A DNA stretch of 44,879 bases from assembly GCA_021205645.1 (NCBI GenBank), contig JAJPXE010000114.1, forward strand, positions 1-44,879, written 5' to 3'. The position numbers were made by a program, and so were the translations under genes. The notes under the pieces were generated by a model. That model did no database searches, was not told where the DNA came from, and was given only the letters and a program-made list of their open reading frames with translations. Source of the DNA: Candidatus Gastranaerophilales bacterium. Its GTDB lineage: Bacteria > Cyanobacteriota > Vampirovibrionia > Gastranaerophilales > Gastranaerophilaceae. This document shows positions 1-44,879 of this stretch, one piece after another. How positions within the stretch are numbered: position 1 is the first letter of the stretch; every line of letters starts with the position of its first letter.

Positions 1-71
1 CAAAAATAGTTAATATATATAAATTATAATGATTGTTGGTAGGATTTTGCGAGGGACACTTTTTAATTAAC

Positions 72-162
72 ATTACTAACTATAATTATATTCATTGGCC
101 GCAAAATTTTACAAGTGCAGGAGAAGATTTTAAATTACTTATTACTATTAACTATTATTATA
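72..162. repeat. AT-rich block with imperfect direct repeats (ATTACT..ACTAT..ATTATA motif)
   Basis: ATTACTAACTATAATTATA at 72-90 and ATTACTATTAACTATTATTATA at 141-162. Extra ATTACT at 134-139. TAGTTAAT at 7-14 is the inverse of ATTAACTA at 147-154. No credible ORF. Confidence 0.35.
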
Positions 163-486
163 AAGAACTATATGTTAAAGAGTAAGGAGTTGAGGGCAGA
201 AAAACCGAAGGGTTGAATTTGGCCGGAAGGAGTGGTAGGATAAAAATGAATGGTGCCGCCGGTGCATTTCTCCTATTTTTGATTCTGGCCTCAAAATATC
301 GAGTAAAAAGCCCCTTCTCGGTGGGCAAACTACCCTTGCCTATGAAACTACCCCTTTTGAGAGTTTGGTCTTAAAATCCGGTAAGTTGTTCGGCAAAAAC
401 GGTTTAAAATCGAATTTGTCAAATTTGCACAATTATTGGCCCTTTTGGAGTTGTTTTATTTGTTACCGAACAGGCAACCGGTTAGA

Positions 487-515
487 TTGACATTCCGAAA
501 ATGCTGTGTTATACT
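487..515 (+). promoter_or_regulatory. sigma-70-type promoter for the first early gene
   Basis: TTGACA (487-492), 17-nt spacer, TATACT (510-515) with a TGt extended -10. Lies about 55 nt upstream of the SD/ATG at 570. Confidence 0.6.
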
Positions 516-569
516 TGAGAAAATTGCAAATTTGGGGGTTGCGCCCGTGGGTAAGGAGGTGAGTCGTGA

Positions 570-890
570 ATGAGTTTTAGTCTTAGTAAGGTCGAGCAGG
601 AAACTATCATCTGCTACAACGAGGCTGAGAAAACAGCCAGCGTGTACACACATAATGGGCCGCTGCGCAAAAAATTGGAACGGCTGGCCCAGGAAAGGCC
701 GGATGAGTGCCGCCTAGAGCGGACAAGTCATGAAGGACAAGCGGTAGATTATATCGTGCCCAAAAAATGGGTCAAGGTGAGTGCGGGCCGACAGTGGACA
801 GAGGAACAGAGACAAGTCGCTGCGGAGCATGGCCGTAATTTTGGTTTTCAGCCGAAAAAGACGGATAGTTTGCCGGAGAATGAAGGGTAA
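570..890 (+). CDS. hypothetical early protein (106 aa)
   Basis: ATG preceded by a TAAGGAGGTGA SD. No recognisable motif. Confidence 0.6.
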   Translation: MSFSLSKVEQETIICYNEAEKTASVYTHNGPLRKKLERLAQERPDECRLERTSHEGQAVDYIVPKKWVKVSAGRQWTEEQRQVAAEHGRNFGFQPKKTDSLPENEG

Positions 891-1089
891 GCTGCCCTTG
901 GGGGTATAACTTCCCACCTAAGTTGGAAAAATTTTTTGAGACGGATAAAAAGCCGTGTCGAGTGGACTGGTAGGCCAGTTCATTTATTTAAAGGGCTTAA
1001 CAGGCAATTCAGACAGTACCAAGAAAAAATAAGCGTTATGTATTTGGCCGCCAGGTCGGGCAAGTAAAACAAAAAAGGAGCTAGAAAAT

Positions 1090-2010
1090 ATGGATGTAAT
1101 GGCAATGTCAATTTTTGAGAATGAGCAGTTTGGTCAGGTGCGCGGCATGATGATTGATGATGAGCCGTGGTTTGTTGGAAAAGATGTGGCGAGTGCGTTG
1201 GGGTATGGGAATACGAGGCAAGCAATTGCAACGAATGTGGACAAAGAAGATAGGGGCGTCCACTCTGTGGACTCCCCCTCTGGAGTACAGGAAATGACTA
1301 TCATCAACGAGTCTGGTATGTATTCTCTCATATTTGGAAGCAAGCTTGAAAAGGCGAAGGAATTTAAGCATTGGGTGACTTCTGAGGTACTACCTTCTAT
1401 TCGCAAGGATGGGGGATATATAAGGCCAGAAAAACGAGAAGAGAAGGAGAAGTCTGCTGAAGATTATTTTTTCGAGGTTGTTCAATCCGCCATGTCTATG
1501 AATAGGCTGATGGTTGAGACGCAAGAGGTTACGGAGAACGTGCGTTTGGCTATGTCTAGCAATCTCGATTTCGCCAAATTTATATATTCGACATTGGGGC
1601 ACGAGGATAAGGTGGTGCCGATGGCGGAATTGTCGAAGGAGCCTGCTTCAGTCCCTGCCCAAATTTTAACTCCTTACACAACCACCGGAGACGCCTATCG
1701 TGATGCTCTTGTAAATGCGGCTAAAAAGAAGTGGACTACCACTGATATTGCGAAAGATTACACTATGAGTCCAAGGGATTTCAACGCTATGCTTCGTGGA
1801 TACGGCATTCAACACAAAGAGGGCAAAGTCTGGCGGTTGAATGACGAATATAAGGGAAAGGGTTATGACGCATATGCAGATGTGTGGGCCGAGGGATTTG
1901 ACCCGTCCATTATGTTCTGGACGAAAGAGGGGCGGCTGTTTTTGTATGATTATTTGAAGGAACGCGGTAAGCAGCCTACATCTGGCCCCATTGTAGAGGA
2001 TGTGGCGTAA
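1090..2010 (+). CDS. phage antirepressor, Bro-N domain plus KilAC/ANT-type C-terminal domain
   Basis: N-terminus FENEQFGQVRGMMIDDEPWFVGKDVASALGY...ESGMYSLIFGSKLEKAKEFKHWVTSEVLPSIRKDGGY matches the Bro-N signature. C-terminus WTTTDIAKDYTMSPRDFNAMLRGYGIQ is KilAC-like. AAAGGAG SD. Confidence 0.85.
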   Translation: MDVMAMSIFENEQFGQVRGMMIDDEPWFVGKDVASALGYGNTRQAIATNVDKEDRGVHSVDSPSGVQEMTIINESGMYSLIFGSKLEKAKEFKHWVTSEVLPSIRKDGGYIRPEKREEKEKSAEDYFFEVVQSAMSMNRLMVETQEVTENVRLAMSSNLDFAKFIYSTLGHEDKVVPMAELSKEPASVPAQILTPYTTTGDAYRDALVNAAKKKWTTTDIAKDYTMSPRDFNAMLRGYGIQHKEGKVWRLNDEYKGKGYDAYADVWAEGFDPSIMFWTKEGRLFLYDYLKERGKQPTSGPIVEDVA

Positions 2011-2055
2011 TGGTATTGCTTTGATGGGTAATTTAGTAAAGAAAGGAATCTAAAA

Positions 2056-2334
2056 ATGAATATTTACAAAACTTCTATTAATAGTCCTACTCTCCGCGAG
2101 GTTCTTTCTATTGATTTTGGAGAGACAACCACTGTTTATGTGCATGACGACGAGATTGATTTTGAGAGTGGAAATGAGGCGCTGTTTTCGGTTGATTCTC
2201 CCTGCTGCGCCCCAGAGAAATTTTTGAGAGAAGAATATCTTAATGCAAAGATTGTTGCTATTGCGGGGAGTACGCCATATGTTTATGTATTAGTGGATGT
2301 GTTATGGGGGGGCGTAATATGGAAGAATCTTTAA
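2056..2334 (+). CDS. hypothetical protein (92 aa)
   Basis: ORF with AAAGGAA SD-like sequence upstream. No motif. Confidence 0.5.
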   Translation: MNIYKTSINSPTLREVLSIDFGETTTVYVHDDEIDFESGNEALFSVDSPCCAPEKFLREEYLNAKIVAIAGSTPYVYVLVDVLWGGVIWKNL

Positions 2335-2540
2335 AACCCTGTCCATTTTGTGGCAAAGACAGGGTTGGGGTAGATGCAGCACATAGTGGAAATTATCTTA
2401 AAATTGCGGTTCAATGCTACGGGTGTGGCGCAAAGACCTCCACGGCATGGGTTCCTTTGGATGGGCACATAGATTTGATAGGTGTTATCAATGAGAACGT
2501 ACATAATGTGACAGGGCTATGGAATAGACGGGATGGATAG
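2319..2540 (+). CDS. Lar-family (restriction-alleviation-like) zinc-ribbon protein
   Basis: LKPCPFCG...CYGCGAKT...GLWNRR pattern is typical of Lar-like proteins. Start could instead be the ATG at 2304. Confidence 0.6.
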   Translation: MEESLKPCPFCGKDRVGVDAAHSGNYLKIAVQCYGCGAKTSTAWVPLDGHIDLIGVINENVHNVTGLWNRRDG

Positions 2541-2829
2541 TAAGTCTACTCCATTATTTGGCCCGCACTATGTACAGGGCTACACAGCCACGCTTTTAGA
2601 CATTCAGCGAATTTTGGAGGACAACAGTCTTCGAGATGATATGAAGCGGCACAAGATGCCCTTCAATCAGAGAAATATGGCTGCGCTACTTCAGTGTGTG
2701 ATAGATAATCGTGTGATGCTGCGCGAAGACCCAGACGCATTTGTGCGGTGTACAAAGGATAAGGAGTTCGAGATGGTCAGTGGGAGCTGGCGGCATCCGG
2801 TTTCGCAGAAAGTGAGGGCAAGGATATGA
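2533..2829 (+). CDS. hypothetical protein (98 aa)
   Basis: ORF overlaps the upstream stop by 8 nt and the downstream start by 4 nt (ATGA), so translational coupling is likely. Confidence 0.55.
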   Translation: MDSKSTPLFGPHYVQGYTATLLDIQRILEDNSLRDDMKRHKMPFNQRNMAALLQCVIDNRVMLREDPDAFVRCTKDKEFEMVSGSWRHPVSQKVRARI

Positions 2830-3275
2830 GCGACAACAAGAAACCCAGGATTTGTGAAGTGCTTGGGGTAGAAGTTCTGGAAAGGTTTAAATTCTCGTCA
2901 ACTGGATGGACGTTCGTGGTGGATGAGAACGGTAATATGCAGAGATATGACGATGGCGATTTACTTCCTTTGTGTAGCACTTTGAGCGTGTCAATCTTAA
3001 TTGATGTCATCAATGGAGCGTTGCCAGTTATTCATCTTCCACGCTGGACAGCAGAAGATGTCGAGGACGCAAAAGCGCTGCGCCGGATTTGGCCGAATGC
3101 TACAAAAGTCAGACGAGAGATAGGGAATTGGCTTCTGACGATTTATCAAGAAGAAGATGCGTGGTTTGTTACGAACAGCAGGGCGTTTTCTTCTTTGAAG
3201 CCTGACGAAACGGTTATGCTTGATGAAATTTTAGCATCGGAGGATGAGCTTATTTTTCCAGGGATGACTATGTGA
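2826..3275 (+). CDS. hypothetical protein (149 aa)
   Basis: ATGA overlap with the upstream gene and GTGA overlap with the downstream gene. Confidence 0.55.
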   Translation: MSDNKKPRICEVLGVEVLERFKFSSTGWTFVVDENGNMQRYDDGDLLPLCSTLSVSILIDVINGALPVIHLPRWTAEDVEDAKALRRIWPNATKVRREIGNWLLTIYQEEDAWFVTNSRAFSSLKPDETVMLDEILASEDELIFPGMTM

Positions 3276-3586
3276 TTGAGCATAGTGGAAACGTTCTGGA
3301 GACTTTGGGTGTAAAACTATTATTGGAGAGTGTGAGTAATTGTTGTGAATCAAGAAAAACAGAAACGCTGCCAATGGAACAGATGGTAGTAGATTTTTGC
3401 CAGGTTGTTAATAGTTGCCAAGAGTGCCCGTTTGATGCCGTTGTGCCAAATACTCATAGTTGTTGCAGCTATGCGGTGGAAAAGCCAGATGTAGCTATTC
3501 AGATAATGACTGCAACAGGGCATCTTATAGTTAGGGAGGACGGCACCTATATAGTTAGGGGGGATGGTACCTATGAAACGAGATGA
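3272..3586 (+). CDS. hypothetical Cys-rich protein (104 aa)
   Basis: GTG start overlapping the previous stop. Several Cys pairs (NCCES, SCQEC, HSCCS). Confidence 0.45.
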   Translation: MIEHSGNVLETLGVKLLLESVSNCCESRKTETLPMEQMVVDFCQVVNSCQECPFDAVVPNTHSCCSYAVEKPDVAIQIMTATGHLIVREDGTYIVRGDGTYETR

Positions 3587-4157
3587 ATGCCTGGACAGGG
3601 CCATGAAAAGTGTTTGCGGCGGGCGCGAGTTAGATTATGGCTCGCCTGAAAACAATTTTGCTGTGATTGCACAGCTTTGGGATGTGTATTTTCAGGCTAA
3701 ATGTATGAGTGATGTCTATGTGGAAATTGACTCAGATGATGTAGCCAACATGATGGTGCTGTTTAAGTTGGGGCGCGTTATATCTGGAACGGCCACCTCG
3801 GACAGCTATGTTGATATGGCCGGGTATGCTGCTTGCGCGTGTGAGCTGGCAACTTATGGAGAAAATCAGCCGGAAAAGTCTGCCAAAGAAGCGGGGTATC
3901 AGCCACATCCCATTATCGACCCGATTGACCATACGATTCAGTATAAGGGGTGGACGGGGGTTTATGATTACTCAAAAGAAGACACCATGTATGTTGGTAA
4001 GCTGTTAAGTGCGAAGGCCGGAGATTGCGTCCATTTTCATGGTTCAACTTTAAAGGAGCTTGCAGAGCATTTTGTGTCGGCCATTGAGGAATATCTTGAG
4101 GCGCGGGAAATACTGGACGGCAAAAAGAAGGACGTAAACAATGTTGTTTCAGATTAA
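3564..4157 (+). CDS. DUF6378-like domain fused to a HicB-like antitoxin-fold domain
   Basis: N-terminal half: R.LDYGSPENNFAVIAQLW...DVANMMVLFKLGRV...DSYVDMAGYAA (phage DUF6378 signature). C-terminal half: YKGWTGVYDYSKEDTMYVGKLL...VHFHGSTLKELAEHFVSAIEEYLE (HicB-like pattern). Start 3564 or 3573. Confidence 0.6.
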   Translation: MVPMKRDECLDRAMKSVCGGRELDYGSPENNFAVIAQLWDVYFQAKCMSDVYVEIDSDDVANMMVLFKLGRVISGTATSDSYVDMAGYAACACELATYGENQPEKSAKEAGYQPHPIIDPIDHTIQYKGWTGVYDYSKEDTMYVGKLLSAKAGDCVHFHGSTLKELAEHFVSAIEEYLEAREILDGKKKDVNNVVSD

Positions 4158-4314
4158 ACGTGTTGCAGATGGTAAAGTGGTTATGTGGACAGAGAATGAA
4201 GATTTCATTTATGATGCAGAAATTATCAAAGAAATGAATCGCGCAGGTTATATGGCGTATCTGGATGGTAAAATTTATCGTCCAGGACGTAAAAATAAAA
4301 AGGAGGAAGTTTGA
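4141..4314 (+). CDS. small hypothetical protein (57 aa, below ORF-track cutoff)
   Basis: ATG at 4141 overlaps the end of the previous gene. Translates MLFQIKRVADGKVVMWTENEDF...YRPGRKNKKEEV with no stops. Fills an otherwise empty gap. Confidence 0.4.
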   Translation: MLFQIKRVADGKVVMWTENEDFIYDAEIIKEMNRAGYMAYLDGKIYRPGRKNKKEEV

Positions 4315-4316
4315 TT

Positions 4317-4484
4317 GTGAAGAATTTGTTTCACAGGGAAGGTTTTTCAATTTTGGTATTTGGTCTTAATGCGATTGTTGCTGCGGTGGCGGTTTGCAGT
4401 GGTGAAAAGACTTTGGCCCTTTGTGGCATTGCGAATATGCTGTTTTGGGCTGCTGATACCTTGCATTGGGTGAATGGAGAGTGA
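4317..4484 (+). CDS. small hydrophobic protein (55 aa)
   Basis: GTG start 8 nt after an AAGGAGGAAG SD. Two hydrophobic stretches (FSILVFGLNAIVAAVAV, LALCGIANMLFWAA). Confidence 0.4.
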   Translation: MKNLFHREGFSILVFGLNAIVAAVAVCSGEKTLALCGIANMLFWAADTLHWVNGE

Positions 4485-4489
4485 ATGCT

Positions 4490-4915
4490 GTGAAGGTTAT
4501 GTTAGATGAGGGGGCATTTTTGCCCACAAAGGCGCATGAGAATGACGCAGGTTGGGATTTGTATTCAAAAGAAGATGGAGATGTTCGTCTTTGGAACGGG
4601 TCGTCTTATGTGTTTGATACAGGAGTTCATATTCAGATTCCACCTGGGTTTGTTGGCATGATTAAAAGTCGCAGTGGGATGAACTTTAATTATGGTCTTC
4701 AGGCTGAAGGAGTGGTGGATGCGGATTATTTGGGCAGCATTAAAGTGAAGTTGTATTGTAATGATGTTGGAGAGAACTGCTGTGCGGTTGTTGCTCCTGG
4801 AGATAAAATTGCCCAGCTTGTCGTGATGCCGATTGCTGCCTTCGGGCTTGAACCCGTAGACAGTCTTGAGCCAACTGAGCGTGGCAGCAACGGTTTTGGG
4901 TCTTCAGGGCGGTAA
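4490..4915 (+). CDS. dut: dUTP diphosphatase
   Basis: All five dUTPase motifs are present: AGWDLYS, KSRSGM, GVVDADYLGSIKV, GDKIAQLVV, RGSNGFGSSG. Start uncertain (GTG 4490, TTG 4466 or ATG 4499). Confidence 0.9.
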   Translation: MKVMLDEGAFLPTKAHENDAGWDLYSKEDGDVRLWNGSSYVFDTGVHIQIPPGFVGMIKSRSGMNFNYGLQAEGVVDADYLGSIKVKLYCNDVGENCCAVVAPGDKIAQLVVMPIAAFGLEPVDSLEPTERGSNGFGSSGR

Positions 4916-4948
4916 AATGCCGCTCACCGAACGAGGTGGTGGTGATTA

Positions 4949-6916
4949 TTGGCTAAACAAAAGAAGTTACAGCAGTACATTTTTAAGATAAACTCAACTT
5001 TGCTGGCTAGAAACAATTGGGACTATTATATCTCGTTGGAACGAGCCAGAAAAATACCCGGCATGGTTGTGTCGCTGGCAGATTCTCAAATACTCTCGTG
5101 GATAAATGAGCTGAATGGTATGGAAGATTATGACGAGAAAGCCAGAGAGGTAAAGGCGCAGATTCAGAGAATTAAGCGCCAGCCCAGCAGCCCAGAGAAT
5201 AAAATTAAGATTTCAAGTCTATATAAGCAGCTATATCAACTTCAGTTTAAAGAAGACTATGTTTGTGTGGTTATGGACAAGAAATCTGATTATAAACGAG
5301 CAAATCAGGGGTTTAAAATCAACGGGATTGAGTATAAACGGCTGATTTGTACCACAAATGGGGTGAAAACCTCCTCCGTGGTATATGTGAGTGTGCGGCT
5401 GCACCAGATTTTACGGGATAGGATTGACAATGGCAGAAATATGGAAACGCCACTCGTCCCCGCAAAACTGGGGGCTTACGAGTCCCTGGTTGCCAGCGCT
5501 TCACTCCCCGTGAGTTGGCCTAGACCACCGGATTCTAAAATTCCGGGCGGCATTATTGTGGTGAAGGATTGTGAAACGCATTTTAAAGCGGATTTAATAA
5601 ATATTGATACGAGCAAAGATGGGGCGGAGCCAACAGTTGAGTTTGCGCCTAATCAAGACGTGAAGAACAACTGCTCGGATGGCTGCTCTATGATGCTGCC
5701 GTCACTGTCGAGAAGATGGAACGGCGAGCTGAATGGGGATTTTGAGGATACACTCAGCGGGTGTAATTTACGATGCGCCTGGACAAAGGGTATGACATTC
5801 ACGTTTGATTTTATTGAGTTCGCAGAAAAAATCGTTGGAGCATCTGATGAATGCCCTGAAAAATATCTGATTACAGATGTTTGGGGGCAGCAGAGAGATA
5901 TTCGGGATGCTGAGTTGATTTTGACTGAGAGCCAGTTGAAGTTGTGGGCTTGCTATGACTCGTGGGAAGATTATTTTGAGAAATGCCTGAAGAATGGGTA
6001 TACGATACGGGTAGTTAAGACGGCCCCGCATGAGTTAGATGATGTGAGACAGACTAATTACCAATATTTGCAAGTTTTTGAACTTTCTGATGACGATATT
6101 GAAGATTTAATAGCCCCAACTGTAAATGAGATTAAGGACATTACGGGGTTAGACCCACAAAAGAGCATTGTTTATTTATGCGGGAAGGGGTTAAATGAGA
6201 AGACTGTTGCGTATGCAGACCCGTGTGCCAGGGCGATTATGGTAGATGAAAATGCGATAAATGATGCCTATATTCGCTCGAAAATCAGCAAAATGATAAG
6301 CACTCGGATACGAGAGGCTAAGATTGGGGTTCTTGATGTACATAGTAATTTTCAGATTATTTCTGGAGATTTATATGCGCTTTGCGAGAGTATGTTTGGG
6401 CTTGAGGTGTATGGGCTGCTGAAGGCTGGCGAAATTTATAGCAAGTATTGGCGAGATGAAAATGTAGAAGGCGTTTTGTGTTTTAGATCGCCCATGAGCA
6501 ATCGTTGGTCGGTGGTTCGGCAGAATATTTCTTATGATGATGAGGCTGCTTATTGGTTTAGGTATATAGATTGCTGTATGGTTGTAAATGGTTGGGATAT
6601 GATGCTTTCAAGTCTCAACGGGGCTGATATGGACGGCGATATTATATATTCAACTAATAATTTAGTTTTGATGAATAATCAAGAAAATCTTCCTCCGTTG
6701 AGTTGTGCGCAAAGTGCAGCTAAAAAAGTGATGGTTGCAGAAGATGATGTAGTTGAATCTAATTTAAATGGTTTCGGCAGTAAAATCGGACAAATTACGA
6801 ACAGAATTACGGCTATTACGAGTTTAATGGCGAATTATGAGCCAGGGAGCTTGGAATATGAAACGCTGGAGAGGAGAACCCAAATGGGGCAAAAAATTCA
6901 GCAGGATGAAATTGAT
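4949..6916 (+). CDS. YonO-like single-subunit two-barrel RNA polymerase, exon 1
   Basis: CFRSPMSNRWSVV...(39 aa)...LNGADMDGDIIYS matches the R.P...(spacer)...DxDGD catalytic-loop pattern of YonO and cellular RdRP-type polymerases. TTG start after GAGGTGGTG. The ORF runs on into the intron to a stop at 6976. Confidence 0.65.
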
Positions 6917-7254
6917 TATTATGGTCACTTTGGGCGGCAACGTTCATTGAAAAATGTGGTGAACCTACAGATGTAGGGTGTGGATTCAACGGGAAGTAGC
7001 ACTAGGAAATGAGTGTGAGTGAATCTGCTAACTGGGGACAGTTAAGTTTTGTATAGCAAAATATGCCAATCCAGTGCCAATAAATGGGTCAAACGACTAT
7101 CCCATAGGCTGTGAAATTCGGCAACAGGAGTAGGGGCGTGGTGAAATTCCACGCTGGGTGAGAACCCCTCAAATCGAAGCGCCACACTCCGCTTTTGCGG
7201 ATGAAGATATAGTCTATCCCCCTAAAAAGTATCGGGAAACCGAGGGTATTAGAG
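6917..7254 (+). mobile_element. group I intron (ORF-less) in the RNA polymerase gene
   Basis: R-like element GGTCAAACGACTATCCC (P7 half GACTAT at 7095-7100). S-like element AAGATATAGTCT (ATAGTC at 7209-7214). Frame shifts between flanking ORFs. Proposed P1 is TGAT/GTCA with U at -1 (6916) and omega-G at 7254. Boundaries are good to a few nt at best. Confidence 0.65.
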
Positions 7255-8079
7255 AAAGCCAAGGGAATTATCCCAACACCAATGCCGGTTGAGTGGTACG
7301 TTTACAGTGCAAACCGGATAAAACCGGATGATTCAGAGGAAGAAAAGGAGAAAAAACGATTAAATCAACGTATTTGTGCGCATAAAAAGCCATATTTCTT
7401 CGGCTACAATTATCAGTCGCTCAAGCGCGAATATGACCAATGCGTGGCCGAAATGGATGCAAAATTACAAAATTTATATCAAAAAACGCTACGAGAGCTG
7501 CAAAATTCGGACAATTTAACGCCCGACGAAGAAAAGGCGTTAAGTGTATGCCAGCGACAGTTGCCGCTTGACTGTTCGCCCTCAACAATGAATCGGATTT
7601 GCTGGGCGATTGAGCGTCATTTCGACAAAACAGAACTGCCGTCAGCCAGCGAGTTTGATTATTCCATATATAAGAGCGGATGTGAATACAGTGCTGAGGA
7701 CGCCGCCAGCATTAAACAGGTATGCGCAGAGTATCAAAAAAGTATTAAGTTAGCCCAAAATGAGGCGTCTGGCAATGCAAATGTCGAGCCAATTGATAAG
7801 CGGCAGCTTTTACAGTGTTTGCAGGAAAAATGCGAAAGCATCTGCCCAAACAGCACAGAGTTGTGTGAAATTTTGCTTGATTTATGTTATTCAGATGGAG
7901 CCAGCAAGGGCATTGTGTGGGAGTTGTGCGGAGATGACATAGTAGAGAACCTATTGCGGAAGACCAATTACAAAATAACATACCCAGAACGTGTAAAGTC
8001 TGGTGGGTTCTGGTGCTGCGGCGCACAATTCATTTCAAAGACTATAACACTTGATGAGGAGGTGTGTTATTTTGATTGA
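7255..8079 (+). CDS. YonO-like RNA polymerase, exon 2
   Basis: Frame is open only from 7213, right after the S element, and has no SD or start of its own before M at 7282. The junction would read ...QQDEID|KAKGIIPTPMPVEW. Confidence 0.6.
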   Translation, partial: KAKGIIPTPMPVEWYVYSANRIKPDDSEEEKEKKRLNQRICAHKKPYFFGYNYQSLKREYDQCVAEMDAKLQNLYQKTLRELQNSDNLTPDEEKALSVCQRQLPLDCSPSTMNRICWAIERHFDKTELPSASEFDYSIYKSGCEYSAEDAASIKQVCAEYQKSIKLAQNEASGNANVEPIDKRQLLQCLQEKCESICPNSTELCEILLDLCYSDGASKGIVWELCGDDIVENLLRKTNYKITYPERVKSGGFWCCGAQFISKTITLDEEVCYFD

Positions 8080-8965
8080 GTTTAAGTTTAACGAAGAATT
8101 TAAAATCAGGACTGCCGTAGAGTTGAAGAAACTGAATGGTGTTCCTGTTAGAAAGGCGATTTGGATGCTTGCGCTCTATTATACCAAGTTGTGCGGGCAT
8201 AAAAAATCAGAGGTCTACAAGGATATTGTTTGTTACATTGGCGAGAACCTACCAGGAGTGTATTATGAGCAATATATTTCGGATATTGAGCGGTGCGTCA
8301 GGAGAGCTGTTAAATATGAGTTGAAACAAGTGGATAAGATTCAGATTCGCCAGTCGGAGATGGATATTATTCAGGGGTACTCTGACAACAGGAAGCAGAA
8401 GATTACTTTTGTGCTGATTGCGTTGGCAAAGTATTTTAATGCCCTGTATAAAAATGACGCCAACTGTCTGTGGGCGAAGACCAGCGAAATCTTTAAGATG
8501 GCCCGTGTGTCTATTGCCGCCAAGGAACGGGACTTGTTTTTGGGGTATGCTTATCAGGATGGAATTTTGATTCCAAATTTGAGCATCGGGCAGAATTTGA
8601 TGATAGTTGGCGTTGTTTCTAATGCTGAGGATGACCCAGTGGTATTAGAACTAGACGGGGGCGATTATCTCGACTTGGCCTATTCCTATTTACATTATAA
8701 AACGGGGCATGGATATAAGCGGTGTCTTGAGTGTGGGCGTTGGTTTAAAATCATTAAGAAGCAGCCGGGGCGAAAGTATTGCTTTGAGCATACTCGTAAG
8801 AAGGAACTGATGGGGACGAAGGAGCGCATTTGTGTAGATTGTGGAGAGAAATTCGTGGTTAGCGCCAAGGATAATCACTCTAAATGGTGCAGTGAATGCG
8901 TAGAAAAGCATAAAGTGAATTTGCCCGAAAAGTTCAAAAATGAACAAACTGTCAAAAAATCTTGA
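8072..8965 (+). CDS. hypothetical protein with C-terminal multi-Cys zinc-ribbon cluster
   Basis: TTG at 8072 lies 9 nt after a GAGGAGG SD and overlaps the RNAP stop. C-terminus has CLECG...CFEH...CVDCG...CSEC. Confidence 0.55.
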   Translation: MIEFKFNEEFKIRTAVELKKLNGVPVRKAIWMLALYYTKLCGHKKSEVYKDIVCYIGENLPGVYYEQYISDIERCVRRAVKYELKQVDKIQIRQSEMDIIQGYSDNRKQKITFVLIALAKYFNALYKNDANCLWAKTSEIFKMARVSIAAKERDLFLGYAYQDGILIPNLSIGQNLMIVGVVSNAEDDPVVLELDGGDYLDLAYSYLHYKTGHGYKRCLECGRWFKIIKKQPGRKYCFEHTRKKELMGTKERICVDCGEKFVVSAKDNHSKWCSECVEKHKVNLPEKFKNEQTVKKS

Positions 8966-9119
8966 ACAGATTATGAACTGTCAAAGCTCAACATTTTGCT
9001 TTAAAAAATCGAGTGGGCAAAAACGAAGCCCAAATCTGTATATATGAGAGGAAAAAAAGTCTGGAACAAAAAACTTTCTCAAAAAGTTATCAAATTTAGA
9101 AAAACATGGAGGACGAAAA

Positions 9120-9737
9120 ATGTCAGAATTTTTTGAAATTGCAATTCCTAACAACCTTGAAAATCTGCAACTGCCAGACCCGGCATTGTTGAAGTATTAT
9201 CAGGATGCGGAGCGGCGCACCTATTGGATTGATTGCGGCATTGATGACGACACCCTGGATGTTGTGCGGGCAATCATGGAACACAACAGAGAAGACAGGG
9301 ACAAGGAAGTGTCAGAACGGAAGCCGATTTGGTTGCTGATTAACAGTGATGGCGGAGATGTGCCTGTGATGTGGTCGATTATGAATGCAATTATGACCAG
9401 CAAAACGCCGGTTAATACAGTGGTTATCTGTGGGGCATTTAGTGCGGCGGCAATGATTCTAGGTGTTGGACATAAGCGATATGCCCTGAAGGGGTCTAGC
9501 TGCATGGTACATAACGGTTCTGTGAGCCTGCGTGGACAAACAGATAGCGTCAATGTGGCAAAGAAATTTTACGACAAGTTGGATGTAAAGGCCACCAACG
9601 CATTTCTGGAGCGAACAAAAATCAATCCAAGGACTTATAAAAAGAAAGCCGTCTCTGATTGGTACATGGATGAGAATGAGATGCTGGAAAATGGCGTGAT
9701 TGACGAGATTGTGCAGGATTTGGATGACATTTTATAA
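9120..9737 (+). CDS. ClpP-family (S14) serine protease
   Basis: LLINSDGGDV, catalytic-Ser context ICGAFSAAAMILGVG and His context SSCMVHNGS follow the ClpP pattern. GGAGGA SD. Confidence 0.75.
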   Translation: MSEFFEIAIPNNLENLQLPDPALLKYYQDAERRTYWIDCGIDDDTLDVVRAIMEHNREDRDKEVSERKPIWLLINSDGGDVPVMWSIMNAIMTSKTPVNTVVICGAFSAAAMILGVGHKRYALKGSSCMVHNGSVSLRGQTDSVNVAKKFYDKLDVKATNAFLERTKINPRTYKKKAVSDWYMDENEMLENGVIDEIVQDLDDIL

Positions 9738-9749
9738 GGAGCTGAAGTT

Positions 9750-9965
9750 ATGGCAGGCAGTATTGTGAAAAAGAGTTCATTGAGTGCTAAAGGCATTCTT
9801 TATATAGAGAACGGGGCAGTTTATTTGGAGAACCCCGACACCGGAGAGGCAGTTTCTATGGACAAGCTGCTGGCAGATTTTGAGGAAAAAACGGTCAGCA
9901 TGAGCGTCAGCTATAATGAGGAATTCGAAACTGCCGTCATTCAAGAAAATTATCAGGAGGAATAA
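9750..9965 (+). CDS. small protein resembling SPbeta YonK
   Basis: 71 aa. The pattern SAKGILYIENG....E..S...LLADFEEKTVSMSVSYNEE recalls the YonK family. Recollection-level match only. Confidence 0.4.
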   Translation: MAGSIVKKSSLSAKGILYIENGAVYLENPDTGEAVSMDKLLADFEEKTVSMSVSYNEEFETAVIQENYQEE

Positions 9966-9968
9966 AAA

Positions 9969-10283
9969 ATGGGAGCAAAAGCAAACAAGAGAGTGAATCA
10001 GCGAGAAGTGATTGACAGGATTCGGGAGCGTACAGGCTTCTCAAGGCGCACCATTAAAAATATCTTGGATTCAACCCGTGCGGTTTTGGTGGAGGAAGCA
10101 CAAGAGACAACAGCAGAAGATGTGACGCAGTTCATTCTCTTTGACGGGGTGTCTTTTATTCTGAGCGTTGTACCGGAACGTGAGCGCCGTGACCCCAGGA
10201 ATAATACACATATTACGGTTCCTGCTTCCGTAAAAGTAAAGGGTTACTTTTCTTACTCTTTTAAGCAGGAAATTAACGAATAA
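9969..10283 (+). CDS. HU/IHF-like DNA-binding protein (YonN-like)
   Basis: N-terminus NQREVIDRIRERTGFSRRTIKNILDSTRAVLVEE follows the HU helix-turn-helix body pattern, and a beta-arm-like region follows. Confidence 0.6.
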   Translation: MGAKANKRVNQREVIDRIRERTGFSRRTIKNILDSTRAVLVEEAQETTAEDVTQFILFDGVSFILSVVPERERRDPRNNTHITVPASVKVKGYFSYSFKQEINE

Positions 10284-10306
10284 AACCAAAAATGGAGGAA
10301 AATTGT

Positions 10307-10507
10307 ATGGAAAACAAAGAGTATCAGGTTGTTACAAGTCCCAGCGCGGCCCGTCATTTGATTCAGCGAGGGATGCGTGTGGTTGATATAAAGCCGAGTA
10401 AATTTGATGCAAAGCAAACGGTGTTTGTATTTGACAATACGGCAGAATTTCAAGAGATGTATCATACAGAGCTTGAAAAGGTGAAAGCGGCTAAAGAAAT
10501 TATTTAA
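10307..10507 (+). CDS. DUF5659-like small protein (paralogue 1 of 4)
   Basis: ATG 8 nt after GGAGG. The motif SAARHLIQRGMRVVDIK....KQTVFVFDNTAEF is shared with the ORFs at 16372, 19851 and 26199. Confidence 0.5.
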   Translation: MENKEYQVVTSPSAARHLIQRGMRVVDIKPSKFDAKQTVFVFDNTAEFQEMYHTELEKVKAAKEII

Positions 10508-10520
10508 AATACATTCCCCC

Positions 10521-10556
10521 CCCCTGCTGGATTTTCCCGGCAGGGGTTTTGTCGTT
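10521..10556 (+). terminator. rho-independent terminator
   Basis: CCCCTGCTGG / CCGGCAGGGG stem (one G-U pair) followed by TTTTGTCGTTT. Confidence 0.7.
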
Positions 10557-10578
10557 TAGGAGAAAGAGGTGAAAGAAA

Positions 10579-11817
10579 ATGCCGCGTGGAAGACCGCCAA
10601 AAAATGCAAAGCCAGTTGTTAAAGAGGACGAAATTAAATGTCTATGTCCATATTGCAATAAGATGAAGATGCCGTCTGAGTTTTATGTCAGTTCAGATTC
10701 TAAGCTAATGACCGGAAGAACTGTGATGTGCAAGACTTGCGCAGAGCGGATTGCAAGAAATTATGACGAGAGAACAAAGACCTTTGGAGACTGTACAAAA
10801 GCGAGTATCCAGGAGGCATTGGAGCGCCTGGATAAACCTTATTTGGACGATTTGTGGGAGACATCTTATCAGGAGTTTGCAAGTACGAAAAAGACAAATA
10901 TTTGGGCGGCGTATATCAAGAATGTGAGTATGCCGCAGTATAAAACAATGCGTTGGCGTGATGGAGACTTATATTCTAATTACAGAGAGATGGCAATTAA
11001 ACAGGCTAGGAAAGAAGCAAGAGAATCTTCATTGCCGCCAGATTCCAGTTCTAAGGTTCTGGATATTTCTGAAGAATACCAGCGGAATAAGAATGATGTT
11101 ATTCGGCTGTTGGGGTATGACCCCTTTGAATCAGAACTGGAAGCGGACAAGCCACTGCTGTATTCCCAGTTGATTGGTTATTTGGATTTGGGCGGAGACA
11201 ACGAGGACATGATGCGCGTTTCTTCCGCTGTCACAATTGTGCGTGGTTTTTTACAGCAATCTAAGATTGACGACATGATTGCGAGTGACATGAGCAGCCC
11301 CAATATTGCCAGCAAGACGGGAGAGATTAAGACGCTTCTTGACTCAAAACAGAAGATTAGTTCGACTATTTCACAGCTTGCAGAGCAAAGTTGTTTAAGT
11401 TTAAAGCACAATAAGAACGCCAGCAAAGGCGAAAATACATTTACTGGAAAAACAAAGCGGCTAAAAGAAATGAATCTGAGAGAAATGGAGAATAACGCCT
11501 TTGATGTGGGAACCTGCGAGGGTATGCGGCAGGTTGCAGATATTAGCAATGCGTCCATATTAAAGCAGATTCATTTAGACGAGAATGATTATACGGAGAT
11601 GCTGGCGCAGCAGAGAGATATGATTGTGAAACTCCAAAGAGAGGCAGATGAGGCAGTTGAGCAGTCGAGAATTCTACTGCGAGAAAATATGGATTTGAAA
11701 AATTTCATAATAGAGCAAGGGATTGACATTTCAGAGAACTTGTCCGACAGCACCATATTGACCGTTGAGGAGGAGGTGGCTGAGTCGGATGAGCGAGAAG
11801 TTGATTCTGCCAAATGA
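10579..11817 (+). CDS. hypothetical zinc-ribbon/coiled-coil protein; candidate small terminase by position only
   Basis: AGGAGAAAGAGG SD. N-terminus has CLCPYCN...CKTC, and the C-terminus is acidic and coiled-coil-like. Lies immediately upstream of, and overlapping, the large terminase gene. Confidence 0.35.
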   Translation: MPRGRPPKNAKPVVKEDEIKCLCPYCNKMKMPSEFYVSSDSKLMTGRTVMCKTCAERIARNYDERTKTFGDCTKASIQEALERLDKPYLDDLWETSYQEFASTKKTNIWAAYIKNVSMPQYKTMRWRDGDLYSNYREMAIKQARKEARESSLPPDSSSKVLDISEEYQRNKNDVIRLLGYDPFESELEADKPLLYSQLIGYLDLGGDNEDMMRVSSAVTIVRGFLQQSKIDDMIASDMSSPNIASKTGEIKTLLDSKQKISSTISQLAEQSCLSLKHNKNASKGENTFTGKTKRLKEMNLREMENNAFDVGTCEGMRQVADISNASILKQIHLDENDYTEMLAQQRDMIVKLQREADEAVEQSRILLRENMDLKNFIIEQGIDISENLSDSTILTVEEEVAESDEREVDSAK

Positions 11818-14800
11818 TTATAAAGTATTTGAAGCGCCAAATGACTATGGTGTTTCACAGAGAAAACTCCGGGGCTTTAAAGAGCTTGCGGAGTTTCGTG
11901 CTTATTATAACAGGAACCCGGTTAAGTTTATGGAGGATATACTGGGGGCAAAACTGTTAGACTCTCAGGCGTATTGTGTTCAGGCTAGTTGGGACACTCC
12001 TTATGTAGTATGGGTGTGTTCGAGAGGGTACGGGAAAGCTATTTGCACAAAAACTAGGCTTCCAACCCCCAACGGATTTAGGCAACTTGACGAAATTGGG
12101 GTTGGGGATTATGTATTTGGAGACGATGGCAAACCTGCAAGAGTTATCCACGTTTCACCCACTTTTTATGACCATGATTGCTATAAGATGACTTTTTCAG
12201 ATGGGGAAGAAATTGTAGCGGATGCCGACCACATTTGGACAATGTATAAGTATGGTCGGCTTGGAGATTTTACAACCGCTGAGCTTGCAAAAGAATATAG
12301 AAGATACTGGAATAGAGCAGACCCTTCTAAAAATGGCTGGGAATATCTCTATAAAGTTGATATTTGTAAGCCACTTGAATATAAAGAGCAGGATTTATTG
12401 ATAGACCCATACATATTGGGGCTGTGGCTTGGAGATGGAAGTTCTTGGAGTAGCTTATTGACTGTCGCTACTACGGATTTAGAAGAAACTGTTAAAAATA
12501 TTGAGGCGACCGGGTATAAAGTTTATAGTGTGACAAAGAATAGGAATAATAAAAGCGTCTGTATTCATACTCCAGACGATAAGCCACTTATAACATTGTT
12601 GCGCCAGGAAAATTTATTCCGCAATAAACACATTCCTCAACAATATCTTTATGGAAGCATAGAACAGCGTCTTGCGTTACTCCAAGGGTTGATGGATACA
12701 GATGGAACTGTTGATAAATATGAGAACTGTTCATTTGTCCAGTGTATTGCCCACGAGGACATTGTAGATGATACTGTTAGACTAATAGAGTCTCTTGGCA
12801 TGAAAACGAGCGTAATGTTGAAAGAAAAAACCTGCAACGGCAAACGCTTCAAAGCCAAGGAAGTCTACTTTAGGGCCGACAAACAGCTTCCCGTCTTTCG
12901 TATGAGGCGCAAATATGACCGGCTTCCAGAACACAGGCCACCAAATGCGCTGCACAAATCTCTCATTAACATAGAACAGGTCGAGAGTGTCCCGACCAAA
13001 TGTTTGATGGTTGATAATGACAGCCATCTTTTTTTGTGCGGAAATAAGAACACCATTACACATAATAGCACTTTGGTTGACCTTATTTTGATGTCAAAGT
13101 GCTTCCTGAATCCGAATTACATGGCATATATTGCGGCTGGCAGCTCAGAACAGAGTATTCAAACCTTCCAGACGCTTTACAAGTTGGCGCATAAATCTAT
13201 TGAATCTATGCCCGGTTTGACAGACCTGTTTAAACAAGAGGTAGAGATTAAGAACGCTACTGGGGACGGCTTTGTGCGTAACCCCGCTGGCAATTATGTG
13301 TCACTATATAATGGCAGCATGATAAAAACGCTAAACAGCAACATTAACCTGCGTCGTGGCGCTCGTGCCAACATGGTGATGTTTGATGAGACGGGCTGGC
13401 TTTCTGAGGAAATGCTGGCCGTTTATGCTGCTTTTACTATCGTGAATAAGGATATGAAGCTGGGCGGCGACATAGACCAGGAGACAATCAAGACGCTTCC
13501 AAAGGATATAGCCAACCAGTTATTTTATGTGTCCTCGGCATCATCCATCTCTACTCCGTTTTATCAGCGGTACAGAGAGTTTTCCAAGCAGATGCTGCTG
13601 GGGAATAAAGATTATTTTGTGGCTGAGATAAATTGTGATGTTGTGATTAACGCCACTGTGGGCGGCAAAGTCTATCCGGCCTCACTGTTAAAGCGGGAAA
13701 CAGTTGAGACAGAGATGCGGAACAATTCAGAGAAGGCGTCCCGCGAGTTTTTCTGCCGTTTTTCTGACGGAGAGAGCTTGAATAACATTATTAAGCGGGC
13801 CTGGATTACCAGAAATTCTTATACCAGGAAGCCGATTTTGCATAATGATACAAATGAGCGCAAGATATGTCTCTTTTATGACCCTGCCCGCAGCTCTGAT
13901 AATTCAATTATGTTAGTTACAGAGCTATATAAGGACGAGAAAAAGGGCTACATGATGGATGTTATCAACTGTGTCAGTTTTGCAGATATTAGTCTGAGGA
14001 AGAAGACTCCAATGAGATACCAGGAGCAAATTGCGGCTATTCACGAGTTGTTGCTGGATTATAACGGGGATGCAGACGACTATGAAAATATTGAGGTCGT
14101 TATGGCCGATGCTGGTGCAGGCGGCGGGGGAAACTCGTGGTTTGGCGATTCGCTCATGGAGGATTGGGTTGATAACCGTGGCAACAAGCATCGTGGGCTG
14201 ATAGACAAGGAATATTCAGAGGAATATGTGCGCAGATTCCCGAATGCCATTAACAAGTTACGGCTGATGAATCCGGGCACCTATAAATCAGAGGCGTTTG
14301 AAGCTCTGATAAAAATGGTAGAAGCTGACCTTATCACCTTTCCGGCAGAGTATGACAACAAGGGCTATATAAACCTGATGGAAATAGATGAAAAAGTGCT
14401 GCGCAGGCAAAAAGATGAATTGTGGGAGAAAATCAATAAACTTGAGATTTCTGAGGTAGATAAAGAAGAACGGCTACAGGAAGAACTTGCGGCATTAGAT
14501 ATTGGCAAGATTAAAACAGAAAAACTGAGTGTCGAAGAAGAAGTTGCGCTCAAGCAAATAGATGCGATGAAGGAAGAAATTGTAAACATCTGCCGCACCA
14601 AGAGAGAGTCTGGGAAGGACAGCTTTAAGCTCCCCGCTTATAAGGATGCAGAAACAGGGGCCAGCGAAGCCACCATGCACGATGACCGAGCATATTGTTT
14701 GGCATTGGCGGGTTGGTATTTGTCCGAGCGGCGCATGGATGCAATTCGACGCAGGAAGAAACCCTCTACGAAAGGGATTGTAGATAAATTACCCGTGCAT

Positions 14801-14833
14801 AAAGCGAAACCAATTAAAAAGACATTTGGATGA
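11789..14833 (+). CDS. terL: terminase large subunit precursor (contains intein)
   Basis: P-loop region CSRGYGK, Walker B MVMFDETGW, and nuclease-domain acidic motifs FYDPARSSDNS and HDDRAYCLALA. ATG 11789 follows GAGGAGGAGG. Mature extein would be about 673 aa. Confidence 0.85.
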   Translation: MSEKLILPNDYKVFEAPNDYGVSQRKLRGFKELAEFRAYYNRNPVKFMEDILGAKLLDSQAYCVQASWDTPYVVWVCSRGYGKAICTKTRLPTPNGFRQLDEIGVGDYVFGDDGKPARVIHVSPTFYDHDCYKMTFSDGEEIVADADHIWTMYKYGRLGDFTTAELAKEYRRYWNRADPSKNGWEYLYKVDICKPLEYKEQDLLIDPYILGLWLGDGSSWSSLLTVATTDLEETVKNIEATGYKVYSVTKNRNNKSVCIHTPDDKPLITLLRQENLFRNKHIPQQYLYGSIEQRLALLQGLMDTDGTVDKYENCSFVQCIAHEDIVDDTVRLIESLGMKTSVMLKEKTCNGKRFKAKEVYFRADKQLPVFRMRRKYDRLPEHRPPNALHKSLINIEQVESVPTKCLMVDNDSHLFLCGNKNTITHNSTLVDLILMSKCFLNPNYMAYIAAGSSEQSIQTFQTLYKLAHKSIESMPGLTDLFKQEVEIKNATGDGFVRNPAGNYVSLYNGSMIKTLNSNINLRRGARANMVMFDETGWLSEEMLAVYAAFTIVNKDMKLGGDIDQETIKTLPKDIANQLFYVSSASSISTPFYQRYREFSKQMLLGNKDYFVAEINCDVVINATVGGKVYPASLLKRETVETEMRNNSEKASREFFCRFSDGESLNNIIKRAWITRNSYTRKPILHNDTNERKICLFYDPARSSDNSIMLVTELYKDEKKGYMMDVINCVSFADISLRKKTPMRYQEQIAAIHELLLDYNGDADDYENIEVVMADAGAGGGGNSWFGDSLMEDWVDNRGNKHRGLIDKEYSEEYVRRFPNAINKLRLMNPGTYKSEAFEALIKMVEADLITFPAEYDNKGYINLMEIDEKVLRRQKDELWEKINKLEISEVDKEERLQEELAALDIGKIKTEKLSVEEEVALKQIDAMKEEIVNICRTKRESGKDSFKLPAYKDAETGASEATMHDDRAYCLALAGWYLSERRMDAIRRRKKPSTKGIVDKLPVHKAKPIKKTFG
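12044..13066 (+). mobile_element. intein with LAGLIDADG homing-endonuclease domain (341 aa)
   Basis: Starts CTKTRLPTPNGFRQLDEIGVGDYV (block A). DADHIW (block B). Two LAGLIDADG motifs, ILGLWLGDGSS and LLQGLMDTDGTV. Ends FLCGNKNTITHN followed by +1 Ser (13067). Confidence 0.85.
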
Positions 14834-14848
14834 TGGAGGTGAGTATGA

Positions 14849-16369
14849 TTGGCAAGTAATAAGAAACCATTGACTGATGAGGAACGTATACAGAAATTGT
14901 CCAGGGAAGAAAAGAATCGGGCCGCATTCGCGTCTGTTAAAGATGCGCTCAGTCTGATTGACCTCACAAGCACAAAGTCTTATAGCTATACGACATATTC
15001 TAAGGAAAATTTAAGGACATATTTGAAGAATCCTTCCAGCGAGAGCAACCAAAAGAGCTTGAGGAAGTTAAGCAATTATTTATACACAGTTTCCTATGTG
15101 TATAGGCGATACATCAATTTTAAGGCTGAACAAATTCAGTGTAAAGCATGGAATGTCTATCCTAATATCTCAGTAACTGAGCCGCCCGACAAAGAAACGG
15201 TGCTGTCCAATTACGAGCGGGTTTGCAATGTCGTCAAGACCATGAATATGAAAAGCCAGATTTTCAAGTGTATGCTTCAGGCGTGGAAAACTGACGTTTG
15301 TTATGGCTATTGCTATGGCGACCCGGAGAAAAACGGGGAGTTCTTTATCCACCTGTTAGACCCGGATTATTGTAAAATTTCAAGCCAGCAATATTATGAC
15401 GGCGTTTTTGCGTTTGCGTTTGATTTTTCATTCTTTACAGGTACAAATGAATACTATCTGGATGTGTACGACCCCATTTTTAAGAAATATTATGAGGCGT
15501 ATCAAAAAGACAGTTCTCTGCGTTGGCAGGAATTGCCCGTAGAAAATACGTTTTGCATCAAGATAAATGTGGACAATACAGATTATCCGGTGCCGCCTTT
15601 GAGCGGAATGTTTGAAAGCATTATTGACTTGGTGGATTTGCAGGCCATTCAGAGTACAAAAGACGAGTTAAGCATCTACAAAATGATTTGGGCAAAAATT
15701 GACACCATTAGTGGAACGAAAGAAGTAGACGACTTCGAGATTGACCTTGATTTGGCAAATGAGTTCTACAAGAAGGTGCAATCAGCGCTGCCGGATGAAG
15801 TTACATTTGTGATGTCGCCAATGAATTTGAATTCACTGTCCTTCCAGGAGACAGATGCAAGCGATACAAACACCGTGGCGGATGCGTATGAAAACCTGAC
15901 TGATTCCAATGGCAGCATTGTTATGAATTCTGGGAAGATTACAAATTCGACTGCCTTTAAAATGGCGCTGCTGTTTGATTCATTGGATGCAATGGCTCCG
16001 GTGGAGCAGATAAATTCCTGGATTAACTTTTATATTTTGAATCATGTTGGGGAGACGGGCATGACTGTGGAATATAGTGACGTTTCTCCTTATTTTGTTG
16101 ATGATAAGATTGACAAGCTCTTAAAGGTTGCGCAATATGGCGTTCCTGTCAAGCTGGATTTGGCGTCACTGGCTGGCTCAAATCCGGTGAAAGCAAACGG
16201 TATGGCATATCTTGAAGATGCGCTTGGACTTGGAACGACAACGTGGATTAACCCGTTGGTTTCAAGTAATACTCAGGGGAGCGTTGATGGTGATGAAGGA
16301 CGACCCGTATCTGACGACAGTGAGATTTCCGCCGATGGCGTGGCAACAAGAGACAAGGGGGATAAGTAA
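14849..16369 (+). CDS. portal protein (by position and size)
   Basis: 506 aa ORF directly after terL. TTG start 6 nt after GGAGGTGAG. Acidic C-terminus. No motif check was possible by eye. Confidence 0.6.
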   Translation: MASNKKPLTDEERIQKLSREEKNRAAFASVKDALSLIDLTSTKSYSYTTYSKENLRTYLKNPSSESNQKSLRKLSNYLYTVSYVYRRYINFKAEQIQCKAWNVYPNISVTEPPDKETVLSNYERVCNVVKTMNMKSQIFKCMLQAWKTDVCYGYCYGDPEKNGEFFIHLLDPDYCKISSQQYYDGVFAFAFDFSFFTGTNEYYLDVYDPIFKKYYEAYQKDSSLRWQELPVENTFCIKINVDNTDYPVPPLSGMFESIIDLVDLQAIQSTKDELSIYKMIWAKIDTISGTKEVDDFEIDLDLANEFYKKVQSALPDEVTFVMSPMNLNSLSFQETDASDTNTVADAYENLTDSNGSIVMNSGKITNSTAFKMALLFDSLDAMAPVEQINSWINFYILNHVGETGMTVEYSDVSPYFVDDKIDKLLKVAQYGVPVKLDLASLAGSNPVKANGMAYLEDALGLGTTTWINPLVSSNTQGSVDGDEGRPVSDDSEISADGVATRDKGDK

Positions 16370-16371
16370 TT

Positions 16372-16557
16372 ATGACGGCACCAAAGTTTATTGTAACTTA
16401 CGACGAATCTACGGCCTCTTTGCTGACTGCGCAAGGATTTCGCCCCCTCCCTGATACCAGCTCTAGGTATGTTTTTATAGTTGAGAGCGGTAAAAAGATT
16501 GATTTTGATGAGGTTGACGTGTCGAAAATAAAATATACGAACACGTTAAATATTTGA
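16372..16557 (+). CDS. DUF5659-like small protein (paralogue 2 of 4)
   Basis: STASLLTAQGFRPLPDTSSRYVFIVESGKKIDF shares the A..L...G(5-12)VF.F pattern with the other three. Confidence 0.45.
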   Translation: MTAPKFIVTYDESTASLLTAQGFRPLPDTSSRYVFIVESGKKIDFDEVDVSKIKYTNTLNI

Positions 16558-16583
16558 CAAAATTGTGAAGGGAGGTTTTGGGA

Positions 16584-18116
16584 TTGAAATTTTATACACT
16601 AGATGATTTGTACAAATTTTGCAAGGAAAACAATATGCAGAGTTTTAGTGCAAAGGAAGGTGGCGCTCCCCTTTCTGTACATATGCTGGAGGCTTTTGAA
16701 GTTGCTGCTGCTCCTGATTCTGATGGATTACTGCCAGTGAAGCTGCAAGCCTGCCATACTGGTGTAAATAGGAATCAGTCATTCATCTCTGGGGAGACGA
16801 TGCAAAATTGCGCGGCCAGCTTTAAAGGGCGTCCCATTCTTGGGGCCATTCATCAAACTGACACGGGAGAATATGAGTTCCACAGCCATGACATGATGAA
16901 TGTTGAAGATGATGATGGGAATGAAACTGTTGAGTATATTGAACAGCCTATTGGCGCAATCAGTGACAGCAAAGACCCGTATTTGGAGCATGATGATGCC
17001 AACGATAAGGACTACCTTGTAGTTGAGGGCAATATTTTTGAGGATTATACCAAGGCCGCTGAGATTTTACAGCGGCATCAAAGTTGCCCCTGCTCTGTTG
17101 AGATTTTGATTAACGATATGTCATGGAATGTCGAGGATGATGTTCTGGTCATCAACGATTTTTCATTTAGAGGAGTGACTATTCTCGGCTATGAGCAGGA
17201 TGGTGTAACTCCCATTCAAGAAGGAATGCAGGGGTCGAATATAAAGATTCAAACCAATTCCGAGAAGAAAGGAGGAGAGATGAAGATGTCTGTTTTTGAG
17301 CAACTGCTGAAGCAATATGACGTTCAGGCAGAGGACTTGAACTTTGAGTATGCAGAGCTGTCTGACGAGGAATTAACTGAAAAGTTTAAAGCCCAGTTTG
17401 AGGCTGTCCCCGTAGAGGAGAATGAGTCTTCTGATGAAGCTACCTCAGTTGAGGATGAGGGCAGCGCCGAAGATGAAGGTGCCGATGGCGATGGTGATTC
17501 TGGCGAAGACACAACCTTTAATCGTACTTTCTCCATTGAGATTAGTCATGAGGACACTCGCAGCGCACTTTATAATCTGCTTGCCCCGATTGAGGCTGAA
17601 AATGACGATTATTTCTATATTCGTAATGTCTATGACAGTTATTTTGTAGTGGAGTCCTGGGTGACGAATAAGCTCTATAAGTGGGGCTATAGCGTTGAAG
17701 ATGCTGTTGTGTCTCTGAATGGGGAGCCGGAAGAGGTCTTTGAAATTGTGGTGAATGCCGCAGAGAAGGCTGCGCTGGAGCTGATGCGCTCTGAATATGC
17801 TGATTTAAAGGCATTTAAGCAGCAATATGATGAGGCGCAGCTTACCGCCCAAAAGGATGAAGTCTTCAATGAGTATGCGTTCCTTGAGGGCAATGAAGCC
17901 TTTGATAAGTTGAAGGAGAACGCAAAGGATTATTCTGTTGACGAGATTAAGACTCAGGTAAAGGTGATTCATTCTGATACTATTTGTGCTGGGCAAACTT
18001 TTGAGTTCGCCGCTGGCGCTCATACTCATGGCAAGAGTGTTGGAATCCTCAACAAGAGAAGCGTGGATGTTCCCGCTGAGTACAAGCCTTATGGAAGTAT
18101 CTTCGATGAGGACTAA
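16584..18116 (+). CDS. putative scaffolding protein, possibly with an N-terminal prohead-protease-like domain
   Basis: Lies between portal and capsid genes. Strongly acidic central tract (EENESSDEATSVEDEGSAEDEGADGDGDSGED). TTG at 16584 is 8 nt after GGAGG. The function is positional inference. Confidence 0.45.
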   Translation: MKFYTLDDLYKFCKENNMQSFSAKEGGAPLSVHMLEAFEVAAAPDSDGLLPVKLQACHTGVNRNQSFISGETMQNCAASFKGRPILGAIHQTDTGEYEFHSHDMMNVEDDDGNETVEYIEQPIGAISDSKDPYLEHDDANDKDYLVVEGNIFEDYTKAAEILQRHQSCPCSVEILINDMSWNVEDDVLVINDFSFRGVTILGYEQDGVTPIQEGMQGSNIKIQTNSEKKGGEMKMSVFEQLLKQYDVQAEDLNFEYAELSDEELTEKFKAQFEAVPVEENESSDEATSVEDEGSAEDEGADGDGDSGEDTTFNRTFSIEISHEDTRSALYNLLAPIEAENDDYFYIRNVYDSYFVVESWVTNKLYKWGYSVEDAVVSLNGEPEEVFEIVVNAAEKAALELMRSEYADLKAFKQQYDEAQLTAQKDEVFNEYAFLEGNEAFDKLKENAKDYSVDEIKTQVKVIHSDTICAGQTFEFAAGAHTHGKSVGILNKRSVDVPAEYKPYGSIFDED

Positions 18117-18179
18117 AGAATTTAAAAATTTGCGCGACTGCGCTTTTATATTTTATTTTAAGAAAGGATGAAATAAGTT

Positions 18180-18692
18180 ATGGCTAATGTGTTTGACAAT
18201 TATGTGGGCGAGCAGCACATTGTTTGCGAGTCTAGCCTGCTGAAAGCCACTTCTTGCGGCCATATCCTGTCTATGATTGCTCATAAGGACATGGATAATG
18301 GCACCATTGTTACCCGTGGCGATTGGGTCGAAGACCAGGTGTTTAATTCTGCGGATTATTCTGATGGTGACAAGCCCTATCTGGTTCTGACTACTCCCAT
18401 TGCGTATAACAGTGACCGCACTCTGTATCAGGATGAGTGCTATTTCTACAATGCTGAGGGCGAGGTCATGCGTTGTTATGAGCTGGTCGTGGACGATATT
18501 TTCACCGTCTCCGAGGAAGCTATTACTGCTCTGGCCGACGAGCCTGTTGCTGGCAACTATGTGACCGTTTCTGATGGCCTGTATGTCGAGTCTGAGGCTG
18601 AGGGCAGCGGTGGTTTAAGCTGCCAGATTCTGGAAAAGGTTGCTTATACCAATTACAATGCCTATCGCCTTCATGTGCGTTCTGTGGGCTAA
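18180..18692 (+). CDS. hypothetical head-module protein (170 aa)
   Basis: ATG after AAAGGATGA. Positioned between the scaffold and major capsid genes. Confidence 0.5.
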   Translation: MANVFDNYVGEQHIVCESSLLKATSCGHILSMIAHKDMDNGTIVTRGDWVEDQVFNSADYSDGDKPYLVLTTPIAYNSDRTLYQDECYFYNAEGEVMRCYELVVDDIFTVSEEAITALADEPVAGNYVTVSDGLYVESEAEGSGGLSCQILEKVAYTNYNAYRLHVRSVG

Positions 18693-18718
18693 TTTTTTGA
18701 GAAAGGAGGAAACGATTT

Positions 18719-19807
18719 ATGTCTAAATTTATGAGTTTTGATGCTTCTGTCCGTAATGTGTTCAAGGACGATGAGGCTAATTATAAGGACTTCCAAAAGC
18801 TGATGCGGGATGCCGCCAACAAGAATGTTGAGGGCTATTCCGAGAAGGAAGCGAATGAGAAGATTTCTGCCATTTTCCTGAAGGTGATTGGCTGCGATAA
18901 GAACTCCAGCCGCAGGGAGATTCGTAAGGCTATTCGCCGCAATCAGGTTGCTATTTATGACCTGCTTGAGGAGACGATTGACGACCTGCTGGTGAGCGGT
19001 TGGGATGACGACCCGTTTATGCGTGAGTGGGTTGAGGTTCGTAACCTGGCACTGGGAGATAAGAATGAATTTTATGTAGAGGATTCTTCTGTGTTGTCTG
19101 TTATGCGTGTCAGCGGCAACCACCACGATATAATTCGTCAGCGTCTTGGCCGTGGGAAGGCGTTCACTGTCGAGACTTCCTGGCTGGCTATTAAGGTTTA
19201 TGCCGAGTATGAGCGTATTGCCACTGGCATCGAGTCCATGGCGCAGTTCTCTATTAAGATTACTGAGGCTTTTAATCAGTATCTTAATCAGGCAATCTAT
19301 GATGCTCTGATGGAGGTTGGCGAGACGCTTGGCACCCAATTCTATAAAACGAGTGCGCTGGACGATACTACCAAGGAAACTCTGCGTACTCTGTGCATGG
19401 ATGTCTCTATCGCCACTGGTCAACCGGTTGCCATTCTTGGCACTCGTGTTGCTCTTGGTTCTGTATTTGACCTTACTGGTGTTGATTGGTTTAGCAATGA
19501 CATGAAGAATGAGATGTACACCACTGGGAAGATGGCGTATTTCGAAGGAATCCCCCTCGTGGAAATTAAACAGGGCTTCAAGAAGAATGATACCACCCAG
19601 TATCTGATTAGCAATACTACGCTTTTCATTATGCCGATTAGTGCCGAGAAGATGATTAAGTTGGTCTATGAGGGCGATACTCAGATGTATACGATTCACG
19701 ACCCTGATACAAATGTTGACCTTACAGAAAGCACGGAAGTTTTGGAGAAAATTGGCATTGGAATTGTTACCAATCAAAAGTTCGGAATTTGGGAAATTGT
19801 TGCCTAA
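18719..19807 (+). CDS. major capsid protein (by position and codon bias)
   Basis: 362 aa. AAAGGAGGAAAC SD. Codon usage is biased enough that the antisense frame stays open over the whole gene. Position matches a capsid gene. Confidence 0.6.
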   Translation: MSKFMSFDASVRNVFKDDEANYKDFQKLMRDAANKNVEGYSEKEANEKISAIFLKVIGCDKNSSRREIRKAIRRNQVAIYDLLEETIDDLLVSGWDDDPFMREWVEVRNLALGDKNEFYVEDSSVLSVMRVSGNHHDIIRQRLGRGKAFTVETSWLAIKVYAEYERIATGIESMAQFSIKITEAFNQYLNQAIYDALMEVGETLGTQFYKTSALDDTTKETLRTLCMDVSIATGQPVAILGTRVALGSVFDLTGVDWFSNDMKNEMYTTGKMAYFEGIPLVEIKQGFKKNDTTQYLISNTTLFIMPISAEKMIKLVYEGDTQMYTIHDPDTNVDLTESTEVLEKIGIGIVTNQKFGIWEIVA

Positions 19808-19850
19808 TTTTAGAGCTTTTTAAGCTATTTTAACATAAGGAGACGTTATT

Positions 19851-20039
19851 ATGAAGTTGTATGTTTGTAGAGGAAAGCGGCAAGCCAATTATTTTTTGGA
19901 CTATGGCTGCAAACTAATTCGTATTGATTGTGACAAGACAGCAAAGGGGTATCTTGTCTTTATCTTTCACTGGAATGGCGCACTTGATGCTGCGTTAAAG
20001 TCATGGGAGACAGATAAAGACACCTATTTGATTTCTTGA
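19851..20039 (+). CDS. DUF5659-like small protein (paralogue 3 of 4)
   Basis: QANYFLDYGCKLIRIDCDKTAKGYLVFIFHWNGALDAAL. AAGGAGA SD. Confidence 0.5.
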   Translation: MKLYVCRGKRQANYFLDYGCKLIRIDCDKTAKGYLVFIFHWNGALDAALKSWETDKDTYLIS

Positions 20040-20059
20040 GTTTGAAGGAGGATAAAGTT

Positions 20060-20869
20060 ATGGGAGAAGTTTGTAACATTCTTCATGAATCTGGAATCTA
20101 TTCAATTGAGTGTTTGATAAACGGTAAAAAGTACATCGGACAATCGATAGATATGAAGAAAAGAGTCATACAGCATAGATGCGATTTAAGACGACATGAC
20201 CATATGAACGAAGATTTACAGTCGGATTGGGATGAGTATGGGGAAGGAAATTTTAGTTTTGACGTATTGGAAAAATGTGAAATTTCTGAATTGGATAATA
20301 AAGAACGATTTTATATTGGTTGTTGCAAATCAAATCTTATTGAGTTTGGATATAATATTGAGGCTGGTGGAATTTGCCCTGGCCCAATGTGCGACAGAAC
20401 AAAAGAGAAACAGTCAAAAGTACAGACTGGAAAAGTCCGTACAGATGAGACAAGAAAGCGCCTTTCTGAATCTCATTTAGGAGAGAAAAATTCTATGTAT
20501 GGGAAGCATCATACAGACGAAACAAAAAAGAAAATCTCTGAAAATCGTCGTCCAGTGCGAGGCAAAGACTATCCTAATTATGGTAAGCATTTTTCTGAGG
20601 AGACGAGGGCTAAACTTAGTGCTTCTCATATTGGAAAAAACACTGGAGCAAGCCATCCTCGTCATCATTCTATCTATTGCCCAGAGTTGGATGAGTATTT
20701 TGATACAATTACTGCGGCGACACGGAAATATGGAGTTTCTGATGCACATATCAGTAGCTGCTTGTCTGGAACAAGAAAATCCGCTGGCAAACATCCCATA
20801 ACTGGAGAAAAATTACATTGGCTTGACGCCAAAACTGGTACAAACAATTTGCAACAACTTGAAAATTGA
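20060..20869 (+). CDS. free-standing GIY-YIG homing endonuclease (I-TevI-like, with NUMOD3 repeats)
   Basis: GIYSIECLINGKKYIGQS...R...H catalytic motifs. Repeated ETRKRLSESHLGEKN, DETKKKISENRR and EETRAKLSASHIGKN units. C-terminal HTH-like region. GAAGGAGGA SD. Confidence 0.85.
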   Translation: MGEVCNILHESGIYSIECLINGKKYIGQSIDMKKRVIQHRCDLRRHDHMNEDLQSDWDEYGEGNFSFDVLEKCEISELDNKERFYIGCCKSNLIEFGYNIEAGGICPGPMCDRTKEKQSKVQTGKVRTDETRKRLSESHLGEKNSMYGKHHTDETKKKISENRRPVRGKDYPNYGKHFSEETRAKLSASHIGKNTGASHPRHHSIYCPELDEYFDTITAATRKYGVSDAHISSCLSGTRKSAGKHPITGEKLHWLDAKTGTNNLQQLEN

Positions 20870-20888
20870 TTAAAAGGAGTAAAAAGAA

Positions 20889-21470
20889 ATGCCTAGAGCA
20901 AAGAAAGTTGATACAGAAACCGCAGAGATTGTAGAGGGAACCGCAACTGTAACTACGACTCCTGCCATCGTGGAGTCTACTCCCGTTGTGGAGAAGCCCG
21001 CCGCTAAGAAGACTCGCCGTAAGTTTGCACAGGATGACCCTATTCTGTGTCGTTCAGTGACATATGGGGAGCTTTTGCTTCCTGGTAAGAAGTCCAAGCT
21101 GCTTTACACTTTCGCCAATTACGGAGACACGACTGAGGTTGAGTTCCAGGATTTGCAGGCGCTTCGTAGCACAAAATCCAAATATCTCAATATGCCGTAT
21201 TTTGTAATTGAAGATGAGGAACTGTTGGAGCAGTGGCCTGAGATGAAGGCTATTCACGACAAGGCGGCATTGGTTGACATTAACGCTATTTTCAAGATGC
21301 CTGTCGCGCAGATGAAGAAGCGCCTGAAGGAGCTTCCGGCTGGTATGCGTGAGACGGTAAAGAATATGGCGTCTGAGAAGATTCAGAACGGCAGCCTTGA
21401 CAGTATTGCGAAAATTAACGCAATTGATGAAATCTACAATACGAATCTGAAATTCTATATCAACAATTAA
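20889..21470 (+). CDS. hypothetical protein (193 aa)
   Basis: AAAAGGAG SD. Low-complexity T/V/P/A-rich N-terminus. No motif. Confidence 0.5.
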   Translation: MPRAKKVDTETAEIVEGTATVTTTPAIVESTPVVEKPAAKKTRRKFAQDDPILCRSVTYGELLLPGKKSKLLYTFANYGDTTEVEFQDLQALRSTKSKYLNMPYFVIEDEELLEQWPEMKAIHDKAALVDINAIFKMPVAQMKKRLKELPAGMRETVKNMASEKIQNGSLDSIAKINAIDEIYNTNLKFYINN

Positions 21471-21488
21471 TATAGGGGAGCTGGTTAA

Positions 21489-21796
21489 ATGGCAACACCC
21501 TACACTACTGTATACAACCGGTTCCTTCAAAAATGTACAGATTTTAATCTCGCAGAAACGGATGACAACGCCTTAAATGAGATGTTGTTTTCGTGGATGC
21601 AGAGTGCGATAGTCAACACACGCCCTTGCCAGCATGATTTATCTGACAGGGATGATGAGATAATGGAATTTACCGATACCTTGTCTGACCTTGAGATAGA
21701 GATTCTGGCAATGGGCATGGTTGACGCTTGGCTTGACCAATATTTGAACTCTACCGAAAATGTACTGCAATTCATTGGCGGCAAAGAGGAAAAATT
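21489..21796 (+). CDS. head-tail connector/adaptor-like protein, exon 1
   Basis: N-terminus TVYNRFLQKCTDFNLAE...LSDLEIEILAMGMVDAWLDQYLNSTENVLQFIGGKEEK resembles phage head-tail adaptor proteins. The ORF then reads into intron-like sequence. Confidence 0.5.
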
Positions 21797-22144
21797 AAGA
21801 AGATTAGTTCGTTGCATACGGAAACGGTGCAATGTATTTCTTCGGATAAGCTGGGAACTCCTGAGAGCCACAACGCTACAGCGGAAAGATGAAAAATGTT
21901 TATATGCGACAGCCTGAAAAGTTTGTGGATTGGACAATCAGCCGGGAAGCGGCGAATAGCTGCGCCCTCAACGACTAGAGCTGTGATGCTCGTAGGGGCA
22001 AGTGCCTCGAAGTGAAGAACTCCTAAGTTTTGTGCTGATGTATGGCACAAAATATGGTGAATGATATAGTCTATGCTTACATGAAAGTGTGAGAAAGGGT
22101 GTGAATAAACACTACCCCTTGCGCGGATTAACGCCCCGCGTGAG
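21797..22144 (+). mobile_element. group I intron (ORF-less) in connector gene
   Basis: GGACAATCAGCCGGGAAGC segment. R-like CTCAACGACTAGAG (GACTA 21973-21977). S-like TGATATAGTCTATG (TAGTC 22067-22071). Proposed P1 is AATT/GATT with U at 21796 and omega-G at 22144. Length 348 nt keeps the frame. Boundaries approximate. Confidence 0.6.
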
Positions 22145-22274
22145 TAATATTACAGATTACAGTCAAGCTAATCACCTCGCAGAGCTGCGAGAGTTAAAAA
22201 ATGAAAACTTGAGAAGAATGAACCGTTTGCATAACTATTATACTTACACTAATAGTTCATATTTTAGTAGTTAG
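22145..22274 (+). CDS. head-tail connector/adaptor-like protein, exon 2
   Basis: Same frame as exon 1. The junction would read ...GGKEEKF|NITDYSQANHLAELRELKNENLRRMN. No SD or start of its own. Confidence 0.5.
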
Positions 22275-22286
22275 GCGGTGCTTTAA

Positions 22287-22595
22287 ATGTATTTTAAATA
22301 CGGCGAAGTATCGTCTAAGCAGATAAAACAAGAGAAAGATTATTTTCAATCAGCAATTTTTAAACTTTTGCCGTACAAACAGGAAAAATACGAATACCTG
22401 GACGGATATTTTGAGTCGCTGCTGCAAAGGCTGGGCGGCTTTAATACTTTATCGGGGAATCAGCCCGTAGTTGTAACCATTATGAGTTTGCTGGAGTTTG
22501 CAAGGACAGAGAACGACTTTGTGAAGTATCGCAAGGCTGTTCTTGATGCCTGTGGGCTTGTGCAGCAGATACAGGATGGTGATTCCTATGTATGA
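22287..22595 (+). CDS. hypothetical neck-module protein (102 aa)
   Basis: ATG after TAGGCGGTG. ATGTATGA overlap with the next gene. Confidence 0.5.
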   Translation: MYFKYGEVSSKQIKQEKDYFQSAIFKLLPYKQEKYEYLDGYFESLLQRLGGFNTLSGNQPVVVTIMSLLEFARTENDFVKYRKAVLDACGLVQQIQDGDSYV

Positions 22596-23685
22596 TTCTT
22601 TTAGAAACAGAATGCACACTTACGGGAAAACTGATGGTATGGCGAGAGTAAGGCAATCTGAGTTGATTATGGACGCCAGTTTTACTCGTGATACTGCCTG
22701 CAAGAAGGTATATGTTAAATGGGTAGAGAGCGGGCTTCCAGAAATTGACAAGAGTATTGATAAACCTGTTGACGCTAAATTCAATCCAAAATCGTATCAC
22801 ACAATTACAGGAGACGAAGTTGCCTATCTGCTTCAGTTCAGGAAGAAGGATTTGCTGACAAACGACCAGATTAAGGTTGGCTCATATGTATATATCCCGA
22901 ATGAATTTGGGCAATGGGAATGGTGGCTTATTGCACATTATGATGATAGGTCACAGTTTAGGCAGTTTTCAATTTTGAAGTGTTTGTGGACTTATAAATG
23001 GGTGAGCGAGGTTGAGGGGAATCGTGTGATTCATACTTGCCTGGGCGCACCGAGAAAACAAAATAGTTATAATAGCGGCGTGTGGTATGACACTTACACC
23101 CAAACCACCGAGAATCAGGACGTTGCCTGGTTTCCGACGAATAACGATACGATAACGCTTATGTATGATACACGATTTTTAAAATCCGACCCTAGGAGGG
23201 CACAGCCTATCTCATGGTCAGTAACCAAATTGGAAGATGCTGTTCCTGCTGGTTTAACTAAAGTAACTCTGGCACAAGATGCCTATGACGAGGCAAAGGA
23301 TAACGCAGAGCTTATGATTGCGAATTATTATGCAAATGTTACTACTCCCGTAGACAAGGCTATGCCAAAGAAAGAGATTGCAATTGTATGCAAGGGAACC
23401 CGTGCCGTAAGCGCTGGCGGCGGCTATAAGCAGTTTACTGCCGAAGTATATTCAGATGGTGAATTGATTGATGTGGCCCAAGAGGGCGTTGAAGTTCAAT
23501 GGGTTGTATCGTTCCCAGAAGGGGATGAAACCAAATTCGAGTGTATAGCAGACGGAGACACATTATCAATTAAATGCCTCCCCTATTACGCTTTGATTGG
23601 CAGCACATTTACTATCACTGCCACAGCCACAGTTGATGGCGTAGAGGCTACAGATACGATAACAGTGGAGGTGACTGGAACATGA
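22588..23685 (+). CDS. structural protein with C-terminal Ig-like (Big_2-type) domain
   Basis: C-terminus YKQFTAEVYSDGELI...VQWVVS...DTLSIKC...GSTFTITATATVDGVEATDTITVEV is a typical bacterial Ig-like fold pattern. Start 22588 is coupled to the previous stop. Confidence 0.55.
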   Translation: MYDSFRNRMHTYGKTDGMARVRQSELIMDASFTRDTACKKVYVKWVESGLPEIDKSIDKPVDAKFNPKSYHTITGDEVAYLLQFRKKDLLTNDQIKVGSYVYIPNEFGQWEWWLIAHYDDRSQFRQFSILKCLWTYKWVSEVEGNRVIHTCLGAPRKQNSYNSGVWYDTYTQTTENQDVAWFPTNNDTITLMYDTRFLKSDPRRAQPISWSVTKLEDAVPAGLTKVTLAQDAYDEAKDNAELMIANYYANVTTPVDKAMPKKEIAIVCKGTRAVSAGGGYKQFTAEVYSDGELIDVAQEGVEVQWVVSFPEGDETKFECIADGDTLSIKCLPYYALIGSTFTITATATVDGVEATDTITVEVTGT

Positions 23686-24203
23686 TACGAGATATTCAAA
23701 AAGTTGACGATGACATTATCACTATGAAACGCAAAATCAAGCAGATTCTATTGGCAGACCCCGATTTAATTGAGGCACTGAATAATCCTAATCTTGATGT
23801 TAATAGCCCCGATGAATATTTTAACACGAACATATTCTCGTTTATCCGTATTCCGGGCACCCAGGAAACCGTCAGGAATTTTGTCTGTTATGCAGTCAAT
23901 GATATTGAGGCTTCCGAGGCAAACTCTGTTATCAAAACACAATACATACAATTTACAGTCATCTGTCATTTATATGATATGAAAACGCAATACGGGATTG
24001 ATAGGCATGATTTATTGGCGTATATCATTAGAGATTTGTTTAACTGGACAAATGTTTTTGGACTACAATTTAAGTTGATTACGAATAAGGAGCAAATTTT
24101 TGATTCTGACTTTTATGGCCGCACACTCCAATTTGAAGCCTTGACGCCAAACTCTTTACAGAGAGGACGGGGCGACAACCTCCATGACTTTTGGGGTAGA
24201 TGA
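23682..24203 (+). CDS. hypothetical neck/tail-completion protein (173 aa)
   Basis: ATGA overlap with the upstream gene. Function is from position only. Confidence 0.45.
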   Translation: MIRDIQKVDDDIITMKRKIKQILLADPDLIEALNNPNLDVNSPDEYFNTNIFSFIRIPGTQETVRNFVCYAVNDIEASEANSVIKTQYIQFTVICHLYDMKTQYGIDRHDLLAYIIRDLFNWTNVFGLQFKLITNKEQIFDSDFYGRTLQFEALTPNSLQRGRGDNLHDFWGR

Positions 24204-24909
24204 GCTTCAATTATACTTTGGAGACGACTATAAAATCAATGACCATATTACAATTCATCAGCCGACAGTTGGAGAAATTGTGGCTTTTGGAGAGCAGCGA
24301 TATTTTGGCATTGTCCATGCTATCACCTGTATTCCAAGTGATATGAAATCGCGGTTGGATGATTTGGGCATTGACTGGACAAAAATTAGTGACTATGAAT
24401 TGTTTCTAATGATTGCGCCAACGCTTAAACCAGAGGATACATCAATTTTGTTTGGAGATTTGGATTTTACGAAATTGAAGCAATACATCAATCAGCAGAA
24501 CAACAAAATTGTTCTTGCCGATATGGAGACGGGTTTAATTGTTGATGAAATGATATATTTGAGGATTGTAGATTACCTCCGAAAGGTGCATGGCATAAAA
24601 CCGAAGGTGGAGCGCTATGCGAATAAAATTACCAAGAAGGTTTTAATTGAGGAGGAAAGAACAAAACTCATGTATGCGGCCAAAGAGCCGTTTAAATCAT
24701 ATCTGCTTCCAATGATTTCATGCGTTAAGGTGCGCATGGGATATACCAAGGACTACATTCGGAACGAGGGGTATTATGAATTTAATAATGACCTGCAAAG
24801 GCTGTGTGTGATTATAAATACAGACCAGTTAATGGCCGGATGTTATGCTGGAACAGTAGATATGAAGAAAATCAATAAAAAAGAATTGAATTGGATGAGA
24901 GAGCTGTAG
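24184..24909 (+). CDS. hypothetical tail-module protein (241 aa)
   Basis: Overlaps the upstream gene and is followed by a terminator. Confidence 0.45.
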   Translation: MTFGVDELQLYFGDDYKINDHITIHQPTVGEIVAFGEQRYFGIVHAITCIPSDMKSRLDDLGIDWTKISDYELFLMIAPTLKPEDTSILFGDLDFTKLKQYINQQNNKIVLADMETGLIVDEMIYLRIVDYLRKVHGIKPKVERYANKITKKVLIEEERTKLMYAAKEPFKSYLLPMISCVKVRMGYTKDYIRNEGYYEFNNDLQRLCVIINTDQLMAGCYAGTVDMKKINKKELNWMREL

Positions 24910-24930
24910 CCGCTGGCGCAGCTCTTTTTA
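24900..24930 (+). terminator. rho-independent terminator
   Basis: AGAGCTG / CAGCTCT stem, 12-nt loop, then TTTTTA. Confidence 0.55.
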
Positions 24931-24963
24931 TAATATTATGAAATTTTTTTTGGAGGGAATAAT

Positions 24964-25779
24964 ATGGCTTTTACGCTTAATAATTTCCTGGTTGATAGAA
25001 TTGTGCGCGGTGTGGGTATCTCCCAGACCACCAATAAAGTCCTGTTCGCTATCAACCAGATTCAGAATGCGTCTCTGACTTGTTCTTCTGAGTCCACCGA
25101 CGCTGTTGATGCGCTGGGCACTGTCATTGCGACCTTCTATCGTGCTAAGTCTGCCGAGTTTAGTGCCGAGAATGCTATTTTCGACCTTGACCTGATGGCT
25201 ACTCAGCTTGGCACTACTAAGAAAGTCGCGTCCAGTGACTCTACTATTACTGTCCCCGCTATGGAAATTGTTACCCTGACGGATGGGCAGACCACTTATA
25301 CTCTGCTGCATACTCCTACCGAGGCTCCTACTGCTATTTATGCTCTGAATGGCGACAGCACCTTTGGCATCGAGTACACCTCTGCGACTGCCGCCTCTGA
25401 TACGGAGTTCGCCTATGCTGATGGCGTCATTACTCTGCCCACGAATCTGGCCGCTGGCACTCAGATTTTCGTGATGTACGATTATGCGTCCACTGCTGCT
25501 GTTGAGGTTGTCGATTATGCGACTGAGTTCCCCAGCACCTGCAAGTTTGTGCTTCAGGTTCTGGGCTGTGATGTGTGCGACCAGGAGAACCTGGTGTATG
25601 CGTACATCATCTTCAATAACTTCAAGATTAGTCCTGATTTTGACTGGAGCATTGCCACAGACGGTACTCATCCGTTCAGCGGCATGGCACAGCAGGACTA
25701 CTGCGACACAGAGAAGCGGTTATTCTCTATCGTTATCCCCGGCGACGAGGAAGACGAAGACGAGGAAGCAGCCGGTTAA
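24964..25779 (+). CDS. major tail (tube) protein (by position and codon bias)
   Basis: GGAGGGAATAATATG start. Strongly biased codons (antisense frame open). Acidic tail DEEDEDEE. Sits upstream of the chaperone-like and TMP genes. Confidence 0.5.
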   Translation: MAFTLNNFLVDRIVRGVGISQTTNKVLFAINQIQNASLTCSSESTDAVDALGTVIATFYRAKSAEFSAENAIFDLDLMATQLGTTKKVASSDSTITVPAMEIVTLTDGQTTYTLLHTPTEAPTAIYALNGDSTFGIEYTSATAASDTEFAYADGVITLPTNLAAGTQIFVMYDYASTAAVEVVDYATEFPSTCKFVLQVLGCDVCDQENLVYAYIIFNNFKISPDFDWSIATDGTHPFSGMAQQDYCDTEKRLFSIVIPGDEEDEDEEAAG

Positions 25780-25795
25780 TTGAGCTGATTCTTTG

Positions 25796-25821
25796 GGGGA
25801 GGCGGGGTGACTCGCCTCCCC
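25796..25821 (+). terminator. GC-rich hairpin after the major tail gene (no clear U-tract)
   Basis: GGGGAGGCG / CGCCTCCCC stem with an 8-nt loop. Lacks a T-run, so it could be an attenuator or a stabiliser. Confidence 0.35.
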
Positions 25822-25845
25822 TACTTCAAAGGAATGACTTAAATA

Positions 25846-26109
25846 GTGGCAAATAGAAGTCGAATATGTGCAGTTTGTGGGGTAAAGTATAAATACTGCC
25901 CTACTTGCCAGAGAGATATTGGTAAGCCTACATGGATGCAGCAGTTTCATTCAGAGAACTGCAAGAACATCTTTAAAATTTGCACAGATTATAATCTGAA
26001 GAAAATCTCAAAGAAAGAAGCACAGGAGCAATTGTCAAGTTGTGATTTAACAAACCGAGACAATTTTGCGCCATATGTCCAACGGGACTTAAAAGAAATT
26101 TTGGGATGA
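25846..26109 (+). CDS. small zinc-ribbon protein (87 aa)
   Basis: GTG start. CAVCG...CPTC plus HSENC. Confidence 0.45.
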   Translation: MANRSRICAVCGVKYKYCPTCQRDIGKPTWMQQFHSENCKNIFKICTDYNLKKISKKEAQEQLSSCDLTNRDNFAPYVQRDLKEILG

Positions 26110-26138
26110 ACATAAAGCGAAAAGTTAGAAAACAATAC

Positions 26139-26175
26139 TAAACACTTGAGCTTTATTGCCAGGTGTTTATTTTTA
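26139..26175 (+). terminator. rho-independent terminator
   Basis: TAAACACTT / AGGTGTTTA stem followed by TTTTT. Confidence 0.55.
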
Positions 26176-26198
26176 CGAATAAAGGAGTAAAAAGGAAT

Positions 26199-26420
26199 AT
26201 GGTAAAGTCAGTTATTACAGGCAAAGAGTATGACCCCAGCAGGGCTATTTATATTACATCTCCCGTGCAAGCGCAGAAATATTTGGCGCGGTTGGGCACC
26301 GAGTTCTTCTTGGATATGCTGTATACAGGAACAAAGCGCCCAGACTCGTTGGTTTTTGTGTTTGAGCGTTGCCCTGAAACAAGGGATGCAAAGGCGTTAT
26401 GGGATAAGCACGAGCTTTAA
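26199..26420 (+). CDS. DUF5659-like small protein (paralogue 4 of 4)
   Basis: ATG after AAAGGAGTAAAAAGGA. VQAQKYLARLGTEFFLDMLYTGTKRPDSLVFVFERCPE. Confidence 0.5.
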   Translation: MVKSVITGKEYDPSRAIYITSPVQAQKYLARLGTEFFLDMLYTGTKRPDSLVFVFERCPETRDAKALWDKHEL

Positions 26421-26438
26421 TTCTAGGAGGCGCGTGTT

Positions 26439-26915
26439 TTGAGAACTTTGGCGTTAGATGCAAGCACACGTTGCACCGGATGGAGCGTCATGGAAGATGG
26501 TAAATTAACGCTTTTCGGGAAAATAGATGAACGCAGCTCAAAGGATGGGCTGGAAGAACGAACGGGCCGCATGACGCATCAGATAACAGAATTGATTCAA
26601 AGGTATGCGCCAGACAAGATTTATTTAGAAGATACAGCAAAAATGGCAAATATGTCAACTTATAAAGACCTATGCTGGCTGGCTGGGGGCATACGCTATT
26701 ATTGCTATGAGCATAGATATACCCTGGAGATGATTATGCCTGCCGCGTGGCGCAAATATGTACATATTCAAGAGAATGGTGTAAAAAGAGCAGAACTGAA
26801 AAGACGTGCAATTGAGTTGTGTAAAGAGCAATTTGGAGTAGAGGCTTCCGAGGATGAGTCGGAAGCTATTTTAATTAACTTGGCTATGTACTACAGGGAC
26901 GATGTTTGGACTTGA
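26439..26915 (+). CDS. RuvC-like Holliday-junction resolvase
   Basis: LALDASTRCTGWSV (catalytic Asp), IYLEDT (Glu) and EDESEAILINLAMY (Asp/Glu) in RuvC order. TTG start 9 nt after AGGAGG. Confidence 0.75.
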   Translation: MRTLALDASTRCTGWSVMEDGKLTLFGKIDERSSKDGLEERTGRMTHQITELIQRYAPDKIYLEDTAKMANMSTYKDLCWLAGGIRYYCYEHRYTLEMIMPAAWRKYVHIQENGVKRAELKRRAIELCKEQFGVEASEDESEAILINLAMYYRDDVWT

Positions 26916-26953
26916 CGGTGTATGGCCGCACAAATGAAGGAGTGAATTTTCAC

Positions 26954-27484
26954 ATGAAGGTAGAAGGATTGTTAAAGTTGATGTCCGATAAGAAATTTTT
27001 GGACTTAACTGAGGAACAACAACAGGAAATGCTGCGGAAGCGTTTGGAGGTTCCGCAGTATTTAAGCATCAAGGAGAAGCGCAGCGTAGTAAAAGAGATT
27101 TTGGATGCTGCCAGCGAGACTGAGCATGGAGTGGCAAAGGTAGATGGAATTAAGAAGTATATTTACTTGATTATGTATTCTATCAATGCTTACACGAATC
27201 TTGAGCTGTCGGATGATATTGAGAGTGATTATGATGCGTTATGCTCTGCTGGCGTTCTTGCGAGAGTGATTGATTTGTTTGACAGTGAGTATCAATCAGT
27301 GATGGCGTTACTGCAACTGGAGCAGGAAACCAGAGAGCAGGACGACAAGATTGAGCTTCAGGTCGCAAGGTTAATGGGGCAAGCCACAGATGTAATTACT
27401 GAATTGAGTGACATTATGGGCAAGCTTCATATTACGCCAGAAAATGTTGACCAGATTGACAACATTATTCAAATGCTCAAGTGA
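26954..27484 (+). CDS. acidic helical protein; candidate tail assembly chaperone (by position)
   Basis: Lies upstream of the TMP gene and is acidic and helical. Start uncertain (ATG 26954 or TTG 26906). Confidence 0.35.
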   Translation: MKVEGLLKLMSDKKFLDLTEEQQQEMLRKRLEVPQYLSIKEKRSVVKEILDAASETEHGVAKVDGIKKYIYLIMYSINAYTNLELSDDIESDYDALCSAGVLARVIDLFDSEYQSVMALLQLEQETREQDDKIELQVARLMGQATDVITELSDIMGKLHITPENVDQIDNIIQMLK

Positions 27485-27500
27485 GTGGGAATGATGCGAT

Positions 27501-28058
27501 GTGGGAAAGACGAATTATAGCGGTGTATTTGACGGCATTTTAAATGATGCGGAAACGATTGCAAAAGACAAAGTAAGAAGTGTAGGGAAAGAGATTTCCA
27601 GCAAAATGTACACTGCGGCTCAAAGGTATGTTGATGAGTATTATGGGAATTATACGCCTAGAAAGTATAAACGGTTGCACGAGTTGAAGACTCTAGCGAA
27701 TCCTGTTTATGAAGAATCCAGTTCTGGCAATATGTTTACGGTAACTGCTGGTGTGGAATATGACCCAGGGGCTATCGCTGGGGCGCATAAAAGTAACTCT
27801 TGGTACCATCAGTCTGGAAGCAACTGGGTTGACAGGTACAGTAGAAGCGATGACCAAAATAATGGCATTCCAGAGGCCGACTGGATTTTTGAAAATTTCT
27901 GGGCTGGCACACACCCTGTTTTTAAAAATGGGGAGCAAAGTTATGTGGCAGACCCGCAATCTCAAGAGCGTTTAATCAATGATTATATGGATGATGAGAT
28001 TGTGGCAAAGATGAACAGCTTACTAGCATTAACTGTTTCAGAACTTGGATTACTTTGA
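27501..28058 (+). CDS. hypothetical tail-module protein (185 aa)
   Basis: GTG start with a weak SD. Lies immediately upstream of the TMP gene. Confidence 0.4.
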   Translation: MGKTNYSGVFDGILNDAETIAKDKVRSVGKEISSKMYTAAQRYVDEYYGNYTPRKYKRLHELKTLANPVYEESSSGNMFTVTAGVEYDPGAIAGAHKSNSWYHQSGSNWVDRYSRSDDQNNGIPEADWIFENFWAGTHPVFKNGEQSYVADPQSQERLINDYMDDEIVAKMNSLLALTVSELGLL

Positions 28059-28076
28059 TATGGGAGGTGAGAAAAT

Positions 28077-31000
28077 ATGGCAGATAAAAAAAGACAAGTT
28101 GTTGTAGAGCTGTCGTTAGATACAAAAGACGCAGAAAAGAATATGAAAAAAATTACTGCAAATCTCGAAACGATGGCTGAAAGTGCCGGGAAATATGGTG
28201 ATTTTTCCTATTTTACGACATTATTAGACTATCTTGCGCAGATAGAAGATAGGTTGAATGAGTTACAAAAGCAAGACTCTGTTAAATTTGAAGATATTTT
28301 TGGGAAGAATGCAACAACTTTTATTGACTCTATTACCAAGTCGGTATCTTCGCTTTTAGAGGCTCCAGAACTTCTTGAACAGGCTGTATCCAAAATTGCT
28401 TCTATGGACTTTTCTGGAAATGCGGAGGAGGCACGAGAGGCAATTGAATTGCTTATAAATGTTTATCAACGTCTTGGACTTGAGGCCCCGAATGCTTTTG
28501 ACGGATATGAAAATTGGGATACCTCCACTTTAAGGTCTAAAGTAGATGATATTAAAAAAGCTGCGACAGATTTAAGTGGTATTGATTGGGGAAAAGCATT
28601 TAATGTAGAGGTTCCAGGTTCTATAGAAGAACAAATAAAAGAACTTGATAAACAGGTTACTAACCTTCAAAGAGTGAAGACTAGATGGAATAAAGCGATT
28701 GAAAACTGGGAACTCAATGGCATTGTTCCCAAGGGCAAAGAAGGCTCTACAAAAGAAGAAATTGACGAATATTGTGATATGCTTAGAAGCAATATTGAAC
28801 AGATTGATGAGCAAATGGAGTCGTTGTTCTCTAAAAAGTACGATTTGTCTCCAGATTCTATTTTCCAAGATTTTAATGATGCTGTAACAAAAGCATTTGA
28901 TTTTGATTTAGACACCGAGGAACAATCGCTTCGGACGCACTTAGATAAAATGCAAGCAATGGTGGACGCCTGTAGGGAAAATATTGATAGCGGTCTTGCC
29001 AACGAGTTGCAGGGAGTGCTTGATGATATTAATAGATATACCTTTAAACCAGATGAGGTTGATACAAGTGGCATTCAGAAAAGCATGGAAGCCATTATTG
29101 AGAAATATCAAAAAACTAGCGAGGCTGCCAATGATACAAAGCAAGAAGTTGTAAGCGCAAATGACGAAATAAATAACAGCTTCAATTCCAGTGGGGATGG
29201 CAATCCTAAAGCCGTACAACAGTATGAAGACCTTGGGGAAGCTGCTGCCAGTGCTGGTGATGCGGCCAAAGGTGCCGGAGATGATATTAAGAACGCCCTA
29301 AGTGGTAGTATTGGCAACGGAGCAAATGAGACTAAAAACAGTCTAAATGATGTGGCTGATGCCGCAGAAAATGCAGGAGATGCGACGAAGGCTGCCGGGA
29401 GTGCAATGGAAAGCGCATTTGATGGCAGTAATCCAAAAATAGCGGAATTACAGCAGCAGCTTGAAGAGATGACAAAAAAAGCGGCAGCAGCAGAACAAGA
29501 AGCGTATGATTTAGGGTCTGATGTATCTCATTTGCAGCAAGAGAACAGCGAACTTGGGAACTCATTATTAGATGCAAATAACAAAATTGAGGAAATGACT
29601 AAAAACCTGTCGGAGCAGGCTACCAAAATACAACAGCTTGAAAGTACAGTCTCTGGTATGGGCGATGGTTGGAGTAAGTATTTTGATGCAAGTGACCAAA
29701 TTGAAGCACAAAAGAAGCAAATAGCGGAGTTATCAACAACGTGCGAAACACTTCGGAGTGTACTCGATAACACGGATTCTGTGTGGGGCATTGAGAAGAA
29801 GCTAGAGTCTGTTTCAAGTGCGCTTCAACAGATGTCTGAAATGGTTGTTCAGTCCGCAGAGAAGGTCGACCAGCTTCAAAAAGAGTTTTCTGAGTTGAAT
29901 ACGCAAGCAGGAACCAATTCGATTTCAAGCGAGTCCTTTAATGAAATACTTCAAATATTAAAAGAGCTTGTTGCAGAGATGCAACCGTTTGTGTCCGCGT
30001 TGAATAATAGCGAGACTGCCCTAGGACAAATGGCAACTGAGGGCGGAGCCAGCATTCAGACATTGGTTGGGCAGCTTGAATCGCTTAGTGCAACACTTGA
30101 TGAGATTTCACAGAAATCTTTGGGAATAAACATTTTCCAGAAAGCAAGTGGGAGTGGCGGTACAGACCTTGCCGCATATAAAGAATCTTTGTTGTCTTTA
30201 CAAGACCCATTAACGCAGACAATAAGACTGGCACAAACGTTATCTGGCACAAATGGGACAGTTGCGCAAGCTGCGTATGGTATTGCTGATGCTATTGGCA
30301 GCCTTTCCAATGTAAAGAGTAAAGCGGCTATTGAAAATAATGCTAACGAATTACAACATTGGTACAACGTTCTTGTCCAAATAATTGAAGCCTCTGGGCA
30401 AGCGGAACAAATCAATTTTGAAAAGATTAAATTCCCAACGGCAGCAGATTTCAGTACAGATGCTACAGATAAATTCTTGCAGAGCCTCACAGATATAAAT
30501 ACGCAGTCGCAAACCACGACGGTTGAAACGACGCAAAATTTCACTGAGCTGGTTGCCGTTTTAGAGAAACTTTCAACCACCCTTGACGAGGTTGTCAAAA
30601 CATTCGATGGGCTAAAACTCAATATTAGCACAGAAGAACTTAGTCAATCTTTGGAACAAATTAAGCGACTTGAGCAGGAAATCGCTGATTTGAAGCAGCA
30701 GATGGCAGAAGTTAATGCAAATACTGGTGAAACAGGCGGCATGAAGGAAGGCTTTAAAGAAATTGCTGATGCTGCGGAAGATACGGCTCAAAAAGTTGAA
30801 GGCATTAAAGATAGTGTTGAGGAAACGCAGCAAGCGCTTGAAGATGCTGGTAAGGCGGCTAAGGAAGCGTTTGGTGACGAGGCCACCGCAGGTATAGATA
30901 ACGTACAAGATGAGGTAAAAGAGACTGTCGATGTTACACAGGAAGCTGCGCAAGATATTAAGCAGGCAGGAGAAGAAATCAAAAATGCGTTTAGTGATAC

Positions 31001-32476
31001 TGATATATACAGTTATCAGAACGCACTTGAGGGTTCACTTCAAAGAAAAAATAGCAATACGTTCCAGTGGATAGTTCAAGATGCTGACGAGGCTCTTGTA
31101 GAGGTGACTGCGGTTCTTGGGAAACTCGGAGATATTACGATTACAAAGAATCCAATTGAAGATATATTTTCCAGTGACTACAGTTCAAAATGGTTGAAGA
31201 ACATCCAGTCCGAGATGACTAAAACTATTAACGAGCTTGCTCAGTCTATGACAAAATTATCAAAGATGGACGTTGGTACGCAGCAGTTTACTGAATTGGA
31301 AAATCGAATTTCTGAATTGCGAGTTAGACTTTCAGACTTACAGGGGCAGTTGAATAATAGCACTTCTATCGGAACTGGAAATATCGAGAGCCAGCTTAAT
31401 AAGATATTCTCTAATTTTGGAGTAAGCGCAAGCCAGGAGATTGAAAAAGTAAAATCGTCATTTAATAGTTTGAGTGATGAAGCAAAGTCTAGTCTAAACG
31501 AGTTAGAGCAAAATGTTGATGGCGTTGAGGCAGATATTAAAGCCTTAGACGATGCGTTTGAAAATTTCAAATCTGCGCAAACTTTTGACGAGAAAACTGC
31601 GGCGGCGCAAGAGCTTGCAGAGGCTATATCCAAGACAACTGCTGAAGTCAAAGTTTTAAAAACGGCGGAGGATACATTAAATTCATCACAAAGTTTGTCT
31701 ACTGATATTCAGACATGGATGGATGAAAACCAAAAGGCTGCCAAGCAATTTGGGGACAGGCTGGATGAGCTGCAAGATAAATTAAAAAATAATATTGACC
31801 CGGCTAAACTAAAAGAGTGTGCGCAAGAGTTTGAAAATATCCAAGCTGAGGCTAAAAGTGCCAATTTGGTTACAAGCGATTTTGCTAAGTCGGCGGGCAA
31901 ACTTGCCCTTCAGCTTGCTGGCCTTGATACAACTTATGAAGTATTCCAAAAAATAGTTCAGGTCGTGCGCGAAGGCATTGAGGTTGTAACCGAGCTTGAT
32001 TCTGCTATGGCACAGTTAAAGATTGTTACTGGGGCCACAGACAGTGAGATGACGCAGTTCTTAGAGGAATCTATCTCGCTGGCGAAAGAGCTTGGGCAGA
32101 GTGTCAGTGACATATTGGGGACTATTGAAACGTTCTCTCGTTTGGGATACGACCTCGAAGAAGCCTCTACATTAACTGAATTTGCCAGTATTTTATCTAA
32201 TGTAGCAGATGTTGACATTGATGATGCGACGACTGGTCTAACTTCAATTGTTAAGGCATATGGGTATGCTGCTGAGGATGCCGAGCAGGTGTCCGATATT
32301 TTAATCACAGTTGGACAAAATTACGCAATTAGCGCGGAAGAAATTATGACTGCCTTGGAGAAATCTGGTTCTGCGTTGAGCGCTACGGGACTTTCTCTGG
32401 AGGAGTCTGTTGCGTTGTTGGCGGCTGCGAATAGCTCAATTCAAGATGCCTCCAGCGTGGGCACTGCGATGAAGAC
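28077..32476 (+). CDS. tail tape measure protein, exon 1
   Basis: GGGAGGTGAG SD. About 1,466 codons of coiled-coil-like sequence ending in a TMP-core-like ...SSVGTAMKT. The ORF runs a few codons into the intron (stop at 32510). Confidence 0.75.
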
Positions 32477-33040
32477 AGGATTTTGTCTTTATGTACAGAA
32501 ATGTGCATAGTGAACATATTTAACTGCGGGTAATGGGTAAAGTCTTGCACCACAATAGCGGGGAAACCACGCTATGAAGGGACGAAAGTAGAAACAACGC
32601 AAGAATGGCATATGGCTAAAAGCCTAAGTGCTTGTACAATCCCTGTTCCGCAACTAAGCTCCCTAACGTACCCCGTGGAACACACGGTACTTGAGTCGAG
32701 GGAGAAAGTTCAACGACCATTCCCATGTAGGGGTTGCAGGGAAGAATAAAGGTGGAAACCCTGAATACTGCAACCATCAGAAGTAGGGCGCAATCGCAAA
32801 TGGCGTGGGTGAAAACCCCTTAAATCGAAAAGGTATGCTTGCTGCTCAAATAGAACGTGAGTAAGAAATGGTCTTATCTCATATGAGAATATGAGTATTA
32901 TAAAGCCAAGAATGTTAAGTAGAGGCCCACGGTAAAGTGGGGTGCCACTTTTCTTGATGCGGGTATCTATTTGTGGTACAATAAAAACAGTAATAGGCTT
33001 TGTAGTAGATGTGTGTTGCGAACACATTTAAAAATGTATG
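32477..33040 (+). mobile_element. group I intron 1 of TMP gene (ORF-less)
   Basis: R-like GTTCAACGACCATTCCC (GACCAT 32715-32720) pairs with S-like AAGAAATGGTCT (ATGGTC 32868-32873). Clearly homologous to TMP intron 2. P1 candidate is AAGAC (32472-32476) / GTCTT (32485-32489). Ends ...TATG. Boundaries are good to a few nt. Confidence 0.7.
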
Positions 33041-33415
33041 AGTTTCGGCACGAATTCGTGGAGCCACCACTGAACTAGAGGAGATGGGAGAAGAAACCGA
33101 GGGACTGGCAGATGGCCTTTCAAAATATAATGATGAAATTATGGCACTCACTGGCGTCTCTATTCTCAAAGAAGGAACAACAAACGAGTACAAAGACCTT
33201 TATGATATTTTCTATGAATTATCTCAAATTTGGGATACATTGTCTGATACCGCACAATCTCGTGTGTCGGAGATTCTTGGCGGCACAAGGCAATTAAGTG
33301 TAACTTCCAGCTTAATCAATAATTTCAGTGATGCTGAAGGAGCGCTTACAGATGCTTTGGAATCTAGTGGCACTGCACTAGCTTCCAATGAGGTGTATAT
33401 GGACACCATCGAGGC
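33041..33415 (+). CDS. tail tape measure protein, exon 2
   Basis: Frame opens at 33042 with no SD. The junction gives ...AMKT|VSARIRGATTELEEMGEETEGL, a TMP-core-like motif. Ends ...NEVYMDTIEA. Confidence 0.7.
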
Positions 33416-35688
33416 AGTGTGTTTTTTGCCTCTTTGTATAGAAATATGCAAATTAGGACACATCTAAATGCAGGTAAAGGATAAGAGCCTTGCACCATAA
33501 TAACAGGGAAACCATGTTATGACGGGGCGAAAGCAGAAACAACGCAAGGATGGCATATGGTCAAAAACCTAAGTGTTATAGTAATTCCTGTTCATGCAGC
33601 GAAATACCCTAACGTTATTCACAGACCATGTGATAGTTAGTCGAGGGTATACGTTCACAGACTATCCCCATATCGGGGCCGCAAAAATAAAATAAAGGTG
33701 GAAATCCTGAATATTGCGGCCATTAGGAGTACGGCGCAAGCAAAGGCGCGGGAGAATCCCCCATAATCGGAAAAGGTGTGCTTGCTGTTCTAAGGAACGT
33801 GAGTAAGAAATAGTCGAGTCTCATATGAGAATATGAGGGTTATTAACTTTAAATAAAGGAACTATGGTATGGAAGCAGAAATTTATGAGCAAATAATTGC
33901 AGATTATAAAAACGGCACATCTTTTAAAGAAATAGGAGAAAAATACCAATATGATGTAAAATATCTTAAAAACAAGTTGGCGCAAGACGGCTACTATATT
34001 CCAGGTAAATATTTGCGATTTACAGAAGCCGAAATTAGTTTGATAAACCAATATTATCCAGATGGAGATTTAGACGAGCTGTTCCAAAAAATTCCAAATC
34101 ATACTCCAGAGGCGATAATATTAAAGGCTAAAAAGATGGAGACTGATTCTGGGGAATATAGTAGCTTAGAGAAAATGAAGCATCTTATTTCTGGTAAACC
34201 GTATACAATGGATGAAAGCACATTTAATCCAGATGATGGAAGTTTTTGTGCAATTACGCAAGATGGGTATAAAGTTCTAATTCGTAGAACAACGTTGAAT
34301 AAAAAGAAACTCCCAGACTTTTTCAATGTAAAGAACCCGTATACAGTGGACAATATTCGGCACTATACAGAATTGAATGGAATTGAAACAGAGCTGTTGT
34401 CAAATAGTTATTTTGGGCAAAATGAAAAACTTGATTGGAAATGTGGTAGATGTGGAGTGCATTTCACAGCCTCTTGGAAGCAATTCCTACGAGGAAAACG
34501 GCTATGTGACGCTTGCACCAAAAAAGCGACCAGAGAAAAACAGCAACTTGATATGGACTATGTAATTAAGGTTTTGTCTGAATGTGGGTACATATTAAAA
34601 GAATATAATGAAGATGTGCCAATTTCTAAACAGTCTATTGTCTTGGAGGATAACGAGGGATACAAATATGAGGCAATATGGAATCATGTTTTAGACGGAA
34701 TCAAGCCGCATTGTTTTGACCCGGCAAATAAGTTTACGATTGAGAACATTAATCATTATCTTTCACGCACGGGGCGCTCCGATTACTCTTGTATCTCGGA
34801 GGTATATACTGGAAATCATTCTCCATTGGCATTTGTACATAAACCATGTGGGACAATTTTCAAGTCTTCTTTGGTTGCCATGCAGGGAAAAGAGATAGAA
34901 GGTGCGGAGGAGAGACGATGGAAAACTTGTCCAAATTGCTTTCCACGGAGAATTGAATCACTTCATGCCTCAGTCCTCAAACAGGTGTTCTTACATGAGT
35001 ATCCAGACACAGTTATAGAAGACCAGTCATGTAGAAATCCAAATAGCGGACTTCCGCTCCCAACCGACATAGTAAATCATAGGTTGAAAATTGCCGTTGA
35101 GATTCAAAGTCAATACCATGACGGAGAACGTCAGGCAATAAAAGATGCGATTAAAAGAGAGTTTTGGCTCAACAAAGGATACAAATTTTATGGCCCAGAT
35201 ATTCGTGATTATTCAGTGCTTGGTATTGTGCAAGTATTTTTTCCTAGTATTAAAGAACTGCCGACATATTTAAATTATAATTATTCGTGTAGTGCAAGTA
35301 CCAAAATTGCTGAAGATTTGTTGAATGCAGGGCTTACGATAGGTGAAGTTGCGGATGCAATGGATGTGAAATATTCTACAATCTATGACATAGTACAATC
35401 AAAACGGATTGTTCTTCCTGCTAATTATACAAGAAGGCCAAAAAACGTAAAGGCGATTGTTCAGTTGGACGAAAATGGAGAATATTTAAATACCTTTTCG
35501 TCTTTCCTGGATATAGAACGAAATGGTTATAACAGGTATTCTATACGCAAAAAACTGAAATCTGGAGAGCATCTTTCTCAAGGCTTTTATTGGATTTTTG
35601 AGAAAGATTATAAACAAGGAGTAGTAGAAATATAATTTTAAAGTTAATAACCGGCTAGACGTTGCGAATCTAGCTAAATATGAAAATG
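33416..35688 (+). mobile_element. group I intron 2 of TMP gene (carries homing endonuclease ORF)
   Basis: R-like CACAGACTATCCCC (GACTAT 33660-33665) pairs with S-like AAGAAATAGTCG (ATAGTC 33810-33815). Long stretches are near-identical to intron 1. P1 candidate is GAGGC (33411-33415) / GCCTC (33428-33432). Ends ...AAAATG (35688). Confidence 0.7.
33869..35635 (+). CDS. intron-encoded putative homing endonuclease (PD-(D/E)XK / Vsr-like core with HTH and Zn-ribbon modules)
   Basis: Sits after P7' of intron 2. Candidate nuclease core is LPLPTDIVNHRLKIAVEIQSQYHDG...KREFWLNKGYKF. Two repeated modules each end in a Cys cluster (CGRCG...CDAC and C...CPNC). HTH-like ends. Confidence 0.55.
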   Translation: MEAEIYEQIIADYKNGTSFKEIGEKYQYDVKYLKNKLAQDGYYIPGKYLRFTEAEISLINQYYPDGDLDELFQKIPNHTPEAIILKAKKMETDSGEYSSLEKMKHLISGKPYTMDESTFNPDDGSFCAITQDGYKVLIRRTTLNKKKLPDFFNVKNPYTVDNIRHYTELNGIETELLSNSYFGQNEKLDWKCGRCGVHFTASWKQFLRGKRLCDACTKKATREKQQLDMDYVIKVLSECGYILKEYNEDVPISKQSIVLEDNEGYKYEAIWNHVLDGIKPHCFDPANKFTIENINHYLSRTGRSDYSCISEVYTGNHSPLAFVHKPCGTIFKSSLVAMQGKEIEGAEERRWKTCPNCFPRRIESLHASVLKQVFLHEYPDTVIEDQSCRNPNSGLPLPTDIVNHRLKIAVEIQSQYHDGERQAIKDAIKREFWLNKGYKFYGPDIRDYSVLGIVQVFFPSIKELPTYLNYNYSCSASTKIAEDLLNAGLTIGEVADAMDVKYSTIYDIVQSKRIVLPANYTRRPKNVKAIVQLDENGEYLNTFSSFLDIERNGYNRYSIRKKLKSGEHLSQGFYWIFEKDYKQGVVEI

Positions 35689-35868
35689 AAAAACAAGCCA
35701 ATTCAGTGCTGCTGTTCAAGAACTCGCATCTGATGCTCTTGACACAGACCTAATTAAAAATATCGTAGACCTTGGAACGGACTTAATTGAAGTCCTAGAT
35801 GCAATCATAGATAATGTCGGAATGCTTGGCGTCGCAATTGGCGCTGTTGGTATTGCGGCATTCGCAAA
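35689..35868 (+). CDS. tail tape measure protein, exon 3 (3' end uncertain, 35866-35878)
   Basis: Reads KTSQFSAAVQELASDALDTDLIKNIVDLGTDLIEVLDAIIDNVGMLGVAIGAVGIAAFAK, a typical TMP core continuation. The frame hits TGA at 35879 inside sequence resembling the 5' ends of introns 1 and 2. Confidence 0.6.
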
Positions 35869-36326
35869 GAGTTTTGTTTGACCCAAAAATATGATGAGTC
35901 TCCAAATTCATCACGCATTGGGTGACAAATCCGCAAAAAGCGGAGACAAACGTGGACGAGGCTTGGCGTTGCGCCGCAGGCATAATTAACCTGCGGCTAC
36001 ACTCCACGCACAAGTCCATGAGTAGTTCTCTTTTAAAACAAAAACTAAGGGGTAAATGCTGGAAACACCGGTTAAACCGTTCTGCCTGAATTTTTTAGGA
36101 GCGAAAGCAGAAACAAGTGAACGGCTGGCGCAAGGGAATACATAAGCCTAAACGCTACGCGACGCGAATAGCGGAGCAGATGGTCAATCAGCAGGACGGC
36201 ATGAGCTGTAAAAGCGAGTGCAATCCTCAGAGACTACCCACCCTTCGGGCTGCTACGCATATACAAACGCGGCAACCTGTAATGTATAGTCCAAATGCGG
36301 AAAAACAGGCAGCAAAGCAAAAAAAC

Positions 36327-36362
36327 GGGAAGATGCCCCCGCAGTAACGAGAACATCTTCCC
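36327..36362 (-). terminator. rho-independent terminator (minus strand)
   Basis: Minus strand reads GGGAAGATG...CATCTTCCC followed by GTTTTTTT. Confidence 0.6.
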
Positions 36363-36368
36363 TGCGCA

Positions 36369-36455
36369 CTAGGCGCAGAAGCGGTACCTGACCGAAGTCC
36401 GTACCTGGATACGAGCCTTAACTCGTACCTTTACAGTACACTTAACTTTAGCCAT
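36369..36455 (-). CDS. 28-codon highly basic mini-ORF (may be non-coding)
   Basis: Minus strand has an AAAGGAGGTGG SD, 6 nt, then ATG. Translates MAKVKCTVKVRVKARIQVRTSVRYRFCA. Lies between a consensus promoter and a terminator, but also inside intron-structured sequence. Confidence 0.3.
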   Translation of the reverse strand: MAKVKCTVKVRVKARIQVRTSVRYRFCA

Positions 36456-36551
36456 GTGTACCACCTCCTTTCTAGGCCGTCAGGGAAAGAGGGTGTCAAC
36501 GACTTTCCCATTTCGGCTCTAAAAAGCAAAGCAAAAGGTGTTACTACACAT

Positions 36552-36580
36552 ATTATATACGGGCTTGGTATTTTTGTCAA
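36552..36580 (-). promoter_or_regulatory. perfect-consensus sigma-70 promoter (minus strand), firing antisense into the intron core
   Basis: Minus strand reads TTGACA (36580-36575), exactly 17 nt, TATAAT (36557-36552). Confidence 0.6.
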
Positions 36581-36723
36581 TGCGCGTTGCTTTGTTACCT
36601 TAATTATATTCTGAGAACCTATCTCTCGATTGTGGTTCCCCTGGCGCGGGGATGATGGGGGGCGCCATTAACATATTTTATATTCATTTTAGAAATAGTA
36701 CAAGAAATATGTCGTAAAAAGGC

Positions 36724-36752
36724 TTGACAACATCCTTGCGTAGATTTATACT
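36724..36752 (+). promoter_or_regulatory. sigma-70-type promoter for the cassette + strand genes
   Basis: TTGACA (36724-36729), 17 nt, TATACT (36747-36752). Lies 40 nt upstream of the GGAGGGAAATATG start. Confidence 0.6.
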
Positions 36753-36792
36753 TTTAATAAAAATACGGGAGGTGTTGTTTTTGGAGGGAAAT

Positions 36793-37104
36793 ATGCAGAG
36801 AAAACCAAACATCCCACCAGATGGTTTGGCGCGTAAACGACGCAAATCTGGAAGGCCGTTGTATAGGGGTATAATACATTACACTGGAGACAAAAACATT
36901 TCTAATAGTAATGGTTCTTTTATTGTTTATACAGGGCAATATAAAGGTGTAAAGCATTTTAATAAAAAATTGGTAATCAGATGGGAAACAAAGAAGCCTA
37001 TCACTAATGGGCTACAGGCAGCATCTGATGTACCGAAAGAGGGAGCGGGCAGACCTATTTTACCAAAGCCTGCCCCAACAAAAAGGGACGGTGATAAAAA
37101 ATAG
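36793..37104 (+). CDS. small basic protein with AT-hook-like GRP motifs (103 aa)
   Basis: GGAGGG SD. ARKRRKSGRPLYRG and EGAGRPILPKP resemble AT-hook cores. Lys-rich tail. Confidence 0.55.
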   Translation: MQRKPNIPPDGLARKRRKSGRPLYRGIIHYTGDKNISNSNGSFIVYTGQYKGVKHFNKKLVIRWETKKPITNGLQAASDVPKEGAGRPILPKPAPTKRDGDKK

Positions 37105-37229
37105 ATGCACTTTTAGTTTGTATACAGGGTATAGCCATTATTATAGATGGGCTTATACCGGGACTTATATGCTGCGAAGTCTTTTTATTCCTTAGCTCTA
37201 AAAAAGTCTCTCATTTAGAATTAAGGTTA

Positions 37230-37754
37230 TTGGCATATATTATTATTACGAGAGCAATTAAGTCGTTGATGGCGTTATTACATGGCTTTATTTTTGCGCA
37301 ATGGCATCCAGGGGATTTACAAAAAATTATAGTATATTACTTTTTTGCTGTTATTCTTGGGGTTATGTCCGCAATTATTTGGAAAAGTGATAAGTTCTCC
37401 CGTGCTTTGTTGAAATTTTCCAGGAAGACAACAGACTCTGATATCTTCAATGGGCTACTTGATTTTGATGGGGGCACGGGGGTAAATGTTGTGTTGAAAA
37501 ATGGAGATATTATAAATGGCTCTGTTTTTCGAGTAGAAGAAAACGGAAATGATTCTTGGATAGCATTACATGATTATGATATATATCAACATGATGGTCT
37601 TGAAGTTCATTCTTCTGATTTTAAAGAGGAAGGAATTGTATTGATAAAGCGGAATGATATTTTAAGGATTCATTATACCTACACCCCAAATACTAAAATG
37701 TCAGATGCGCTCGTGCAACAAAGGGGACGGCGCATAGAAAAAAATAAAAAATAA
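37230..37754 (+). CDS. membrane-anchored protein of unknown function (174 aa)
   Basis: Two N-terminal hydrophobic helices (SLMALLHGFIFAQW, IIVYYFFAVILGVMSAIIW) and a beta-rich C-terminal domain. TTG start with a weak SD, so the start is uncertain. Confidence 0.45.
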   Translation: MAYIIITRAIKSLMALLHGFIFAQWHPGDLQKIIVYYFFAVILGVMSAIIWKSDKFSRALLKFSRKTTDSDIFNGLLDFDGGTGVNVVLKNGDIINGSVFRVEENGNDSWIALHDYDIYQHDGLEVHSSDFKEEGIVLIKRNDILRIHYTYTPNTKMSDALVQQRGRRIEKNKK

Positions 37755-37790
37755 CAAAACCGAGCAAGTATTCACGCCTGCTCGGTTTTA
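37755..37790. terminator. bidirectional rho-independent terminator between convergent cassette genes
   Basis: CCGAGCA / TGCTCGG stem flanked by an A-run on the left (AACAAAA) and a T-run on the right (TTTTA). Confidence 0.65.
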
Positions 37791-37848
37791 ATGTTTGCTT
37801 ATTTATTTCGTATTAGAATTTATAACCGCAATCTTGGCATTGGTGGGG

Positions 37849-39174
37849 CTAGTATCGTTCGATGGAGTCGATGTATGTTTCTGGCTGAATGTTAATATTG
37901 TAGTCGTGGATGAAGTTATAATCATCAAGCCATTTATAAAATGCCTTATCATTTTCAAATTTCATCCCATTTATATCCATGCGCCTTTCGAGAAAATGAA
38001 GTACCTCTGTTTTGGTCATAATGCCATCATAGATTGCATGAGCTAAAATAGAACGCCGTGTTCGCGCAGATAGTGCATCTCTTTGCGATACATTATACCC
38101 AAGTTGGTGTAAAACGCTTTCTTCGCTCCAAGAGCTGTATTCCCAATCGTAAAAGCCAGAACCTAGCATTCTTATATCGTTTGCTAGTGGGCCAAGGATA
38201 TTTCGATAATACTCATAGGCGGAATAGCTTAACATCTTTCGTTTACAATAATAGCAATATTCGAGGTCAATTTTCCACTCTTCTCCGCTGTCGTCTTTGA
38301 CGATTGTAGTAACTTGGGTGATTGGATGATGGTGCCTAAAACAGACAATCAAACCTTTGTAAACATATAATGTGTTATTTGGTTCGGGCTGCGGTGGCTC
38401 TGAGAATTGAAATTTGGGACTTGCTTTTATTCTCTGTGGAATTTCTTTTGGTTGCACCGGAGCGGGTCGGTGCTGCACAGCGCAAAGTCGAGCAACTGTT
38501 TCATCACGAGCTTTTAGCTTCATCTTTGGAACAATTTGTAGCGCATCTGGTGTGATTGTGTAGTATATGTCGGCAATAGCCCAATATTCTTTGCCGCTAA
38601 TTATGACAGATTCTCCCGGACATTGAGCATCCATCACGGCAATAATTCTGACCATTTTATTCGGGACTCGGTATACGGGGATAAAATACTTAGCCTTAGA
38701 AAGATATGAATCAAGTTTTCTGGCGTCTTTTAATGTACAAATGCTTCCGAGTGAGACTTTTCTGGTCAGATATTCGTCTTTAGCCGTTTTCGCATCTTCC
38801 CACTCTTTTTGTATACGAGCGTTGCGAGAAATTGGTGCCAGTTCTGGCTTTGGGGCTTCTCTCTTTTGCATCTCGGCTATTTTCTTGCGGAGATAATAAC
38901 GGATTGGGTTTAAGTATTCCTCTCCATCAACTTTCATTTCTGGTATAATTGTCAGTGCTTCAATTGGGAACTCCATCGGCCAGGAAAGCCGCGCATAATA
39001 TTGCCGATGGTTGATTTTGATGATTCTAACTCCAGAGCATTCTTCTTCTACTACAGGTACAACCAATGCCGTTTCAATGTTTTCTTGCACATGGACTACG
39101 AGAAAAAGTGCATCATCAGTCCATACTCCACGGTTTTGCTTGCAAATATCGCCAATAGATGGAGTCTTGTACAT
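37849..39174 (-). CDS. 441-aa protein of unknown function: tandem N-terminal barrel-like repeats, Cys/His cluster, helical C-terminal domain
   Basis: Third gene of the minus-strand operon. The internal repeat SIGDIC...ALVVPVV..C.G.RIIKI....YYA......P.EALTIIPEMKV matches SLGSIC...VRIIAVMDAQCPGESVIISGKEYWA....TPDALQIVPKMKL. Cys/His cluster CFRHHH...CYYC. Confidence 0.6.
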   Translation of the reverse strand: MYKTPSIGDICKQNRGVWTDDALFLVVHVQENIETALVVPVVEEECSGVRIIKINHRQYYARLSWPMEFPIEALTIIPEMKVDGEEYLNPIRYYLRKKIAEMQKREAPKPELAPISRNARIQKEWEDAKTAKDEYLTRKVSLGSICTLKDARKLDSYLSKAKYFIPVYRVPNKMVRIIAVMDAQCPGESVIISGKEYWAIADIYYTITPDALQIVPKMKLKARDETVARLCAVQHRPAPVQPKEIPQRIKASPKFQFSEPPQPEPNNTLYVYKGLIVCFRHHHPITQVTTIVKDDSGEEWKIDLEYCYYCKRKMLSYSAYEYYRNILGPLANDIRMLGSGFYDWEYSSWSEESVLHQLGYNVSQRDALSARTRRSILAHAIYDGIMTKTEVLHFLERRMDINGMKFENDKAFYKWLDDYNFIHDYNINIQPETYIDSIERY

Positions 39175-39202
39175 ATGGAATCACCTTTTTCTGCTTTAGG
39201 TT

Positions 39203-39736
39203 CTACCACTTATATCCGCAATCCTTACACTGGAATTGTGACCTGGCCGACTTGCTGAAAATGCCGAGAGTTGCGACGCCTACGGCCTTGCGAGTGAAAG
39301 AGATGGTCTTGATGTTGGTGGAGCCGCAGGTGGGACAGTGGGGGATATGGGCGCGGCGTTCGTGGAACTTGTAGGTATAATTGTACCAGGTGTCATTGAG
39401 AGGATTGGGTTCTGTATGTTTGGACGGGATAAAGCTAACAGAACAGTTATCTGCCTCAAAGTGTTCTTTAATATACTGAACGTTTTCTTCTTTTATCCCC
39501 CCAAGTATAATACTACCATTCTTGTCAAGTAATTTAGTTGCTTCCGCTTTTTGAATCCCAAAATTTTTTAGGACAGCCACAATAAACGATTTAGCTCCAC
39601 CTATGCTATTTATTGTCATGTCAAATAGATTATTTTCTTTTTCCTGCATAGTGCTAATTGGGTATCCACAATGAATACACACAGAAGATTTATCGCTTAT
39701 TTGCTTCCCGCATTCTGGGCAATTTATAAGCGCCAT
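39203..39736 (-). CDS. double zinc-ribbon protein with central ribosomal L7/L12 C-terminal-domain-like fold
   Basis: CPECG..(8)..CIHCG at the N-terminus and CPTCG...CKDCG at the C-terminus. The centre, FDMTINSIGGAKSFIVAVLKNFGIQKAEATKLLDKNGSIILGGIKEENVQYIKEHFEADNCSVSF, aligns by eye with the L7/L12 CTD. AAGGAGG SD. Confidence 0.6.
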   Translation of the reverse strand: MALINCPECGKQISDKSSVCIHCGYPISTMQEKENNLFDMTINSIGGAKSFIVAVLKNFGIQKAEATKLLDKNGSIILGGIKEENVQYIKEHFEADNCSVSFIPSKHTEPNPLNDTWYNYTYKFHERRAHIPHCPTCGSTNIKTISFTRKAVGVATLGIFSKSARSQFQCKDCGYKW

Positions 39737-39756
39737 ATAATTCCTCCTTGTCTTAT

Positions 39757-40191
39757 TTATAGCCCCAATATATTTTTTCTTTTTGCGTCGTATTCGTCTG
39801 GGGTTATGTACCCGGCATCTTTTAATTCGTCTAGCTCTTTAAGCTCTGCCATCTTATTATTTGCTTTAGGTTGTGTCTTTGGTTGGCTAGATGCAGATTT
39901 TTTCTTGTCACTTCCTAGGCCAATTACTCCTGAAGCGAGTAAAATTACACCAATGACAAGGATAATGGCACCTATAACAATGACAATTTTGTAATTGTCC
40001 AGACGCCCTTCCCAGATTGATATTGTTTTGCGTGAAGAATCACTTGAGCCAAATAATGAGTCCAGCCCAGATTGTGCGCTAATCATATTATTGGCTAAAG
40101 AGTACCTATTATATCCGTAGGCTGTAATTCCACCACCGACGACGGTTGATACGCCGCCAATGATTGCTGCTGTTTTAGATGTAGAAGCCAT
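39757..40191 (-). CDS. membrane protein with C-terminal SHOCT domain
   Basis: Gly-rich hydrophobic N-terminus and a TM helix IVIVIGAIILVIGVILLASGVIGLG. C-terminus MAELKELDELKDAGYITPDEYDAKRKNILGL is a SHOCT signature. TAAGGAGGAAAC SD. Confidence 0.65.
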   Translation of the reverse strand: MASTSKTAAIIGGVSTVVGGGITAYGYNRYSLANNMISAQSGLDSLFGSSDSSRKTISIWEGRLDNYKIVIVIGAIILVIGVILLASGVIGLGSDKKKSASSQPKTQPKANNKMAELKELDELKDAGYITPDEYDAKRKNILGL

Positions 40192-40255
40192 AGTTTCCTC
40201 CTTACGCTTAATGCTATTGTTATTTCTTAGTAATTATTGCATTTACTTTTCTGTA

Positions 40256-40284
40256 ATTTTACCACAACTTTACATAAAAGTCAA
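40256..40284 (-). promoter_or_regulatory. sigma-70-type promoter for the minus-strand operon
   Basis: Minus strand reads TTGACT (40284-40279), 17 nt, TGgTAAAAT (extended -10, hexamer 40261-40256). About 65 nt upstream of the 40191 start. Confidence 0.6.
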
Positions 40285-40321
40285 TCTTCTTCTTGTCTGC
40301 TTTCAAGGAGATAAAAGATGG

Positions 40322-43300
40322 AACAAGTATAGCTGAGAAGGCGCTTCAGGCTTTTAGTACAACGATTGGCAAGGCCAAAGATGCAGAAGTTGATTTTGCC
40401 TCTGGCTTTAGCACTGGTAGTATTGTAAGTTGGGGGACTGCTATTGTTGCCATTATTGCGGCTGTGGTGGTTCAGTATCAACAATATAAACAATCTCTCC
40501 TTGAGGCAGTGCAGGCCGCTGAAGAATCTTTAACTTCTTGGAATGAACAAAACGATTCTCTTGAAGAGTACAAAGAACGTGTTGAGGAACTGAGAACTTC
40601 ATTAGACTCCGGCAATCTCACTGAGGAAGAAGCTTACGATGCTAAGACTGAACTGCTTGAGATTCAAGATGCGCTAAGTGAATCTTATGGAGTTTCTGCC
40701 GACGCACTAAACTTGTTAAACGGTGAGATGAAAACTCAGCTTGAATTAATAGATAGCTTGGGTGTAGCCGAGGCTAATCGAGAATTGACAGCAAATAAAG
40801 AAGGTATTGACGAGGCAACTAAGCAAATGGAGACGTTGCGTAACTACTTCGCAGATGTTGACGCAATGGATGCAGAGACTTTAGATGCAGTACAAAAAAT
40901 TGTAGACAAGTACGACGATTTGTCTTTACTCCAGAATGAGAATGGGACATATAGAATAACATTTACTGGAGATGCTACCCAAGCCACAGAGACTATGGAT
41001 GCTTTGGCTATAGACCTTCGTGCATTAGAAGACGACGTTGGAGAAAACGCCATTCTCGACTCGCTTCTTAGTTATACGTCCGATTCTTACAACGCCGCGA
41101 AAGAAGTTTTGGATACCTATCAGAGCGTTTATGATGAAGCTTGGCTTGCAAAGTTAGTCACCGACACTTCCAAGGTTGCGGACAATCTTTCCGAGGGGCT
41201 TACGCTCCCAGAAGGAGTTACTACTTATTCAGACCTTTACGAGAAATATGCTGAAGCTGTTGAGGACTACAATGAAGCTCTTGAAGATGGAGACGCTTCT
41301 AAAATTAAGGGAGCTAAAGACCAGTTTGACGCTGTAGATACTGTTGTCCAAGACCTGATGGGCGACGACAACATGGGCGGCTACGGTGATTTGTTCAACG
41401 AGATAGCCGACAGCCTTGATACTGCTTCGATTGCCGCACAAGATTTCAACAACGCTTTAAGCGGGGATTCTTTGCAAAGTGCCATAAGTGAAATTGATGG
41501 CTGGAGCGCTGATGAATTAAGCAATCAAATTTTCGACTTAGCTAATGCCAGCAATTCCTTAGTTGACATCTGGAGTTGGGGCGGAGATGAAGTATCCGGT
41601 TCGCTAGTTCAAATTATGGATGCGGCAGAAGAAGCCGGGGTCGTTACCAGTGAAAATGGGCAGTATACAGAGGAGCAAATCAACACGGTTATCAGTCTCC
41701 TTGAATCTCTCGGCTATATTACATCCGATGTTATTGAAAGCTCTGCTCTCTCAGTCGATGACCTTACCACAGCTTACGCTTCTGCCGAAGAAACAGTTGA
41801 GGGCCTAACAACAGCAATGAGCGAATCGGCTTCTGCCACTGGGCTTTCAGCGGACTCAATTAGCTTAGTAGAATCGGCCTTTGAGGGGCTGGACGACTAC
41901 GACGCTGCCGCACTGTTTGAGACAACTGCCAATGGCGTACATTTAAATAGAGAAGAATTAGAGCGGCTGAATGAAGAATACAGAGAGCAAGAGGCTGCAA
42001 AGTATTCAGATACGCTGGCAGACTTGAATGAGCAGTTATATGACGCACAGGCAGCCCTTGAAGCGGCTGGTGATGACCAAGAGGCGTATAATGCGGCGCT
42101 GAGTGACATTTCTTCGATTGAAACGCAAATTCAAGAAGTGCAGTTGTTGCAAGCACAATATGAAGGGCTTACTTCGGCCTACAATGATTTTGTGAATGCA
42201 CAAAGCGCGTCCGATGAACGTGATGCGTATGCAAACATTGGCGACAGTTATGAGGATTTAAATGACCTCATTAACGCCGGATGGGTCGGGGACTCAGAGA
42301 TTACAGAGTATCTTGATTTGTTGATTGCCGCCGATAAACGTACACAGGATAATTATGAAGACTGGAAACTCTTAACAAAAACTATCGAGGGAACCAATTA
42401 CAGCCTGATGGATTTCTTTCAATATGATGATGACTCTGGAGATTTGACTGTAAACGGGCTTGCGAACTTTTTGGACTCTCTGGATGCGTTGTTCGGAGAC
42501 GATATTATTAATATGGCCGAGGATGGCAGCTTCGCGCTTGACCTAACGGGAGAAAAGATTACAGAGGTTGCCGAGGGGCTTGGAACAACCGAGGAATTTC
42601 TTGAGTTAGTCGGTAAGGCCCTTATTGACGCGGGCATTGACGTAAAATTCGACGATGCCGCCGAGAGTTCGTCCACTCTTGCAGATGAAGTTCAGGAAGT
42701 GCAGACAGCTATCGCAGAGACGGCAGATACTGTCCAGGATGCTACTGATTCGTTGCGTGAAATGGGAGAGCTTGACGGCTTTACTTACAACCTCGATACA
42801 GACCTTGAGGGCATTACTGAGCAATTAACTGCCGCCAAAGAAGCCTTGTTGGATGAAAACGGTGAGATTAAGTTTGAAGCGGATACAGATGAGTATCAAG
42901 ACGCTATAACTATTCTTACTGCCCTTATACAAAAACAGCAAGAGCTTGAGAATGCAGACCGCGCTATTGTGCAAGTTGATGTTTCTGAAGCCAGCAGTGA
43001 TGTTGGAGAATTGGCGCGAGATATTCAAACACTCCAGGGCCAGCTTGATAATTATGAGGCCAATCTTAATATTGGTGCCGACACTTCTGATGCAGAAGAA
43101 CGTATCATTCAATATGTTGAAGAAGTTCAGACGCGGCTTGAAAACCTTGACGAGCAAACGGTAATAGACCTTGGGCTTGACGATGAGGATTTCCAGGCGG
43201 CACTTTCTAATGTAGCTAATACAGATATTGAAGCTGGCGCGACAGTTTCTCAGGAAGATTTAGATACTATCCAGGGCAAAATTGATGGAATCAGTGAAGA

Positions 43301-44487
43301 AGCACTAATTTCAGTTGGGCTGGCTGAAGACTCTGCAACAGCAGAGGAAACGCTAGAAGATATCCAAACTACCGTTGAGACGTTAAATGCTACACCAGAT
43401 GTTTCTATCACAGTTACAGTGACGACAAATGGGGCAGAAGAACTCGATAGTGTTCGCGCCGGATTGGAGTCCGTATCTGAATTTAGCGAAACGCAACAAA
43501 CTGCAAGCGGCGTTGTCGAATGGGCAAATGACGCCGGTGAAGTTGAAGAATATGCAGAGGTAGAGAAACAATCCAGCGGCACAGTTGCATGGGTGAATGA
43601 TGCCGCTTTGATAAATGCGTATATCAATCAAATGAAGTATGCCAGTGGCACAGTTGTTTGGTCGAATGATATTTCAAAGGTTAGGACTAGCTTTACTGCC
43701 ACCGGAACCGTGAAGTGGAATAACGCAAGCTCATATCTTGGAACTGCTCATGCGGCTGGTACGGCGGCGGCAAGGGGGAACTGGGGGCTTCCTGAAGACG
43801 AGGAGAATGTTCTCGTGGGGGAGGTAGCACCAGAACTTGTAGTTGACGTTAATTCTGGCCGGTATTATACCGTAGGAAACGATGGGGCAGAATTTGTAAA
43901 CCTACCAAGGAATTCGATCGTGTTCAACCACAAGCAAACCGAGGAAATATTACGTTATGGGCATATTGATTCGCGTGGTCATGCACTGGTTGAAGGAACT
44001 GCTTTGTATAGCGCCTCTGGAAGTTTGCACACAAGTACAAGCAGCACATCCAGTGCGAGTAAAAAATCAAGTAGCTCCAGTAGCAGTAGCTCAAAATCCA
44101 GTTCCAGTTCCAGCTCTAGCAGTTCTTCAAGCTCCAAGAAGTCTAGCAGCTCAAGCAGTTCGTCCTCGGCGGCGGCAGAGGCCGAAATTTATGACTGGAT
44201 AAGTGTTCTCCTTGATAGAATTGAAGCCCAAATTGAGTCTCTTGACCGTACTGCATCGAGCGCATACAAGAACTCTACAACGCGGCTAAATGCAACTCGA
44301 AGTGAAATTTCTGCGATTACGAATGAGATTGCTACACAACAATCTGCGTATGATTATTATATGCAGAAAGCTAATTCGGTTGGCCTGTCGAGCTATTACA
44401 AAAACCTCGTACAAAATGGCGACATTAAGATAACAGAAGTCTCAAGTGAAAGTACACAGGAAAAGATAGATGAGTATACCGAATGGT
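40322..44487 (+). CDS. tail tape measure protein, exon 4 (both ends approximate)
   Basis: Open frame from 40278 with no usable in-frame start. Hydrophobic segment WGTAIVAIIAAVVV followed by about 1,380 codons of acidic coiled-coil. Reads ...KIDEYTEW then TGA (44487-44489) at the start of intron-like sequence. Confidence 0.6.
44031..44170 (+). repeat. poly-Ser/Lys low-complexity tract within TMP exon 4
   Basis: TSTSSTSSASKKSSSSSSSSSKSSSSSSSSSSSSSKKSSSSSSSSS, encoded by mixed AGC/AGT/TCN codons. Confidence 0.8.
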
Positions 44488-44879
44488 GAATTTTTTTGTG
44501 CCCCGTTGCCTATTGTTAGGTGACGGTATTCTATTTAATTGCTGGAATATCCTAAAATTAACCAAACTACAGCGTGAGGATGAAATAAGCCTGGGCGCGA
44601 ATGTTGCGAAAGCAGAAAAAATTGGTTAAATAAGTACATGAGTAAAATCTAAATGCTTATGGGAGAAACGTCTGTGAGAGCAGGCGCTTTTTTTGTGCCC
44701 AAAATGGACAATCAGCAGCGAAGCTTCGAACAGAAGAACGTTCAACGACTATCCCTGAGATGGGAGTAGGGCCGCAAGCGGTTGGCGGCTCGAAAAGGTA
44801 GACTATGTAAATTTGATTTTATTGGCGTTATATTGCGTTACAATAAAAAGGATACGTTTATGTTAGTAGAGAATCAATA
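44488..44879 (+). mobile_element. group I intron 4 of TMP gene (5' part; runs off the window)
   Basis: TTTTTTTGTGCCC start resembles the other TMP introns. GCGAAAGCAGAAAAAATTGG and TGGACAATCAGCAGCGAAGC segments. R-like GTTCAACGACTATCCC (44741-44756). No S partner before the window end. Confidence 0.55.

Follow-up and report, generated by a model that had tools for sequence, protein, structure and literature searches.

The analysed stretch (the window, 44,879 nt) carries between positions 4949 and 8079 two open reading frames (ORFs) that very probably belong to a single gene, encoding a 930-aa polymerase of the YonO family and split by a 338-nt group I intron of the IA type (Table 1). The first ORF (4949-6976, plus strand, 675 aa) starts with TTG, with GAGGTGGTGGTG found just 5' of the start, and the two exons lie in different frames (4949 mod 3 = 2, 7255 mod 3 = 1).

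Gene model and exon junction

Joining of positions 6916 and 7255 yields the 930-aa product predicted in the preliminary description, with zero indels relative to 14 uninterrupted metagenomic homologues. The protein sequence over the junction, marked here by a slash, is QQDEID/KAKGIIPTPMP, and the corresponding nucleotides are GAAATTGAT/AAAGCCAAG. Removal of 6917-7254 restores the conserved reading frame, as a group I intron requires. About 120 listed homologues of 928-943 aa span 99-100% of the joined query; among the 120 closest homologues listed, only the product of the 675-aa ORF1 itself and one 827-aa protein fall outside this length range. Both ORFs are covered by one PHROG family, phrog_8308.

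The final codon of exon 1 encodes D656, which is invariant in a 108-sequence alignment (A2). The insertion is located at the C-terminal end of a continuous, confidently modelled helix (aa 635-659), where it parts D656 from the invariant K659. The break had earlier been placed about 60 codons after the DxDGD motif, but the homology ends 88 codons and the stop occurs 107 codons after NGADMDGDIIYS. The second ORF was correctly described as lying in another frame and lacking a ribosome-binding site: no Shine-Dalgarno-like purine run precedes its ATG at 7282 (CCCAACACCAATG), and the methionine encoded there corresponds to a conserved residue inside the homologues, the Met of their PMP motif. The exact junction relative to the 14 homologues, together with covariation across 13 related introns (see below), argues that the interruption is more than a chance occurrence.

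Table 1. Features of the interrupted polymerase gene and helices of the predicted intron (coordinates in the window)
Feature	Positions	Strand	Evidence and remarks
Exon 1 of the YonO-like polymerase gene	4949..6916	+	Codons 1-656; collinear with aa 1-656 of uninterrupted homologues
Codons of R513-S514-P515, R-x-P of the beta'-like double-psi beta-barrel	6485..6493	+	Aligns with RSPHLF of YonO
Codons of D560-M-D562-G-D564, DxDGD metal-binding motif	6626..6640	+	Aligns with DNDGD of YonO and DLDGD of plant RDR
P1: exon AUUGAU 6911-6916 / guide GUCACU 6924-6929	6911..6929	+	Rfam alignment, RNAfold
Predicted group I intron, 338 nt, without ORF, IA-type	6917..7254	+	Exact junction, RF00028 alignment, family covariation, same-site homologues
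P2 hairpin, GCAA (GNRA) tetraloop	6931..6946	+	RNAfold; GNRA-type-capped hairpin here in many relatives
P3, 5' strand UGUGGUG (partner 7180-7186)	6955..6961	+	7 pairs, 100% paired in 13 introns, 3 double-sided changes
P3.1-like extra hairpin CCUAC-AGAU-GUAGG, after P3 5' strand	6964..6977	+	4 of 5 pairs changed on both sides
P3.2-like second extra arm: basal GGAUUC/GAAUCU, distal hairpin loop AGGAAAUG	6982..7026	+	4 of 4 basal pairs double-changed
P4 (7031-7036/7070-7075) around P5 (7047-7051/7057-7061)	7031..7075	+	Rfam alignment; P4 covaries
P6 (GCC/GGU)	7076..7089	+	2 of 3 pairs changed on both sides
P7, 5' strand GACUA (R element; partner 7210-7214)	7095..7099	+	Family-invariant, equals Rfam consensus
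P7.1, with extra inserted hairpin 7108-7122	7100..7129	+	Covariation helix, RNAfold
P7.2: core hairpin 7136-7154, loop UGAAAUU, GGG/CCC extension	within 7100..7170	+	Covariation helix, RNAfold
P3, 3' strand CGCCACA	7180..7186	+	Covariation helix 1
P8 hairpin UCCGC-UUUU-GCGGA	7188..7201	+	Rfam alignment, RNAfold; hairpin of differing sequence here in every relative
J8/7 and P7 3' strand (AAGAUAUAGUC, S element)	7204..7214	+	Rfam alignment
P9: CCCU/AGGG around CGG-GAAA-CCG	7220..7246	+	RNAfold
Exon 2	7255..8079	+	Codons 657-930 and stop; collinear with the C-terminal third of homologues
Conserved downstream partner gene, outside the intron	8054..8965	+	Homologue of c-st CST177, E = 9e-14

The encoded polymerase and its genomic setting

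Sequence comparison and structure modelling support assignment of the encoded protein to the YonO-like two-barrel polymerases with the RdRP fold. BLASTP against SPbeta YonO gave E = 1e-31 with 29% identity over 461 aa (query aa 173-623), RSP and DxDGD being aligned; tblastn against SPBc2 yonO gave E = 4e-25, the matched records being annotated as "yonO: DNA-directed RNA polymerase". The barrel motif R-x-P/DxDGD noticed earlier in the first ORF is present, invariant in A2 and aligned with both YonO and RDR; the segments concerned are FRSPMSNRWSVV (aa 512-523 of ORF1) and NGADMDGDIIYS (aa 557-568), separated by 33 aa rather than by the 39 aa initially given. The residues invariant in the 108 sequences include R513, P515, D560, D562, D564, D244, K280, and K331. 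D244-G245, K280-G281, and K331 are all invariant, and in the A2 profile the segment sDG.G...R...KG aligns with RDR2 and QDE-1; these residues are candidates for the Asp and two Lys expected of a second, beta-like barrel on the same chain (D837, K979, and K987 in Rpb2).

Among PDB sequences, neither a phmmer search with ORF1 nor a shallow profile (A1) gave more than noise, and only the deep profile A2 reached cellular RdRPs: plant RDR 7w82 (2.3e-5), RDR2, and QDE-1, with the first barrel and the DxDGD segment aligned. The AlphaFold model of the 930-aa protein, computed with 108 diverse sequences as input, has a pLDDT of 94.9 and a pTM of 0.91; a run with 25 close homologues (pLDDT 55.6) was discarded in its favour. 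In a Foldseek search the model matched maize RDR2 (3.9e-18) and QDE-1 (7.5e-16), with RDR2/QDE-1 matches ranging from 4e-18 to 1e-13, as well as Arabidopsis RDR2 (TM 0.50) and RNAPs of Thermus phages (about 1e-5); the RDR2/QDE-1 structural alignments cover about 900 columns with TM of 0.37-0.51. ORF1 scored 23.4 bits against the Pfam RdRP family PF05183 (gathering threshold 23.8) and homologues at 60-63% identity scored 45-54 bits, above that threshold; the joined 930-aa protein had no Pfam match at E <= 0.01. The kinship with YonO and RdRPs expected from the motif is borne out by BLASTP, by the A2 profile and by Foldseek.

The polymerase gene is located at the boundary between early and morphogenesis genes, directly upstream of protease, terminase, portal, and tape-measure genes on the same strand. 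YonO of SPbeta transcribes late genes (PMC5467207), and by analogy with it the enzyme would be a DNA-dependent RNA polymerase; the same analogy and the position upstream of the morphogenesis module suggest a late-gene polymerase. Late transcription would then depend on splicing. As judged from the gene structure, splicing should be required for the full-length protein, which does not imply a rate-limiting or regulatory part.

The product of the partner gene at 8054-8965 is possibly an accessory protein of the polymerase. The Enterocloster polymerase genes are likewise followed by an annotated ORF, a correspondence of position only. The resemblance of the 8054-8965 product to the YonO C-terminus is confined to a C-x2-C ... 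KYC motif (E = 0.49). A weak PHROG HNH match made this gene a candidate homing endonuclease; the candidate was rejected, as the product is a conserved CST177 homologue with no Pfam nuclease domain.

The same contig contains at least four more group I introns, scattered in structural genes, and its terminase has an intein-type homing-endonuclease domain. With one intein, one free-standing GIY-YIG gene, and no fewer than five group I introns in 45 kb, it bears an unusually heavy load of selfish elements for a phage that does not belong to the crAss-like groups.

Structure and covariation of the intron

The interval 6917-7254 does contain the R and S elements reported for these 338 nt (GACTAT at 7095 and AAGATATAGTC at 7204); the elements, AACGACUA and GAAGAUAUAGUC, agree with the RF00028 consensus. 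Sequence features support a group I intron bounded exactly at 6916/7255 and predicted to be self-splicing. The 5' splice site is marked by a U6916·G6924 wobble, and the related introns at loci L003 and L023 can be read with the same U·G arrangement. The last intron base, G7254, is the terminal G (omega G), standing just before exon 2; the guide pairs only weakly with exon 2 (P10). Two extra hairpins follow the P3 5' strand. The ORF1 stop codon UAG (6974-6976) sits inside the P3.1-like one, and the long form of the P3.2-like arm is also found in L003, L004, L015, L022, L054, and L081. An alternative P3, pairing GAGUGUG (7011-7017) with CACACUC, was dropped, as the relatives show that in the second extra arm this segment forms the distal hairpin. 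The P9 element UAUCGGGAAACCGAGGGUA is shared with L008, L019, L020, L023, L028, L054-L058, and L081. Subgroup IA is recognized by P7.1 and P7.2 lying between P7 and the P3 3' strand; their presence places the intron in this subgroup (IA2-like), with the finer class assigned by the Michel-Westhof scheme without a classifier.

The introns of the relatives open with an in-frame TAA or TGA, but this one starts with TAT; ribosomes could therefore read 19 codons into it, up to the UAG at 6974-6976. Such read-through, crossing P1, P2, the P3 5' strand, and the first extra hairpin, might disturb folding.

The alignment of 13 distinct family introns was built on sequence anchors, after which pairs were counted. 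Paired cells made up 99.2%, whereas shuffles gave 75.5% and slid controls 36-49%; 21 of the 38 pairs changed on both sides, and none of 500 shuffles reached the observed values. The covariation of P4 is biased, as its 3' strand was placed partly by complementarity, and P7, being invariant in the family, provides no covariation evidence.

The search with group I models suggested in the preliminary description gave a mixed outcome. A local RF00028 scan produced an end-to-end alignment, with the splice-site U placed in P1, but its score of 18.7 bits (E = 0.029) is below the gathering threshold of 50, and a scan of the whole window against Rfam at the gathering threshold returned no match. Six related loci had no Rfam match at E <= 0.1, nor was the curated intron of Lactobacillus phage 3-521 detected at that cutoff; four other introns of the contig scored 27.5-47 bits against RF00028, all under 50. 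As both the latter introns and that of phage 3-521 are missed, the RF00028 threshold is insensitive for this lineage, and absence from Rfam is uninformative for these introns.

Relatives, rival explanations and known systems

The nearest relatives (L054, L055, and L058) have an intron of the same family at the same codon boundary, carrying an ORF with GIY-YIG and NUMOD3 domains, and homologous introns occur at the same site in Enterocloster phages. In most close relatives the site is empty; the interrupted fraction of 9/67 is biased and unusable as a frequency, the locus pattern EIDK[AV]KG spanning the D656 site (site B). The window intron also has a 50-nt match to the terminase-gene intron of Lactobacillus phage 3-521, just 3' of the annotated homing-endonuclease CDS of that record. 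By comparison with these relatives it appears to be a decayed mobile element that has lost its endonuclease gene. Unannotated splits, either after D656 (ID/K) or inside DxD/GD, also occur in related polymerase genes, among them those of Clostridium phage c-st and Enterocloster phages. We consider it somewhat more probable than the converse that YonO-family polymerase genes are a recurrent, so far unreported homing target with hot spots at DxD/GD and at ID/K (after Asp656). Several ribozyme lineages, with or without GIY-YIG genes, may occupy both hot spots in gut and clostridial phages, and the introns might serve phage-phage competition over the transcription machinery. Within subgroup IA, the ribozyme lineage that has two hairpins following the P3 5' strand could represent a structural variant not described before.

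In the proposed mechanism, the pre-mRNA would fold into a P1-P9 ribozyme, and exogenous guanosine would attack after U6916, held by the U·G wobble in P1. Exon 1, its 3'-OH now free, would then attack after the terminal G7254, and the exons would be ligated, restoring the ...QQDEID-KAKGII... frame, so that the full-length polymerase could be translated. That splicing actually occurs is suggested by the sequence. The gene might instead be truly split, the ribozyme being a dead remnant and the polymerase assembling from two polypeptides of 675 aa and 265 aa (from ATG 7282). Such an arrangement would agree with the annotation of separate CDSs in c-st (CST179 and CST178) and Enterocloster phages, with the lack of the immediate in-frame stop seen in relatives, and with the apparent presence of both barrels and every catalytic residue in ORF1 alone, as judged from the A2 invariants and the AlphaFold model. 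It is nevertheless highly improbable: the presumed start at 7282 lacks a Shine-Dalgarno sequence and is an internal PMP residue, initiation there would lose the nine conserved upstream codons KAKGIIPTP, and the insertion breaks the end of a continuous modelled helix between invariant D656 and K659. Moreover, every core helix is intact, and so are J8/7, P7 (which binds guanosine), the terminal G, and the U·G at the 5' splice site. An element of another nature (intein, group II intron, translational bypass, or an assembly or frameshift artefact) has a negligible probability and is effectively refuted already, although the contig does have other selfish elements, among them the intein-type domain of the terminase. 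An intein, which would be an in-frame insertion encoding Hint or splicing blocks, is excluded since the 338 nt do not continue the frame of exon 1 and contain stops in all frames; only the group I model gave a credible Rfam match in the stretch, which is also far too long for bypass and has a covarying ribozyme fold. An artefact is excluded by the same insertion at the same site in independent assemblies and isolated phages.

A self-spliced intron could in addition act as a regulatory gate, slow or conditional splicing delaying the active polymerase and timing late transcription. The full-length enzyme is impossible without splicing, the gene stands at the early/morphogenesis boundary, and ribosomes reading 19 codons into the ribozyme could link the efficiency of splicing with translation. 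Still, we regard this role as unlikely. Nearly all of the 120 closest listed homologues are uninterrupted, so a gate of this kind is dispensable; the same intron in sister phages has a homing endonuclease, the signature of selfish spread, and at least four more introns and an intein occur across structural genes of the contig. For the most part, the classic group I introns of phages are neutral passengers.

That essential phage genes, among them those for RNA polymerase subunits, can harbour group I introns is well known, and an intron in a YonO-type polymerase gene is an ordinary kind of event of modest interest, leaving the understanding of phage transcription or of introns unchanged. The practical consequence concerns gene models: the correct one here is a single 930-aa polymerase, not proteins of 675 and 265 aa, and the same correction is due in Clostridium phage c-st, Enterocloster phages CB457P1, CB473P1, and CB473P3, and protein-family resources with fragments. 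If the family is indeed a recurrent target, many database entries are artefacts of unannotated introns. This may apply to the YonO homologues of c-st that are "N-terminal only" or "C-terminal only", the hypothetical proteins opening Enterocloster phage genomes, PHROG 25339 and PHROG 35857, and "RdRP" proteins of roughly 560 and 640 aa. Homing introns habitually target DNA polymerases, ribonucleotide reductases, terminases, and subunits of multisubunit RNAPs, and YonO-type polymerases would then be added to this list; the insertion points, DxD/GD and D656/K659 at the end of the long helix, would mark the most constrained residues of a little-studied enzyme family. No report of a YonO-type polymerase as an intron target was found in the literature searched.

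Among known polymerases, YonO of SPbeta, a single-subunit two-barrel DNA-dependent RNA polymerase (Forrest et al., 2017, PMC5467207), shares with the window protein R-x-P and DxDGD, a single chain predicted to carry both barrels, a phage origin, and a gene position upstream of late or structural genes. YonO is shorter (839 aa vs 930 aa), only the central aa 173-623 align, and the termini are unrelated at the BLAST level; its Zn-ribbon-like C-terminus may correspond to the separate gene 8054-8965 (weakly, E = 0.49). As yonO aligned in one continuous stretch, it has no intron in the aligned part, and the D656 site falls beyond the part alignable by BLAST. The cellular RdRPs QDE-1 and RDR2 (PF05183) are the best structural matches but have about 12% identity, and the context here is that of a phage; the template of the window polymerase is, by analogy with YonO, probably DNA.

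With the IA2 phage introns (T4 td, nrdB, and nrdD, Twort orf142, SPO1 DNA polymerase, Lactobacillus phage terminase) the window intron shares the P1-P9 core, P7.1/P7.2, consensus R and S elements, and GNRA-capped P2 and P9. In both cases the insertion point is a highly conserved codon within an essential gene, and related copies carry a GIY-YIG endonuclease. Unlike them, the window intron has no ORF, no in-frame stop at its start, and two additional covarying hairpins between the P3 5' strand and P4. P3.1 is among the optional group I pairings (PMC3873408); no description of the two-hairpin arrangement after the P3 5' strand was found in the literature searched. The multisubunit RNAP genes of jumbo phages also host mobile introns, e.g., gp273/274 of 201phi2-1 (PMC2919709), and are thus a further instance of a self-splicing mobile intron in a phage two-barrel RNA polymerase gene. 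The targets there are separate genes for beta- and beta'-like subunits, whereas here the target is a single-chain enzyme with the RdRP fold, and the insertion follows an invariant Asp in the window and lies inside the DxD/GD triad in some relatives.

Gene model and identity of the polymerase

ORF1 carries FRSPMSNRWSVV at aa 512-523 and NGADMDGDIIYS at aa 557-568. A second reading frame opens at 7255 and ends with the stop at 8079, and the 338 nt between them (6917-7254) contain GACTAT at 7095 and AAGATATAGTC at 7204. Joining position 6916 to 7255 gives a product of 930 aa. Comparison of the joined sequence with a collection of 5.8 billion proteins listed about 120 proteins of 928-943 aa (59-67% identity, 99-100% query coverage); among the matches listed, only the window's own 675-aa ORF1 and one protein of 827 aa fell outside this length range. 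In an alignment with 14 uninterrupted homologues the joint is gapless (QQDEID/KAKGIIPTPMP vs QQ[ER]EID K[AV]KGI[IL]P.PMP), and PHROG 8308 (847 positions) spans both ORFs, with positions 61-640 in ORF1 and 662-824 in ORF2. As judged from these sequence comparisons, ORF1 and the frame from 7255 constitute one gene, not two. The first ATG of the second frame, at 7282, has no Shine-Dalgarno sequence upstream and was rejected as a start codon, being the conserved Met of PMP in homologues. A re-check of the sequence and ORFs reproduced the layout given in the preliminary description (ORF 4949-6976, 338-nt gap with GACTAT and the S element, change of frame, lack of a Shine-Dalgarno sequence, 930-aa joint), while two distances required revision: the spacer between the R.P and DxDGD motifs is 33 aa, not 39, and the ORF breaks 88 codons (end of homology) or 107 codons (stop) past the DxDGD block, not about 60.

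The proposed kinship with YonO was borne out and extends well beyond the DxDGD motif. BLASTP against SPbeta YonO gave E 1e-31 (29% identity over 461 aa), with RSPMSN opposite RSPHLF and DMDGD opposite DNDGD. In tblastn all SPbeta-like phages were matched, some with the annotation "yonO: DNA-directed RNA polymerase"; nearer matches (about 36-37% identity) came from Clostridium phage c-st and Enterocloster phages. The Pfam RdRP family (PF05183) scored 23.4 bits on ORF1 (cut-off 23.8) and 45-54 bits on homologues of 60-63% identity. An exhaustive HMMER scan collected 1245 clusters (50% identity) at E <= 1e-3. Residues K173, Y177, D244, G245, K280, G281, K331, Y371, R513, P515, D560, D562, D564, G614, N618, R643, D656, and K659 are invariant in an alignment of 108 sequences, and this set includes both R-x-P and DxDxD, the signatures of all two-barrel polymerases (Ruprich-Robert and Thuriaux, PMC2919709). 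The profile of this alignment matched plant RDR 7w82 (2.3e-5), RDR2 7eu0, and QDE-1 2j7n (6.6e-4) in PDB. The AlphaFold model from a deep alignment (pLDDT 94.9, pTM 0.91) was matched by Foldseek to maize and Arabidopsis RDR2 and QDE-1 over about 900 columns (E 3.9e-18 to 1e-13, TM up to 0.51), followed by the single-chain polymerases of Thermus phages P74-26 and P23-45 (about 1e-5); multisubunit RNAPs gave weak matches only, and the top BFVD matches were phage "RdRP" proteins. Sequence, profile, and modeled fold thus support a YonO-like two-barrel polymerase.

Ribozyme features of the 338-nt intron

The Rfam search found no match in the intron at the gathering threshold; in a local scan, RF00028 aligned end to end with the P1 splice-site U at 6916, at 18.7 bits (E 0.029), which taken alone is weak evidence. 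The group I assignment of the preliminary description is upheld by the exact frame-restoring joint, the P1-P9 architecture, and covariation in 13 introns.

The architecture was derived from alignment and per-element folding of related intron sequences. It comprises P1 with U·G at the splice site, P2 with a GNRA-type tetraloop, P3 (UGUGGUG/CGCCACA), P4, P5, and P6 after a conserved GCUAA joiner, P7 (GACUA/UAGUC), P7.1 and P7.2 (loop UGAAAUU) between P7 and P3', P8, P9 with a GAAA loop, and a terminal G. The P7.1/P7.2 pairings in this position are a hallmark of subgroup IA. Two extra hairpins precede the joiner, and both covary in this intron lineage (the window and the same region in related loci L003-L028, L054, and L081); the second has a short form (10-17 nt) and a long form (about 45-50 nt) in which the loop A(G/A)(G/U)AAAUG is conserved. 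PMC3873408 lists P3.1 as an optional pairing in group I introns; no description of the exact two-hairpin arrangement was found in the literature searched.

To assess covariation, 13 distinct introns were aligned by sequence anchors over a core of 140 columns, in which MAFFT introduced no gaps. Standard pairs occupied 99.2% of 492 cells, vs 75.5% in shuffles and 36-49% with the 3' partners slid, in an alignment hand-built from anchors with the P4 3' strand placed partly by complementarity. Both sides changed in 21 of 38 pairs, the invariant P7 being uninformative, and none of 500 shuffles attained any observed pairing measure, a statistic inflated by the kinship of the sequences.

The related sequences were found by direct search. 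A 50-nt megablast match lies in Lactobacillus phage 3-521 between its two annotated terminase CDSs, directly downstream of an annotated homing-endonuclease CDS, i.e., in a terminase intron. Enterocloster phage genes are broken at the same codon boundary (QQNELD/KLKGII) by insertions of 471-1131 nt whose ends are similar to those of the window intron. Searching with a pattern built on three conserved blocks yielded 22 loci from IMG/VR, of which about nine are inside YonO-like genes.

Insertion sites and mobile elements

Related polymerase genes are split at aa 656 (site B, that of the window) and at aa 562 (site A). The site A junctions, NGSDFD/GDAIYS in Enterocloster phage CB457P1 and NGMDMD/GDAVIS in c-st, both lie inside the catalytic DxDGD, and R and S elements as well as a GAAA-capped P9 are present in the inserted sequences. 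YonO-like genes of two further published phage genomes (L004 and L005) also contain group I introns. Among the best 150 of 1245 cluster representatives, visual reading of the table places about 10 protein ends at aa 652-657 and about 20 at aa 558-565. Moreover, phrog_25339 (558 positions, matching window 4949-6976) is exactly the aa 1-562 fragment, and phrog_35857 (matching window 7282-8079) is the part after site A; by sequence, both look like collections of exon fragments from intron-split polymerase genes. In locus L091 the polymerase gene has a further break of about 350 nt (about 4053-4400) near aa 354-370, possibly a third site of insertion. Intron annotation is absent at these insertions from the c-st and Enterocloster records examined, where each exon is entered as a protein of its own, labeled hypothetical or "N-ter only".

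Coordinates of features in the window and in related polymerase genes
Feature	Sequence	Position	Strand	Remarks
ORF1	Window	4949-6976	+	675 aa; TTG start behind GAGGTGGTGGTG purine run
Two extra hairpins	Window	6964-7026		Between P3 5' strand and GCUAA joiner before P4
Gene overlapping polymerase gene's end	Window	8054-8965	+	Homologue of c-st CST177, E 9e-14
Terminase large subunit ORF	Window	11765-14833	+	1022 aa; Pfam Hom_end PF05204 at aa 290-368; weak LAGLIDADG_3 match
Free-standing GIY-YIG gene	Window	20036-20869	+	Homing-endonuclease PHROGs; phrog_314 E 9e-36
Group I intron	Window	21757-22093	+	RF00028 35.5 bits, E 4.6e-7, local scan
Group I intron	Window	32472-32895	+	27.5 bits
Group I intron	Window	33406-33837	+	40.6 bits
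Group I intron	Window	44479-44866	+	47 bits, E 7.5e-11
Group I intron in YonO-like gene	Clostridium phage c-st (L002, AP008983.1)	About 3172-3488		Inside catalytic triad
Group I introns in YonO-like gene	Enterocloster phage CB457P1 (L003)	1748-2275 and 2558-3061		One site inside catalytic triad, the other after invariant Asp

The closest IMG/VR loci found with the protein (L054, L055, and L058; 69-70% identity in exon 1) have an intron of about 1028 nt exactly between aa 656 and 657, with the same 5' and 3' ribozyme halves as in the window; in L054 it encloses a 228-aa ORF with GIY-YIG, NUMOD3, and HTH domains. Locus L056 has a different, compact group I intron of 230 nt (4969-5198) at the same site. 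The site is empty in most close homologues, as nearly all of the 120 listed are 928-943 aa long. The best reading of the window intron is that it descends from a mobile intron and has no endonuclease of its own. The introns of its relatives open with an in-frame TAA or TGA, and the window copy opens with TAT, so that unspliced RNA would be translated 19 codons further, to UAG at 6974-6976. This read-through covers P1, P2, and the P3 5' strand and enters the first extra hairpin; it may influence how the intron folds during translation.

The window is an entire phage contig of 44,879 nt, in which four other group I introns were located approximately. The first lies between ORF 21489-21917 (phrog_3853, profile partly covered) and ORF 22287-22595. 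The next two appear to split the tape-measure gene, which is in at least three pieces (28077-32510 covers positions 603-776 of phrog_4211, and 33084-33467 covers 789-883); the following ORF, 33869-35635, has an HNH endonuclease-like region. The last directly follows a 1398-aa ORF (40293-44489) near the contig end, which has probably cut off its downstream exon. The intein-type homing-endonuclease domain of the terminase large subunit points to a probable intein. The product of the gene overlapping the polymerase gene's end has a C-x2-C...KYC motif resembling the extreme YonO C-terminus (weak, E 0.49); it could represent an accessory or Zn-ribbon module that has separated from the polymerase. 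Enterocloster records also show an annotated ORF in the corresponding position, downstream of the polymerase genes.

Predicted splicing and possible role of the intron

As the ribozyme core is intact, the intron would be removed by the standard two-step guanosine-initiated pathway. In the AlphaFold model a long helix (aa 635-659), bearing the invariant R643, D656, and K659, ends around the joint; splicing would bring the two exons into one frame there, and the predicted full-length enzyme would need it. Genes of early appearance (Ant-type anti-repressor, dUTPase) precede the polymerase gene, and the same strand continues with those for protease, terminase, portal, and tape measure. Given this position, and since SPbeta YonO transcribes the late operon (PMC5467207), a role of the polymerase in late transcription is plausible. 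The intron could then be seen as a regulatory "gate" on the polymerase; this is unlikely, however, as intron-less alleles predominate, sister copies bear a homing endonuclease, and other selfish elements are scattered through the contig.

The split polymerase gene of the preliminary description is real, and its structural features had been interpreted correctly. Group I introns in essential phage genes are familiar, and this is a fresh example; the consequences for annotation are useful and the conceptual surprise is small. No paper linking YonO-type genes with introns was found in the literature searched. A known likeness is phage 201phi2-1, where a mobile intron also interrupts a phage RNA polymerase gene, but that gene encodes a beta-like subunit (PMC2919709), whereas the one described here is of the YonO type.

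Follow-up and report, generated by a model that had tools for sequence, protein, structure and literature searches.

The tape-measure protein (TMP) reading frames that follow one another in the window (the whole stretch of 44,879 nucleotides analysed here) raise the question of whether they are separate genes or parts of a single one, and of what the sequences lying between them are. A sequence-only reading had taken them for one TMP gene with four group I introns, a proposal the core of which has been borne out, since about 20 relatives carry the TMP as a single ORF (2,000-2,977+ aa) running across every break point. The explanation preferred as a whole, to which a probability of roughly three in four may be attached, is that of an SPbeta-like phage whose TMP gene is split by four group I introns, the third of them bearing a cargo of other genes.

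The tape-measure gene and its exons

Four coding pieces of the plus strand (28077-32476, 33041-33415, 35689-35878 and 40296-44487) are parts of one TP901-type tape-measure gene. Exon 1 (4,400 nt) starts with an ATG placed after the SD GGGAGGTG and ends in ...AAG AC|, exon 2 has 375 nt, exon 3 (190 nt) ends in ...AAG AGT TTT GTT|, its last base being U, and exon 4 (4,192 nt) begins with TCT GCT (SAFKEIKDG...) and ends in ...GAA TGG T|. The first 13 nt of exon 5 (44867..44879, plus strand; T|TA GAG AAT CAA TA, read as L E N Q) follow, and there the gene leaves the window. When exons 1-4 are joined, one stop-free frame results. The earlier estimate of a very long TMP of about 9.1 kb, still open at the window end, was confirmed by the recount, which gives 9,157 nt or 3,052 codons because the boundaries of exons 3 and 4 were corrected. 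On these sequence grounds, the four pieces are taken to be one TMP gene in at least five exons, cut by four group I introns, with a predicted spliced product of at least 3,052 aa and a full length of probably about 3,700 aa. An exact-match search of viral and metagenome collections with the last 30 nt of the window, aimed at extending exon 5, found none, and by megablast the region had no near relation among GenBank phages.

The identity of the gene was established from its protein families. The core described by PF10145 / TIGR01760 was found as PF10145 PhageMin_Tail (E 3e-19), PHROG tape-measure families matched as well (best E 7.5e-46, for exon 1), and a YomU_Tube gene lies upstream, in keeping with the place of a TMP gene after those for tail tube and chaperones. 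The stop of the exon 1 ORF falls inside PhageMin_Tail, at profile position 140/201, and joining exon 1 to exon 2 restores the domain over positions 74-197/201. Moreover, junction 1 (AMKT|VSARIRG) and junction 2 (DTIEA|KTSQF) align without gaps to the uninterrupted homologues P0084 and P0019, homology continues from exon 3 into exon 4, and the end of exon 4 aligns to residue 1259/1957 of L003, which goes on for some 700 aa past that point. Homology to the SPbeta protein YomI is about 30%. Uninterrupted relatives are as long as 2,884 to >2,977 aa, and a TMP of more than 3,000 codons is the normal size for the clade.

It is hardly credible that the breaks are true gene boundaries of a fissioned tape measure, recoding sites or inteins. 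Gene callers do annotate separate ORFs here, but the frames reopen with neither start codon nor SD, as had already been noticed, and breaks lie inside a conserved Pfam domain. Every insert has a group I core and a final G (33040, 35688, 40295 and 44866), its excision restoring an ORF colinear with intronless homologues, and inteins would be in frame and translated, whereas these inserts have stops in the reading frame.

As to the exon edges proposed before, the end of exon 4 at 44487 was retained, while the end of exon 3 had to be moved from 35868 to 35878 and the start of exon 4 from 40322 to 40296. The two new edges follow from the conserved G|TCTG junctions, from the covariation of P1/P10 and from the gapless match of the spliced L003 protein (KVIKNVA|SAIKGIEGAK...FPQ) to the intronless L025. 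Furthermore, in L003, L012 and L018 the codons right after the 3' splice site of intron 3 differ mostly synonymously, and no in-frame start precedes them.

In the mechanism proposed, each ribozyme would fold, form P1 between its internal guide and the last bases of the exon before it and, in intron 3 at least, form P10 between the guide and the first bases of the exon that follows. The exons would then be ligated by two transesterifications, and the resulting mRNA would encode a TMP of 3,052 aa or more. Unspliced RNA would be translated only up to a nearby stop, which in introns 3 and 4 stands immediately at the 5' splice site.

Introns 1, 2 and 4

Intron 1 (32477..33040, plus strand) is a 564-nt group I intron of IA-like type, with P7.1 and P7.2 and no ORF, and intron 2 (33416..35688, plus strand; 2,273 nt) is its paralogue, the two being 76% identical over 429 nt. 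The R/S pairs read previously in both are present, at 32709/32863 and 33654/33805, respectively. The paralogy had also been extended to intron 3, which did not hold: intron 3 has only a 19-nt stretch in common with intron 2, so that it is not clearly paralogous to the first two introns. Folded together by RNAalifold, the first two introns and the L050 intron give a consensus with P2, P4-P6, P7, P7.1, P7.2, P8 and P9, in which 39/111 predicted pairs are kept despite two-sided changes and the covariation term is -16 kcal/mol. The family thus shows a group I structure (P4-P9 with P7.1 and P7.2) with covariation.

The guide of intron 1 (TGTCTT, 32484-32489) pairs with the exon AAGAC plus the intron A, and that of intron 2 (TGCCTC, 33428-33433) with GAGGC plus A. 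[quoted passage not shown] The junctions AAGAC|A and GAGGC|A are forced by protein colinearity, and homologous introns at the intron 1 site in L050 and L083 have the same AAGAC|A...TGTCTT arrangement, including the C-G pair. A C as last exon base is exceptional yet known among group I introns (PMC4227781). [quoted passage not shown]

The spread within one gene inferred in the sequence-only reading suits introns 1 and 2. Their sequences fit a single lineage that would have reached a second site of the same gene with a re-adapted guide, and there is a precedent in the Bacillus cereus group, where IVS1 and IVS2, paralogues with 80% identity, occupy different sites and have P1 and guide adapted to each (PMC2504315). 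Intron 2 retains an ORF similar to those of homing endonucleases. This ORF (33869..35635, plus strand; 588 aa) matches phrog_559 'HNH endonuclease' (E 8e-23), with weak treble-clef zinc finger and HTH matches in Pfam and no PDB relative in a PDB sequence search, and it is regarded as a putative homing endonuclease.

Intron 4 (44488..44866, plus strand; 379 nt, no ORF) is a group I intron with R at 44741. It had been credited with an R element only, but it is complete in the window: in E-value mode, Rfam RF00028 aligns to it over model positions 1-253, the full model length, with 47 bits and E 1.7e-9, and its last base is the G at 44866. This score is below the RF00028 gathering threshold of 50 bits, and in gathering mode no match was obtained in the whole window. 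The scan of the region with the group I model, as suggested earlier, recovered intron 4 and left introns 1-3 with no match even at E up to 10, a focused Rfam scan of 35840-36340 for intron 3 giving nothing either. The RF00028 model also misses the L003 intron, and its misses are read as low model sensitivity and as no argument against introns 1-3. A related intron is found at the same TMP site in L040. In P1, which was read by eye and is common to L040, GGU pairs with GCC and U 44487 with G 44500. The 3' splice site is tentative because it is based on the Rfam alignment and one conserved Glu, exon 5 being outside the window. The E-value mode also returned another intron, upstream of the TMP gene, at 21757-22093.

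Intron 3, its ribozyme and its cargo

Intron 3 (35879..40295, plus strand; 4,417 nt) has the in-frame stop UGA as its first three bases and ends in ...CTTG. Its ribozyme (35879..36350, plus strand) has the whole core at the 5' end, in the first ~430 nt of the intron. The guide is GCGGA|GACAAA (35940-35950); TCTGC of the 3' exon is the partner of its P10 half, and TTTGTT of the 5' exon that of its P1 half. P3 is located at 36047, the P4 partner at 36186 and P7 at GACTA 36232-36236 with TAGTC 36287-36291, P8 lying between the P7 halves. The pair GACTTT 36503 / AAAGTC 40278, formerly taken for P7, had to be given up in favour of the one at 36232/36287.

The group I fold of the family was specified by hand, including the P3/P7 pseudoknot, and counted on 11 members and 76 pairs. 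In fact, 92.4% of the cells were paired, compared with 36-46% when the partners were slid, and 25 pairs change on both sides, a number reached in 0/500 shuffles. The family thus has a group I core (P3-P9 with the P3/P7 pseudoknot) with covariation, the support for P3, P4 and P7 being only their sequence match to the consensus, since those helices are invariant. For the P1/P10 guide, counted over nine subtypes, 92.9% of cells are paired and five pairs have compensatory changes. The U.G at the 5' splice site occurs in all nine subtypes (9/9), with covarying neighbour pairs, and in every member the first three bases of the intron are a stop codon and the 3' junction reads G|TCTG. From these sequences, intron 3 appears to belong to a family of its own, which is fixed at a single site of the TMP gene in numerous gut prophages.

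Other placements were discarded. Junction 3 as AA|A, which was the earlier choice, junction 3 as GC|A with a C-G pair like that of introns 1 and 2, and a guide located in the first hairpin were all at odds with L011, L012, L018, L069 and L071 and with the KVIK motif conserved among intronless homologues. For a second R-like box (GTCAACGACTT, at 36495), a partner is missing and the similarity is limited to the box itself, which lies in the leader of a minus-strand gene of 27 aa.

Beyond the ribozyme, intron 3 holds a cargo of ~3.9 kb, which had been overlooked before. It comprises six ORFs distributed over the two strands, together with two terminators and three promoters of sigma-70-like type. 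The 27-aa ORF (36376..36456, minus strand) has a promoter at 36580..36552 (12/12 consensus match) and a terminator at 36362..36327. A 103-aa ORF (36793..37104, plus strand) with promoter (36724..36752, 11/12 match) and SD is followed by one of 174 aa (37230..37754, plus strand) with a hydrophobic N-terminus; neither gave a family match in Pfam, PHROGs, NCBIfam or PADLOC. On the minus strand, an operon with its promoter at 40284..40256 starts with a 144-aa SHOCT membrane protein (39757..40191), followed by a 177-aa protein with two zinc ribbons (39203..39736), some homologues of which also match the Ribosomal_L12 C-terminal family (PF00542), and by a 441-aa ORF (37849..39174), with no family and no PDB match, after which a terminator is found (37790..37755). 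The antisense double zinc-ribbon gene is a conserved passenger of the intron 3 family across human-gut prophages. PADLOC, NCBIfam and PDB sequence searches assigned no function to the cargo. It is an observation against the preferred explanation that transcription of the TMP gene has to traverse 4.4 kb with host-type promoters, a convergent operon and a hairpin terminator.

It might be argued that the long intron 3 is an assembly artefact, contigs of related phages in one sample having been joined at 36917-36937. Logan contigs SRR15221352_51 and SRR15221352_1046 end and start exactly there, with an overlap of only 21 nt, and no other record contains the 103-aa ORF that crosses the join. Nevertheless, both contigs are 100% identical to the window, the ORF reads intact through the join with its promoter and SD, and no repeat is present to account for a mis-join, while the same layout (TMP-N, ribozyme, antisense zinc-ribbon gene, TMP-C) is seen on many independent contigs. 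An artefact is, in consequence of this weighing, very improbable, and a wrong join would only shorten the cargo, the intron itself remaining.

A further alternative, also unlikely though deserving somewhat more attention, is that introns 1, 2 and 4 splice and the intron 3 of the window has been disabled by its 3.9-kb cargo and by the loss of peripheral helices. Two polypeptides would then be made, from exons 1-3 (about 1,655 aa) and from exon 4 onward, or the prophage would be defective. This copy is, in fact, the most divergent member of the family: it keeps only 113/154 of the columns invariant in relatives, it is without helix H2, the P9 and P9.1 helices of the family cannot be aligned to it (0/8 and 2/5 pairs), and its interior contains promoters, a terminator hairpin and a convergent operon. 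A TTG is also found at 40293, one codon upstream of the 3' splice site, but with no SD. Against such a loss of function, P1 (6 bp, with U.G) and P10 (5 bp) are intact, the core pairs are kept (P3 6/7, P4 5/5, P6 5/7, P7 5/5, P8 8/9), and 3,052/3,052 codons are still open. Moreover, relatives of the L003 type have no start at all at the junction, and yet their downstream codons are conserved.

Returning to a functional intron 3, its family consists of a core at the 5' end, then a reverse zinc-ribbon gene under a promoter of its own, and last a short tail at the 3' end. In the window, the space between core and tail has expanded to 3.9 kb and six ORFs, which suggests that the intron is a harmless parking place for accessory genes within an essential late gene. 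The chances are about even that the family, which is fixed at a single site of the TMP gene in widespread human-gut SPbeta-like prophages, acts as a carrier of accessory genes that bring their own promoters. Their transcription would run antisense to the TMP gene, presumably in the lysogen, the 5' ribozyme of ~430 nt would reach a 3' splice site at a distance of 1-4.4 kb by means of its 5-bp P10 guide, and the whole island would be removed from the late mRNA. If this were true, the intron of the window, with its six ORFs, would be the largest example known, and introns would be a route for gaining moron or accessory genes inside essential phage genes.

Phage context and known systems

The genes near the TMP carry the YonD_N, YonB, YomW and YomU_Tube families, and the ORF at 4949-6976, which is YonO-like, matches the RdRP family PF05183 (E 2.9e-5, 23.4 bits, just under the 23.8-bit cut-off). 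Yon/Yom structural families and a YonO-type RNA polymerase, as in SPbeta-like phages, are thus found together. The window would represent the late structural operon of an SPbeta-like siphophage with gut Clostridia as hosts, its transcription being probably due to the phage-encoded YonO-like RNA polymerase. The long tail previously predicted from the TMP length is a reasonable expectation, the tail of SPbeta measuring 320 nm (PMC8270828).

Group I introns in TMP genes are already known, and it is the cargo-bearing intron which is new. Prophages of the Bacillus cereus group have TMP-IVS1, IVS2 and IVS3, at several insertion sites, with up to two introns per gene and some of them devoid of a homing endonuclease (Tourasse and Kolsto 2008, PMC2504315). 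As in those prophages, class IA group I introns are found here within the conserved part of a siphophage TMP gene. The present locus differs in having four introns in one TMP gene (more may lie past the window), in its gut Clostridia hosts and SPbeta-like phage, in a lineage splicing after C, and in one intron with a multi-gene, two-strand cargo.

A second comparison is that with IStrons, in which a group I ribozyme is fused to an IS200/IS605 element (PMC4227781). Both have the core at the 5' end, protein-coding cargo next (1-2 kb in IStrons) and a remote 3' splice site, and non-canonical nucleotides at the 5' splice site occur in IStrons as in this TMP gene. In contrast to IStrons, intron 3 is fixed at one site of a phage gene and not scattered over the genome, its conserved passenger is antisense with its own promoter, and no IS200/IS605 transposase or TnpB was found in any cargo ORF with Pfam, PHROGs, NCBIfam or PADLOC. 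The sole transposon-related match of the cargo was a weak Zn_ribbon_IS1595, below cut-off. In the phage T4 nrdD (sunY) intron, the ORF lies 3' of a complete catalytic core and is a sense-strand homing endonuclease. Intron 3 resembles it in having the whole core ahead of the inserted ORFs and a 3' splice site brought from afar, and differs in that its passengers are mostly antisense and include no recognisable nucleases.

Opposite-strand genes or large unrelated gene sets, as in intron 3, are described for group I introns of nuclear rDNA that carry antisense homing endonuclease genes (PMC9548176) and for the giant ND5-717 intron of corallimorpharian mitochondria, which holds other genes (PMC6545197); unlike intron 3, these are eukaryotic introns, nuclear or organellar. 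A limited literature search found no bacterial or phage group I intron with promoter-bearing bidirectional cargo. In this context, the intron 3 family offers a testable case of a bacterial-virus group I intron tolerating kilobases of foreign, oppositely transcribed genes, and bears on the limits of the distance between ribozyme and 3' splice site and on introns as safe sites for the insertion of accessory genes.

There are also consequences for annotation. Automatic procedures break the TMP up into four or five unrelated ORFs, labelled 'hypothetical' or annotated as short 'tape measure' proteins, and recognising the introns restores a TMP of 2,500 to >3,000 aa together with predictions of tail length. 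The same mis-annotation affects a TMP that is very common in gut prophages, the 597-aa protein P0084 being listed in 493 blocks of the assembly collection.

A single tape-measure gene and its first two introns

The ORF at 28077-32510 (+) has a strong SD and matches tape-measure PHROGs together with the Pfam domain PhageMin_Tail, which breaks off at profile position 140 of 201, and the addition of exon 2 to exon 1 recovers positions 74-197. With the spliced protein as query, hundreds of TP901-type tape-measure proteins (TMPs) were found at ~50-58% identity, gapless over both AMKT↓VSARIRG (junction 1) and DTIEA↓KTSQF (junction 2). Moreover, ~20 of the 45 IMG/VR loci retrieved by a profile built from the spliced-TMP matches carry a single unbroken TMP ORF (2,000 to >2,977 aa), where homology runs continuously from exon 3 into exon 4, as it does in Enterocloster phage PMBT24. 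These gapless homologues and the corrected open frame uphold the headline of the sequence-only reading, one tape-measure gene cut by four group I introns, and the comparison points to exons that would be joined by splicing. The very long open gene proposed there also stands, its ~3,040 codons and ~9.1 kb being corrected to 3,052 open codons and 9,157 nt for exons 1-4. In the related locus L003 the second half of the TMP is 1,957 aa long, and the last residues of exon 4 (KIDEYTEW) align to its residue 1259, which leaves ~700 residues still to come.

Introns 1 and 2 share 76% identity across 429 nt, and the site of intron 1 is also occupied by homologues in the related loci L050 and L083 (Oscillospiraceae MAG). 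Folding of introns 1 and 2 together with their L050 homologue in RNAalifold gave P2, P4, P5, P6, P7, P7.1, P7.2, P8 and P9, with GACYAT/ATRGTC as the P7 consensus and 39 of 111 pairs retained despite changes at both sides; the predicted architecture of this lineage is of IA type. By protein colinearity, AAGAC↓A and GAGGC↓A are the only 5' junctions that also allow the intron to end in G, and the last exon base before each intron is a C, paired with G within a 6-bp P1 (AAGACA/TGTCTT in intron 1, GAGGCA/TGCCTC in intron 2). A C at this position has been termed exceptional for group I introns (PMC4227781). Since the two guides are unlike, the lineage has re-adapted its guide, as published for introns IVS1 and IVS2 of the B. 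cereus prophage TMP (PMC2504315). Intron 2 bears a 588-aa plus-strand ORF matching PHROG family 559 ('HNH endonuclease').

Intron 3, its family and its cargo

The abundant 597-aa TMP homologue P0084 stops at the position of the exon 3 end, and its contigs continue with ~430 nt, a minus-strand zinc-ribbon gene and a 1,957-aa ORF. Prophages of the P0084 type are present in NCBI and JGI sequences, on contigs as long as 413 kb. The ~430 nt are homologous to window positions 35879-36310 and hold P7 (GACTA/TAGTC), P3, P4, P6, P8 and an 11-nt tetraloop-receptor motif. More members of the family were gathered by pattern scans, and the comparison included seven with a mapped 5' junction and nine subtypes with both junctions. 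In all members compared, a stop codon, T(A/G)A, opens the intron right after the exon U, and the 3' exon starts with TCTG(C/T) right after G. A guide, NNNGA·GGNNN, pairs with the 5' and 3' exons across the family, reading GCGGA·GACAAA (35940-35950) in the window copy. Over the nine subtypes this pairing holds in 92.9% of cells, against 27-58% with slid partners, the U.G at the 5' splice site is invariant and five pairs show compensatory changes. Furthermore, the full core, including the P3/P7 pseudoknot, is paired in 92.4% of cells among 11 members, with 25 pairs changing on both sides, a level reached by 0 of 500 shuffles. Spliced L003, in turn, reads KVIKNVA↓SAIKGIEGAKTLTSIIQALGTAFPQ, which aligns without gaps to the intronless locus L025 (KVIKQFATLSKDAKGFAKLSFFKQALTKSFPR).

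Therefore, from the family junctions, the guide-exon pairing, the core and the L003/L025 match, intron 3 was placed at 35879-40295. This replaces the borders first proposed (exon 3 ending at 35868, exon 4 starting at 40322), and the R/S pair GACTTT/AAAGTC gives way to the GACTA/TAGTC of the real P7; nor is the 5' part of the intron paralogous to introns 1 and 2, the likeness being confined to 19 nt. The window copy retains P1, P10, P3, P4, P6, P7 and P8, lacks helix H2, and the family P9 and P9.1 fail to align. At four other loci (L094, L098, L111 and L119), copies of the family ribozyme without P1-P3 are fused to unrelated upstream sequence and look like 5'-truncated relics.

The cargo sits between the ribozyme core and the final ~40 nt. 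A minus-strand operon, with its promoter at 40284..40256 and its terminator at 37790..37755, encodes SHOCT, zinc-ribbon and 441-aa proteins, the zinc-ribbon one being homologous to the antisense ORF of other family members and belonging to a clostridial family that is widespread and includes some proteins with a Ribosomal_L12 C-terminal domain match. Two plus-strand ORFs follow an 11/12 promoter. A 27-aa minus-strand ORF at 36376-36456 (MAKVKCTVKVRVKARIQVRTSVRYRFCA), tiny and highly basic, has a perfect (12/12) sigma-70-type promoter (36580..36552) together with an SD and a terminator (36362..36327), both strong, and could be a small toxin, a regulator or no protein at all. Domain and family searches of the cargo detected no transposase, nuclease or known defence domain, and an IStron was rejected for lack of a transposase. 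Transcriptional read-through of the 4.4-kb intron is plausible.

The TMP genes of L006 and L028 are broken ~30 codons farther along by an insert of another, unrecognised kind (11051-12435 in L006, 6125-7099 in L028), which likewise bears a minus-strand ORF, encoding a 212-aa protein in L006 and a zinc-ribbon protein in L028; an Rfam scan of both inserts gave no match, and they may represent a second cargo-bearing intron family.

Intron 4 and other mobile elements

Intron 4 (+) was matched by the full RF00028 model at 44479-44866 (47 bits, gathering score 50; E 1.7e-9). In its P1, exon GGU pairs with GCC, U 44487 facing G 44500, and a related intron in L040 follows the same TGG T. The 3' splice site is tentatively set after G 44866, which gives ...EYTEW↓LENQ, versus DFYEKAI in L003. 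A further group I intron at 21757-22093 (+; RF00028 over the full model length, 35.5 bits, E 1e-5), with an R-like CTCAACGACTA at 21967 and an S-like ATGATATAGTC at 22061, breaks the gene starting at 21489, the next ORF being 22287-22595; its core shares 73% identity with intron 4 over 74 nt.

A GIY-YIG + NUMOD3 homing-endonuclease ORF (20036-20869, +) lies among the structural genes, and a Hom_end/LAGLIDADG_3 domain at residues 290-368 of a 1,022-aa ORF (11765-14833, +) suggests an intein within a large structural or packaging protein. Together with the introns, the GIY-YIG ORF and this putative intein show how heavily selfish elements have colonised the module. The PhageMin_Tail core is itself an intron hotspot in the clade, since relatives (L042, L046, L047, L049, L050, L083 and L084) carry insertions elsewhere in it, near query residues 51-54, 150-162 and 163-173, with a second interruption directly after VSARIRG in L050 and L083.

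There is published precedent for group I introns within TMP genes, and also for paralogues that occupy two sites of one gene (PMC2504315). Beyond these, the main feature here is the intron 3 family, which bears cargo and has a conserved antisense gene. The number of introns within one gene and the predicted splicing after a C (introns 1 and 2) are further additions, as is the resulting annotation of a very common TMP of gut prophages as two genes.

The phage module and its tail

The window represents the late structural module of a siphophage resembling SPbeta, with the Pfam families YonD_N, YonB, YomW and YomU_Tube in genes upstream of the TMP gene, and relatives were found in gut Clostridia MAGs (Oscillospiraceae, Ruminococcus, Roseburia). 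The YomI protein of SPbeta has 2,285 aa. The SPbeta tail measures 320 nm (PMC8270828). Scaling from both values puts the predicted tail at ~430 nm or more, with an expected range of roughly 430-560 nm, in keeping with the earlier expectation of well over 400 nm, although among the ~20 unbroken homologues such a TMP length is ordinary for the clade.

Positions 18077-36937 and 36917-44851 are identical to two Logan contigs of run SRR15221352. One ends and the other begins at 36917-36937, within the intron 3 cargo, with an overlap of only 21 nt; a repeat accounting for this break was looked for and none was found.

The ORF at 4949-6976 (+, 675 aa) matches the RdRP family PF05183, which is of eukaryote type and to which the SPbeta polymerase YonO is related, and it is therefore YonO-like. 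The phage RNA polymerase gene (4949-8079, +) may itself be intron-split. The 305-nt gap 3' of the first ORF, in which an S-like box lies at 7204 (AAGATATAGTC), is followed by an ORF at 7282-8079 (+).

Follow-up and report, generated by a model that had tools for sequence, protein, structure and literature searches.

An accessory gene cassette with its own promoter-like sites, apparently housed in a group I intron of a phage tape-measure gene

The window analysed here, the whole 44,879-nt stretch of DNA, contains a phage tape-measure protein (TMP) gene whose reading frame stops at 35879–81, exactly where an earlier sequence-only reading had placed its end, and reopens at 40278, staying open to 44489 in a listed ORF of 1398 aa (about 1,390 codons by that reading). 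The final codon of exon 3 is complete and directly precedes the stop, the exon 4 frame runs until a further intron closes it at 44489, and long open frames are kept in all TMP exons (1466+125+63+1398 aa). The downstream half was rightly said to have no in-frame Shine–Dalgarno (SD) sequence and ATG: the sole good SD/ATG pair (40307/40318) reads in another frame and meets a stop after 4 codons, no SD lies ahead of the in-frame TTG at 40293, and no relative has a conserved start codon for this half. Alignment with the TMPs of related phages, suggested as a check in the same reading, showed homologues uninterrupted at the break; the TMP of Enterocloster phage CB473P3 aligned colinearly through the junction, and in L005, L087, L088, L131 and other related loci the frame stays open for >1100–2500 codons beyond the site. 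The features of the region are listed below, with promoter scores given as consensus matches only.

35689–35878, plus strand: TMP exon 3 (...AAFAKSFV), placed by frame and TMP homology, with the 5′ boundary taken from the 3′ end of intron 2
35873–35878, plus strand: 5′ strand of P1, exon UUUGUU, 6/6 pairs with 35945–50; splice-site U is U35878
35879–40295, plus strand: predicted group I intron, 4417 nt, starting with UGA (the stop codon) and ending with G40295 (omega-G)
35937–35950, plus strand: internal guide, AAAGCGGA (P10 partner, 35937–44) then GACAAA (P1 partner, 35945–50), homologous in position to the guide of L083, L085, L081 and L132
35951–36020, plus strand: P2 with a long hairpin inserted, stem 35951–57/36014–20; 7/7 pairs in the window, 7/7 covarying in the family
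36047–36293, plus strand: catalytic core, from nhmmer profiles and pair counts
36047–51/36241–45, plus strand: P3, perfect in the window
36058–61/36189–92, plus strand: P4, perfect in the window
36077–82/36118–23, plus strand: P5, core helix
36101–17, plus strand: conserved core segment GCGAAAGCAGAAACAAG
36194–201/36219–26, plus strand: P6, perfect in the window
36232–36/36287–91, plus strand: P7, the true R/S pairing, local and perfect in the window
36246–56/36269–79, plus strand: P8, 9/10 pairs in the window
36327–36362, no strand assigned: long hairpin at the P9 position, from alignment to relatives' P9 hairpins and a terminator scan
36369–36580, minus strand: mini transcription unit with promoter 36580–52 (12/12), GGAGG ribosome-binding site, ATG 36456, 28-codon ORF to 36369 and terminator 36362–27
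36724–37790, plus strand: unit with promoter 36724–52 (11/12), ORFs 36790–37104 (104 aa) and 37230–37754 (174 aa) and hairpin terminator 37755–90
37849–39174, minus strand: 441-aa gene, sole homologue 87% identical
39203–39736, minus strand: 177-aa double zinc-ribbon protein (family match to phrog_2546)
39757–40284, minus strand: 144-aa membrane protein with SHOCT domain (ORF 39757–40191) and its promoter
40296–44489, plus strand: TMP exon 4 (SAFKEIKDGTSIAEK...), whose initial 8 nt are UCUGCUUU

A complete, contiguous group I ribozyme core occupies 35879–36362, beginning at the stop codon. In nhmmer searches, a family 3 profile made from nine related introns, with the window left out, matched 35871–36297 (E=1.6e-44), and the family 2 profile matched the core at E=2.2e-14. 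The resemblance to TMP introns 1 and 2 claimed earlier proved weak, as the profile of their family reached only E=0.68 here, and the intron at 35879 is of a different family. The homology proposed for 36098–36125 held up, this segment being the conserved GCGAAAGCAGAAACAAG...CGCAAGG of the group I P5 region. P1, P2, P3, P4, P6 and P7 are all perfect in the window's copy, and a P3–P8 core, a P3/P7 pseudoknot and the R/S consensus were found in the window and the family alignment. RNAalifold on the family alignment gave compensatory changes in 48 of 68 pairs. For the named structure including P1 and P7, 93.1% of cells pair, against 34–44% when it is slid, double (compensatory) changes occur in 52 of 79 pairs across the family, and the observed value was reached in none of 500 shuffles. 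Rfam covariance models returned no group I match at the gathering score or at E<=10, and missed the clear-cut introns 1 and 2 too, so that the absence of a match carries little weight. Read on the minus strand, the P9-position hairpin is followed by a T-run and is terminator-like for the 28-codon mini-gene. Compared with its relatives, the window's intron lacks the P5b hairpin, and its L1 and P2 contain long insertions; both points count against it.

P1 places the splice-site U·G at U35878·G35945, and such a pair occurs in 8 of 10 family members; L098 and L100 are without it, which counts against the intron reading. Covariation was found in 4 of 6 P1 pairs, the exon/guide variants by lineage being UUUGUU/GACAAA, UGGCU/GGUCG, UAAGU/GCUUA, UAGAU/GUCUA, UAUCU/GGAUA and UCGAU/GUCGG. 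The adjoining guide segment AAAGCGGA (35937–44) pairs 8/8 with UCUGCUUU at 40296–303, which is in frame and preceded by G40295, the predicted omega-G. Among 2031 G-preceded sites downstream of the core, 40296 was the best, with 8 consecutive pairs. Although this 3′ splice site was selected partly through P10 complementarity, it is independently supported by the frame, the omega-G and the TCTGCT exon start common to L083. When relatives were scanned in the same way, the in-frame TMP resumption ranked top in L083 and L085 (11 bp) and L081 (8 bp), and reached 7 bp in L132, tied with two other sites; in L101, L126 and L134 P10 had just 5–6 bp and was not the top-scoring site. P10 also shows compensatory changes (TCTGCTAT/ATAGTAGA vs TCTGTTAC/GTAACAGA). 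The predicted splice given by P1 and P10 guide pairing is thus 35878|40296, which replaces the junction of about 35868|about 40322 proposed earlier.

Downstream of P9, up to the 3′ splice site, both strands carry ORFs and sites resembling promoters and terminators, as the sequence-only reading had described, but the genes number six and not five, the one missed being the minus-strand 28-codon ORF. The three-gene minus-strand operon has a TG-extended promoter at 40284–56 (10/12 consensus matches; −35 at 40284–79, −10 at 40261–56). The cargo was also described as AT-richer, which is true of 36.6–37.8 kb (GC 0.34–0.39) and 39.4–40 kb (about 0.36) and fails at 38–39.4 kb (0.41–0.46). The only homologue of the 441-aa gene is chromosomal, flanked by rpoD and ftsH in a Clostridiales MAG, and the 104-aa and 174-aa ORFs matched no family in Pfam, PHROGs, PADLOC or NCBIfam. 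Searches of Pfam, PHROGs and PADLOC with the five larger proteins, and of NCBIfam with the 28-aa ORF included, found no transposase, TnpB or recombinase, and domain searches recognised no homing endonuclease (LAGLIDADG, GIY-YIG, HNH, His-Cys, PD-(D/E)xK) in the cargo.

The sequence thus supports the central proposal of the earlier reading, an accessory cassette with its own promoters inside a TMP group I intron whose splicing would rejoin the gene. This is because TMP homologues are continuous, a covarying core begins at the stop codon and the downstream half has no translation start, and because one guide pairs with the end of the 5′ exon as well as with a 3′ exon start 4.4 kb away. We consider it likely that 35879–40295 is a single 4.4-kb intron with a 5′ ribozyme and cargo before the 3′ splice site. 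Its initial ~480 nt would form the full ribozyme (P1–P9), and the remaining ~3.9 kb, from P9 to the 3′ splice site, would hold six genes in 3 or 4 autonomous transcription units on both strands, among them a zinc-ribbon gene recurring in related introns and a 441-aa gene copied recently from the host chromosome. During late transcription the entire region would be read as TMP pre-mRNA; AAAGCGGA-GACAAA would then pair with the ends of both exons, and ligation would yield ...AAFAKSFV|SAFKEIKDGTS.... Sigma-70-type promoters within the cargo would drive expression of its genes uncoupled from the late gene, probably during lysogeny, and intron removal would make accessory genes tolerable within an essential structural gene. 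The TMP pre-mRNA must cross the 37755–90 hairpin and convergent transcription from two minus-strand promoters, an observation on the unfavourable side.

Interruptions at the same K-N-[FLV] codon occur in about half of 66 related TMP loci, with inserts of either 0.8–1 kb (core plus antisense zinc-ribbon gene) or 3.7–9.3 kb. A zinc-ribbon gene like that of the 177-aa protein adjoins the 3′ splice site in many of these introns, while the cargo otherwise differs among them and includes accessory or defence-like genes (IrrE/M78 peptidase, DUF3800, GNAT). Dozens of independent viral contigs showed the same architecture, and the structural genes on either side of it were intact. We lean towards a model in which group I introns fixed at the K-N-[FLV]| codon of TMP in large gut Clostridia phages are a general cargo platform, combining a compact core with 0.3–~9 kb of independently, often antisense-transcribed genes. 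In this model a recurrent zinc-ribbon 'anchor' is joined by a variable set of genes that are defence-like, toxin-like or host-derived, the ribozyme finds the distant 3′ exon through an unusually long P10 (8–11 bp), and the intron offers a safe harbour with expression in the lysogen.

The sequence-only reading had drawn the intron differently, with a catalytic core split by the cassette, so that R at 36495–509 and S (AAAGTC) at 40277–82 would pair as P7 halves over 3.8 kb and enclose the cassette in a P8-type loop. GTCAACGACTTTCCC is indeed similar to the R element of introns 1 and 2, and GACTTT and AAAGTC are complementary on direct reading of the sequence. However, the family-conserved R CCTCAGAGACTACCC (36227–41) and S TAATGTATAGTCC (36281–93), 45 nt apart, already form a full local pair that is kept in nine relatives, and the profiles of three intron families match neither distant site. 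Moreover, 36495–509 is within the 5′ leader of the minus-strand mini-gene and 40279–84 supplies the −35 box to a minus-strand promoter that relatives have at a conserved position. We regard the split core as extremely improbable; the core is contiguous over 35879–36362, and the cargo follows P9.

Other alternatives dispense with cis-splicing or with a functional gene. The ribozyme could be a relic and the cassette an ordinary intergenic moron island, between genes for two cooperating TMP polypeptides, one of ~1650 aa ending at TGA 35879 and one of at least 1398 aa from near TTG 40293. A stop codon exactly at the break, the in-frame TTG and the cassette's own promoters and terminators would all suit this, but the TTG has neither an SD nor a conserved counterpart in any relative, a relic would lose the compensatory changes that P1, P10 and the core helices show from lineage to lineage, and the guide fits the distant 3′ exon better than all others of the 2031 downstream sites; we judge it unlikely. 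Trans-splicing, in which an RNA of exons 1–3 plus ribozyme ends in the cargo and is joined through P10 to a separate exon 4 RNA, would spare the phage a continuous 4.4-kb transcript, made awkward by the terminator hairpin 37755–90 and opposing promoters, and a P10 of 8–11 bp could help to capture a separate RNA. This is very unlikely in view of the lack of a good plus-strand promoter upstream of exon 4 (best 9/12, at 39953–81), of relatives with a ~1 kb insert and the same design, for which cis-splicing is enough, and of the fact that no extra complementarity was seen between the two halves. That foreign DNA entered an old intron and inactivated TMP in a decaying, defective prophage is highly improbable: the missing P5b, the gained insertions and a gene copied from the host chromosome point that way, but every TMP exon frame is still long and open, P1 and P10 pair perfectly in the window, and the architecture recurs in those dozens of independent contigs.

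The usual view is that the group I introns of bacteria and phages are empty or carry a single homing-endonuclease gene, and the one exception known to us is the IStron with its transposon cargo. If the TMP intron splices, phage introns can serve as landing pads for accessory islands of several genes that bring promoters of their own on both strands, opening a new route by which morons or defence genes enter an essential structural operon with neither polar nor disruptive effects. Splicing would also account for many 'fragmented' tape-measure genes of the gut virome, annotated as separate genes or defective prophages. A ribozyme ligating exons 4–9 kb apart, apparently with help from a long P10, would interest RNA engineers, and splicing would raise the testable question of how the late pre-mRNA is transcribed past internal terminators and opposing promoters.

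Several known systems resemble parts of this arrangement. Like phage morons, the cargo has variable content, partly lower GC, accessory or defence-like genes in relatives and, judged by sequence, putative promoters (12/12, 11/12 and 10/12 consensus matches) and two hairpin terminators of its own; morons lie between phage genes, whereas the cargo would interrupt an essential gene within its reading frame and be tolerated via RNA splicing. Intron 2 of the same TMP gene is a group I intron with a 588-aa HNH endonuclease ORF (phrog_559) in an essential phage structural gene, and both introns carry their extra coding DNA after P9, ahead of a short 3′ terminal segment. However, ORF-bearing phage introns have a single sense-strand homing-endonuclease ORF, while the cargo intron has no recognisable endonuclease; of the six genes inside it, four run antisense, and it also contains terminators and sigma-70-type promoters. 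Other genes are likewise enclosed by giant group I introns of organelles, such as the hexacoral mitochondrial ND5-717 intron, which like the cargo intron holds several functional genes unrelated to mobility within an essential gene. ND5-717 is mitochondrial and transcribed polycistronically with no individual promoters, in contrast to the independent bidirectional bacterial promoters and strain-variable content of the bacteriophage intron. Both protein and RNA genes can reside in group I introns, which reach up to ~20 kb (PMC4227781).

IStrons (CdISt1, BcISt1) consist of a 5′ group I ribozyme and a 3′ IS200/IS605-type element, spliced out as a unit (PMC4227781; PMC10690162). They share with the TMP intron a core at the 5′ end, kilobases of coding cargo before the 3′ splice site, at the same position after P9, an occurrence in Firmicutes and an intragenic insertion made harmless by splicing. 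Unlike IStrons, which occupy scattered sites, the TMP intron occurs at a single conserved codon in a single phage gene, a homing-like pattern, and carries, on both strands, variable accessory genes that have promoters of their own in place of a transposase, TnpB and IS ends, which sets it apart from that class. The only IS trace in the cargo was a sub-threshold IS1595 zinc-ribbon match.

The window carries the structural module of a large phage, with the terminase, the portal and an Ant-type anti-repressor upstream of a giant, split tape-measure gene (TMP). The TMP pieces and the group I introns in and around them are as follows.

28077-~32476, 33041-~33416, 35689-35878 and 40296-44489, plus strand: pieces of the TMP
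32477-33040, plus strand: TMP intron 1, first gap, an ordinary group I intron
33417-35688, plus strand: TMP intron 2, second gap, an ordinary group I intron
6976-7281: further group I intron (profile match 7119-7241)
21913-22540: further group I intron (profile match 21913-22097)
44490-end: further group I intron (profile match 44507-44779), beginning right after the exon 4 stop and leaving the window

Counting three introns in the TMP and the three further profile matches, the 45 kb hold at least six group I introns. The one matched at 7119-7241 interrupts a gene: phrog_8308 is matched by each of the two ORFs into which it falls (4949-6976 and 7282-8079). Because the last intron starts at the exon 4 stop and runs past the window, the TMP is counted at four introns or more and at over 3050 codons. 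One of introns 1 and 2 has no ORF, and the other, intron 2, carries a 588-aa HNH endonuclease ORF after P9; in three related loci of this family (L014, L021 and L030) it is the P6 region that houses the ORF, so members of one family differ in where they carry it. The last exon base in this family is apparently C, not U, and pairs with a guide G (window 32472-32500 and 33412-33440; related loci L004, L007, L013 and L018), as in ..AAGAC^A ... TTGTCTT and ..GAGGC^A ... TGCCTC (^, splice site), with the intron ending ...ATG^A. We deduced these ends from the colinearity of the TMPs and from the omega-G rule; a U·G wobble at the 5' splice site of group I introns is near-universal, and C-G there would be unusual.

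The third gap, 35879-40295, interrupts what was ancestrally a single gene, judging from homologous TMPs. The sequence-only reading had proposed aligning related-phage TMPs across this point, and they proved continuous: the 1510-aa TMP of Enterocloster phage CB473P3 aligned colinearly through the junction, and in IMG/VR relatives including L005, L087, L088 and L131 the TMP frame stays open for more than 1100-2500 codons beyond the site. Megablast of 35600-40400 against phage genomes gave no match, nor did exon 4 as a query for close relatives in IMG/VR. Stop-codon recoding was ruled out by the long standard-code ORFs throughout the window.

A search of the whole window with Rfam (gathering score and E ≤ 10) returned no group I match; introns 1 and 2 were equally missed, so its silence on the third gap carries no weight. 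The profile of the intron 1/2 family reached only E = 0.68 on the third intron, at the CGAAAG segment alone, and from this value we first viewed the intron as a degenerate remnant, a view dropped once the right families were found. The resemblance to introns 1 and 2 noted earlier is weak, and the third intron belongs to a different family. Two more intron families were recovered from IMG/VR by conserved short-string searches. The family 2 profile (19 compact introns) matched 36053-36236 with E = 2.2e-14, and the family 3 profile (nine introns, window excluded) matched 35871-36297 with E = 1.6e-44, covering the intron from its first base as far as the S element.

RNAalifold on the family 3 alignment gave canonical P2-P8, with compensatory changes in 48 of 68 pairs. 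When P1 and P7 were added, 93.1% of cells were paired, versus 34-44% with the partners slid by 1-3 columns; both-side changes then occurred in 52 of 79 pairs, and none of 500 shuffles reached the observed values. The window's own copy retains P1 (6/6), P2 (7/7), P3 (5/5), P4 (4/4), P6 (6/6), P7 (5/5) and P8 (9/10), with P5 in a shifted register and the peripheral P5b hairpin as the sole missing element, and the region folds better than shuffles (z = -3.5). Gut MAGs classified as Oscillospiraceae, Ruminococcus and Faecousia carry the family 3 core as well. A complete family 3 ribozyme core together with colinear homologous TMPs supports the earlier proposal that the cassette lies inside a group I intron of the TMP.

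The decisive point is the guide sequence, which matches both exons and so would define both splice sites of one ribozyme. The alignment places the guide segment, AAAGCGGA-GACAAA, at 35937-35950; a first GACAAA copy at 35924-35929 had been considered, but the homologous copy is the second, at 35945-35950. GACAAA pairs with the final six exon bases UUUGUU, including U35878·G35945, so the intron starts at the UGA stop codon. The guide covaries with the differing exon ends of relatives (exon/guide UGGCU/GGUCG, UAAGU/GCUUA, UAGAU/GUCUA, UAUCU/GGAUA and UCGAU/GUCGG). P10 should join the start of the 3' exon to the eight bases that precede the guide G, and these were compared with all 2031 positions beyond the core that follow a G. 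Site 40296 came out best, with eight consecutive pairs at UCUGCUUU, a result with some circularity because the window's 3' site is partly fixed by complementarity itself. This site lies in frame, 18 nt into the reopened TMP frame and immediately after G40295. In blind scans of relatives, the in-frame TMP resumption ranked top in L083 and L085 (11 bp) and L081 (8 bp) and was tied with two other sites in L132 (7 bp), while in three more distant lineages P10 was only 5-6 bp and not the top match. In P10, too, exon and guide have changed in a compensatory way (TCTGCTAT/ATAGTAGA versus TCTGTTAC/GTAACAGA). The splice rule of introns 1 and 2 (..GAC^A ... G^A) had given 35865^40322, and 35874^40322 and 35878^40308 or 40311 were also considered; all were dropped for 35878^40296, where the U·G pair, omega-G, the frame, P10 and the exon start TCTGCT of L083 all fit. 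The predicted junction reads ...AGTTTTGTT^TCTGCTTTCAAGG and the predicted product ...GIAAFAKSFV^SAFKEIKDGTSIAEK..., and exon 4 of L083 likewise begins Ser-Ala.

What is established for the third intron is its anatomy, its homology, its covariation and a guide that fits both exons. In the mechanism we propose, the 4.4-kb RNA would be transcribed in one piece and then spliced, and the cargo promoters would fire independently. The terminator scan called the hairpin at 37755-37790 on the minus strand alone, but a U-rich stretch follows it on the plus strand too, so late transcription must pass it and meet opposing transcription. Trans-splicing of the TMP halves, or a TMP made as two polypeptides, could also be considered for a gene broken in this way. 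Both account for the covariation and the missing start codon less well than splicing of a single RNA does; the window sequence offers no in-frame SD/ATG for the downstream half.

The geometry proposed earlier did not survive. The core had been thought split by the cassette, with an R element at 36495-36509 pairing an S half, AAAGTC, at 40277-40282 across a P8-type loop. The R (36227-36241) and S (36281-36293) conserved in all relatives pair locally, so the core is contiguous and the cassette follows P9. At 36495-36509 the profiles detect nothing, and the site is the leader of a small minus-strand gene; AAAGTC overlaps the -35 hexamer TTGACT (40284-40279) of a minus-strand promoter whose position recurs among relatives. 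At ~21 of 27 bases the stretch 36493-36520 (GTCAACGACTTTCCCATTTCGG) is like the R/P3' segment in the intron 1/2 family, but profiles do not detect it; it may be left over from another intron fragment within the cargo, or the likeness may be chance. That small minus-strand gene adds a sixth unit to the five counted before.

36369-36580, minus strand: mini transcription unit with a perfect TTGACA-17-TATAAT promoter (12/12, 36580-36552), GGAGG RBS, ATG at 36456 and 28-codon ORF
37849-39174, minus strand: 441-aa cargo protein without known domain
39203-39736, minus strand: 177-aa protein with zinc ribbons at the N- and C-termini
L015 3850-4158, L126 13341-13838, L134 14575-15234 and L018 9300-9830: zinc-ribbon counterparts in related loci

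The mini-unit encodes a basic peptide, MAKVKCTVKVRVKARIQVRTSVRYRFCA, for which no family match was found, and its terminator, a 16-bp stem, coincides with the intron P9 hairpin (36327-36362), which reads as an intrinsic terminator on the minus strand. Lying antisense to the intron just after P9, it would yield an RNA complementary to the intron RNA, which might affect intron folding or splicing. Searches of the cargo proteins against PADLOC, NCBIfam and PDB sequences found no function. Only one homologue of the 441-aa protein was found, at 87% identity (L187 10001-11326, Clostridiales MAG GCA_020860385.1), encoded by a chromosomal gene between rpoD and ftsH; the cargo gene is therefore a recent host-to-phage capture and a pointer to the host. 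The zinc-ribbon protein belongs to a large family (481 matches), many members of which have an L7/L12-C-like middle domain. Most introns inserted here in the TMP have such a gene, antisense and beside the 3' splice site; in the window a SHOCT membrane-protein gene comes between the two. The constancy of this link suggests that the protein serves the element itself (in mobility or maintenance) and is not random cargo.

Genes within group I introns are known from organelles; introns up to ~20 kb are mentioned in PMC4227781. The literature we searched describes no phage group I intron with several promoter-bearing genes on both strands. The arrangement resembles an IStron, with the ribozyme first, cargo after P9 and the whole unit spliced (PMC4227781), although splicing here is predicted and an IStron was ruled out by the absence of a transposase. 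A homing-endonuclease intron has the same build, but no endonuclease can be recognised in the third intron. In behaviour the cargo resembles morons, except that it sits inside a reading frame.

In 33 of 66 related TMP loci the frame ends shortly after the same K-N-[FLV] motif, and in 20 of these it does so within two codons. Most loci resume the TMP after 0.75-1.0 kb, compared with 4.4 kb in the window, and longer gaps span 3.7-3.8 kb (L138, L157 and L018), 5.3 kb (L126), 6.7 kb (L134) and 9.3 kb (L029). In short versions the ribozyme is accompanied by a single antisense zinc-ribbon gene, with its promoter directly beside the 3' splice site, and long versions have extra genes between P9 and the zinc-ribbon gene, encoding an IrrE/M78 peptidase, DUF3800, GNAT or a trypsin-like peptidase. 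In L026 and L029 (IMG/VR 3300045988 contigs) the TMP breaks a few codons later (...KNVGRANHISELSLF, then stop), followed by a structured non-coding stretch unlike family 3, ~9 kb of small genes, including a putative type I toxin-like hydrophobic peptide and repeated TTGACA...TATAAT promoter units, and then the TMP again; these loci may hold a different intron type at the same hotspot.

Follow-up and report, generated by a model that had tools for sequence, protein, structure and literature searches.

The window, by which we mean the whole 44,879-nt stretch analysed here, is a phage contig with matches to terminase, portal and tape measure genes. The tape measure gene begins at 28077 and shows intron-like breaks after about 32480, 33415 and 35878. 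Intron 2 carries an endonuclease ORF, and intron 3 holds on its minus strand the small cassette that is the subject of this work. Elsewhere in the window, the terminase large subunit (11765–14833) contains a homing-endonuclease (intein-like) domain, and a GIY-YIG/NUMOD3 endonuclease gene (20036–20869) follows the head genes. A fourth intron apparently begins at the end of a 1,398-aa ORF (44490–44879), a region with an R-like element at 44741 and with 80–82% DNA matches in loci L018, L026 and L027. The GC content is 42.6% in the contig and 37.7% in the assembly, and related phage loci in genomes come mostly from Oscillospiraceae, Eubacteriales, Clostridiales or Roseburia, with two in Bacteroides. 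The GC gap and these mostly clostridial-type relatives suggest that the contig may be mis-binned and that the host of the phage is uncertain.

Elements of the minus-strand cassette

Transcription of the cassette is predicted to start from a sigma-70/sigma-A-type promoter on the minus strand (36552–36580), in which TTGACA (36580–36575) and TATAAT (36557–36552) are separated by a 17-nt spacer and match the consensus at 12 of 12 positions. An initial annotation of this DNA had called the promoter rare by chance, and the counts agree: it is the only perfect promoter with 16–18-nt spacing in the window, where hexamer counts predict 0.024 at 17 nt, and one of five in the whole 1.73-Mb assembly. The predicted transcript of ~227 nt would run from 36545, a start placed 6–7 nt past the −10 box, to ~36319. 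It opens with a structured 5’ leader of about 90–96 nt (36456–36545), predicted to fold around a long 7-bp hairpin (arms 36483–36489 and 36503–36509). A Shine-Dalgarno (SD) sequence, AAAGGAGGTGG (36461–36471), is predicted to be paired in each transcript prefix tested and precedes a 28-codon ORF (36369–36455; ATG at 36455, stop at 36371–36369) that encodes a cationic peptide of net charge +9 and contains two in-frame 24-nt repeats (36400–36447). By sequence and folding, a 6-bp palindromic hairpin (36362–36378) spans the stop codon. It is followed by an intrinsic terminator (36319–36362), a 16-pair stem-loop with its stem at 36362–36327 and then T7 at 36325–36319. The initial annotation had described this same series from SD to T7, and every element of it was located on the minus strand.

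The transcript as a whole folds at −102 kcal/mol (z = −6.9), a stability reached by none of 200 shuffles. A 14-nt inverted repeat (36307–36320 and 36587–36600) surrounds the entire cassette; in the plus-strand intron RNA, pairing of its arms is predicted to leave the cassette as a loop. We also observed an exact 12-nt direct repeat (36311–36322 and 36525–36536) that brackets the part containing the ORF and terminator, with its core inverted at 36587–36594; it is possibly an operator, an insertion scar or a pair of alternative pairing partners.

Intron 3 and its cargo

Intron 3 spans 4,417 nt of the plus strand (35879–40295), from a predicted 5’ splice site after 35878 to a terminal G at 40295. 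Alignment and helices place its catalytic core at 36047–36292, in which P3 (36047–36053/36237–36245), P4 (36057–36062/36188–36193), P6 and P7 (36232–36236/36287–36291) form, with R at 36227–36245 and S at 36280–36292. The internal guide sequence (35937–35950) comprises an 8-bp P10 strand, the wobble G at 35945 and the P1 strand. Using aligned relatives of exon 2 as the query, we found 9 genome and 48 viral loci; with loci sharing the same first 500 nt dropped, 48 were listed, and in 10 of these the gene stops at the intron 3 site. Exon 3 as a query gave no confirmed loci. Close relatives of intron 3 are present in six of the ten split loci (L069, L070, L071, L073, L087 and L088, where L087 is a near repeat of L071). 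R and S are invariant when four relatives are aligned with the window, and the helices P3, P4, P6 and P7, together with the elements P, Q, R and S, can be traced in the correct order both in the window and in five relatives. A guide search returned a single best solution for the window and for each of the six relatives, with a U-G at the 5’ splice site, a terminal G and in-frame exons; P10 measures 8–12 bp, and its pairing is kept through letter changes in L069–L088. The Rfam group I model (RF00028) gave no match in the window or in L073 and a weak one in the L018 intron (20.1 bits, E 0.02, below the gathering score of 50), so the group I assignment of intron 3 rests on its helices. By these helices intron 3 is a group I intron, and its splicing is predicted.

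The relatives of intron 3 are about 1,000 nt long, as against 4,417 nt in the window, where the cargo occupies a P9 insert between 36293 and 40294 and the P1/P10 splice signals are intact across about 4.0 kb of it. In this predicted layout the cargo of the insert begins with the cassette. Behind it lie plus-strand ORFs at 36724–37104 and 37230–37754, after an 11/12 promoter at 36724, and a hairpin (37755–37790) with T-rich tails on both sides, which a late transcript, if laid out as predicted, must either read through or circumvent by being joined in trans. Minus-strand ORFs of 441, 177 and 144 aa follow a 10/12 promoter at 40284. This promoter for a minus-strand ORF (40256–40284) sits 11–40 nt inside the predicted 3’ splice site, and at least one minus-strand ORF lies within the insert in all ten split loci (among them L022, L043 and L069–L088). 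Pfam and PHROGs revealed no homing endonuclease among the cargo ORFs of intron 3.

The initial annotation had placed the cassette transcript over the R element, P7 and P3’ of intron 3 and proposed that it could block folding or splicing. These elements lie at 36227–36245 and 36287–36291, outside the transcript, which ends ~28 nt short of the core at P7. The segment that had been taken for them (36495–36509) is the loop and 3’ arm of the local leader hairpin. Read on the plus strand it is an R-element look-alike outside the intron core, and its resemblance to the R elements of introns 1 and 2 (36488–36512, including 36495–36509) explains the first reading. We found no P-like element to accompany it in 36300–36495 and rejected the segment as intron core. 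The claimed complementarity to the plus-strand intron RNA thus stands by location, in the peripheral insert, and falls for the catalytic core, which is uncovered: judged by the predicted positions, the cassette RNA is not antisense to it. Nor did the expectation that homologous introns would keep the promoter hexamers hold, as the cassette is present in none of the six closest introns. There, S is followed by a short stretch and then by an antisense ORF of about 180–200 codons. With the core at 36047–36292, these six introns free of the cassette, and the relatives of its ORF outside introns, we abandoned the idea of an antisense RNA directed at the core. As a separate observation, window positions 36521–36540 are partly complementary to the guide region (35935–35954) and resemble the start of exon 4.

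Scanning the window together with loci L005–L030 and L039–L094 for a promoter of at least 10/12, an SD and an ORF of 15–75 codons yielded eight rows, three of them antisense within tape-measure introns (the window, L018 and L093) and five on the plus strand. Antisense small-ORF cassettes at other positions are found in two of the ten split loci, L018 and L093. The L018 cassette (5107–5394, minus strand) occupies the P6 loop of an intron that differs from intron 3 but interrupts the tape measure gene at the same place. It has a promoter whose spacer is alike at 11 of 17 nt to that of the window, a 97-nt leader (96 nt in the window) and a terminator, and is enclosed by an 8-bp inverted repeat. 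Its 33-aa peptide is hydrophobic (GRAVY 1.45), the usual build of a type I toxin, and an extended −10 site on the opposite strand, scoring near chance, overlaps the start codon. Among these loci, L018 offers the strongest candidate for a conventional type I toxin-antitoxin module carried by a group I intron. Searching for the promoter and leader pattern found L018 and one unrelated promoter in viral contigs and four unrelated promoters in metagenomes, with no third example of this likeness. At the same site, L093 (8650–14120) has an intron-like insert with several antisense ORFs of 61–65 aa, similar hairpins after each, and larger ORFs. L022 (10530–11580) and L043 (8530–10930) have in common another type of insert, structured and strongly conserved, that contains Q-like and R-like words; its R is unusual, and it may represent a divergent subgroup of group I.

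The cationic peptide and its relatives

Polar and apolar residues alternate nearly without exception along the 28-residue peptide (GRAVY −0.01). Its hydropathy alternation score was reached by none of 200,000 residue shuffles, is the highest among 32,017 28-mers of the window, and is equalled by one of 1,039,417 in the rest of the assembly, where the best score belongs to a simple repeat. The alternation belongs to the ATG frame. Together with a relative that shares 9 of 12 residues and occurs in two other prophages, it supports the initial annotation's other proposal, a small peptide gene, and the 28-codon ORF looks selected. The hydrophobic moment is 2.75 at 180 degrees (strand) and 0.31 at 100 degrees (helical), and it is this sequence period that suggests an amphipathic strand. 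AlphaFold2 instead returned a single long helix in both runs (weak models, from one and three sequences), which counts against a strand. The peptide contains no membrane helix or hydrophobic transmembrane helix, and the APxxxG motif is absent from it.

Database searches with the peptide gave no usable homologue among 1.84 billion representatives, in phage and plasmid collections or in the ESM Atlas, and no match in Pfam (E up to 10) or PHROGs. An exact look-up in about 15 billion proteins contained neither this peptide nor that of its relative L109, three peptide patterns each had zero matches in viral contigs, and none of five related phage records encodes it. In 301 genomes of the order of the window's assembly there was one extra match (E 0.05) with no SD-ATG context; since the contig is possibly mis-binned, searches among these genomes say little. 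The one match in 400 scored genomes of the class of G526 (E 0.02) is antisense to a long ORF, and the one match in 171 genomes of the family of G527 is a 511-aa ORF. Rfam holds no family for the cassette or for the relatives described below. A literature search, with most subscription papers and all supplements outside its scope, found no work joining group I introns, tape measure genes and type I toxin-antitoxin systems, and nothing on the cassette arrangement or the peptide; small-protein catalogues in supplements could already list the peptide family.

The relatives were found with a degenerate codon pattern, which itself forces part of the likeness. It matched in 14 of 401 genomes: 13 matches are proteins of 114–117 residues, of which the one scanned is ribosomal L20, and the remaining one is L109, which a direct protein search of the 400 scored genomes had missed. 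In the order of L109's genome the pattern matched in 4 of 239: L109 itself, L110, which is nearly a copy of it, and a pair of ORFs of 301 residues; the member of this pair that was scanned has a GHMP kinase domain. The L109 peptide has 24 residues and a net charge of +9. Over residues 2–13 it is identical to the window peptide at 9 of 12 positions, and six of these nine are encoded with synonymous codon changes. The short length, the net charge, the hairpin predicted over the stop codon and the occluded SD of L109 and L110 are not dictated by the pattern. Both lie in a common unit of ~250 nt that is bounded by an inverted repeat and closed by an AAAGCAA/TTGCTTT motif, while their flanks differ. 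The units belong to two prophages, each with phage integrase genes close by and with late-region genes converging on it. We found no P or R element near either, indicating that the gene exists without any intron. Their leaders showed no sequence-level alignment with that of the window by eye. The proposed peptide family rests on these two near-identical, pattern-found relatives. Between the L109 cassette and the integrase lies a PBECR4-family gene (L113, 1899–2612). A leader-peptide or attenuator role was also considered and rejected, there being no same-strand gene downstream in the window, L109 or L110.

A locked message and its possible function

By folding prediction the cassette message would be translationally locked. 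Opening the region from SD to AUG would cost 19.9 kcal/mol, compared with a mean of 6.4 (sd 3.5, maximum 16.4) for 30 other starts in the window, making this SD the most occluded of the 31 starts tested. The cost is 11–19 kcal/mol in all seven transcript prefixes and 11–14 in L109, L110 and L018. In the nascent RNA a 5’ CCUUU segment, also present in L109, L110 and L018, is predicted to pair with the SD, and later the end of the ORF does so. A separate antitoxin gene is hard to find in the window: the sole candidate promoter is a plus-strand site facing the cassette (36262–36290) that matches at 8 of 12 positions, which is chance level, and no plus-strand terminator is listed between 35867 and 39798. 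L109 and L110 have a candidate antisense promoter, again 8/12 and near chance, over the ORF start, where aapA1 carries its antitoxin promoter; the window has no such site there.

A strong promoter over a locked ribosome-binding site is the design of the aapA1 message (PMC5416894) and of Fst and ZorO (PMC8309996). The former describes how the SD of AapA1 is sequestered and then released by processing. Like the cassette, the aapA1/IsoA1 system of Helicobacter pylori and the Fst/Ldr systems (PMC5416894 and PMC8309996) have a stable message of ~230–250 nt with the SD sequestered in cis. L109 and L110 further recall the aapA1 layout described there, with a 5’–3’ long-range helix and the 8/12 antisense promoter inside the ORF start. 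By contrast with these systems, the window peptide has neither an amphipathic helix nor the APxxxG motif, which PMC8309996 locates in the hydrophobic helix of the Fst/Ldr family, and at the start codon the window lacks an antisense promoter. Clostridial prophages are sites where type I modules cluster (PMC6563280). The Gram-positive modules described there (the CD0956.2/RCd10 class of C. difficile, and bsrG/SR4 and txpA/RatA of B. subtilis) share with the cassette an ORF of fewer than 60 codons, a prophage setting, their own promoter and terminator, and an orientation opposite to the late genes. Their toxins, however, contain a hydrophobic segment, either N-terminal or transmembrane, and are paired with a mapped antitoxin RNA; the window peptide has neither, and no sequence match to them. 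The type I toxins described in PMC8309996 and PMC6563280 are hydrophobic. By these comparisons the cassette may be called type-I-toxin-like in layout, and we do not file it as a member.

Morons are an established concept for phage genes. Like them, the cassette has its own promoter and terminator, is absent from relatives at the same site and lies in the tail region; morons, however, sit between genes, whereas the cassette occupies a group I intron of the tape measure gene. In phage group I introns whose peripheral loop encodes an ORF, the homing-endonuclease type seen in intron 2, the cargo is looped out of the core as it is in intron 3. Unlike those introns, intron 3 carries the cassette and five larger ORFs, on both strands and with their own promoters and terminators.

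We consider it somewhat probable that the cassette is a moron that encodes a small protein and has the message design of a type I toxin, its cationic, non-hydrophobic peptide being a putative toxin. A self-contained gene would have landed in the peripheral P9 insert of the 4.4-kb intron, where the insertion would be spliced out at the RNA level at little cost to the phage. In the lysogen the cassette would be transcribed as a stable, translationally locked RNA of ~227 nt, and translation would be released by a processing or refolding step or by loss of an antisense partner. The amphipathic cationic peptide could then bind an anionic membrane or nucleic acid and slow or kill the cell, with the effect that the prophage is maintained or superinfection aborted.

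The same selected ORF, its net charge without a membrane helix and the lack of a clear antitoxin would also suit a genuine small-protein moron that is no toxin, its peptide being a rationed nucleic-acid- or protein-binding factor for superinfection exclusion, anti-defence or chaperoning of the long intron RNA. We hold this to be possible, if on the unlikely side: a maximal promoter over a strongly occluded SD is easier to reconcile with a harmful product, and an intron-specific chaperone would leave unexplained the relatives outside introns and the six introns that lack the gene. A bolder extension of the putative-toxin reading, which we regard as doubtful, is that a mobile family of 24–28-residue cationic peptides with strict K/R-V alternation forms RNA-controlled toxins that dispense with the hydrophobic helix and, as amphipathic strands, target membranes or nucleic acids. 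The late transcript or excised intron would then be a perfect antisense partner that replaces an antitoxin gene and silences the toxin message in lytic growth, the reverse of the direction first envisaged. Were the ORF incidental, the cassette could be a structured non-coding RNA, a sponge or trans-acting sRNA, as its very stable fold (z = −6.9) and an ORF that is itself one long hairpin might suggest. The synonymous-biased differences from L109, the perfect SD, the alternation in the ATG frame and the lack of an Rfam family make this very improbable. Hardly credible at all is a chance assembly or the dead relic of a second intron core: 36488–36512 does resemble the R regions of introns 1 and 2, but the look-alike has no P-like element, and promoter, SD, ORF, alternation, fold and terminator each beat controls.

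An antisense role may still be argued for the insert rather than the core. A duplex of ~227 bp in the P9 insert, cut by RNase III, would part the core from a 3’ splice site 3.7 kb away and could silence leaky late transcripts in a lysogen; alternatively, the leader could pair with the guide sequence. The promoter is maximal, and perfect complementarity to the precursor (36319–36545) follows from position. The predicted pairing energy between leader nt 1–30 and the guide sequence is −17.0 kcal/mol, compared with −9.6 for the native P10; the former value is equalled by 26 of 6,361 24-mers of the window and was noticed after the fact. However, transcript and core do not overlap, and the strongest duplex that any stretch of the transcript forms with the core (−25.9) was equalled by 9 of 40 shuffles. 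The guide-pairing leader segment is partly paired in cis, and the AAAGCAA/TTGCTTT motif that makes the pairing also closes the intron-free L109 and L110 units. The cassette is missing from the closest introns, the same kind of duplex would arise from three larger antisense cargo genes, and the selected ORF is left unexplained. We therefore judge this role quite unlikely; the best explanation is that any antisense effect of the cassette on the intron follows from its position and is not its purpose.

Peptides of 24–28 residues fall below the gene-calling limit, and given this size and the absence of both sequences from about 15 billion proteins, the family may be widespread but invisible. Should the peptide prove toxic, type I toxins would extend beyond hydrophobic helices. 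Strand-forming peptides of lysine and valine have been designed, and a toxic window peptide would be their natural counterpart; if it is non-toxic, the cassette would be an ordinary moron with no assigned function. The locus also presents group I introns of an essential structural gene as landing pads for entire transcription units, some of them toxin-like; the cassette for a hydrophobic peptide that the L018 intron carries in its P6 loop is a second example.

What the first reader, a model, noticed from the sequence alone, without database searches (positions are those of the whole stretch)
37849..40284. Minus-strand three-gene operon of unknown function: candidate novel defence or exclusion system
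These are the only convincing minus-strand genes in 45 kb. They have their own extended -10 promoter (40256-40284), strong SDs (TAAGGAGG, AAGGAGG), tight spacing (20 and 28 nt) and a shared bidirectional terminator. Gene 1 is a membrane protein ending in a SHOCT domain. Gene 2 has a zinc ribbon at each end, flanking a domain that aligns by eye with the ribosomal L7/L12 C-terminal domain. That domain contacts translation GTPases. Gene 3 (441 aa) has two tandem copies of a barrel-like repeat whose pattern recalls PemK/MazF-type SH3-like folds, plus a CFRHHH...CYYC cluster and a helical C-terminal domain. I see no recognisable nuclease, ATPase or NTase motif. I do not recognise this combination as a named defence system. 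A lysogen-expressed cassette in a temperate-phage late region is where superinfection-exclusion or abortive-infection genes are typically found. That functional assignment is inference, not something the sequence shows.
Basis: partly seen in the sequence, partly recalled or inferred. Interest (0 to 1): 0.8.

Follow-up and report, generated by a model that had tools for sequence, protein, structure and literature searches.

The report
Antisense gene cassette inside phage intron
The three minus-strand genes are real, but rather than one three-part defence system they appear to be separately acquired accessory genes riding, backwards, inside a 4.4-kb self-splicing intron that interrupts the phage's tail tape-measure gene, an arrangement I found no precedent for.

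Summary
**Observation: confirmed.**
- ORFs lie at 39757-40191 (g1), 39203-39736 (g2) and 37849-39174 (g3).
- The unit has an extended -10 promoter, Shine-Dalgarno sites (SDs), 20- and 28-nt spacers and a terminator.

**Domain calls: mostly hold.**
- g1 is a membrane protein with a SHOCT domain.
- g2 is Zn-ribbon / L7/L12-CTD-like fold / Zn-ribbon.
- g3 has a real internal repeat plus a C-H-C-C zinc and helical C-terminal domain (CTD). Its MazF/PemK likeness is not supported.

**Interpretation: partly supported.**
- The trio is not a conserved unit.
- g3 with the same promoter occurs alone, at 87% identity and under purifying selection, in a Clostridiales MAG chromosome. g1+g2 are a precise 1,057-bp indel.
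- g2 relatives abound in phages, and 76 of 80 loci lack g3. g1 recurs nowhere.
- Phage-type g3 relatives are usually preceded by a g2-type gene.

**New result.**
- The cassette lies inside a group I intron (35879-40295) of the tape-measure gene.
- In six phages a guide sequence pairs with both exon ends.
- The P3/P7 core covaries, and unsplit homologues join the two halves.

**g3's CTD.**
- It defines a large uncharacterised family.
- It is fused to a retron-type RT, RNase III, PIN and Macro domains.
- It sits beside AbiJ/AbiH and GmrSD genes.

A defence role is plausible but unproven.

The parts
35879..40295 (+). Group I intron 3 of the tape-measure gene (4,417 nt). The 5' splice site follows U35878, so the TGA 'stop' forms the first three intron bases. 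The 3' splice site follows G40295. The supposed TTG start at 40293 of the 1398-aa ORF is therefore the intron's last three bases.
   Evidence: - A bipartite guide sequence pairs with both exon ends, in frame, in 6 phages.
- The conserved core covaries.
- Unsplit TMP homologues place the two halves about 25 aa apart.
- An uninterrupted N-part homologue exists.
- Not detected by RF00028.
35939..35950 (+). Internal guide sequence AGCGGA|GACAAA. GACAAA pairs with the exon end UUUGUU at 35873-35878 (P1, with G.U at the cleavage site). AGCGGA pairs with the exon start UCUGCU at 40296-40301 (P10).
   Evidence: Pairing is 6/6 plus 6/6. The same position in L010, L033, L077, L084 and L096 carries different sequences that match their own exons. 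One example is AACAGA with TCTGTT in L084.
36049..36292 (+). Intron catalytic core:
- P3 5' strand AAGGGGUA, about 36049-36056.
- R element CAGAGACUACC at 36228-36238, comprising P7 5' and P3 3'.
- A variable P8 hairpin.
- S element UGUAUAGUCC at 36283-36292, comprising P7 3'.
   Evidence: - RNAalifold predicts 55 pairs, 19 of them with compensatory changes in 6 sequences.
- R and S are invariant and lie 53-59 nt apart.
- P3 shows compensatory changes in L010 and L033.
36793..37104 (+). A 103-aa very basic ORF with GRP (AT-hook-like) motifs and its own promoter-like site, TTGACA-17-TACTTT. It is other cargo of the intron, on the sense strand.
   Evidence: Sequence read. No family hit.
37230..37754 (+). 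A 174-aa protein with a hydrophobic N-terminal part (probably two membrane helices, judged by eye). It is other cargo of the intron and ends at the shared terminator.
   Evidence: ORF. No Pfam, PHROG, PADLOC or GenBank-phage hit.
37755..37790 (.). Shared stem-loop terminator: a 14-bp stem with a T-run on the minus strand. A related stem, ACCGAGCA..., follows the chromosomal g3 copy.
37849..39174 (-). g3, 441 aa.
- Two tandem roughly 95-aa repeats at residues 1-235.
- A linker.
- A C-terminal domain at residues about 265-441, made of a C-x4-H...C-x2-C zinc sub-domain plus a helical sub-domain.
39190..40246 (-). Segment carrying g1 and g2. It is absent from the chromosomal copy, where the promoter abuts g3. 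The junctions share the motif GTGGTAnAA...CAGAAAA.
   Evidence: blastn. Sequences. Alignment.
39203..39736 (-). g2, 177 aa.
- N-terminal Zn ribbon.
- A diverged ribosomal L7/L12 C-terminal-domain fold.
- A C-terminal Zn ribbon with a long insert: CPxCGSTN...FG(I/L)FS...CxxCGYKW.

In five related phages this gene is the only ORF of the same intron, and it is always antisense.
39757..40191 (-). g1, 144 aa. It has one strong TM helix at residues 68-91, a weaker Gly-rich hydrophobic segment at 8-25, and a C-terminal SHOCT domain at 115-142.
   Evidence: No relatives in related loci or in GenBank phages.
40256..40284 (-). Cassette promoter TTGACT-17-TG-TAAAAT. It is embedded in the last roughly 40 nt of the intron and fires away from the 3' splice site.
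   Evidence: Conserved in the MAG copy. An analogous TTGAAT-17-TGgTATACT lies in L010.
28077..35878 (+). Tape-measure exons 1-3: 28077-32480, about 33042 to about 33420, and about 35690-35878. They are separated by two further group I introns.
40296..44489 (+). Tape-measure exon 4. It begins SAFKEIKDG....

Best explanation
**Anatomy: shown by sequence comparison**
- The phage's tape-measure gene is one gene interrupted by three group I introns.
- The third intron (35879-40295) has a normal core of about 400 nt at its 5' end. About 4 kb of foreign DNA lies between that core and the 3' splice site.
- That DNA holds two sense-strand ORFs, a stem-loop terminator, and the antisense unit promoter-g1-g2-g3.

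**Splicing: inferred, not shown**
- Everything between the splice sites should be removed from the tape-measure mRNA.
- If so, the intron is a place where genes can be added inside an essential late gene without destroying it.

**The cassette is composite**
- g2 is the resident antisense ORF of this intron family. In five relatives it is the only intron ORF.
- Promoter + g3 + terminator is an independently mobile module. An 87%-identical copy, still carrying a remnant of the first roughly 17 nt of exon 4 (about 7 of 17 positions differ), sits alone between rpoD and ftsH in a Clostridiales chromosome.
- g1 is a lineage-specific membrane/SHOCT addition.

**Function: inferred**
- The consensus sigma-70-type promoter suggests transcription by host RNA polymerase, independently of the late operon, probably in the lysogen.
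- g3 is the main actor. Its conserved zinc/helical C-terminal domain defines a large family.
- In that family the same domain is joined to a retron-type RT, RNase III with dsRBD, PIN, beta-CASP, Macro or LRR modules. It also lies among abortive-infection and restriction genes.
- I therefore take g3 to be a single-protein conflict (anti-phage or exclusion) factor. Its lineage-specific N-terminal repeats would recognise a trigger. The C-terminal domain would execute or relay the response, probably on RNA or translation.
- g2-type proteins often precede phage-type g3 genes, and many carry an L7/L12 C-terminal domain, which on the ribosome is the docking site for EF-Tu and EF-G. g2 would then be an accessory adaptor.
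For: **Intron**
- P1 and P10 guide-sequence pairing holds in 6 phages, with matching differences in exon and guide.
- The stop codon is followed by CCCAA at the junction, and a G precedes every 3' splice site.
- The core has 19 of 55 compensatory pairs.
- R and S are invariant, and P3 covaries.
- Unsplit TMPs exist, as does an uninterrupted N-part.
- There is no SD before 'TTG' 40293.
- Sister intron 1 hits RF00028 at E 5.8e-5.

**Composite nature**
-.

**g2-type to g3-type pairing**
-.

**g3 family**
- 1,391 representatives match the CTD only.
- C/H/C/C is invariant.
- Partner domains.
- One member is a retron-type RT-CTD fusion, RT_II-A 7.7e-38.
- Neighbours are AbiJ-like plus AbiH, GmrSD plus Macro, and Fic.

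**g2 fold**
-.
Against: **Intron**
- No splicing data exist.
- RF00028 does not detect the intron-3 core, even in a 521-nt search.
- A stem-loop terminator and 4 kb of cargo lie between the core and the 3' splice site. These could block or slow cis-splicing.
- Only 6 of the 94 fetched loci scanned share this core. Most g2 genes therefore sit beside the big tail gene in other contexts.

**Function**
- No PADLOC, Pfam, PDB or BFVD match exists for g3.
- The defence-island evidence rests on 3 of 5 genome loci.
- Chromosomal ('majority-type') CTD genes have no g2 partner and were not found in IMG/VR.
- g2 keeps the same position across many phages. That fits a phage-beneficial role at least as well as a defence role.
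Confidence: 0.55

Rival explanations
1. g1, g2 and g3 are three obligate components of one novel defence or exclusion system: a membrane sensor or anchor, a translation-factor binder, and an effector.
For: - Operon layout with tight spacing and strong SDs.
- g2-type and g3-type genes are adjacent in about 10 contexts, counting the window.
- In some phages a small membrane protein or lipoprotein, rather than g2, precedes the g3-type gene.
Against: - g1 has no homologue in any related locus.
- g3 alone, with the same promoter, is kept under purifying selection in a chromosome.
- 76 of 80 g2 loci lack g3.
- The closest g2 homologues lack g1.
Confidence: 0.1
2. The cargo serves the phage's own infection cycle rather than host defence. 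It would be early, host-polymerase-transcribed takeover or counter-defence genes. The g2 L7/L12-like domain would retune translation, as proposed for other viral bL12-domain proteins.
For: - g2 keeps the same position next to the tape-measure C-part in at least 50 of 80 phage loci and forms paralogue arrays.
- Viral bL12 domains embedded in larger proteins are known and were proposed to offer interfaces for translation factors (PMC6375957).
- Several homologues retain the GLGLKEAKDLV surface.
Against: - The g3 family is mostly chromosomal and lies in defence islands.
- The solo g3 copy lies outside any prophage, between rpoD and ftsH.
- g2 of this window has a diverged L12 surface, and many family members lack the domain.
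Confidence: 0.2
3. The intron is a dead relic. The tape-measure protein is now made as two polypeptides: the N part stops at TGA 35879 and the C part starts at TTG 40293. The region is then simply an intergenic hot spot for morons.
For: - Many relatives have TTG or ATG exactly at the start of the conserved S-(L/F)-K motif.
- A terminator and 4 kb of cargo lie inside.
- RF00028 gives no hit.
- In other phages the same slot is not flanked by the N part.
Against: - The guide sequence still matches both exon ends in six diverged phages, with compensatory differences.
- Core helices covary.
- No SD precedes the TTG.
- L010 has about 215 conserved codons upstream of its first in-frame start codon.
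- The 'TTG' always ends in the G that a 3' splice site requires.
Confidence: 0.2
4. g2 and g3 form a toxin-antitoxin (addiction) pair that stabilises the prophage or the intron.
For: A small upstream gene and a larger downstream gene 28 nt apart. The pairing recurs.
Against: - Solo g3 with an intact promoter persists under purifying selection.
- No toxin or antitoxin family hit.
- The MazF/PemK likeness was not supported.
Confidence: 0.07

Closest known systems
Phage group I introns carrying homing-endonuclease genes (T4 td/nrdB/sunY, SPO1 DNA polymerase, LL-H and Moonbeam terminase, cluster J mycobacteriophage capsid and tail genes; PMC2988022, PMC4299906, PMC3706429)
   Same: - A self-splicing-type intron in an essential phage gene.
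- The catalytic core lies at the 5' end, followed by a long ORF-bearing extension before the 3' splice site.
- The stop codon lies at the very start of the intron.
- Introns 1 and 2 of this same gene are conventional. One is ORF-less and one carries an HNH-type endonuclease.
   Different: - The cargo of intron 3 is not a recognisable homing endonuclease.
- It is encoded on the antisense strand, with its own sigma-70-type promoter and terminator.
- In this phage it comprises five ORFs, about 4 kb.
- My literature searches found no phage example of this, but they were not exhaustive.
Morons: promoter-gene-terminator units inserted in prophage late operons, such as lambda bor/lom and the HK97 gp15 superinfection-exclusion moron (from my own knowledge)
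   Same: - An autonomous promoter and terminator.
- Location among tail genes.
- Presence or absence varies between related phages.
- The promoter-g3-terminator unit moves as one block.
   Different: - It is embedded in an intron inside a gene rather than between genes.
- It is multi-gene and composite.
- No phenotype is known.
Virus-encoded bL12 (L7/L12 C-terminal domain) proteins (Mizuno et al. 2019, PMC6375957)
   Same: - An L7/L12 C-terminal domain embedded in a larger phage protein.
- Homologues lacking the domain exist.
- The domain was acquired repeatedly.
   Different: - It is flanked by two zinc ribbons.
- It belongs to a Firmicutes gut-phage family (phrog_2546).
- It lacks the N-terminal L10-binding domain, so incorporation into the ribosomal stalk is not expected.
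- It is intron-resident and antisense.
Single-polypeptide retron and Abi-type immune proteins with swappable modules (RT-Toprim, RT-TIR, RT-protease; Lamassu LmuA; CBASS Cap4-SAVED) (from my own knowledge)
   Same: - One conserved domain is combined with many alternative enzymatic or sensor domains.
- One family member is a retron-type RT fused to the g3 C-terminal domain.
- It sits in defence-island neighbourhoods.
   Different: - The conserved domain is a zinc/helical fold with no match in Pfam, PDB, BFVD or PADLOC.
- Its activity is unknown.
- g3 itself has no recognisable enzymatic domain.

Membership tests
Group I intron (for 35879-40295) | P1 helix: an internal guide sequence pairs with the 5' exon end, with a U.G wobble at the cleavage site. 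| tested here: met
   Window 6/6; the five other phages 5/6. In each, the exon's last U pairs with the guide's G, and guide and exon sequences differ together.
Group I intron (for 35879-40295) | P10 pairing between the guide and the 3' exon start; terminal G (omega-G) at the 3' splice site; exons joined in frame. | tested here: met
   - P10 is 5-6 of 6 in all six phages.
- A G precedes TCTG(C/T) in all six.
- L084 shows the compensatory pair AACAGA/TCTGTT.
- The junction is in frame.
Group I intron (for 35879-40295) | Conserved core topology P3-...-P7-P3'-P8-P7', with the R and S elements. | tested here: met
   - R (CAGAGACUACC) and S (AAUGUAUAGUCC) are invariant.
- P7 is GACUA/UAGUC.
- P3 has compensatory changes in L010 and L033.
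- P8 is a variable hairpin.

The assignment of helix names is mine, by inspection.
Group I intron (for 35879-40295) | Match to the Rfam covariance model RF00028. | tested here: not met
   No hit at E<=10 in 521 nt, nor in L077. Sister intron 1 gives 27.5 bits, E 5.8e-5, below the gathering score of 50.
Group I intron (for 35879-40295) | Self-splicing activity, or a spliced mRNA. | not testable with these tools
   Needs RT-PCR, RNA-seq or an in vitro splicing assay.
SHOCT domain protein (g1) | Match to PF09851 above the gathering score, at the C-terminus. | tested here: met
   32.3 bits against a cutoff of 27, residues 115-142 of 144.
Ribosomal L7/L12 C-terminal domain (g2 middle domain) | Sequence match to PF00542 above the gathering score. 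| tested here: inconclusive
   g2 itself scores 14.4 bits against a cutoff of 25.9, E 0.049. Of aligned homologues, 22 of 58 match, best 1.5e-20.
Ribosomal L7/L12 C-terminal domain (g2 middle domain) | The alpha/beta fold of the L7/L12 CTD. | tested here: met
   The AF2 model has pLDDT 81.6. Top PDB hits are 1dd3, 2zjq_5 and 1ctf, with TM 0.80-0.81 for the compact CTD chains 2zjq_5 and 1ctf (0.49 for the full-length 1dd3) and rmsd 1.8-2.1 A for those two. ClpS, which has the same fold, also hits.
Ribosomal L7/L12 (as a ribosomal stalk protein) | N-terminal dimerisation and L10-binding domain plus a hinge. | tested here: not met
   The N-terminus is a zinc ribbon. g2 is therefore not a bL12 orthologue.
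PemK/MazF/Kid SH3-like toxin fold (g3 repeats) | Profile similarity to PF02452 or to solved MazF-family proteins. | tested here: not met
   - No Pfam hit at E<=10.
- No PDB sequence hit.
- hhalign against MazF/Kid/EndoA gives probability 0.2%.

The AF2 model of this part is unreliable, with pLDDT below 50.
Known anti-phage defence systems (PADLOC-DB v2.0.0) | Any component protein matches a system model. | tested here: not met
   Nothing below E 0.01 for g1-g3. Among 71 g3-family members, only the RT part of P0031 matches, to retron RT models. DefenseFinder was not available.
Moron | Own promoter and terminator, inserted in a late operon, present or absent among relatives, transferable as a unit. 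| tested here: met
   Expression in the lysogen was not tested.
Type II toxin-antitoxin pair (g2/g3) | The toxin is not tolerated without its cognate antitoxin. | tested here: not met
   Solo g3 with an intact promoter, dN/dS 0.135, was found on 10 contigs, in more than ten sequencing runs plus one MAG assembly. This evidence is indirect, because an antitoxin elsewhere in that genome cannot be excluded.

The most novel reading that the evidence does not exclude
**A safe harbour.** A group I intron in an essential tail gene acts as a safe harbour that collects antisense, host-transcribed accessory genes.
- The intron's 3' end doubles as their promoter.
- Splicing hides the insertion from the tape-measure mRNA.

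**Two new protein kinds within it.**
- g2 would be a new kind of intron-resident protein: zinc ribbons with or without an L7/L12 domain, possibly tied to intron maintenance or mobility, or to translation.
- The g3 C-terminal domain would define a new family of immune effector or relay modules, shared by retron-like RTs, RNases, Macro and LRR proteins.
Probability: 0.3. Interest if true: 0.85.

Novelty: new variant of a known kind. Interest (0 to 1): 0.75.

Why it matters
**If the intron splices**
- Self-splicing introns in phages would be able to carry more than homing endonucleases.
- They would be landing pads that let a phage insert independently transcribed genes into the middle of an essential structural gene at no coding cost.
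- Genome annotators would miss this. They would call a split tape-measure gene and an 'intergenic' island.
- It would also explain why this position is a variable hot spot in a widespread group of large gut Clostridia phages.

**Two protein families made testable**
- An abundant phage zinc-ribbon family, phrog_2546, which often carries a ribosomal L7/L12 C-terminal domain.
- A family of at least 1,391 clusters defined by a zinc/helical C-terminal domain. That domain keeps company with a retron-type RT, RNases and abortive-infection genes, yet is absent from Pfam, PDB and PADLOC.

Tried and rejected
**How my reading of the context changed**
1. I first thought the cassette lay in a third intron, because the tape-measure gene looked fragmented.
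2. I then rejected that in favour of a plain intergenic slot. The N part ends where an uninterrupted homologue ends, and both C parts seemed to start MSAF.
3. I reversed again on three grounds:
   - The L010 C-part ORF extends about 215 codons upstream of its annotated start.
   - A conserved structured element follows the 'stop'.
   - The guide sequence matches both exons.

**Searches that found nothing useful**
- Rfam at gathering threshold, and at E<=1 on 8 kb. Only very short search spaces revealed intron 1.
- Pfam, NCBIfam, PHROGs and PADLOC for g3.
- Foldseek of the g3 model against PDB and BFVD: best E 0.13 and 0.21, both noise.
- PDB sequence searches with three profiles. The only result was a marginal LIM zinc-finger similarity, E 0.5.
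- The k-mer-based homologue search for g3, which found only one relative. With a CTD profile it found only 23 phage-type relatives. The exhaustive HMMER scan was needed.
- Majority-type CTD genes in IMG/VR: none found.
- g1 and the 174-aa ORF in GenBank phages: no match.
- The MazF/PemK idea.
- Literature searches for SHOCT plus phage defence, and for antisense cargo in phage introns: nothing relevant.

**Considered and dropped**
- Group II intron. The 588-aa ORF is an HNH/treble-clef endonuclease, not an RT, and there is no domain V.
- An HNH-type nuclease for the g3 zinc sub-domain. There is no conserved catalytic His/Asn in a following helix and no structural hit.

Full report
**1. The observation**

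- g1: 39757-40191, 144 aa.
- g2: 39203-39736, 177 aa.
- g3: 37849-39174, 441 aa.

The gaps between them are 20 and 28 nt. Read directly from the sequence, the SDs are:
- g1: TAAGGAGG.
- g2: AAGGAGG.
- g3: AAGGTGA.

TTGACT-17-TGgTAAAAT lies at 40284-40256. A 14-bp-stem terminator lies at 37790-37755.

The promoter scan alone is not above chance, at 15 sites against 11.3 expected. But this promoter is conserved upstream of a homologous gene in another genome.

GC and AT skew flip only at 38-40 kb. The other long minus-strand ORFs shadow plus-strand genes that have PHROG hits.

The window is a phage fragment. It carries an Ant anti-repressor, terminase, portal, tail genes and homing endonucleases.

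**2. The proteins**

*g1*
- A strong TM helix, plus SHOCT (PF09851, E 7.6e-8, above the cutoff).
- The function of SHOCT is unknown (PMC3581485).

*g2*
- N-terminal Zn ribbon (PF13240, E 5e-7).
- Full-length match to phrog_2546, of unknown function (E 2.5e-12).
- The L7/L12 CTD scores only E 0.049 in g2 itself.
- However, 22 of 58 aligned homologues hit PF00542, best 1.5e-20.
- The AF2 model (pLDDT 81.6) has L7/L12 CTDs as its top PDB matches: 1dd3 at E 2.9e-3, and 1ctf at TM 0.80 and rmsd 1.8 A.
- The invariant parts of the family are the two zinc ribbons. The middle domain is variable.
- Phage proteins with embedded bL12 domains are known (PMC6375957).

*g3*
- No Pfam, NCBIfam, PHROG or PADLOC hit.
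- An exhaustive HMMER scan found 1,391 representatives at E<=1e-3. All match residues about 265-441 only.
- C278, H283, C307 and C310 are invariant, as are S353, Y360, R373, K388, W415, D418 and Q430.
- This domain is modelled with pLDDT above 85. It has no PDB or BFVD structural neighbour.
- Residues 1-260 exist only in one other protein, P0002.
- They contain a real tandem repeat, BLASTP E 3e-6.
- That repeat shows no relation to MazF/PemK.

**3. The trio is not a unit**

*g3 stands alone elsewhere*
- P0002 is 87% identical to g3. It lies alone between dnaG-rpoD and ftsH in a Clostridiales MAG, and on nine short contigs assembled from raw sequencing runs.
- blastn shows two matching blocks:

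| Window | MAG locus L001 | Identity |
|---|---|---|
| 37846-39189 | 11329-9986 | 88% |
| 40247-40309 | 9983-9921 | 86% |

- So in the MAG the promoter abuts g3, and g1+g2 (39190-40246) are a clean indel. Similar short motifs sit at both junctions.
- The MAG copy also retains a diverged remnant of the first codons of the phage's downstream tail ORF. It therefore probably came from a phage.
- dN/dS is 0.135 overall and 0.06 in the CTD. Solo g3 is functional and tolerated.

*g2 is abundant and mostly without g3*
- IMG/VR holds at least 514 g2 relatives.
- Of the best 80 loci, none has a g1 homologue.
- Only 4 have a g3-type gene, and in 3 of those it is directly downstream.
- The closest g2 homologues, at 65% and 61% identity, have no g1 upstream.

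*Phage-type g3 usually follows a g2-type gene*
- Phage-type g3 relatives are 284-636 aa, often a coiled coil plus the CTD.
- They are usually the second gene after a g2-type zinc-ribbon protein that shares g2's C-terminal module.
- This holds for L011/12, L017-19, L020, L021/22, L043, L091, L100, L115 and L116.
- Otherwise they follow a small membrane protein or lipoprotein: L009, L111-114.

**4. What the surroundings are**

*The tape-measure gene is fragmented*
- ORF 28077-32510 ends in the middle of PF10145.
- The next piece of the same PHROG profile is at 33084-33467.
- A third piece is at 35690-35878.

*A homologue shows the pieces belong together*
- An uninterrupted 587-aa homologue (L010) is colinear with the first two pieces (tblastn). 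By eye it is also colinear with the third.

*The first two intervening sequences are introns*
- They share 76% nucleotide identity over 425 nt, starting at the exon junction.
- The first matches RF00028 over the whole model: 27.5 bits, E 5.8e-5, below the gathering score.
- The second carries a 588-aa HNH/treble-clef endonuclease ORF.

*The third interruption is also an intron*
- A structured element follows the apparent stop at 35879. It is conserved in L010, L033/34, L077, L084 and L096 at the same place.
- RNAalifold predicts 55 pairs, 19 of them with compensatory changes.
- It has an invariant R-like CAGAGACUACC and an invariant S-like AAUGUAUAGUCC, 53-59 nt apart.
- These flank a variable hairpin. 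The strand after R pairs with AAGGGGUA upstream and shows compensatory changes. This is the P3/P7/P8 topology of group I introns.

*A two-part guide sequence pairs with both exon ends*
- In all six phages, 30-65 nt into the element, a 12-nt sequence pairs with the last six exon bases. The guide's G lies opposite the exon's final U, just before the stop codon.
- The same 12-nt sequence also pairs with the first six bases of the large downstream ORF, in frame and preceded by G.
- Guide and exon sequences differ together between phages:

| Phage | Guide sequence | Pairs with |
|---|---|---|
| Window | AGCGGA\|GACAAA | UUUGUU and UCUGCU, 6/6 each |
| L084 | AACAGA | UCUGUU |
| L010 | GGAUAG | AUAUCU |

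*Unsplit homologues agree*
- Unsplit tape-measure proteins in other phages place the two halves about 25 residues apart.

*Conclusion*
- 35879-40295 is a group I intron, and the 'TTG start' at 40293 is its 3' end.
- In the five relatives the intron is about 1.0-1.1 kb, and its only ORF is the antisense g2 gene. The g2 promoter lies in the last roughly 40 nt of the intron.
- In this window the intron has grown to 4.4 kb.

*Evidence against*
- RF00028 does not detect this core.
- No expression data exist.
- A terminator lies inside the intron.
- Only 6 of the 94 fetched loci scanned share the core motifs. In other phages, such as the Enterocloster clostridioformis prophage, g2 sits beside the same big tail gene but next to an AAA_15/21 ATPase, an S24 repressor and KwaB.

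**5. What it may do**

*The partners and neighbours of the g3 CTD point to biological conflict*
- Among 71 members, Pfam finds these N-terminal partner domains:

| Domain | Members |
|---|---|
| LRR_5 | 11 |
| dsrm | 7 |
| RNase III-like (PF14622) | 6 |
| classical RNase III (PF00636) | 2 |
| Macro | 4 |
| metallo-beta-lactamase | 2 |
| beta-CASP | 1 |
| PIN | 1 |
| RT | 1 |

- The RT member, P0031, is a retron-type RT (PADLOC RT_II-A, 7.7e-38). The CTD occupies the place where other single-gene retrons carry an effector.
- Its upstream spacer has 13-nt inverted repeats.
- Of five genome loci, three have such neighbours. One is flanked by AbiJ-like and AbiH genes, one by GmrSD and Macro, and one by Fic.
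- Stand-alone CTD proteins also exist.

*My inference*
- g3 is most likely a single-protein immune or exclusion factor. Its CTD acts or relays, probably on RNA or translation. Its unique N-terminal repeats confer specificity.
- g2 would be an accessory, possibly contacting a translational GTPase through its L12-like domain.
- g1 would be an independent membrane add-on.
- None of this is shown.
- The main functional rival is a phage-beneficial role, suggested by g2's conserved position.

**6. Verdict**
- I rate it a new variant of known kinds (phage introns, morons), with two uncharacterised protein families attached.

Noticed in passing
window 32481-33041 and about 33421-35689: Two further group I introns lie in the tape-measure gene.
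- Their 5' 425 nt are 76% identical to each other.
- The first is ORF-less and matches RF00028 sub-threshold: 27.5 bits, E 5.8e-5.
- The second carries a 588-aa HNH/treble-clef endonuclease ORF (33869-35635).
- The related gut phage MT835469 (L009) has the same interruptions, with different endonucleases.
   Followed up: partly
window 4949-8079: A phrog_8308 homologue is split between ORFs 4949-6976 and 7282-8079. The 305-nt gap shares a 24-nt motif (7155-7178) with intron 1 (32806-32829). This is probably a fourth intron.
   Followed up: partly
window 36793-37104 and 37230-37754 (+ strand): Two more orphan ORFs lie inside intron 3.
- One is a 103-aa very basic protein with GRP (AT-hook-like) motifs and its own TTGACA-17-TACTTT promoter-like site.
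- The other is a 174-aa protein with a hydrophobic N-terminal part.
- Neither has homologues in any library searched.
   Followed up: partly
window 20036-20869: A free-standing GIY-YIG-type homing endonuclease ORF (phrog_314, E 9e-36) lies among the head genes. The phage is rich in selfish elements.
   Followed up: no
L001 9921-9983 (Clostridiales MAG GCA_020860385.1): The chromosomal g3 copy keeps the phage intron's last roughly 25 nt and a diverged remnant of exon 4's first roughly 17 nt, upstream of its promoter. It is therefore a piece of a phage intron domesticated between rpoD and ftsH.
   Followed up: partly
L117 4672-6539: This locus carries a retron-type RT fused to the g3-type C-terminal domain (P0031, 512 aa). 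A 330-nt upstream spacer holds 13-nt inverted repeats (4832-4844 and 4927-4939). It is a possible new single-gene retron type. No Rfam hit.
   Followed up: partly
L044, L045, L052, L065 and others (IMG/VR contigs): g2-family genes occur as arrays of two or three paralogues. In phages with an unsplit tape-measure gene (L055-57, L064, L080), g2 lies two genes upstream on the same strand.
   Followed up: no
L013-L016 (Enterocloster clostridioformis prophage): A g2 homologue diverges from the large tail gene. Next to it lie an AAA_15/AAA_21 ATPase with a 295-aa partner, an S24 CI-like repressor and KwaB. This is a defence and lysogeny island at the equivalent position.
   Followed up: no
window about 43,900-44,489: The large ORF has a long poly-serine tract. 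It stops at 44489 (...EYTEW*), where the L010 homologue continues. This may be another interruption just before the window ends.
   Followed up: no
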